The position numbers were made by a program, and so were the translations under genes. Positions 1-29,373 of a stretch of DNA of 29,373 nucleotides are shown here, piece after piece (position 1 is the stretch's first letter; each line of letters opens with the position of its first letter). The DNA is from an uncultured virus (IMG/VR IMGVR_UViG_3300022468_000816). Lineage: Duplodnaviria; Heunggongvirae; Uroviricota; Caudoviricetes. The notes beneath the pieces were generated by a model. The model was not told the DNA's origin, did not search any database, and was given only the letters and a program-made list of their open reading frames with translations. The stretch is from IMG/VR virus record IMGVR_UViG_3300022468_000816. One strand, written 5' to 3'.

Positions 1-3000
1 TCCAGGTAGCGCAGCGCCTCGCCGCTGAACTGGCCCTGCACGATGCTGGGCACCAGGTACAGTCCGCGCTTGGCCTTGCCCTGCTGCTGCAGGTGCGTGA
101 ACGCTGCCAGCTGCAGTAGGGACTTTCCCGAGCCTGTGCCGAAGGCAGCCATCACGCGCTTGTTGGCCTCGACCATGCGCACCAGGCGCTGGCGCGCCGC
201 GTTCTTGCCGCCGCTCATGGTCGGGGCCCACAGCTTGGTGGGCTGGCCCGGTTTGAAGTTCTTGCCGACCTGGCCCATCATCCCGGCGATCTGGCGCTCG
301 GCGACATGGCCCAGGGTGTGACGCTCGTCGCCGGCCAGGGCCGCCGGGCCGTCCGCCGCCGCTGGCACGTCCTCAGCAGAGAAGAAACCCATCTGCGCCT
401 GGTTGAAGGCCTCGTCCTGATCGCGCGCGGCGTCCAGCTTGTCCGACACCGAGCCGGCGGCGTACCGGCCGGCACTGCGCTCGCGCAGGCTGTCGACCAG
501 CTCGCGCTCGCGGGCCATGCGCTCGTCGCGCGCCTTCGGGTCGGTGGCATCGAGGTGGTTCAGGTTGTTGCGGATCACCGCCTTGCCCAGCTTGAGCGGC
601 TTGCCGGGGTTCAGCTTGTTGTAGGTTTCGGCGAACGAGCGGCCCACGTTGGAGCGGATCAGGTCCTGCACCGCCTCGTAGGCCTTGGCGTGGCCGTGCA
701 TGGCCTCGACGTACTTGGGCCAGTCCAGGCCAGCGGCATTGACCTTGGCGGCCGCCGCGTCGCGCTGAGCCTTCCAGTCCGCCCATTCCGGGTTGGTGGT
801 GGTCTCGCCGAACATATCCGTGGTCTCGCGCTCGGGCTGCGCGCCGTCCAGGCGCTCCAGCTCGGCACGCAGCGCCCCCTGCTCGGGGCTTTCCTTGGCG
901 ATGTTCCGGTAGAAGTGCTCCCGCAGCGCGCGCTGGTCCTGGTTGGTCAGCTCGCCCACCTGTTTGAAGGCGGCCACGCCCTCGGGATGCTCGGCCAGGG
1001 CCCGGTGCAGCGCCTCGACCGACTTCTGGTCCACCTCGAAGCGCTGGCGGTTCAGCGTGCTGATCTTGCCGCCGTGCCGCTGCTCCACGAACTTGTCGGC
1101 GTACCCATCGAAGGTGTCCGCCAGCTGCTCGGCCCGGCGCTGCTTGCCGTCGGCACCCTTGAGTGGCGCTACAGAATCCAGAGCGGCGCGGTAAGCGTCG
1201 GCGCGGTCAAAGCCCACTTTTTGAAAGAAAGCCGCCGACTGGATGTCGGCCACAATGTCGCCTGGCGCGTCGCCGTCAGCCGCGCGGCCGCCGATGTAGT
1301 CGCGCAGGGACTGCTCCAGGTCCTGCCCGGGCTGGAACGGCTCAGCCAGCCGCGGCGCGACGCCGGGCTTCACGTCCATGCCGAGGTCCGGCCGGCGGGC
1401 CACGCCCAACGGCAGCCACCCGTCCTCGTCGTGGTCGCCGCGGATGATTGCCAGGTTGCGCTGGACCTGCGCCACGTCCTCGCGCGCCACGGGCTTCGCC
1501 AGGCGGTCCATGCCGGCGGCGTTGATGGTCAGGAAGGTGTCGCCCGCCACGGTCTCCAGGGTGTAGTCGCCGCGCTGCAGGCCGATCGCGCGCACGCGCC
1601 GGATGGCGTCCTCGGTGCCGATCTTGCCCAGCGAACCCTGCCACTGGTCCTTGGCGCCCTGCTTGAGCGCCACGGTCAGCGCCGCGTTGGCCTCCATCTC
1701 GCCCAGGGTTTGGCCCAGGATCTTCTGGGCGTCGTTGACGGCCTTGCGCCGGTGGTTGTTCAGCTCCTGCGCCACCTGCAGGTCCGCGCCGCTGGCCGCC
1801 TCGCCCAGCTCGATCTCCTTGGCGGCGTCCATCAGCTCGCGCGCCTGGCCCAGGGCCTCGGCGCTGGCCTCCATGTAGTGGTGCAGGTGGAAGTTCTGCA
1901 CGCCCTCGGTGATGCGCTCCACGTCCTCGGGCAGGTCGGCGTGGATCCGGCGGGCCAGCACCTGCGCCGCGCCGGCGATGCCCAGCACGTCCACCACGCT
2001 GCGGTCGACCAGCGCATCGCCGCCCACGGCCAGCGCCAGGGCGTTGATGCTGTTGTAGGCTCCCACGCCGATGTGCTTGCCCAGGGTCTCCTCGGGCTTC
2101 TCGCCTGCCATGCGCTTGAACTCGGACAGGAAGGCCGTGGTCTGCGCGGTGCGCAGGTCGTTGTTCAGGTCCTCGGCGATCTTGGCGTCATCGTCCGGGC
2201 TGGCGGTGTATTCCAGAACGAAGGCCTTCGGCTCGGCCGCGGACTTGTCGATCTCGGCCGCCGCAGCGCGCGCCTTCTGCTGCACCTGCTTGAGGCGCTT
2301 GGCCGCCCGCAGCAGGTCGACCGCCTTGCGGGCATCGTCCACCACCCCGCGCGCGTCGGGCACGGCCGGCTCGCGAATGCCCTTCAATTCCTGCTGCACC
2401 AGCCGCGCGGTCTCGCCGCGGGTAACGGCCGCCCGGCGCTGGCCCTCGGTCATCACCGCCTGCTTGTCGGCTTTGACCTTGTCGGCCTCGGCCTTGAGCT
2501 CGTCGTCGCTCAGGCCCGCGGCTTCGGCGCGCCCCTTGAAATCGGAGCTGAAACCCAGCCCGCCGGACGCGTCCGCGATGGGGGCCAGGTCCTGCACCGA
2601 GATGGTTTCGGGGTCTTTGGCGTCGAGCGGGATCTCGCCGATGCCGCCCTCCAGGCGGGACGCGTGGTCGGCCACCAGCCGCTGGCGCTGCAGGTTCACC
2701 GCCTCATTGGCGCGCTGCATGATAGCCTGGTGGTGCTTCTGCCGCAGCTTGGCCTGCGCGGCGTCCGACAGGTGCTCGTACTGCTCCTCGGGGAACTCCA
2801 GCTCCTTCGGGTCCCAGCCCATGGTGCTGGCCACCGTCTGGACGAAGTCGCGCTCGTGCTGGCGCTGCTGGTCGCGCAGGGCCTGTTTGGCGGCGTTCTT
2901 GGACTCCAGAACGCCCGCCTCCTTGTCGCGCTGCCGCTGCAGCTTTGCGTCCTCACGCTTGGCGGCCTTGCGCTGCTCTGCCTCTTTTTTGTACTCGGAT

Positions 3001-3206
3001 TCCTTCCGGACAGCGCGCAGCTTGAGGTAGTTCAGCTTGCCGCCGGCCCCGCCGATCACGTGCGCGCTGCCGTCGGCCTGCGGCTGGATGAGCACCGGCG
3101 TGCCCTTCGAGTCAGCGCCGCCCGGGTGAACAGTGATCCAGCGCGCGCCTTCCGGGATGCTCGCGGCCTTGAGGAAAACGACGGGACGGCTTGCTGGCAG
3201 CTTCAT
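1..3206 (-). CDS. Giant putative virion/internal protein with SF2 (SNF2-like) helicase domain; 3' part lies outside the window (>1068 aa)
   Basis: Both ends translated by hand in the same frame: ATG 3206 gives MKLPASRPVVFLKAASIPEGARWITVHPGG..., and the window edge gives NKRVMAAFGTGSGKSLLQLAAF (Walker A) and RGLYLVPSIVQGQF (motif Ia). The middle was spot-checked only. Missing from the ORF track, consistent with no stop inside the window. Preceded by the late motif. Confidence 0.88.
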   Translation of the reverse strand, partial: MKLPASRPVVFLKAASIPEGARWITVHPGGADSKGTPVLIQPQADGSAHVIGGAGGKLNYLKLRAVRKESEYKKEAEQRKAAKREDAKLQRQRDKEAGVLESKNAAKQALRDQQRQHERDFVQTVASTMGWDPKELEFPEEQYEHLSDAAQAKLRQKHHQAIMQRANEAVNLQRQRLVADHASRLEGGIGEIPLDAKDPETISVQDLAPIADASGGLGFSSDFKGRAEAAGLSDDELKAEADKVKADKQAVMTEGQRRAAVTRGETARLVQQELKGIREPAVPDARGVVDDARKAVDLLRAAKRLKQVQQKARAAAAEIDKSAAEPKAFVLEYTASPDDDAKIAEDLNNDLRTAQTTAFLSEFKRMAGEKPEETLGKHIGVGAYNSINALALAVGGDALVDRSVVDVLGIAGAAQVLARRIHADLPEDVERITEGVQNFHLHHYMEASAEALGQARELMDAAKEIELGEAASGADLQVAQELNNHRRKAVNDAQKILGQTLGEMEANAALTVALKQGAKDQWQGSLGKIGTEDAIRRVRAIGLQRGDYTLETVAGDTFLTINAAGMDRLAKPVAREDVAQVQRNLAIIRGDHDEDGWLPLGVARRPDLGMDVKPGVAPRLAEPFQPGQDLEQSLRDYIGGRAADGDAPGDIVADIQSAAFFQKVGFDRADAYRAALDSVAPLKGADGKQRRAEQLADTFDGYADKFVEQRHGGKISTLNRQRFEVDQKSVEALHRALAEHPEGVAAFKQVGELTNQDQRALREHFYRNIAKESPEQGALRAELERLDGAQPERETTDMFGETTTNPEWADWKAQRDAAAAKVNAAGLDWPKYVEAMHGHAKAYEAVQDLIRSNVGRSFAETYNKLNPGKPLKLGKAVIRNNLNHLDATDPKARDERMARERELVDSLRERSAGRYAAGSVSDKLDAARDQDEAFNQAQMGFFSAEDVPAAADGPAALAGDERHTLGHVAERQIAGMMGQVGKNFKPGQPTKLWAPTMSGGKNAARQRLVRMVEANKRVMAAFGTGSGKSLLQLAAFTHLQQQGKAKRGLYLVPSIVQGQFSGEALRYL

Positions 3207-3212
3207 CCCGCC

Positions 3213-3228
3213 ATGGTAGGGTCACGAC
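3213..3228 (-). promoter_or_regulatory. Late-promoter-like motif, copy 1 (GTCGTGA-CCC-TACCAT), 6 nt before ATG 3206
   Basis: Matches the 7-copy consensus; no Shine-Dalgarno fits between motif and ATG. Confidence 0.75.
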
Positions 3229-3229
3229 A

Positions 3230-3559
3230 TCAAAGGCCGCCGGCGTCCGGATCCAGCAGGGTGAACGTGCCGCCGCCCACGTGGTCCTCGACCTCATTGC
3301 GGCCCATGTTGAACGCCGCGTTCTGCCGGTACTCCTCGGCAGCAGCCGCCAGGGCCTCCTGCAGGTCGGCGTGCGGGCGCATGCGCTCCACCACCGAGCG
3401 GTCAACGTGGTCGCCCAGCAGGCTCAGGTTGTCGCGGGTGTAGAACTTCTTGAGCACCAGCTTGACCAGGTACCAGTACGCGCCGAACAGGCGGTACCGG
3501 CGGGGGTCATCCTGGAGCAGCTGCAGCGTGCTGGCAGCGAAGGTCTTCGGGTCGATCAT
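3230..3559 (-). CDS. Hypothetical protein (109 aa), translationally coupled to the DarB-like gene
   Basis: ATGA overlap at 3556-3559, AAGGAGG upstream, natural composition. Confidence 0.8.
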   Translation of the reverse strand: MIDPKTFAASTLQLLQDDPRRYRLFGAYWYLVKLVLKKFYTRDNLSLLGDHVDRSVVERMRPHADLQEALAAAAEEYRQNAAFNMGRNEVEDHVGGGTFTLLDPDAGGL

Positions 3560-6500
3560 GCTGCCTCCTTGGTGGTGTCGTGCTGCTTGATGGTCGCGTA
3601 CAGGTCCGTAAGCGCGGAGCCTTGGGCGATGTTGCGCAGCGCGCCGCGCACGGTCTGATCCTCACCCTGCCAGCCGTTCAGGTGGAAGGCGTATTTGTCG
3701 TGCACGGGGTAGGTGTGGACACTTCCGCCAGCTCCCATTGCGCGCTTCGGCACGTGCTCATCGAGCGGGGTGTCCAGCACGCCGTCGCGCTGGGCGCGCT
3801 CCCATAGCGCCGTGGTCACATCCTTATCCCACGTCGGCTTGTTGACGCTGGCACCGTAGTCCGGCAGCTGAGCCGTCTGCAGCGCGGCGGATAGCGCCTC
3901 CTTGAAGGTGGGCGCGCTGCGCACGCGCTCCAGCTGCTCGGCATGGAAGCGCTTGCGCGTCTCGCGCACGAGCGGCGCTTCGGAGATGCCGCCCGCATCC
4001 TTGCCGCCCAGGTCCGCCAGCGCCGATGACCACGGGTTGCGCTGCTTCTGGTCGTAGCGCGCGCCCTCGTACTCGGCCTGGTTGCGCCACTCTGTGCGGG
4101 CGTTCTTCCGGGCCTGGTAGGTGGTCTTGCCGAACTTCTTGGTGCGCTCGGCCGCCATCCAGGCTTGGGCCACCTTCTCCTTGGCGTCGTCGGTGGGCAG
4201 CAGGTAGTCGTGGGTGTCGTGCAGCTTCACGTGGTCGTAGCTCTCGGCCATCTTGAGCTCGCCCGTGGCCTTGTCCACCATAGGGATGGTGCCGTATGGC
4301 ATTGAGAACTTGTAGGCCTTGGTGCCCTCCTTGATCTGGCGCTGGATCAGGTCGTGGTTCTTCTCCAGCACCGCCGACGGCATGCGCTTCACCTCGTCCC
4401 ACTTGGTCAGGCTGTTCAGGCTGGCCGATGCCTGAGCCTCCAGGGCAGCGCCCACCTCACTCGCCTCGGCGGCCGCGTCGAACTTGAACGGCTGCGCGTC
4501 GGCCAGCTTGTCCAGGGGCACCGTGACCGGGCGGCCGGTGGCCACCTCGGCATACCGGCGCATGGTGACCGTGCCGGCTTTCATGTTCACACCGGTGACC
4601 ACCATCTTGCCATCGGCGCCGAACTCCAGGCCCTGGTTTGCCGCCAGGGGCGTGCCGGTCTGGGGGTGGATCAGCACGTCGGTGGCGCTGTCGAGCGCCG
4701 CCTTCGCGGGCCAGTAGCGGTTGTTGAACAGACCGGTTTTGGTGGCCTCGATCTTCTGGCGCAGGCGCTCGCCGCTGGCCGTGGCCTTGTTCTTGAGCGC
4801 CTTGTAGCTGCGGGTCATCTCGGTGAAGCGCACGAATTCGGCCTGCGCCTTGGTGCGCTCGCCCGCCTCGTAGCGCCTGGTGGCCTCGGCCTTGTCCTCC
4901 TCGAACTTGGCCCGGGCCGCCTCGGGGTCGGCCGCCAGCATGATGCGCATGTCGTCGATCGAGAAGGAGCCCTCGCGCGCCAGGTTGTCGACGCGATCGC
5001 CGCCGTTCCACAGCAGGTCCTGCCAGTCCTTTTTGGCAGCCACCGCCTGGTACCGGTAGCCGTCGAAGCTCCCCTTCGACAGGTAGGTGTGGATTCGCAG
5101 GCTCTCGTTCATGTTGCCCTGGCGCAGGCCGCGGCCGTTGCGCTGCTGCAGCGTGGCCGGCTCCCACGGCACGTCCAGGTGGTGGATGTCCGTGGTGGTC
5201 TTCTGCATGTTCAGGCCTTCGGCCATGGTGGCATTGCCCACCACCACCTTGAGCTTGCCGGCGTTCAACGCCTCAGCGATGTTCTGGCGCTTCACCGACG
5301 AGGCCGCCACCTGCGCGTTGATGACGCCGATCTCGCTGCGCTTGAAGCCGGCGTCCACCAGGGCGGCCACGATCTTGTCGTGGCTGGCGATGTACTCGCT
5401 GAAAACGATCTGCCCGCCCTCCTTGGCGCCCTCCACGCACTGCTTGGCCAGCTCGGCATACTTGGGGCTGCTCGCGCCCGCGTGCGCGGCCGGATCCAGC
5501 AGCGACAGGTCGAGCGCCGCCTTGTTCATCTTGTCCATGATGGCGAAGATGTGGGCGTCGCCAGTGGCGTCCTTCTTGCCGGCGGATTCCTCGGCCAGCT
5601 CGCGCAGCTCGGCATAGACCGCCTGCTGGGCGGGCGTCATGTCCACCAGGTGCATGCGATCGTCGCGCGACGGCAGCTTGAGGCCCACCTGCTCGGCCGT
5701 GCGGCGGTCGATGTAGCGGGACATGATCTCGCGCAGCTCGTCGAGGTTCTTGAAGCCGGAGACCACCAGCGCATCCTCGATCGCGCCCTGCGTGCTGAGC
5801 ACCTTGTCGCCCTGGAACTCGCAGAACCGGTCCAGGAACTCCTCGCTGTTGCGGATCTTGATGCGCTCGAACGCCTCGGGGGCGATGTGCGACAGCATCG
5901 AGTAGATTTCCAGCGGGCTGTTTTTCGTGGGCGTGGCCGTCAGGCCGTGCACGTTCTTGCCGCCGTTGTTGTCGCGGATCCACCGGGTCTTGAGGTTGAA
6001 GTCGAGCGCCCGGTTGCTGAGGCCCTGGCCACCCAGGAACTTGGGCTGCTCGCCGAAGCGCGCCCGGGCGGAATACAGGTTCTTCTGGTGGTGCATCTCG
6101 TCGGCGATCAGCATGTCCACGCCCAGGTCGTTGAACCAGATGGCGTCGGTGCGGTCGCTGAACTCGCGCTGCGCGATGTGCTGCTCGTAGCGCTCCTTGA
6201 TGGCCTTGCGCCGCTTGTCGCCGGCATTGCCCAGGGACTCGCCGCGCTGCACCCAGAAATCCTGGCTGTAGTATTCCTCCTTCTTCACCGGGTCGAGGTC
6301 GATTTCCTCGAAGGCCGGCTCGCTGATCAGGATGAAGTCGTAGTCGTTCTGCGTGAGGTCGTGGTACTTGCGCTTGCGCTCGGTGGCGCTGTCATCCTTG
6401 CCGACCAGCTCGCCGTCTTTGCCCGCGGCGAAGTTCGCGCCGATGGTCAGCACGCGCGAGCCAGGGAACCACGTCTGTGACTCGGCATACCAGTTGGCCA

Positions 6501-9500
6501 GCACAGACTTCGGCACCACGATGATGGGCTTCTTGGCGCTGCCCTGCACCTTGGCCATGCGCGCCAGCAGCAGGCCGCCCAGGGTTTTGCCCAGGCCCAC
6601 GTCGTCGGCGATGATGCCCTTGCCGGTCGCCAGGCTGCGGCGCAGGCTGGACCAGCGCCAATCGCGCACCGTGCGGTCGGCCGCCAGCCCGGGCACGTCG
6701 ATCGGTTCGTTGGAATACTCGGGCGCCACGAAGCCGCGGAACGAGCGGTTGTAGAGGTCCTCAACAGCGTCGCGGTAGGTGCTGCCGCACAGCCACTCCT
6801 TGAACTCAGCGTTCAGGGCGTCGAGCTGGTCCTTCTCGTCCTTTTTGACACCGGTGCGGTTCAGGTACTTGTCCACCAGCTTCTGGTCGCTGCTGTACTG
6901 GTTGCCGCCGGCGATCGTGTAGACGCCATCGGCGAAGGTCACATCGACCGCGCCCTGCTTCTTGGTCCAGTCGTTGGCGTGGGGTCCCTCGAACTGCCGC
7001 CAGTTCAGGAAGGCCGCCAGGACGTGCGTGGGCACGAACGCCGAATTGATCAGCACCTCGACATCGTCCAGCGACTTCGCGTCGATCTTGGCCTCCAGGC
7101 GCTCGACCTGCAGGCGGCGCTTCTCGGCCATGTCGGGCTCGGCGCCGGACTCCAGCGCGGCGCGCGCGGCGTCCAGCTTCGGCCAGAGCTCGCCGGTCAG
7201 GTAGTTGTCCATCGTGGCCCACTGGCCAGCGCCCGCGTAGGCATAGCGAGGATCCGCCGCGAGCTGGTCCACCACCTCATCCAGCGGCTTGCCCAGGCGC
7301 TCGGCCAGCTCGGCGCTGGTGAATGTGCCGCCCTCGTGCTCCAGGGCCAGGATCTGCGCCGTGGCGTCGAAACCGCCCTCGGTTTTGCGCACCCGGCCGG
7401 TGACGGCGTCCGACAGCTCGCCCTTGCGGTTGACGGCGCCCACCAGGCGGAACAGGCGCTTGTCCACGCTGGCGGCCGTCATCAGGTCGGGGTTGTCGGC
7501 CGGCACGCCGTGCGCCTTCACGTAGGCGCGGATCTTGGCTTCGAGCGCCGGGCGGTCGACGGCAGCGGTGCCGTTCATGAGCGTGTCGATCTCGGTGGCC
7601 AGGGCCTGCGCCTCGCTGATCGCCGCCGTCTGCATGAACTCGTCGACGCGGTGCCAGCGCGCGGGGTCGCCCTGTAGCACGTAGGCGATGCCGTCCACGG
7701 TCTTGGTGTCGCCCACCTTGGCCATGTTGGCGTAGGGGCGGCGGAAGCCGGCGGACACCGCGCGGTCCTTGGCGGCCTCGTCGTCGCCGAGGGCATCCAG
7801 GACTTGGTGCATGGTCACAGCGGTGGCCGGGGCCGACTCGCCGTCCGGGCGGAAAGTCGCGATCGCGTCGGCCACGCCGTCCATGGAGCCCTCGACGGTG
7901 ATGTCGTTGCCCATGCCGGCCTTGGCGCGCCATCCCTCGGTCATCGTGCCAAGGACGTTGTCGGCGCCGCGGCCGGTGAAGTAGGCGCCCGACAGGAACT
8001 CATCGTCCCAGACGCCCAGCTTCTGCAGCGTGGCCTGATCGACCGTGCCCAGGGCGCCGGCGACATCGTCGGGCCGCTTGCGCAGGAAGATCACATCGGT
8101 GGTCACCTCGGTGTGGCTGTGCTCGAAGGCCGTGTTGGGCATGCGCTGCGCGCCCAGGAACTCGCCCTTGCGCAGCAGGTTTTCGCGCAGCGTGCGGTTG
8201 GTCTTGCTGTCCATGATGCCCGTGGGCACCACCAGCGCCACCAGGCCGCCGGGCTTGCACTTGTCGAGCGCGGTGTCGGTGAAATAGGCCTCAGCCGTGC
8301 TGATGTCCTTTTTGTCATCCTTCGCCAGGAAGCCGCGCGGGCCGTATGGCGGGTTGCCGATGACCACGTCGAACTGGCGGTCATCGGTGGTGGCGAAGCG
8401 CTCCAGCGACGCCGTGACGATCTCGTGCCGGTCGCCGTGCAGGGCGCTGGCCACCTGCGCGCTCACCGGATCCAGCTCGACGCCGGTCACCCGCACGCCC
8501 GCGGGCGCAGTGTGCAGGAACACGCCCGTTGCGCAGCTCGGCTCCAGGGCGGTGCCGTGCACGAAGCCCAGGGAGCGCAGCGCGGTCCACATCGCGCGCG
8601 CCACGCCCGGGTCGGTGTAGAACTCGTTCAGGCTGTCGCCGCAGCCGCCGTTGCCGCTGTACTGCCGGAATTGCGCGAGGTCGCCGTCGGTGTACGGGCC
8701 GCCCTCGGCCAGGCGCGCCACCACGGACGCGTTGATGTCGCGGCGCTTGCCCTTGGTGGTGCCGGCGGCCACGCCGAACGGGGCGGCGGGGTCGTGGGCC
8801 ACGGCCACTGCCGGGGCCACTGCCGGGGCTGGTGCTGGTGCGGGCTCTGGGGCCGGTGCCGGCGCCGGTGCCTTGCCGACGGTGACTTTCTTCACCCGGC
8901 CGGCCTTCACGTCGCGCGCGATCGAGGAGCCGGCGCTGTTGGCCCAGTAGTCGGCCATCTTGTCGCCGGTGCGCTGGATGTGGTTGCGGTCTGTTGGCGC
9001 GGCCGCGTCCAGGTGCTTCTCGCGAATGAACCAGCCGCCGTCCTTCTTGAACGTGTAGGGGTCGATCTCCTTGGCCTCAGCCTGCGTCAGATCGGTGCGC
9101 ACCACGCCGCGCAGGGTCTTTCCCTTGCCGGTGACGTGCTCGACGAGCTGCGGCGCTGGCGCGGTCTGCTCCGGGGTTGCGTCTTTCTGCTCCGGGGTAG
9201 CGGCGGTCTGCTCCGGGGTAGCTGGCGCCTCGGAGAACAGATCCGGCGTGCTCGGCTGGGCCGGCGCAGCGTGCGCACCGCGGCCCAGCATCTCGGCCAC
9301 GGCCTCGGGCGTGATCTTGCCCACCTCGGCCATCTTGGCGATCAGCTGCTGCTGCTGGCCCTCGGGCAGGCCTGCAAGGATCTTGGCCATGCCCGCCGGG
9401 CCGCCGTAGCGCGACAGGAAGATGTCCAGCTTCGAGCGCTTGGGCTTTGCCTCGGCCGCCGGCGGCGCTGCGTGGTGGTGCAGGCCGAACAGCGAATGCT

Positions 9501-9627
9501 GGTGCATCGCCACCTTCTGGATCCGCACGTGCGGCTTGACGACAGTGCCGTCCTTGCGCACGTGGGCCGCCACGTTGATGGGGGCGTCGAACAGGGCGAG
9601 TTGGGATTTGACGAATAGGATGAGCAT
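3556..9627 (-). CDS. DarB-like polyvalent protein: N6-adenine methyltransferase + SNF2 helicase (2023 aa)
   Basis: MTase motif I LEPSCATGVFL and motif IV VIGNPPYG; helicase motifs DDVGLGKT, IADEMHH, LTATP, AEGLNMQ, QQRNGRGLRQGN. Same architecture as P1 DarB. Confidence 0.92.
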   Translation of the reverse strand: MLILFVKSQLALFDAPINVAAHVRKDGTVVKPHVRIQKVAMHQHSLFGLHHHAAPPAAEAKPKRSKLDIFLSRYGGPAGMAKILAGLPEGQQQQLIAKMAEVGKITPEAVAEMLGRGAHAAPAQPSTPDLFSEAPATPEQTAATPEQKDATPEQTAPAPQLVEHVTGKGKTLRGVVRTDLTQAEAKEIDPYTFKKDGGWFIREKHLDAAAPTDRNHIQRTGDKMADYWANSAGSSIARDVKAGRVKKVTVGKAPAPAPAPEPAPAPAPAVAPAVAVAHDPAAPFGVAAGTTKGKRRDINASVVARLAEGGPYTDGDLAQFRQYSGNGGCGDSLNEFYTDPGVARAMWTALRSLGFVHGTALEPSCATGVFLHTAPAGVRVTGVELDPVSAQVASALHGDRHEIVTASLERFATTDDRQFDVVIGNPPYGPRGFLAKDDKKDISTAEAYFTDTALDKCKPGGLVALVVPTGIMDSKTNRTLRENLLRKGEFLGAQRMPNTAFEHSHTEVTTDVIFLRKRPDDVAGALGTVDQATLQKLGVWDDEFLSGAYFTGRGADNVLGTMTEGWRAKAGMGNDITVEGSMDGVADAIATFRPDGESAPATAVTMHQVLDALGDDEAAKDRAVSAGFRRPYANMAKVGDTKTVDGIAYVLQGDPARWHRVDEFMQTAAISEAQALATEIDTLMNGTAAVDRPALEAKIRAYVKAHGVPADNPDLMTAASVDKRLFRLVGAVNRKGELSDAVTGRVRKTEGGFDATAQILALEHEGGTFTSAELAERLGKPLDEVVDQLAADPRYAYAGAGQWATMDNYLTGELWPKLDAARAALESGAEPDMAEKRRLQVERLEAKIDAKSLDDVEVLINSAFVPTHVLAAFLNWRQFEGPHANDWTKKQGAVDVTFADGVYTIAGGNQYSSDQKLVDKYLNRTGVKKDEKDQLDALNAEFKEWLCGSTYRDAVEDLYNRSFRGFVAPEYSNEPIDVPGLAADRTVRDWRWSSLRRSLATGKGIIADDVGLGKTLGGLLLARMAKVQGSAKKPIIVVPKSVLANWYAESQTWFPGSRVLTIGANFAAGKDGELVGKDDSATERKRKYHDLTQNDYDFILISEPAFEEIDLDPVKKEEYYSQDFWVQRGESLGNAGDKRRKAIKERYEQHIAQREFSDRTDAIWFNDLGVDMLIADEMHHQKNLYSARARFGEQPKFLGGQGLSNRALDFNLKTRWIRDNNGGKNVHGLTATPTKNSPLEIYSMLSHIAPEAFERIKIRNSEEFLDRFCEFQGDKVLSTQGAIEDALVVSGFKNLDELREIMSRYIDRRTAEQVGLKLPSRDDRMHLVDMTPAQQAVYAELRELAEESAGKKDATGDAHIFAIMDKMNKAALDLSLLDPAAHAGASSPKYAELAKQCVEGAKEGGQIVFSEYIASHDKIVAALVDAGFKRSEIGVINAQVAASSVKRQNIAEALNAGKLKVVVGNATMAEGLNMQKTTTDIHHLDVPWEPATLQQRNGRGLRQGNMNESLRIHTYLSKGSFDGYRYQAVAAKKDWQDLLWNGGDRVDNLAREGSFSIDDMRIMLAADPEAARAKFEEDKAEATRRYEAGERTKAQAEFVRFTEMTRSYKALKNKATASGERLRQKIEATKTGLFNNRYWPAKAALDSATDVLIHPQTGTPLAANQGLEFGADGKMVVTGVNMKAGTVTMRRYAEVATGRPVTVPLDKLADAQPFKFDAAAEASEVGAALEAQASASLNSLTKWDEVKRMPSAVLEKNHDLIQRQIKEGTKAYKFSMPYGTIPMVDKATGELKMAESYDHVKLHDTHDYLLPTDDAKEKVAQAWMAAERTKKFGKTTYQARKNARTEWRNQAEYEGARYDQKQRNPWSSALADLGGKDAGGISEAPLVRETRKRFHAEQLERVRSAPTFKEALSAALQTAQLPDYGASVNKPTWDKDVTTALWERAQRDGVLDTPLDEHVPKRAMGAGGSVHTYPVHDKYAFHLNGWQGEDQTVRGALRNIAQGSALTDLYATIKQHDTTKEAA
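9166..9219. repeat. Three 21-bp-period repeats encoding TPEQ(TA/KD)A in a linker
   Basis: ctgctccggggt at 9166, 9187 and 9208. Confidence 0.85.
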
Positions 9628-9656
9628 GCGGCAGCACCAGTGGCGGGACTGCCGCT

Positions 9657-9672
9657 AGTGTCGCCTCACGAC
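9657..9672 (-). promoter_or_regulatory. Late-promoter-like motif, copy 2 (GTCGTGA-GGC-GACACT) upstream of the DarB-like gene
   Basis: Consensus match; its TGA is the stop codon of the upstream gene; predicted leader about 23 nt. Confidence 0.65.
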
Positions 9673-11126
9673 TCTGGTCCGCGGAGAAAGATGGACGATT
9701 TGGTGATGACCGGGTTTCCGGGGTCGAAGTCGCCGTTGTTGCCGGTGGCGGATTTGATCTGCTCGGGGCGGAAGGCCACCAATTCGGTGATCGCACCGGA
9801 TTGGTCTTTAACAATCACCCCGTCGTACTTGCTGCGGTCAACATCCACGCGCCCCCACTGCCCAGCGTCCACTACGATGGGTCGCTGGATGCTCAGGTAA
9901 GCTGGGATGATGTTGCCGCCATCAGGGTCTGCGGCATACTGCCCGGCAGTGCCCCATTGCTTCCCGCCGTTGCCGTGCTTTGGCGTGAAATAGAAGCCGG
10001 CGCCATACAGCCCTTCGTCGGTCGCGCTGCCGATCCTCTCCGGGTCGAAGCGCTCGATGTCCGCCGCAGTACCGTGATACACGACCAGCGGCTTGCCATC
10101 GGCGTCCACCACCTTGCTGCCGTCGAACCAGCGCCGGAACTGTGGGGTGTCCACCGGGTGCGCCGGCGCCGCGGTCTGCTCGAACAGGTCCGGCGTGTGC
10201 GCCACGGCGTCCTTGCCCTGCAGCGGGCTGGGCGGCAGCGGTTTGCCGCTGCTGGGCCCGCCGAACAGGGAGATTTGCCCAGGCACTGGCACAGCGCGCG
10301 CATTCCGGCCCTGGTAGCCGGCCATGTTCACCATCTTGCCGTTGCGCAGGTATGGACCGACGTGCGCCTTGAAGAACACCACCATGGATTTCATGGCGAC
10401 TTCGACAGGGTTCTGCTCGCGCCACTCGGCCGCCAGGCGCTCGAACGCCGGGTAGTCGCTCTCCAGCATGTGCTCGATGTCGCGATAGCCCAGGTCCTGC
10501 GCCTTGGAATGGAGCCACTTTTCCTGCCGCTGCAGGTCCTCCTCCAGGCTCTGGCGCTTGTCCTCGTGGGGCGGAACAAATGTGCCGTCCTTTTTCGTGT
10601 AGCCATTGACGTGAGTTTTCAGCAGCAGTGCCTTGATCATGGCCGGCGCTTTACGGGTGGCGCGCACCTTGGCGATGAACTCGGCCACCGGCATGGCCGT
10701 GATTCCGCCGAAGAATCGCGGATCATCGTAGTGGCCCAGGTAGGCGTCCCGGGCCTCGTCTATGCTAGCGAAGTTGATCATGCACTTCTGCTCGTCGGCG
10801 ACGTCCCACTGCTTTCGCTTCATCTGCTGCACCACGTACACCTCGGGGGCGTCCGGGTAGCTGCCGATGAACACGTCCACGGGGTCGCCGTCCATGCCCA
10901 GCGTGCCCAGGATCTCGCCGTAGGCGTAGCGGAACACCGTGCGCCAGGGTTTGCCGGTCTCGTCCACACCCTCGCGCACCGTGCCCTCGGGGTGCTCAAT
11001 CGCCACGGTCAGCCCGTGCCAGTCCTGGCGCAGCTTGGGATAGTCGCCGCTGGCCGCCTGCTCGGGCGTGGGGTCGCCGCCGATCATAGTGCGGGTGGCG
11101 GGGTGCGACTTGAGGAAGACAATCAT
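9666..11126 (-). CDS. Polyvalent protein: N-terminal inorganic pyrophosphatase-like domain + C-terminal ADP-ribosyltransferase (ART-PolyVal-like) domain (486 aa)
   Basis: Pyrophosphatase-like motifs GLTVAIEHPEG...YGEILGTLGMDGDPVDVFIG...DEQK; ART motifs WFDGSKVVDADGKPLVVYHGT...GAGFYFT...YDGVIV...ELVAFRPEQIKSATGNNGDFD. Start moved to ATG 11126 (ATGA overlap with the upstream stop). Confidence 0.85.
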   Translation of the reverse strand: MIVFLKSHPATRTMIGGDPTPEQAASGDYPKLRQDWHGLTVAIEHPEGTVREGVDETGKPWRTVFRYAYGEILGTLGMDGDPVDVFIGSYPDAPEVYVVQQMKRKQWDVADEQKCMINFASIDEARDAYLGHYDDPRFFGGITAMPVAEFIAKVRATRKAPAMIKALLLKTHVNGYTKKDGTFVPPHEDKRQSLEEDLQRQEKWLHSKAQDLGYRDIEHMLESDYPAFERLAAEWREQNPVEVAMKSMVVFFKAHVGPYLRNGKMVNMAGYQGRNARAVPVPGQISLFGGPSSGKPLPPSPLQGKDAVAHTPDLFEQTAAPAHPVDTPQFRRWFDGSKVVDADGKPLVVYHGTAADIERFDPERIGSATDEGLYGAGFYFTPKHGNGGKQWGTAGQYAADPDGGNIIPAYLSIQRPIVVDAGQWGRVDVDRSKYDGVIVKDQSGAITELVAFRPEQIKSATGNNGDFDPGNPVITKSSIFLRGPES

Positions 11127-11818
11127 GATGCAAGCACGGTTGGATTGAAGTATTCGCCGTGAGACCAATGTTTCTGCTTGGCCAGCATCATCGACGACTC
11201 GTAGGCACCAGCGTCACCAACAAGGCAGTACATGAGCAATTCGGCGCCGGGATGTTTCTGGCGAATTCGTGTAAGTCGATAGCGCATGGCGGTTGTGGCA
11301 CTACCGAACTTCACAAAATCACCGACTCTCACCATGTAGAAGATACCTTCTTTGCCAGCAGTTTTCCCTTCTTGGGCCTTGCGAACGCAGTAAGTGAAAA
11401 GAGCTGAGCGGCGCTTCATGTGCTCGCGCAGCTTCTGCTTTGTTTCCTCGGATCGCGGCTTCCCAACCTGGCGAGCGATGCGCTCGGTAGAATGTCGCAC
11501 CCCTCTGGTTGGGCTTGGCTTCCCTTCACGCGATGCGCTCAACCGCTCTCTTGTTTGGATTGAATGCTTGCGGCCAAAAAACGGGTTTGCGTCACCAACA
11601 AGAAGACGGCCGCGTGCGCGATTGTCCTCAAGTCCACAACAGGCCATCCTGCCACCCTGAAATATGTTCCCTGGCAGAACTTCCTTTTGGAATGCGTGAC
11701 GCTCGCAGCGCACTAACGTGCGAACGCCCCAGCCGCGATATTCTCCGATGAGTGAATATCCAGCAGCGGCAATTCGCTCCGCTGCTGCGCTTTGTGAAAG
11801 ACGGATGCTTTTGCTCAT
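11123..11818 (-). CDS. Putative free-standing homing endonuclease: NUMOD3 repeats + C-terminal GIY-YIG-like (T5orf172-type) domain (231 aa)
   Basis: NUMOD3-like NPFFGRKHS..TRERLS, GVRHSTE, GKPRSEETKQKL; C-terminal GIFYMVRVGDFVKFG...RL...E...GEYF; visibly lower GC than flanks; ATGA overlaps at both ends. Confidence 0.72.
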   Translation of the reverse strand: MSKSIRLSQSAAAERIAAAGYSLIGEYRGWGVRTLVRCERHAFQKEVLPGNIFQGGRMACCGLEDNRARGRLLVGDANPFFGRKHSIQTRERLSASREGKPSPTRGVRHSTERIARQVGKPRSEETKQKLREHMKRRSALFTYCVRKAQEGKTAGKEGIFYMVRVGDFVKFGSATTAMRYRLTRIRQKHPGAELLMYCLVGDAGAYESSMMLAKQKHWSHGEYFNPTVLAS

Positions 11819-12954
11819 TTTTGTAGTGTAACCCGCATCCATTCAGCGAAGTCTGGATCGTCACCAACACGTTCCGTTATCGTCGGAACCCATCGGCCTC
11901 TGCAGTGAGGATGGACCAAACCAGCAGGTATCACCCACATCTCCTCGGGTTCGCGCTCCTTGAACACGGTACCGATGCGCTTGCGCGGGGACGCGGACCG
12001 GCCGACGTTCGTTTTCCCTGGCCAGATTTGCGTGTCCCAGTTCTTCTCCGGCGCGTCGGCCGCAACCACGGTGACCACCTTGCCGTCGATCTTGCGGCAG
12101 AAGGCGCACGCGTTGCGGTACTGCTCCACCCGTTTGACCTTGGTGCCGGGCTGCAGGCTGGAGACGTAGCCGTGGGTCTGGGCCTCGCCTGCCTCGGTCA
12201 CGGCGATGCGCCGCCAGTCGCGGTTGAGCGTGCCGAACTGGTCCAGGAGCTTGGTCTCCAGCGAGGAGCCCGGGCCCGGCGTGCCCAGCTCGCGCGCCTG
12301 CACGTGCTCAGCGATCACGGTGCGCATCCGGTGGCGGGCGTCGTTCGCCAGGTTGCGCACGTTCTCCGCGCAGCGCACGGCCGCGAATTCCATGGTGGCG
12401 CGCTGGGCCCGGGATCCGCCGAACGCGGCGATGGCCTCGGCCACCGTGCTGGGCATGGACGCCAGCAGCACGTCGGCCTGCTCTGCCGTGACCCCGTCCA
12501 TGTTGGCCTGCACGCGCCCCATGAGGCTGGAGCGCGTGGCCATCCACTCGGCCTCGGTGCGCATGTCGTCGGCCGGCAGGTAGCGCTGCGCCAGATAGTC
12601 CACCGCCAGCATGTGATCATCGAGGGTCCACTCGGCCGCCGGCAGGTGTTCGAGGTAGATTTTGACCAGCGACAGCTCGGGCTGCGTCCAGCGCTCCATG
12701 AGGCCTGCCGGGCGGGCGATGCGCTCGCCTGGCGTGTGCCGGTTGCCGTTGGACCACGCCAGGAGCTCGGAGCGGAAGGCTTCAAGGCGATCGAGGCCGC
12801 GCTGGGTGAACAGCTCGACCAAGCGCGCCAGCAGCGGCGAGTCCATGGGCTGCCAGATGTCGCCGTCGTGGTCGTGCGTCGCCTTGCACAGGAATTCGAG
12901 CGCCGCGTTCGTGCGCGGCTCGTCGAGGTCGATCAGGTCAATGAAAAGGCCCAT
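11815..12954 (-). CDS. Phage head morphogenesis / minor head protein (SPP1 gp7 / Mu F-like)
   Basis: RDWRRIAVTE, ACAFC and HPHCRGRW motifs; head-module context. Confidence 0.85.
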   Translation of the reverse strand: MGLFIDLIDLDEPRTNAALEFLCKATHDHDGDIWQPMDSPLLARLVELFTQRGLDRLEAFRSELLAWSNGNRHTPGERIARPAGLMERWTQPELSLVKIYLEHLPAAEWTLDDHMLAVDYLAQRYLPADDMRTEAEWMATRSSLMGRVQANMDGVTAEQADVLLASMPSTVAEAIAAFGGSRAQRATMEFAAVRCAENVRNLANDARHRMRTVIAEHVQARELGTPGPGSSLETKLLDQFGTLNRDWRRIAVTEAGEAQTHGYVSSLQPGTKVKRVEQYRNACAFCRKIDGKVVTVVAADAPEKNWDTQIWPGKTNVGRSASPRKRIGTVFKEREPEEMWVIPAGLVHPHCRGRWVPTITERVGDDPDFAEWMRVTLQK

Positions 12955-12960
12955 GGCGCG

Positions 12961-12976
12961 ATGATGCGGTCACGAC
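12961..12976 (-). promoter_or_regulatory. Late-promoter-like motif, copy 3 (GTCGTGA-CCG-CATCAT), 6 nt before ATG 12954
   Basis: Consensus match with identical spacing to the ATG. Confidence 0.75.
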
Positions 12977-12978
12977 AG

Positions 12979-13174
12979 ATGGCCGGGGCAGTTTCCCACC
13001 CCGGCCGTCGCCGCCTCTCGCGCGGAATCGGATCAGCCCTAGCGTCAACAGCCGAAGCCGCTGGAGAAACGCCGACCGCCCCACAGTAAACGATCAACGC
13101 CGCCATGCTGATCTGCGGCCTTTATTTCCCGAATGAGCCGCATACGGTCAGCACTCGCAGTCACCCTCGCGGGC
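12979..13174 (-). ncRNA. Candidate ~195-nt structured late ncRNA
   Basis: Begins right after motif copy 4; long interrupted hairpin 13106-13153 and 10-bp hairpin 12979-13008; no credible ORF. Confidence 0.45.
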
Positions 13175-13180
13175 ACCCTG

Positions 13181-13196
13181 AGTGTGGCGTCACGAC
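13181..13196 (-). promoter_or_regulatory. Late-promoter-like motif, copy 4 (GTCGTGA-CGC-CACACT)
   Basis: Consensus match directly after the terminator T-tract; no start codon at the predicted +1. Confidence 0.65.
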
Positions 13197-13222
13197 AAAA
13201 AAAGACCCGCACGAGGCGGGTC
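13197..13222 (-). terminator. Intrinsic terminator closing the tRNA/tmRNA transcript
   Basis: GACCCGC-ctcgt-GCGGGTC followed by T7 on the minus strand. Confidence 0.85.
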
Positions 13223-13458
13223 AATGGTTGCAGCAGTGGCAGCGGCAGCAATAGGGGCGGGGCGATGGCGCAGGCGGATCCTTTCACGGCTCGGCCGGGC
13301 TACCCTGCGCAGCGCCTCGGCATCATGACTTCATCCCGTGCTTCGGCTTGCGCCACACGGTTAGCCCCTCTCGGGGGGGTGTATTCGTGCCAGCGTTTCG
13401 GCTGGCCGAGCCTGTTCTGTTCCTACGTTCTCAGGCTACGCGCCGTCCGATCTCTCGA

Positions 13459-13844
13459 TCAGACCGCCAGGGCTGCATCACCGGTCACGGCATCGCGGGA
13501 CGATGCGGAGGCCTTGGCGATGGCAGCAAAAGCGGCCACAGACGAAGAAGCAAAAGCGTTGTTGGCAGTTACTTTGGTTGCTTGGTTTTGCCTTGCGGCC
13601 GGGCTCCGCTTGCCCGAGTCGTCGGTTTCCATTTCCTCGCGCTGTCGAAACCTGGTCAGCCCCACCCGATGGCACTAAAGGTCGATCATATTTCAGGGCT
13701 CCCGCCCGCTAACGATCAATGCCACCTGGTGGAGCTGGGCGGAATCGAACCGCCGTCCAGCACGCACCCACTTCAACTTCCAGGCAGCGTTTCGGCTGCC
13801 ATACGACCATCACACTGCGGGCCGACGAAAGCCCATCGTGTTCC
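13459..13844 (-). ncRNA. ssrA: Circularly permuted (two-piece) tmRNA gene. Acceptor piece ~13844-13727 ends in CCA; 63-nt intervening hairpin 13726-13664; coding piece starts at 13663 (3' end uncertain, beyond 13459)
   Basis: The 3'-type end GACGGCGGTTCGATTCCGCCCAGCTCCACCA precedes the 5'-type end GGGGCTGACCAGGTTTCGAC. The 7-bp acceptor stem has the G3:U alanine determinant; helix 2a is CAGCGCG/CGTGCTG; the resume context is TAACT-GCC-AAC; the tag frame is 13566-13459. Confidence 0.9.
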
Positions 13845-13920
13845 TGGTTGCAGCAGCAGGACTTGAACCTGCGACCTCCGGGTTATGAGCCCGCCGAGCT
13901 ACCAACTGCTCCATGCTGCA
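13845..13920 (-). tRNA. tRNA-Met(CAT), initiator type (fMet), CCA encoded
   Basis: 76-nt cloverleaf; anticodon loop CTCATAA with three consecutive G-C pairs; A11:U24; U1:A72 instead of the C1xA72 mismatch. Confidence 0.93.
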
Positions 13921-14012
13921 CCTTCAAGACGACCATCTGAGCCCTGGCTTGGCGCCATTACGCTTCCGTTGCCCGCCGGAGTCGAACCGACGCAGACTGG
14001 TCGACTTGAAGG
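13921..14012 (-). ncRNA. Candidate structured RNA with a T-arm, abutting the tRNA 5' end
   Basis: 15-bp terminal stem with 1 mismatch (CCTTCAAGTCGACCA/TGGTCGTCTTGAAGG) enclosing GTCGG-TTCGACT-CCGGC. Confidence 0.5.
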
Positions 14013-14081
14013 CCCTGCTCGCGCAGGATCTCCAAGGCCGGGTACGTCTCCGGCGCGGGCTTTCACCGCTCGTGTAGCCTC

Positions 14082-14165
14082 CTCACGCTCTGCGAAGGTC
14101 GAATCGCGCAGCTCCTAAGCTGTGAACTTTCGTTCCCGCTGGCCTCCAGCGGCTCTCGGCGTGAG
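14082..14165 (-). ncRNA. Candidate five-way-junction structured RNA element
   Basis: Closing stem CTCACGC/GCGTGAG with four back-to-back internal hairpins, one with a GAAA tetraloop. Confidence 0.45.
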
Positions 14166-14270
14166 CAGGTTTTCAGCCACTCCCTGTTTGTGATGCAGAC
14201 ATTCACCCGGCTTGATTCCCAGTACGGTCTGCAAGCGCTGTCGGAATGCTTGAATTCTAATCCAAAAATA

Positions 14271-14867
14271 TCAGAATTTGTCCAGCCCCGTGAGATAAGT
14301 TGTAGAAAAAAGACTATCCAGCACGGGATGACGTGCGCCCATGGCCTGAACCACCTGTCGGGCGTCGTCGAAATACTTGCGCTTGCGATCCGTGGGCCAG
14401 TCAGGCGGGCTCGCCACCAGGTCGCGCAGGTTGGCCGTCTTGTCGGCCACCTTCACCGCCGCGGCGCGCGCGCTCATCTTGGCCGCGTGGGCAGCCTGCC
14501 ACGCCGTCTTGCCGCCCGGGCCGAAGTCTGCCGGGTTGGTCAGCTCGGCCACCACGTCGGCCACATCGTGCCCGAACTCGGCCACCAGGTTGGCGTGCGA
14601 GACGCCGGTGTCCTCCATGGTGTCATGCAGCAGCGCGGCCTGGAGCACGACGGGATCCGTGATGCCGGCCTCGTCGTGCAGGATGCGCGCCACGGCGCGC
14701 GGATGCTCGATGTAGGGGACCTTGGGCGCGCCGGGCTTGCCCTTGCGGTACTGCCCGGCGTGGGCCTTCTCGGCGTATGCGTCGGCGCGCCGGACGTGGG
14801 GGGCGACGAAGACGCCGCTGCGCATGTGGCCACCGACGTGGACCACGGACTTGAAAAGCAGGATCAC
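14271..14867 (-). CDS. HD-domain small alarmone hydrolase (Mesh1/SpoT-hydrolase-like) with an N-terminal cargo-type leader
   Basis: AHAGQYRK...PYIEHP...AALLHDTMEDT...FG..VA..V.ELT...VKVADKTANLRD; GTGA overlap with the upstream gene. Confidence 0.92.
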   Translation of the reverse strand: MILLFKSVVHVGGHMRSGVFVAPHVRRADAYAEKAHAGQYRKGKPGAPKVPYIEHPRAVARILHDEAGITDPVVLQAALLHDTMEDTGVSHANLVAEFGHDVADVVAELTNPADFGPGGKTAWQAAHAAKMSARAAAVKVADKTANLRDLVASPPDWPTDRKRKYFDDARQVVQAMGARHPVLDSLFSTTYLTGLDKF

Positions 14868-15085
14868 GCAGGCTCCTTGGCGGGCTCCTGCTGCTCGGGG
14901 GTCGCGTCCTGCTCAGCGCCGCCCATCAGGGCCTTGGCTGCGGCCTCGTCGATCTCATCGCCCCAGTCGACATCCTTGGGCACGCTGCCCTTGTAGGGGA
15001 CGAATTCCTTGCCGTTCCACACTTCCTTGGGCCAGGCCCGGGCGGGACCTCTGAACAATGCGCCCTCGTTTTCGATGTAGATCAT
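14864..15085 (-). CDS. Small hypothetical protein (73 aa) between synthetase and hydrolase
   Basis: ATGA/GTGA overlaps on both sides; natural composition. Confidence 0.8.
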   Translation of the reverse strand: MIYIENEGALFRGPARAWPKEVWNGKEFVPYKGSVPKDVDWGDEIDEAAAKALMGGAEQDATPEQQEPAKEPA

Positions 15086-16539
15086 TTGGCAACCCTTAGA
15101 AACAACACCTGCATTTTATTCCCTTGATCGGATTTGATCAACGGCTTGTCCGCGCTCTGTTGCGCGCCAGCACCGGTAGCCTTCGACCAGGCCTCGTCGT
15201 AGACCTGCTTCTGCCGCTTCACGGCGTCGTAGTAGGCGGTGTGGTCGGCATCGGACCAGAGATCCGACGGCGACGGCTCGCCGTACTTGCCCTGCAGCGT
15301 GCGCGTGATCTCGTAGTCCTTGTGGCCCTTTTCCTTGGCCAGTGTCATGGCCTTGGTGTGCACCTGCAGCTCGGCCACCATGCCGTTGGGCAGCTTCACG
15401 AACGCCATCAGGTCGCGGTAGCCCTCGGGCGTGGGCTTCTCGAAGCGGTTCTTCGGCTTCATGGCGATCTCGATGCCGGCGGCCTTCATGTGCTCCAGCG
15501 CCTGCTTCACGTGTCCCATGGTGGGCACGCTGATCGTCGCGCGCACGATGTCGCGCAGCTGGGACCAGTCGCCGCCGTAGTCGGCCTCGACCTTCTCCTT
15601 GGCGCGCTTCTCGCCCTTGAGCGGCGCCACGAACAGGAACCCCTCGTCGTTCTCCCACTGCTCGGGCGTGATCGCCTCGGGCTTCATGCCCGACTTGAGG
15701 CCCATGGCCTGCTGCACCTTGCCCAGCATGCCCTTGAACTGCTCCAGGCCTTCGGTGCCTTTCTGCACCAGCTCATCCCAGCTCGCGGCCGGCTGATTGA
15801 CCTTGGCGGGCAGCGCCTCGATGGCCGCAGGGTCGAACAGCGCGCTGGCGTCGCCGCCCGCGGGCTTCGCGGCCGCGCCGCCTGCCGCCGCTGGATCCTC
15901 GTGGGGCGACTTGTCGGGCGCGCCCTCCCCCTCCCAGTGGTGGGTGATCTTCTCGTGGTGCACGCGGTGCTCGCCGCCCGCCTGGTCGCGCACGGTCACG
16001 CCGTGCTGGCCGGCAGCCGTCACCTCGCCGTGGCCGCGGTGCTCGCCGTTCTCGAACCCGACGTGCTGGCCCTTCTGGGCGGGCGGGCCGCCGGCGCCGA
16101 TGCTGACCCAGCGCGTGGTTTGCACGCCGTTCTTGTCGGTGACTTTCTTCTGCTGCAGCCCGGGACCGGGGGGCGCGCCGGCTTTCAAGAACAGCACGGG
16201 CCGCTGCCCGAACGCTTTCGCGACCATAGGATCTTCCTTCGATTCATTGGGCATGGCGACATACCGGCGGCGGCCCTGCGCGTCCTGGACGAGCATGCCG
16301 TCCTCGCCGTGGTCGATGACGTTGTAGCGCTGGGGCGCTCGCTTCTTGTGGCCCAGCACGTGCTCCCACTTCACGGGGTGGTGCTGGCCGTCGATCTCGA
16401 CGGTGACGCCGTGGCGGCCGTGCGCGCGCACGATGCCGGTGCAGGGCTGGCCCTTGTGGTGCACGTACAGGTGGTCATCCACCTCCACGTCGGCGCGCGG
16501 CTGCGGCTCGGGCTGCTTTTTCGGTTTGAAGGTGGTCAT
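15082..16539 (-). CDS. RelA/SpoT synthetase-domain (small alarmone synthetase-like) polyvalent protein (485 aa)
   Basis: PLKGEKRAKEK...LRDIVRAT...GYRDL...AELQVHT...GHKDYE. True start is ATG 16539 (ATGA overlap with the portal stop); the track's 5' extension is out-of-frame portal sequence. Confidence 0.88.
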   Translation of the reverse strand: MTTFKPKKQPEPQPRADVEVDDHLYVHHKGQPCTGIVRAHGRHGVTVEIDGQHHPVKWEHVLGHKKRAPQRYNVIDHGEDGMLVQDAQGRRRYVAMPNESKEDPMVAKAFGQRPVLFLKAGAPPGPGLQQKKVTDKNGVQTTRWVSIGAGGPPAQKGQHVGFENGEHRGHGEVTAAGQHGVTVRDQAGGEHRVHHEKITHHWEGEGAPDKSPHEDPAAAGGAAAKPAGGDASALFDPAAIEALPAKVNQPAASWDELVQKGTEGLEQFKGMLGKVQQAMGLKSGMKPEAITPEQWENDEGFLFVAPLKGEKRAKEKVEADYGGDWSQLRDIVRATISVPTMGHVKQALEHMKAAGIEIAMKPKNRFEKPTPEGYRDLMAFVKLPNGMVAELQVHTKAMTLAKEKGHKDYEITRTLQGKYGEPSPSDLWSDADHTAYYDAVKRQKQVYDEAWSKATGAGAQQSADKPLIKSDQGNKMQVLFLRVAK

Positions 16540-18296
16540 GCTTCGATGCGGAACACGGGAAGTCCGAAGGCCTTGGCCATGTCCTGGGCGGGCGGCTGCT
16601 GCTGGCCCTGCTCGGGCTGCTGCTCCTCGTCGTCGCCATCGCCGCCACCGGGCTGGCCGAAGTCCTGCGCCTGGCCGTCGTCGCCCTGGCCGAAGTCGCC
16701 ATCGTCCTGGCCGCCCTGCCCGGGTGCGTCGCCCGGCTGGCCGTAGTCCTCCTGCTGGGGCATGGCCTCCTGCTGCCAGGCGCCGACCAGCGACGGGTTC
16801 AGCGGCGCGTCGCCCCACTTCCCGTCGGCTGCCTCGACGCCATCCTCGGCGCGGATCTCGTTGACGGTGCGCGTCATCTTCTTGCGCTCCCACACGTCCT
16901 TGGGGTCTTCCTCGTCGAGCCCGGTGAACTGGAACTCGTATTTGTCGGAAAACTCGCCGATGACGTACTCGCTGATCGTGCCCTCCAGGTAGGCCAGCAG
17001 CGGCCGCAGGCCTTTGTCCTTGGAGAAGGACAGCTTCTCCTCGGTGTCGCTGCCGCTCAGCGAGCTGGTGCCCGTGGTGAAGCTCTCGAAGTTGATCTCG
17101 TCGGGCGCGATGCCGTAGATGGCGCAGATGATCGACGCCAAGAACGTCATCCACTTCGCGAACATCACCTCGTTGACCTGGGCGCCGAACTCGGTGAAGT
17201 CGGCCTTGGACTCCTGGTCCTTGGACACCATCACCGGCAGGGCCCACGCGTTGTTGGCGCCCTTCACCATGCCGTTCCAGTAGCGCTTGAAGGCGTTGAT
17301 GTCCTCGTCGCTGTAATTGCCGTACAGGTTCAGCACGCCCTTGGGGATGGCGTTGCTGTCGAAGAACTTGGTGTTGTAGGTAAACGCGTTCAGGAACCCG
17401 GTCACCACGCGGATCAGCAGCTCGGTCTCGGCCAAGCCGTATCCGCCGGCGATCACATCGGTGCGCGGATTGCGCGGCACGTAGATCAGATCATCGTAGG
17501 TGTAGGCGCTGCGGATCTGCCCTTGGATGACCTGCAGGGCGAAAATCTCATCCTCGCCCTGGTAGCCCTCCTCGCTGCACAGCCGGATGGTGGCGCCGTC
17601 GACGGCGTACATGCCGTCCAGGCCCAGCGACTTGTCGCGCTTCCACTCGGTCTCAATCGCCATGCTGTCCATGGTCAGGCTGTCGCGCACCAGCTTGCTC
17701 ATGAAGTTGGGGAAGTTGTCCCGCTTGAGCCGCATGCGCTGCCGGGGCTTGGTCTCCCAGCCCGAATTCATGATGAAGGTTTCCAGCAGCTTGATCGCCT
17801 GCTTTTCGCTGTCGTCGATGTTCTCGACGGTCTCCTTGCTGGCGATCTTGAAGCCCGGGCCCTTGCCGCCCTTCTGCGGCCGGCAGAAGCGGGCCACCTG
17901 GCGCTGGCGCGTCATGATGACCGCATTGAGCACCGGCGTCTGCTCGACCATCGCGCGCATGGCGTCGAAGGAGAAGGAGCCTGGGCGCTCGAACCAGTCG
18001 CCGTTGACGTTGATCTGCAGGTCGTCGATCCACACCGACTGCATGCCCTTGGACTTGAGGTCCTTCGCTGCCATCGACGGGAACGGGATGACCTTGTTGC
18101 CGCGCATGGCCTTCTGCATGGCCTGGTCTTCGAGGTCGCGGTTGATGTAGTCGATGATGGGCTGGATGTTCGTGGCCGGGATCAGGTCCGACAGCGCGCG
18201 CGGCATCGACGATTTTTGCAGTTCCGCCATGGCGTCCTGCCGCTCGTCGGCGGGGGCGCGCGGGTCAAAGGCTACAGAGCGGGCAGCATCGGTCAT
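16536..18296 (-). CDS. Phage portal protein (586 aa)
   Basis: YVPRNPRTD..GYGL, NTKFFDSNAIPKGVL, ICAIYGIAPDEI, GLRPLL, TVNEIRA; Q/G/D-rich tail with D(Y/F)GQ repeats. Confidence 0.88.
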   Translation of the reverse strand: MTDAARSVAFDPRAPADERQDAMAELQKSSMPRALSDLIPATNIQPIIDYINRDLEDQAMQKAMRGNKVIPFPSMAAKDLKSKGMQSVWIDDLQINVNGDWFERPGSFSFDAMRAMVEQTPVLNAVIMTRQRQVARFCRPQKGGKGPGFKIASKETVENIDDSEKQAIKLLETFIMNSGWETKPRQRMRLKRDNFPNFMSKLVRDSLTMDSMAIETEWKRDKSLGLDGMYAVDGATIRLCSEEGYQGEDEIFALQVIQGQIRSAYTYDDLIYVPRNPRTDVIAGGYGLAETELLIRVVTGFLNAFTYNTKFFDSNAIPKGVLNLYGNYSDEDINAFKRYWNGMVKGANNAWALPVMVSKDQESKADFTEFGAQVNEVMFAKWMTFLASIICAIYGIAPDEINFESFTTGTSSLSGSDTEEKLSFSKDKGLRPLLAYLEGTISEYVIGEFSDKYEFQFTGLDEEDPKDVWERKKMTRTVNEIRAEDGVEAADGKWGDAPLNPSLVGAWQQEAMPQQEDYGQPGDAPGQGGQDDGDFGQGDDGQAQDFGQPGGGDGDDEEQQPEQGQQQPPAQDMAKAFGLPVFRIEA

Positions 18297-18302
18297 GCTG
18301 GT

Positions 18303-18318
18303 AGCGTAGCGTCACGAC
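18303..18318 (-). promoter_or_regulatory. Late-promoter-like motif, copy 5 (GTCGTGA-CGC-TACGCT), 6 nt before portal ATG 18296
   Basis: Consensus match with identical spacing to the ATG. Confidence 0.75.
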
Positions 18319-18335
18319 GACACCGGCTCGGACGC

Positions 18336-18364
18336 TTGCGCATTTTTGAGTATTTGCTGATAAT
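18336..18364 (+). promoter_or_regulatory. Possible sigma70-type promoter for the plus-strand block
   Basis: TTGCGC-N17-GATAAT in the AT-rich divergent intergenic region. Confidence 0.4.
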
Positions 18365-18390
18365 TGATCAAATTACTTCTGGAGAAAACC

Positions 18391-18681
18391 TTGAATGCCT
18401 ATGAGTTTTTGCTGAGCTTCGCACGCGAGCACTGGTTTCTGTCCTGGTGCGCGTTGTGGCTGGTGTGGGCGCCTATCCTGCTTTCCCGCTGGGTGCTGGT
18501 TTTCACGCGCAGCATCATCATCCGCACATACCGCACCGTCATGGTCGCCACGCGCGGCTGGCCGCCTGCGCACCTCGACGCCGACGGCGACTGGCGGCAG
18601 CTGCCGAAGGTGGCGGCAAAGACCGAGACCGCCACCGTGGGCGACAAGAGCCACACCACCACCCACGCCCGACAGATGTAG
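18391..18681 (+). CDS. Small predicted membrane protein
   Basis: GGAG 6 nt before TTG 18391; Trp-rich hydrophobic segment; RGWPPAHLDADGD. Confidence 0.7.
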   Translation: MNAYEFLLSFAREHWFLSWCALWLVWAPILLSRWVLVFTRSIIIRTYRTVMVATRGWPPAHLDADGDWRQLPKVAAKTETATVGDKSHTTTHARQM

Positions 18682-18778
18682 AACTGATTCCTAAGCTGTT
18701 TTTTTGATCCGTTTTTCATTGGGGCACGCCCCGCCGCCGAAGTCCCGGGCGCTATTCGGGCGCAACAACCACACCACC

Positions 18779-19708
18779 ATGTTCAAGAACCTGATCATTT
18801 ACCGCACCGCTCCCCTGCACGACGCCGACCACGAGGGCATCGAGCAAGCGATGACCAAAGGCCAGTTTGTGCCCTGCAGCGCCACGCAGGAGAAGTCCAT
18901 TGGTTTCGTGCCACCGCGAGGTGAACTGCACGGCCCGCGCGTTGAGTCTGTCGGCGGCCAGTGGATCTTGCGCTTCAAGAGCGAGACCAAAACCATACCC
19001 GCACAGGCCTTGGCGCGCCGCGTCGCGGAGAAAGCCGCGCGCATCGAGCAGGAAACGGGCCGCAAGCCCGGGCGCAAGGAAACCAAGGAGCTCAAGGATG
19101 AGGCGAAGCTGGATCTGCTGCCCATGGCGTTCGCCAGCGAGGCCACCACGTGGGTGTGGATCAACCGCCGCGACCGCCTGCTGGTGATAGACACCGGCAG
19201 CCAGTCGCGCGCCGACACCATCGTGACCGCGCTTGTTGAGCTGCTGCCAGGCCTGTCGGTGTCGCTGCTCAACACCCAGACCAGCCCGCAGGCCGCGATG
19301 GCCCACTGGCTCAAAGAGCAGGAGCCACCCGTGGGCTTCACGGTCGACCGAGAGTGCGAGCTCAAGAGCGCCAGCGAGGAGAAGTCCGTGGTGCGCTACG
19401 GCCGCCATCCGCTGGACATTGAGGAGGTGCAGAAGCACATCGACGCCGGAAAGCTCCCCACCAAGCTCGCGCTGACATGGGATGACCGCGTGTCGTTCCT
19501 GCTGACCGAGGGCGGCCAGGTCAAGAAGCTGGCGTTTCTGGACACCGTGTTCGATGGGCAGATGCTCGACGGCTTCGACACCGACGTGGCGATCGCCACG
19601 GGCGAGCTGGTGCGCATGATCCCGGACCTGGTGGAGGCGCTGGGTGGCGAGGCCGAGAGCGGCGTGGCCAGCGCGGCGGCGGCCGCGCAGGAAGGCGCGC
19701 CAGCATGA
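18779..19708 (+). CDS. rdgC: Recombination-associated protein RdgC
   Basis: MFKNLIIYR start, SIGFVPP, LLPMAF, KLALTWDDRVSFLLTE, FDTDVAIATGEL...LVEALGGE. Confidence 0.95.
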   Translation: MFKNLIIYRTAPLHDADHEGIEQAMTKGQFVPCSATQEKSIGFVPPRGELHGPRVESVGGQWILRFKSETKTIPAQALARRVAEKAARIEQETGRKPGRKETKELKDEAKLDLLPMAFASEATTWVWINRRDRLLVIDTGSQSRADTIVTALVELLPGLSVSLLNTQTSPQAAMAHWLKEQEPPVGFTVDRECELKSASEEKSVVRYGRHPLDIEEVQKHIDAGKLPTKLALTWDDRVSFLLTEGGQVKKLAFLDTVFDGQMLDGFDTDVAIATGELVRMIPDLVEALGGEAESGVASAAAAAQEGAPA

Positions 19709-19920
19709 GCAAGCCCGGCAGAACCACGTTGCGCGTCGCCCTGCCCGGCGGCGGGTACATGATGCGGAAGTCTCCAGTGGCGCAGCGCGGCGGCCCCGAC
19801 CTCGTCGGCTACGTCAACGGCCGCCGGGTCGAGGCGGACGTGGCCGCCCCCACCCCCAAAACCTGCATTGGCTGCGGCGCCAAGCAACAACCGGACGGCA
19901 GCCTGCCGTGCGGGCACTGA
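19705..19920 (+). CDS. Small hypothetical protein with CxxC...CGH zinc-binding motif
   Basis: ATGA overlap with rdgC; CIGCGA...LPCGH. Confidence 0.65.
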   Translation: MSKPGRTTLRVALPGGGYMMRKSPVAQRGGPDLVGYVNGRRVEADVAAPTPKTCIGCGAKQQPDGSLPCGH

Positions 19921-19929
19921 AAGGAAGGT

Positions 19930-21402
19930 ATGGACAAAGACATTGCAGCGGCACTCGACCGCATGGATGCCCTGATCGCCCCGGGCAACAGCCTGCTCGC
20001 CGTGAGCGACACGTCGGCCACAGCGGAGGGCGCGCGCGCTGACATGGCGCGGATCCGGGTGGCGCTCACAGCAGCGCCAGGGGTGCAGGCCGACTGGACG
20101 CAACCCACCACCGTGGCGCAGCGCCTGGGAGACGCCGTGCAGCTGCTGTGCGGCGGCAAGCGCCCACCCGAGGCGATGGTGACAGGCTGGCTGGACCACT
20201 CCAGCGAAGAACTGCAGTCGTTCTGCGCCGAACACGGCCCGTCATGGGCGCAGGGCATAGGCCTGATCGACGCGGCCATGGTGATGGTGGACCAGCCGAC
20301 CGAAATCACGACCATCGAGCATCCGGATCGTGACCATGAGCACCGCGCCCCCGCGCAGCCAGCCGAGGGCGGGGCCTATGCGGAGGCACCAATTCCCTAC
20401 GGCGTATCGGACGACGGCTACAACGTTTTCAGAATGAAACAGATGCTCGACTTCGCCGACGCCACCCACGCCCTGCGCGCATCCCATGGGCAAGCAGCAG
20501 CCGCACCCAAGCTCGAAGAGCTGTTGGTTTGGGCCGTCGAAGACGGATTGATGCGCATGAGCGATGTGTTCAAGCTCGATCTGCAAGATTCATTGGAGCG
20601 TTTCGCGCGCAGGTTCGCCGCCCCCACGGCACAGCCAGCACCAGCCGCAGAACAGGTGGCGTGGGAGTCCACTACACCCGCCTACACACGATACGTCACC
20701 CAGGCCCGCTATGAGAAGTTCTCACCAGCGGTGCGTCGCTGGTACAAGCCGTACAAGTGCTCAAGCTGCGAGGCACCAGCCGCTGGCGCAGTAGCGGGGC
20801 CGAGCCGCGCGCAGATCCGCGACGTGTTCCTGGCGAACGGGTTCACCGTGAAGGAGGGGCAGACGGACCTCAAGCCATACGTGTACGAAGCCGCAGAGGC
20901 CCTGCTGGCGCTCGCCGCCGCACCTAGCCCAGCCGCCACGCCCACCGCCGCGTCGCTCGCCTGGAACGTACTGCGCGACCTGACCGACCCGCTGGGCGAG
21001 GACGGTGCCAAGATCATGGGGCACGTCCGCGTCTTTGCGCAGCGCCAGTACGATGCGGGGCTTGCGGAGGGGCGGGCAGTGGTAGCGGCGCCAGACCTGC
21101 AGTCCTTGCACAACCTGCTCTACACCGCCCAGCGCACGACGGGCGAAGCGCGGGAAAACGCCATCAATGCTGCGCGCATTGAGCTTGCCCGGCTGAGAGC
21201 GGCCAGCCCGGCGCCGGCTGAGAGCCGCGTGCCAGAGTATGTCGGCAACGGCATGTTCAAGGGCGAGACCATTCAGAAGGCCGCCGAGCACTGGGCGAAC
21301 TGGTGCGACCGGCGCTGCATGGACGGGCTGGCCGGGTTCCTACGCGTGGTGGCGGCCGCGCACACCCCGGCCGCCCCAGAGGATGCGAAGGGCGGTGCGT
21401 GA
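19930..21402 (+). CDS. Mosaic phage hypothetical protein (490 aa)
   Basis: AAGGAAGG SD; short modules joined by Ala/Pro linkers; coupled to the next gene. Confidence 0.75.
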   Translation: MDKDIAAALDRMDALIAPGNSLLAVSDTSATAEGARADMARIRVALTAAPGVQADWTQPTTVAQRLGDAVQLLCGGKRPPEAMVTGWLDHSSEELQSFCAEHGPSWAQGIGLIDAAMVMVDQPTEITTIEHPDRDHEHRAPAQPAEGGAYAEAPIPYGVSDDGYNVFRMKQMLDFADATHALRASHGQAAAAPKLEELLVWAVEDGLMRMSDVFKLDLQDSLERFARRFAAPTAQPAPAAEQVAWESTTPAYTRYVTQARYEKFSPAVRRWYKPYKCSSCEAPAAGAVAGPSRAQIRDVFLANGFTVKEGQTDLKPYVYEAAEALLALAAAPSPAATPTAASLAWNVLRDLTDPLGEDGAKIMGHVRVFAQRQYDAGLAEGRAVVAAPDLQSLHNLLYTAQRTTGEARENAINAARIELARLRAASPAPAESRVPEYVGNGMFKGETIQKAAEHWANWCDRRCMDGLAGFLRVVAAAHTPAAPEDAKGGA

Positions 21403-21671
21403 TGGCCCGCACCGTCATGCCCATCATGGGCGCCACCCTCCTCAGCGAAATCCCGTGGGCGATGATCGCGCCCCATGAGGCGCAGGCCCAGAGCAACCAC
21501 GGTCAGTCACTGGAGCGGCTGGCCTCGCGTGGAGGCCTAGCAGCTGCCGAGGCTCTGGACATCATCGAGGGGCGCCGGTGGGGCTCTGCAAAGGTCTGCA
21601 TCGAGAACGAGCGCTACCTGATCAACCTAGTGCGCGCCTGGCGTGCTGCCCAGCCGAAGGGGCTGAGCTGA
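21402..21671 (+). CDS. Hypothetical protein (89 aa)
   Basis: TGATG overlap; IPWAMIAPHEAQAQSNHGQSLERLASRGGL. Confidence 0.75.
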   Translation: MARTVMPIMGATLLSEIPWAMIAPHEAQAQSNHGQSLERLASRGGLAAAEALDIIEGRRWGSAKVCIENERYLINLVRAWRAAQPKGLS

Positions 21672-22036
21672 TGGCCCTCGCCGACTACGACCTCGACACC
21701 CTGTTCGACCTGATCGCCGATATGCCCGACATCGAGGCCATCGACGAGCTGGACGCGCGCATCGACGCCATCCGGGCCCAGCGCAAGGCCATCGGTGACG
21801 CGAAGAAGCGTCACGCGGAGCGGGTGGACCTCAGCGTCCAGGAGGACCGCTGCCGCGTGCGGCGGGCCAAGCTGGTGTTCCGCATCGAGCAGCGCAAGTG
21901 GAGCAAGGCCGTGCGCGCCGTCTTCGGCGAGGAGGGCTTCGAGCGCTGTCTGGAATGGATGCGCGCGCTGCCCGAGGACGAGGTGAAGGCCATCGCGCAG
22001 ACCACCGCCAGGGCGCGGCGCATGGGCTCGAACTGA
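21671..22036 (+). CDS. Hypothetical helical protein (121 aa)
   Basis: TGATG overlap; GC3-rich codon usage. Confidence 0.75.
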   Translation: MALADYDLDTLFDLIADMPDIEAIDELDARIDAIRAQRKAIGDAKKRHAERVDLSVQEDRCRVRRAKLVFRIEQRKWSKAVRAVFGEEGFERCLEWMRALPEDEVKAIAQTTARARRMGSN

Positions 22037-22113
22037 CAAGTAGTCAGATTTGAGCAACGAAAAACCCGCGTCAATTCAGCGTTTTAGCTTTTTTTGATGC
22101 ATAATAGTCCCCA

Positions 22114-22142
22114 GGTCGGGCGCGCTGCCCGGCCCTTTTTTT
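22114..22142 (+). terminator. Terminator-like hairpin just upstream of the HU RBS
   Basis: GGTCGGGC-gcgct-GCCCGGCC followed by C and T7. Confidence 0.55.
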
Positions 22143-22162
22143 ATCACCTACTGGAGCTTTTT

Positions 22163-22435
22163 ATGAACAAGTCCGAACTGATCGAGCACGTCGCCATGAA
22201 CGCCGACATCACCAAGGCGTCCGCCGCGCGCGCGTTGGACGCCGTGATCACCGGCGTGACCCGCACCCTCAAGAAGGGTGGCGTCGTGGCCATCACCGGC
22301 TTCGGCACGTTCTCCACCGGCAAGCGCGCCGCGCGCACCGGCCGCAACCCCCGCACCGGCGCCGCGATCAAGATCAAGGCCGCCAAGGTGCCGAAGTTCA
22401 AGCCCGGCAAGAACCTCAAGGACGCGCTGAACTGA
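22163..22435 (+). CDS. hup: Histone-like DNA-binding protein HU (90 aa)
   Basis: MNKSELI...GFGTF...[12 protein letters not shown]...PKFKPGK.LKDALN; GGAG SD. Confidence 0.96.
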
Positions 22436-22509
22436 TCGGCCAGCTCGCCAGCCAGACCGTCGCGCGCGGCGGTCTACCAACAACTTTCCTGAAACCACCG
22501 AGACCTCAC

Positions 22510-22752
22510 ATGACCAGCAAACTGACCAAGAGCCAAAAGCGCGCCGCATTCGCCAAGCTGCCGCCGGCCATCATCTGCAAGCCGCTGCGCTTCATTGGCG
22601 ACAACACCGCCTGCACGATGAAAGAGGACCCCATCACAAAGCTGCCCGTGCGCGTGCCGTCGGCAGAGTACCAGCGCGCGCGCAAGGCCGCCGACCGCGG
22701 CAACGGCGCCCTGGTGAAGGGTATCGCCCGCGAAGTGGCCTCGGCCATCTGA
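22510..22752 (+). CDS. Hypothetical basic protein (80 aa)
   Basis: ORF in operon, typical codon usage. Confidence 0.7.
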   Translation: MTSKLTKSQKRAAFAKLPPAIICKPLRFIGDNTACTMKEDPITKLPVRVPSAEYQRARKAADRGNGALVKGIAREVASAI

Positions 22753-22754
22753 CC

Positions 22755-23153
22755 ATGCGCATCGGCAACGGCCCCCGCCTTGTCGTTCCCCGGCCTGGTC
22801 ACCCCGGCCGCCGGGGCTGGTACGGTCAGTGGCGCGACCGTGGGCAAGCCTACGACCTGCACCGCGAGCAAGAACGCGATCGGCTGCGCCTCTTGCCGCG
22901 CTGGTCCATCAGCGACTGCAAACCATCGGTCATCTACCTGCGCCAGGTTCCGCCCGGCGGGTATTGCCGCCAGGTCGACGGCCACGGCCGCTCCTTCGGT
23001 CCCCGGCTGACCCGCGACGCGGACCTGCCCGAGCGCACCCGCGTGCGTCTGGTCAACCGCCAGGAGGAGACCCTGAGCTCGCGCCTGAGCCGCATGATGT
23101 CGGCCGAGCATCGTTTTTTCACCCGATACCCTGACCACCATGCACACACCTGA
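22755..23153 (+). CDS. Hypothetical protein (132 aa)
   Basis: Tightly packed between neighbouring genes. Confidence 0.6.
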   Translation: MRIGNGPRLVVPRPGHPGRRGWYGQWRDRGQAYDLHREQERDRLRLLPRWSISDCKPSVIYLRQVPPGGYCRQVDGHGRSFGPRLTRDADLPERTRVRLVNRQEETLSSRLSRMMSAEHRFFTRYPDHHAHT

Positions 23154-23436
23154 ACAAGCCAGCGCGCTCTGGTGCCCGATGGCGCGCATCGGCGTGCCGG
23201 CGCACCACGGTGGCCCGGCCACGCTGAACGACCCCGAGAGCGAGTACCAGCGCACCTGCATCGGCGACCGCTGCGCCATGTGGCGCTGGGCACCGAGCAC
23301 CGACTTCAAGCCCGAGACCGAGGTAAGGCCCGCGGGCCCATTCGGCACCGAGAAGCGGATAGTCAATGTTCTGAATCGGCTGCCGCCCGTCCTCGGTTAT
23401 TGCGGAATCGCCGGCCGCCCCGAGGTGGCGTCGTGA
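23140..23436 (+). CDS. Cys-containing phage hypothetical protein (98 aa)
   Basis: WCPMAR...CIGDRCAMWRW...GYCGIAG; overlaps its neighbours. Confidence 0.7.
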   Translation: MHTPEQASALWCPMARIGVPAHHGGPATLNDPESEYQRTCIGDRCAMWRWAPSTDFKPETEVRPAGPFGTEKRIVNVLNRLPPVLGYCGIAGRPEVAS

Positions 23437-23909
23437 AGCGCGCGCCGCACTTCAAGGAAACCGCCTACAGCCCATGGCTGCCAGGCACGGTAAACCCCGC
23501 GCGCCCGGGCTGGTACGAGTGCGAGGGGTTCCGATTCAACGGCCACCTGCACCTGTTTTGGAATGGCCTCATGTGGCTGTACTTCGGCCCACCCCACCAG
23601 GACCCGGACTTCCCGTCCTTCGGTGCCCACCCCACCGACCGCTGGCGCGGCATGCACAGCGTCGATGCTGTGCCGCCGCACAAGCACAAGATGGTCGACA
23701 TCACAGGCAACCGCTACGGCATGCTGATGGCCCTGCGGCGCGAGTACGTCACGCCAAAGGCGGGGTCGTTCTGGATGTTCCAGTGCGACTGCGGCAACCG
23801 GCGCGTCTGCCGCCTCGCGTGGGTGACGCACGGCAACACGGCCTCGTGCGGCTGCAGCCAGTTCAAGAAGCTCGCGGTGCCGGTGTCGCGGCCGTGGGCC
23901 CGGGCATGA
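23433..23909 (+). CDS. Hypothetical protein (158 aa) with a C-terminal CDCG...SCGC zinc module of the type found on HNH/AP2 endonucleases
   Basis: GAGG SD, GTGA overlap; DITGNRYGML...W.FQCDCGN...GNTASCGC. Confidence 0.7.
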   Translation: MKRAPHFKETAYSPWLPGTVNPARPGWYECEGFRFNGHLHLFWNGLMWLYFGPPHQDPDFPSFGAHPTDRWRGMHSVDAVPPHKHKMVDITGNRYGMLMALRREYVTPKAGSFWMFQCDCGNRRVCRLAWVTHGNTASCGCSQFKKLAVPVSRPWARA

Positions 23910-24148
23910 TCCGCACCGTCATCCCGTCGCCGACCAGCCCGGGCGCCTTCGCCGTGGTGCGGCAGGGCCCGGGGCTGCCCGTCACGCTGGAGATTGACGG
24001 CTTCGGCACCGAGCAGTCCGCCCAGCGCCACGCGGACGTGCTCAACCGCCTCTATCAGCGCCAGCAAGAGGCCGAGGCCACCCTGGCGCTACCGCCCGCC
24101 GAACGCCCCATCGCCACGGGCTTTTACACCGACCGCGACGCCGCCTGA
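23906..24148 (+). CDS. Hypothetical protein (80 aa)
   Basis: ATGA overlap with the upstream gene. Confidence 0.7.
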   Translation: MIRTVIPSPTSPGAFAVVRQGPGLPVTLEIDGFGTEQSAQRHADVLNRLYQRQQEAEATLALPPAERPIATGFYTDRDAA

Positions 24149-24241
24149 GCATTGACGAGTCAGTATGGGACGGTTGCATAAAACGCGAGTCGCTACCATG
24201 CGTCAACTGGCGGACTCGCAGTCGAGAGGTCCAAACCGTAC

Positions 24242-25150
24242 ATGCGCTGGGTCAACAGAAAGATCCCCCGAATGAGCAATGCACCTGCCAACACCGAACC
24301 AATCATCGATTACCGCGCCGGCACCGAGCGCGCCGACTTCCAGTTCGGCAGCCTGGCCGTCCACGACTTCACCAACAGCACCGGGGTCCAGCAGATCCGC
24401 ACGCCCGAGTGCTCGATCTTCCTGCTCAACACCGGCGTGACCGTCACCGACATCTGGGAAGGCGAGCGCCAGCGCCAGCACAGCTACACCGCCGGCGACC
24501 TCATCTTCCTTCCGGCCAACACCGACGTGCACGCGTCCTACGTGTCGAACACCTACAGCGAGACCATGGTGCGCCTGCCCTGCGCCACGCTGCTGGCCGT
24601 GGCCGACGGCTTGGTCGATCCCGCGCTCGTCGACATCCGATATGTCGCGCTCGACAGCTCGCGAAACTTCGGCCTGACCGCGGCCGTGAGCACCATCGCG
24701 AGATCCGACGTGCAGAGCCCCGCCATGCCGCTGCTGGTGGAAAGCCTGACGACAGCCCTCGCGGCCGGCATCCTGTGCGCCCTGTCGCCGGTGACCAGGG
24801 CCACCGTCCGGGCCATGCGCCCGGGCCTGACCGATCGGCGCCGGCGCCTGGCGATCGATTTCATCGAGGCCAACCTGCACCGCGCAATCACCCTGGCCGA
24901 CATCGCGGCCGCGGCCCACATGAGCCTGTACCACTTCACGCGATCGTTCAAAGCCGCCATGGGGGTGACACCGGTGCGCTACCTTTGGGCGCGGCGTATC
25001 GAGCTCGCGCGCCGGCTGCTGCGGGATCCGGCCCTGCAGCTGGTCGATGTGTCCCTGGCCTGCGGCTTCGCCTCGCAAAGCCACTTCACCACCGCGTTCA
25101 AAATGGCCACAGGCATGACGCCGGCAGCCTGGCGCCGCTCGCGCAACTGA
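24242..25150 (+). CDS. AraC-family transcriptional regulator (start may be 24272)
   Basis: ITLADIAAAAHMSLYHFTRSFKAAMGVTP...ARRLL...VSLACGFASQSHFTTAFK..TG.TP. Confidence 0.94.
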   Translation: MRWVNRKIPRMSNAPANTEPIIDYRAGTERADFQFGSLAVHDFTNSTGVQQIRTPECSIFLLNTGVTVTDIWEGERQRQHSYTAGDLIFLPANTDVHASYVSNTYSETMVRLPCATLLAVADGLVDPALVDIRYVALDSSRNFGLTAAVSTIARSDVQSPAMPLLVESLTTALAAGILCALSPVTRATVRAMRPGLTDRRRRLAIDFIEANLHRAITLADIAAAAHMSLYHFTRSFKAAMGVTPVRYLWARRIELARRLLRDPALQLVDVSLACGFASQSHFTTAFKMATGMTPAAWRRSRN

Positions 25151-25173
25151 TCCGCAAGCTGATTCCAGGTGAC

Positions 25174-25210
25174 AAAAAACCCGCGCAGGCACTGGGCTTG
25201 CGCGGGTTTT
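25174..25210. terminator. Bidirectional intrinsic terminator between convergent units
   Basis: A6-CCCGCGCAGGC-actgg-GCTTGCGCGGG-T4. Confidence 0.88.
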
Positions 25211-25250
25211 CTGGTTTCGGATGTGATGATCGGGCGCGCTTCGGGCGCAG

Positions 25251-25262
25251 TTACTTACGCAT
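25251..25262 (-). other. Putative minigene ATG-CGT-AAG-TAA (Met-Arg-Lys) with GGAGG SD
   Basis: GGAGG at 25272-25268, 5-nt spacer, ATG 25262; lies between motif copy 6 and the terminator. Confidence 0.4.
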
Positions 25263-25314
25263 GGCGGCCTCCGGTTCGTTGATGAAAAATGGCTAGGTGA
25301 TCAGCAGACGCCCT

Positions 25315-25330
25315 ATGGTGTCATCACGAC
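25315..25330 (-). promoter_or_regulatory. Late-promoter-like motif, copy 6 (GTCGTGA-TGA-CACCAT) overlapping the TerL stop
   Basis: Consensus match. Confidence 0.6.
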
Positions 25331-27429
25331 GGCCGCGCCACGAACAGCACGCACGCCGGATCGCGCGGGCCAACCTGCAGCTGCCGGTCCGCGCACATGC
25401 TGGTCTCGCTATCGAAAGCAGAGCAGCGACCGCAGACGCCAGCAGGCAAAGCCTCCATCATGCCCGCCACCGCCGTGGGCAGCCCGTGCATACCCATGTC
25501 CTCGGCCTTGGTGCGCAGCTCCTGCTGCACGCTGGTGCCGTCCGGAATCAGGAACGTGCTGGTGCCGTGCGATCGGGCCCAGGCCACGTCGCAGAGCATG
25601 TTGGCGTAGGAGAAGTGAGGGTCGATGCCGACCTTCTTCACCGAGCGCTTGAACTGGTTCGTTTCCTCGTCCTTCTCGGCCACCAGGGCGGTTTTCGTGA
25701 AGTGGTGGAACACCCGCGGAAGCACGGCCACGGTCTGGCGCTGGCCCTTCTCGACCACCTCCTGCGCCAGGCCTTGTGGATCCGGAAACACGCACGCCGG
25801 GTCCGCGGCCGTGAACCGCGCCATGCTTGTCTGCATGCACTTGTACTGGTCCATGCGCAGGGTGTAGCGGTCGCGGGCCTCCTCGTCAGTGCGCCGGTCG
25901 GTGGCCGCCAGCTTGGGGCCGTCGCCCCAGATGATCATGTCCTCCTTGAGGCTGCCGAAGCTGTCGCAGATGAACACACGGCCCTTGTGGCGCGCGGCGA
26001 ACTTCTTCGCGTCGTTGTAGTTCGGGTTGATTTCCACCACGCACACCGCGACGCCGTAGAGATCCATGAGCTCGCTGGAGCGCGCGAACGGGTCGGCGCC
26101 ATAGGTCTCCTCGACGTGCACAACCGCCTGCCGGCCGTCGGGCAGCCGCTCCTTGATGACGTGCACATTGAAGTTGCCCATCTGGTCGATGCCCATGTAG
26201 CAGCCGCGCGCGCGCGACTTCCACTGCACGCCCAGGCGCTTGCCCACCGCCACGCAATTGGCCAGGTGCTCCAGGTTCACGGGCACCTGCGACGGGTCCA
26301 GGTACGGTTTGCCCAGCTTGCGGTTGAAGAAGTTCTTCATGTCCGAAGCGGTCTGGTAGGCCGTGATGATTTCATCGGCGCTGATCGTGGGGCTCAGGAA
26401 CTGCGGGAAGTGGATGGACTTGATCCGCAGCCGGCGCTCCTTCATGGGCACATCGATCTCGGGCCCGCGATCGCGCTCGGGGTGCTCAGCGATCCACTCG
26501 CCGTGCTGGGTGTCCACCAGCCAATGGCCGTTGGGGCAGACGTAGCGGTAGATCTCGCGGTCCTTGTCGAAGCGGATGCACTCGGGGAAGTAGTCGTCGA
26601 GGGGCTTCGCCGTGCCACACGTGGGGCACTTGCTATGGAATTTGTGGCGCGTGCCCTTCTTGAACCAGAAGTCGATGTCGGCGTCTGGCCAGTTCGCCGT
26701 GCTGCCCATGAGCATGAAGCGGATGGAACTCGCGCTCACGCGCTCGTAGGTCTTCTCGATCTGCTCCAGGGTCATCTCCTGAACCTCGTCAAAGCTCAGC
26801 ACGTCCATGGGGATGGATTCCGTGGTGGCTCGGCCGCTGGTCCAGCTGAAAATGAACAGAGCCTGATCGATGCGGCGCCGGTTCACGTTGCCCTCGCCCT
26901 GCTTGCGGCCGCTGCCATCGGGCGCGTCCTGCGTCATCAGCTCGTGCACGCTCGGCACGCTGCGCACGATCGGCATGAAGCGCTCGGACGATTTCAGGCC
27001 CGCCAGATTCATGTCGGGCAGGAACATGCCCACGATGCACGGGCCGAACTTGATGCCCAGGTAGATGGTGGCCAGCATCTCCATGACGGTGAAACCCACC
27101 TGCGCGCACTTCATCAGCACCAGCACGTAGCGGTAGGCCTCCTCCTTGGTGCTGGGCACCTGGTCGTAGATCCACGCCATGGCGGGCCGGTCGTCGAGCG
27201 TGAAGGGCTTGCCGTCGACCTTCATGCCGTCGCGGCCCAGCTGCTCGCACCACTCGCGGAAGGTCTGGCCATCGGGGATGACCTCCTTCTCGTCGAGGCG
27301 GAACCCGGTTTTCTGCTCCAGCGCCGCAATGGCTTGCTGCAGGCCCAGGTTGAAGTCCGGCATCTTGCGGCGGTTGCCGCTGCCCAGGCCCGTGGGCCGG
27401 TAGTTCTTTCCGTTTCGAGCGAACGCCAC
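25324..27429 (-). CDS. Terminase large subunit, GpA-like (start could be ATG 27363)
   Basis: VLMKCAQVGFT (GpA-type Walker A), VLSFDEVQEM (Walker B), GST coupling motif, CPTC...CPNGH zinc ribbon, MGIDQ and DPHF nuclease motifs. Confidence 0.9.
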   Translation of the reverse strand: MAFARNGKNYRPTGLGSGNRRKMPDFNLGLQQAIAALEQKTGFRLDEKEVIPDGQTFREWCEQLGRDGMKVDGKPFTLDDRPAMAWIYDQVPSTKEEAYRYVLVLMKCAQVGFTVMEMLATIYLGIKFGPCIVGMFLPDMNLAGLKSSERFMPIVRSVPSVHELMTQDAPDGSGRKQGEGNVNRRRIDQALFIFSWTSGRATTESIPMDVLSFDEVQEMTLEQIEKTYERVSASSIRFMLMGSTANWPDADIDFWFKKGTRHKFHSKCPTCGTAKPLDDYFPECIRFDKDREIYRYVCPNGHWLVDTQHGEWIAEHPERDRGPEIDVPMKERRLRIKSIHFPQFLSPTISADEIITAYQTASDMKNFFNRKLGKPYLDPSQVPVNLEHLANCVAVGKRLGVQWKSRARGCYMGIDQMGNFNVHVIKERLPDGRQAVVHVEETYGADPFARSSELMDLYGVAVCVVEINPNYNDAKKFAARHKGRVFICDSFGSLKEDMIIWGDGPKLAATDRRTDEEARDRYTLRMDQYKCMQTSMARFTAADPACVFPDPQGLAQEVVEKGQRQTVAVLPRVFHHFTKTALVAEKDEETNQFKRSVKKVGIDPHFSYANMLCDVAWARSHGTSTFLIPDGTSVQQELRTKAEDMGMHGLPTAVAGMMEALPAGVCGRCSAFDSETSMCADRQLQVGPRDPACVLFVARPS

Positions 27430-27430
27430 G

Positions 27431-28105
27431 TCAGACCCTCATGCTCAGGGTCATTCCGGCCTTGGCGTTCAGGTCGGCCAAGCGCTGCATGATGCGCTTC
27501 TGCGCCTCGGGCGACTCCTTGCCGATCTCCTCGATGATGGTCTCGTAGAAGGCCTGCATGGTGCGCAGGTCCCACACCTCCTGCACCGCCTTGATGGCGG
27601 TCTCCAGCAGGTCGGCCCGGCGCACGATCGACTTGTCGAACGCGGCCGGGTTCTTGATCTTCTCGATCGCCTCGCCGGTGTCGGGGTCAATCCCCTGCGT
27701 CACCGCGTAGGCCCGCAGCTTCTTGGCGTCGCTGTAGAGCGAATGGATCTCGGCCACGAAGTCCAGCGTCGCCAGCCCGGCCTCGCCGTTGCGGGCGATG
27801 TACTCGGGCCGGGGCGACGCCGGCAGGTGCTTGGCAATGTGCTCCGTGCCATTCTCGCGGGCCTCAATGGTGCGAGCGTCCGCAGGGAGCTTTTTGACCT
27901 TCTGCACCAGCTTCGCACGGGCGTTGATCAGCTGGGGCTTGGGCACGTCGGCCTCGCGCGCCTCGCGGATCCAGCGCCACTTGGTGGACACCGGGATGTC
28001 CGGATGCGCGTCGATGACGACGTTCCAGTTGTTCGCGCCCACCGTCGCCAGGTGCTGCGCCACTGCTGCCATGAAGGCGGTTTTTTGCTGCGGGGTTGTA
28101 GCCAT
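27431..28105 (-). CDS. Probable terminase small subunit
   Basis: Immediately upstream of TerL; N-terminal HTH-like IPVSTKWRWIRE; helical C-terminus; late motif upstream. Confidence 0.7.
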   Translation of the reverse strand: MATTPQQKTAFMAAVAQHLATVGANNWNVVIDAHPDIPVSTKWRWIREAREADVPKPQLINARAKLVQKVKKLPADARTIEARENGTEHIAKHLPASPRPEYIARNGEAGLATLDFVAEIHSLYSDAKKLRAYAVTQGIDPDTGEAIEKIKNPAAFDKSIVRRADLLETAIKAVQEVWDLRTMQAFYETIIEEIGKESPEAQKRIMQRLADLNAKAGMTLSMRV

Positions 28106-28111
28106 GCCGCG

Positions 28112-28127
28112 ATGGTAGCGTCACGAA
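28112..28127 (-). promoter_or_regulatory. Late-promoter-like motif, copy 7 (TTCGTGA-CGC-TACCAT), 6 nt before ATG 28105
   Basis: Consensus match with identical spacing to the ATG. Confidence 0.75.
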
Positions 28128-28292
28128 CTATCGCGCCGCGCTATCAATGCGCTGCGCCCGGGGCGCGCCCGGACCCCTGCGCGAATCCGCGTTTTGCAGC
28201 ACCGGCGCGGCTTCGCGGCCGGCCGGCATCAGCTTATGAGTCTGATTTTTCTGCGCGCCAGCGGCAGCCGGCGCACCAGAAGGCGGCCGCGC

Positions 28293-28685
28293 TCACAGCC
28301 ACCCCCCGGCCTTGGCCAGCACGATGACAAACGACAGCGCCACCAGGATCCAGAAAATCCAGGGTGACCAGCGAACCAGGTCGGATTCGATCATGCCGAT
28401 TGGCATCTCATCCCAGGCCGACCAGTCGGGCGTGGATGTCCGGACCTGTTGCGTGCCGGGCGGGGCATCGCTGGCGGCCGGCCATTCGATCTCGGGGAAC
28501 GTGATGTGGTCGCCGGGCGGGCCCATGGGCGGGAACGGGACAGCCTCGACCGTGAGCGTGCGGTCGGGCGTTGAGCCGGTGACGACGGGCGCGGTGACGG
28601 TGACGCTGCCGTCCTCGTTGAAGGTGATGTTGGTAGGGTTTGACATGGGTAGAGGCGCCAGGGAGCGCGGTTGGTAGCGGGTCAT
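28293..28685 (-). CDS. Hypothetical protein with a C-terminal transmembrane helix
   Basis: ATGA overlap; WIFWILVALSFVIVLA. Confidence 0.7.
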   Translation of the reverse strand: MTRYQPRSLAPLPMSNPTNITFNEDGSVTVTAPVVTGSTPDRTLTVEAVPFPPMGPPGDHITFPEIEWPAASDAPPGTQQVRTSTPDWSAWDEMPIGMIESDLVRWSPWIFWILVALSFVIVLAKAGGWL

Positions 28686-29230
28686 AGCCCCACGGTTTTG
28701 CGGATGGACTCCGAGGCATGGATGATGGCGTCCGGCGTGCCGGCCTCGATGATGGTGCGAGCGTGGTCGCAGGCCGCCCGGAAAGCCCGGGCGTCAGCCG
28801 CCGTCAGCACCGCGCCGCCGGCGTAGCACTGGGTGGCTGCGCTGATCGCGCCGCGGATCACCCGCAGCTCGGGCGTGTCCGCGCTGCGCCGGTCGTAGAC
28901 GTGCACAAAGCCGGCGATCGTCAGCATGGTGGCCATGGCGTTCAGGATATCCGGCGCGTGCTCGCCCAGTGACATCCAGGTGCGAGTCTGGTCCACCAGC
29001 AGGGCGTTGAGCCATTGCAGGCGGGTGGCCTCGGCCGCTGCCTTGATCTTCTGGGCCTCACGGTCGGCGTCGCTGGGGGCGTGGCGCGCACCGCGGTTGA
29101 GGATGTCGAACAGGTTCATTTTGCGCTTAGGGACTGGCTTCGGCTTGGGTTTGAACTCGACGCCTGGCGATGTGCCCAGGAATCGCTCGGTGCCATCAGG
29201 GGCGACGGAATAGACGTTGAAGCGGCTCAT
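28682..29230 (-). CDS. Hypothetical protein (~182 aa)
   Basis: Start placed at ATG 29230 (ATGA overlap with the upstream partial ORF). Confidence 0.7.
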   Translation of the reverse strand: MSRFNVYSVAPDGTERFLGTSPGVEFKPKPKPVPKRKMNLFDILNRGARHAPSDADREAQKIKAAAEATRLQWLNALLVDQTRTWMSLGEHAPDILNAMATMLTIAGFVHVYDRRSADTPELRVIRGAISAATQCYAGGAVLTAADARAFRAACDHARTIIEAGTPDAIIHASESIRKTVGL

Positions 29231-29373
29231 GACTTCACCATCGGGCAGCCGAACGTGCGGCTCTGCAGGCAGCTCGGGCGTCGCTCGGTCGTGCTGAGGA
29301 GCCCGCAGGCTTCGCAGCGCCACACTGGCGTTTTGTCAGCTGGGTGCCCTGGCAGCAGCGGGCCGCCGGCGGG
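29227..29373 (-). CDS. 3' end of an upstream gene with a CxxC motif (partial)
   Basis: Hand translation ...PVWRCEACGLLSTTERRPSCLQSRTFGCPMVKS*; stop overlaps the next ATG. Confidence 0.5.
   Translation of the reverse strand, partial: PAGGPLLPGHPADKTPVWRCEACGLLSTTERRPSCLQSRTFGCPMVKS

Follow-up and report, generated by a model that had tools for sequence, protein, structure and literature searches.

Prophages of Bacteroides caccae, Streptococcus pneumoniae, Mannheimia and Pasteurella carry the apk2-iapK(BcTis1)-aph1 locus (PMC12226406 and the available portion of PMC10083569), in which a synthetase gene is followed by genes for a small inhibitor and an HD hydrolase. Tas1 (Apk1) and its partner Tis1 are known from Pseudomonas aeruginosa (PDB 6OX6). 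MuF polymorphic toxins, in the available text of PMC5576092, PMC3482391 and PMC11699363, have portal-adjacent carriers with short forms, exchangeable C-terminal toxins followed by small immunity genes, and orphan immunity. Phage polyvalent proteins, as far as the available text of PMC5512222 goes, contain RelA/SpoT, InPase, ART and SNF2-methylase domains that are predicted to be head cargo processed into units. For the phage-head toxins (MuF/Apk2), role and delivery are open, and the physiological role is 'to be established' (PMC12226406).

Here we describe a cassette with the same gene order in the window, as we call the whole analysed stretch of 29,373 nucleotides from an uncultured virus (IMG/VR IMGVR_UViG_3300022468_000816). 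Like apk2-iapK-aph1, it lies in the head module of a (probably) temperate phage, its hydrolase is optional and its catalytic domain is of the Tas1 type. In contrast to that locus, there is no MuF fusion, a MuF-like gene being separate; the carrier is a Tudor/KOW repeat with xK[SA] sites; the hydrolase is MESH1-like and usually tagged, not Aph1; Syn3 reads Dx[LNM]; toxin and inhibitor are frequently fused in frame; and a promoter lies inside the cassette. Compared to Tas1-Tis1, the window has no PAAR or T6SS but a phage head context. Relative to the MuF toxins of the texts cited above, the carrier is an all-beta Tudor/KOW repeat, a zeta-kinase payload occurs and the phages are proteobacterial myoviruses, while the available text of PMC5512222 describes no inhibitor gene, xK[SA] processing code or such carrier. 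The literature searched describes neither the carrier nor the zeta exchange, and the site-separated fusions and embedded promoter are likewise absent from it; the supplements of PMC5512222 and PMC5576092 may list members. The sequence comparison suggests a hitherto undescribed variant of a known toxin system, with delivery by the phage head.

Organization of the portal-coupled cassette

The minus strand of the window encodes, in order, terminase, portal, carrier-synthetase, a 73-aa ORF, the HD gene, an RNA island, a MuF-like gene, an InPase-ART protein and DarB-like helicase-methylases (Table 1). The 485-aa carrier-synthetase also sits on a contig of 91,373 bases, the window being part of a phage of about 91 kb. 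Among cultured phages, the complete 485-aa protein occurs only in Bordetella phage PHB04 (52% identity), a myovirus with an integrase and an identical four-gene order. An integrase was also found in three of four complete relatives. The window belongs to a PHB04-like myovirus that is probably temperate. In PHB04, a calcineurin-like phosphatase gene (L001:22269-22961) directly follows the HD gene and an RtcB RNA ligase gene (L001:15239-16432) lies upstream of the portal. Minus-strand positions 1-3227 and 3556-9627 of the window encode two large tagged SNF2 helicase proteins, one of them DarB-like with an adenine methylase; the protein at 1-3227 has a third type of hairpin behind an FLKA tag. 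A NUMOD3 homing-endonuclease-like gene of low third-position GC (0.54) lies between the MuF-like and InPase genes (11123-11842).

Table 1. Features of the cassette and its neighbours in the window, in transcriptional order
Feature	Position	Strand	Remarks
Late-promoter motif TCGTGAC...TACGCT	18297..18317	-	6 nt before portal ATG (leaderless-type spacing)
Portal, 586 aa	16536..18296	-	PF04860 E 9e-21; phrog_12 E 1.5e-43; xK[SA] sites at residues 26, 60, 573
Carrier-toxin gene, 485 aa	15082..16539	-	PF04607 E 1.4e-5, 25.8 bits, slightly below the 27-bit cut-off
Carrier: Tudor/KOW-like barrel and short beta module, residues 17-97	16249..16491	-	Stands alone in payload-free relatives
xKA site, hydrophobic-run-KA tag and beta-hairpin, residues 106-146	16102..16224	-	
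Further Tudor/KOW-like barrel, residues 152-204	15928..16086	-	
Tas1/Apk-type alarmone synthetase domain, residues ~234-455	15175..15840	-	K308, K316, D330, R333, E390, Q392 invariant
Sigma-70-type promoter TTGATC-17-TAAAAT	15113..15141	-	In synthetase 3' end, 27 nt before small ORF; overlaps C-terminal LIKS codons
73-aa ORF, predicted cognate inhibitor (Tis1/IapK-like), untagged	14864..15085	-	No family match
HD gene, 198 aa, MESH1-type alarmone hydrolase	14271..14867	-	N-terminal tag and hairpin (residues 1-27); HD_4 E 8e-14
tRNA-Met(CAU), neighbour outside the cassette	13845..13920	-	Initiator features: three G-C pairs in anticodon stem, A11-U24, U1-A72
Permuted two-piece tmRNA, betaproteobacterial type, neighbour outside the cassette	13528..13778	-	RF04321 92.6 bits
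Separate MuF-like minor head gene, no toxin extension	11815..12954	-	phrog_581 E 0.0015, weak; PHB04 orthologue PF06152 E 0.014
InPase + ART-PolyVal polyvalent protein, HD-type tag, general head cargo	9666..11126	-	PF18823 E 2e-37

The preliminary description had portal, synthetase, small ORF and HD gene chained by 4-nt overlaps under one late motif. All three junctions are indeed such overlaps (ATGA, ATGA and GTGA). The motif before the portal is real, and TCGTGAC-N1-3-YAnnnT occurs at four further minus-strand places in the window; the heptamer TCGTGAC taken alone is borderline against shuffled sequence (7 seen, mean 3.7, with 7 reached in 6 of 100 shuffles). In PHB04 the TCGTGAC motif lies 14-15 nt upstream of portal, MuF-like, protease, helicase and tail genes. 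As an account of the whole cassette, a single late motif proved incomplete, since a sigma-70 match inside the 3' end of the synthetase gene precedes the small ORF.

The 485-aa protein gave no MuF match in Pfam, PHROGs or NCBIfam, and its N-terminus models as Tudor/KOW barrels. The best solved relative of its synthetase domain is Tas1 (E 7e-5 with the single sequence, 4e-10 and 2e-19 with profiles), at about 20-24% identity; RelA reached E 1.5e-4 and SaEAS 1.7e-4. Tas1 was also the best structural match in Foldseek, and the available portion of PMC10083569 has the PHB04 orthologue as a row in its table of Tas1 homologues. Apk2 enzymes are marked by R-x-T in Syn2, GxN in Syn3 and x-H in Syn4, and RSH enzymes by AVR in Syn2 and IR in Syn4 (PMC12226406). 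The window enzyme has RAT in Syn2 and VH in Syn4, as in Apk2. Among 142 parsed relatives, Syn2 is RxT or RxS in 120 and Syn4 is mostly xH or xN, which is Apk-like and unlike the AVR and IR of RSH. The Apk2 GxN of Syn3 is absent; the window has DLM, likewise not the SxH of RSH, and of the 142 relatives 52 have DxL, 45 DxN and 29 DxM. We are confident that the synthetase is an intact Tas1-clade enzyme. Its main product would rather likely be (p)ppApp, and (p)ppGpp, or both alarmones, is the less probable outcome.

The synthetase clade comprises 498 clusters at 50% identity (E <=1e-30) and also has members joined to portal (in 11 of the 45 long proteins that were scanned), MuF, InPase, Acb1 and ART-PolyVal. 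In unrelated phages the synthetase stands at the portal C-terminus (L075:5979-8950, P0143, P0144, P0149, P0150, P0152, P0164, P0175, P0188, P0200, P0223, P0247 and P0253); in L075 the inhibitor gene is convergent, on the strand opposite to the portal-synthetase fusion. P0153 and P0157 are polyproteins of carrier, synthetase, inhibitor and the anti-CBASS enzyme Acb1 (and InPase), with xK[SA] sites between them. Loci L039 (3585-5441) and L046 (7155-8963) have an extra domain between carrier and synthetase that looks ParB-like by eye and has no Pfam match.

The 73-aa family directly follows 31 of 32 synthetase genes (in L060 the small ORF is divergent; in L026 it is in frame), and in 31 of 150 distant relatives its domain is fused in frame behind the synthetase. 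Its top fold match, a weak one, is Tis1. Together with the weak leads of the atlas, these observations favor the earlier suggestion of an inhibitor. The 73-aa protein is very probably the cognate inhibitor of the synthetase; it behaves like Tis1/IapK and is a candidate member of the Tis1 family (PF24154). Homologues P0337 and P0340 lie on bacterial contigs of 213 kb (Caldimonas) and 3.8 Mb, as prophage copies or orphan immunity.

The small protein also bears on whether the synthetase might be a translation toxin that pyrophosphorylates tRNA CCA ends, with the phage tRNA-fMet and tmRNA compensating. An initiator-type tRNA and a tmRNA are adjacent, and tRNA-Met is frequent at the carrier locus. 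According to the available text of PMC11782079, the antitoxins that block the published tRNA-targeting toxSAS are of the pZFD/YXXY kind, and those that act on (pp)pApp makers are Tis1-like. The YXXY motif, the mark of pZFD antitoxins, is absent from the 73-aa protein. Given this pairing, tRNA is an improbable substrate, and a tRNA toxin with phage-borne compensation we regard as still more doubtful.

The HD protein was earlier called Mesh1-like, and it is: its best PDB match is MESH1 (E 5e-27), and of the SAHMex/MESH1 signature it retains K, Q, S, W and Y; its HD motif and C-terminal half are of the MESH1 type. Compared with MESH1/SAHMex small alarmone hydrolases, the window copy carries an N-terminal cargo tag and is altered at signature positions D98-D99 and L102. 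In the alignment, Arg41 falls at the RK of MESH1 and Rel, and all 21 HD rows have Arg at this position. Aph1 was considered as an identity for the gene and rejected, since Arg stands where Aph1 has its specificity Asp (D24) and Aph1 (7SMG) matches at E 0.007 only.

Exchange of the payload on the carrier

Four scans yielded loci L002-L088, which together with PHB04 gave 69 rows after dereplication at 95% identity. We left out L027 (cut by a contig end), L075 (portal fusion) and L087 and L088 (unrelated synthetases). Among the remaining 65 loci the carrier bears a synthetase in 32, a zeta-toxin domain in 13 (PF06414 E 1e-22 in four loci scanned) and no payload in 20. The carrier is a conserved portal-adjacent gene even without payload; in Morganella phage Mecenats66 it stands alone behind the portal. 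A portal tree comprised 44 of the 54 loci given, the others being without a portal stretch of 350 residues. On it the zeta label needs six changes, five of them forced by well-supported branches, and the synthetase label six, four of them so forced; payload labels are also clustered on this tree.

The small genes change with the payload. The 73-aa family accompanies 31 of 32 synthetase loci, one of 13 zeta loci, as an orphan, and none of the 20 short forms. A distinct gene of 50-77 aa follows 13/13 zeta genes and 0/32 synthetases. Only the cross-counts of these families are independent, since each profile was built from its own group. The zeta partner carries the motif ERPDLYD (L028-L038, L062, L063 and L071, for example L031:6197-8207) and is apparently an undescribed zeta antitoxin. 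In L031 an orphan synthetase inhibitor is kept behind the zeta partner, and in three database proteins (P0340, P0346 and P0349) both small partners are joined in one chain. As in polymorphic toxins, a conserved N-terminal carrier bears exchangeable C-terminal domains (synthetase, zeta or none), the immunity gene switches with the toxin, and immunity is found orphaned (L031). That a zeta-toxin domain can take its place on the same carrier marks the synthetase as a toxin payload.

Of 30 synthetase loci with enough room downstream, 22 have the HD gene, compared to none of the 21 zeta or short loci that offer at least 900 bases. This association is the pattern expected of a second antidote and matches what has been described for Aph1, an optional second immunity. 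We consider it likely that the HD enzyme is a second antidote. Where tagged, it may have a side role against host alarmones or toxSAS products.

Other neighbours do not follow the synthetase. The tRNA/tmRNA island and the pyrophosphatase noted earlier are both in place, the former 350 bp past the HD stop and the latter, the InPase (PF18823), starting 3.1 kb downstream. Among loci with 6 kb downstream, InPase is within reach in 12/13 synthetase, 11/11 zeta and 2/7 short loci. A scan of 57 loci found tRNA-Met behind zeta and short forms too, and no tRNA in many synthetase loci; PHB04 has its island 6-7 kb upstream, on the opposite strand. Counts of tmRNA are lower bounds, because ARAGORN misses the one in the window. 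InPase and tRNA island are therefore independent of the synthetase, and a translation-control system built with tmRNA, initiator tRNA and pyrophosphatase, as first proposed, is unsupported. Permuted two-piece tmRNAs occur in L001 (11000-11371), L011, L013 and the window, with tag peptides that differ between phages. The island also has minus-strand non-coding stretches (13921-14270, 13200-13527 and 12990-13180) with no Rfam family match; one has a T-loop-like end near 13960-13990, and another follows a late motif of its own at 13195 and shows no clear gene.

These counts also weigh on a co-delivered tuning kit, in which synthetase, inhibitor and hydrolase would all be injected to give a short self-limiting alarmone pulse, or to strip host alarmones and toxSAS products, favoring phage take-over or the lysis-lysogeny choice instead of poisoning. 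Such co-delivery would fit the HD tag in 17 of 22 loci, the inhibitor within the same polyprotein in the 31 fusions, and the fusions of the clade to Acb1 and InPase. In addition, MESH1 hydrolyses both alarmones (available portion of PMC10083569) and alarmone signalling restricts T7 (available portion of bioRxiv 2026.01.27.700999). However, a zeta kinase that has a partner of its own can replace the payload, HD is never seen without a synthetase, is missing in 8/30 synthetase loci and is untagged in 5/22, and InPase and tRNA island go their own way. We regard this explanation as unlikely; the earlier idea of a kit that resets the stringent response likewise finds no support, given the zeta exchange and the confinement of HD to synthetase loci.

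Head-type sites, tags and a predicted embedded promoter

In the PHB04 head module, [LMF]xK[SA] occurs 28 times in 7,079 residues (4.0 per 1000), compared to 0.9 in tail and 0.7 in other genes, so that xK[SA] is 4-5 times denser in head genes than elsewhere. An N-terminal hydrophobic-run-K[SA] tag is present in 4/16 head, 0/23 tail and 1/85 other genes of PHB04. In PHB04 and four complete relatives, there is one site in the first 37 residues of the major capsid protein, 3-5 in the protease (phrog_1028) and 6-7 in the scaffold, which is presumed by position as the gene between capsid protein and protease. This distribution is the pattern of a maturation-protease site. Capsids of the A511 type are cleaved after lysine, for which our literature search turned up no paper.

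The sites also separate domains. In 28 of 31 fusions, the synthetase-inhibitor linker holds [LMFV]xK[SA] (shuffled linkers, mean 2.7 and maximum 9), and of 50 linkers that join carrier and hairpin in distant relatives, 49 have an xK[SA] site ahead of the hairpin; inside the synthetase domain, 120 of 1,084 windows also hold a site. Both enzymes and the pyrophosphatase had been credited with the same tag. This holds for the HD and InPase-ART proteins: against 470 window ORFs, an HD tag profile found HD, the InPase-ART protein (twice) and the DarB-like protein. It missed the synthetase, whose hairpin is a different one and which shares with HD only the hydrophobic-run-K[SA] prefix. The head-cargo character ascribed to synthetase and HD is supported; we infer capsid targeting by the tag, and the carrier-synthetase is probably packaged and processed.

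The sigma-70 match at 15141-15113 is the only one in 12900-18400. Corresponding matches are present in 14/31 synthetase and 5/13 zeta genes but in 0/462 background windows. The -35 box falls on the codon for the leucine in the C-terminal LxKS, which is TTG in 31 of 31 cases compared to 104 of 1,188 other leucines, so this C-terminal site may be kept for the promoter. A promoter inside the toxin 3' end would allow antidotes to be made without toxin. At 14270-14310 (minus strand) an AT-rich stretch with TAGAAT at the HD stop, below the scanner threshold, is a possible separate promoter of the RNA island.

An own promoter for the antidotes, together with the temperate character of the relatives and the defence of toxSAS modules against phage (available text of PMC11782079), would suit a toxin-antitoxin or abortive defence module of the prophage that is merely parked in the head operon, its tags being passengers. 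Yet only the late motif lies upstream of the toxin, so a lysogen would make antidote and not toxin. The carrier is conserved beside the portal even when empty, relatives are fused to portal and MuF, and the xK[SA] site precedes the hairpin almost without exception. A module that is not delivered thus appears quite improbable.

Proposed course of delivery

With moderate confidence, we propose that the cassette is a phage-head polymorphic toxin locus that works like apk2-iapK-aph1 on another carrier. From the late promoter, whose motif is present, portal and carrier-synthetase would be made in lytic growth. The 73-aa protein, linked to the synthetase, would bind and block it, and the linked HD enzyme would remove leaked product. 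The host-type promoter sequence in the toxin 3' end would allow antidotes to be expressed without toxin, which would protect lysogens as well as newly infected cells in which the phage DNA persists. Carrier and tag would bring the protein into the prohead, and the head protease would cut at xK/[SA], as the distribution of these sites suggests, to free the enzyme domain. This domain would enter the next cell with the DNA and pyrophosphorylate nucleotides, most likely ATP/ADP to (p)ppApp, and cells lacking the antidote would be slowed or killed.

A more specific form of this proposal, which we offer only tentatively, is that the head protease arms the poison-antidote pair and that xK[SA] plus hairpin is a general head-loading address for enzymes, here on a polymorphic carrier unrelated to MuF. 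The toxin would be made blocked, with its inhibitor fused behind an xK[SA] site or supplied by the promoter in the codons of that site, and would then be packaged into the head, released by cleavage and injected. Where the phage DNA is kept, host polymerase would transcribe the antidote at once, while DNA-destroying cells and non-lysogenic competitors would be poisoned.

The synthetase clade is large and uncharacterised. The locus offers a second, independent carrier, present in a cultured phage (PHB04), together with named cut sites. Relatives with no payload or with a zeta domain serve as natural controls, and the internal promoter would uncouple antidote from toxin. Packaging, arming and the effect on the target cell are thereby directly testable.
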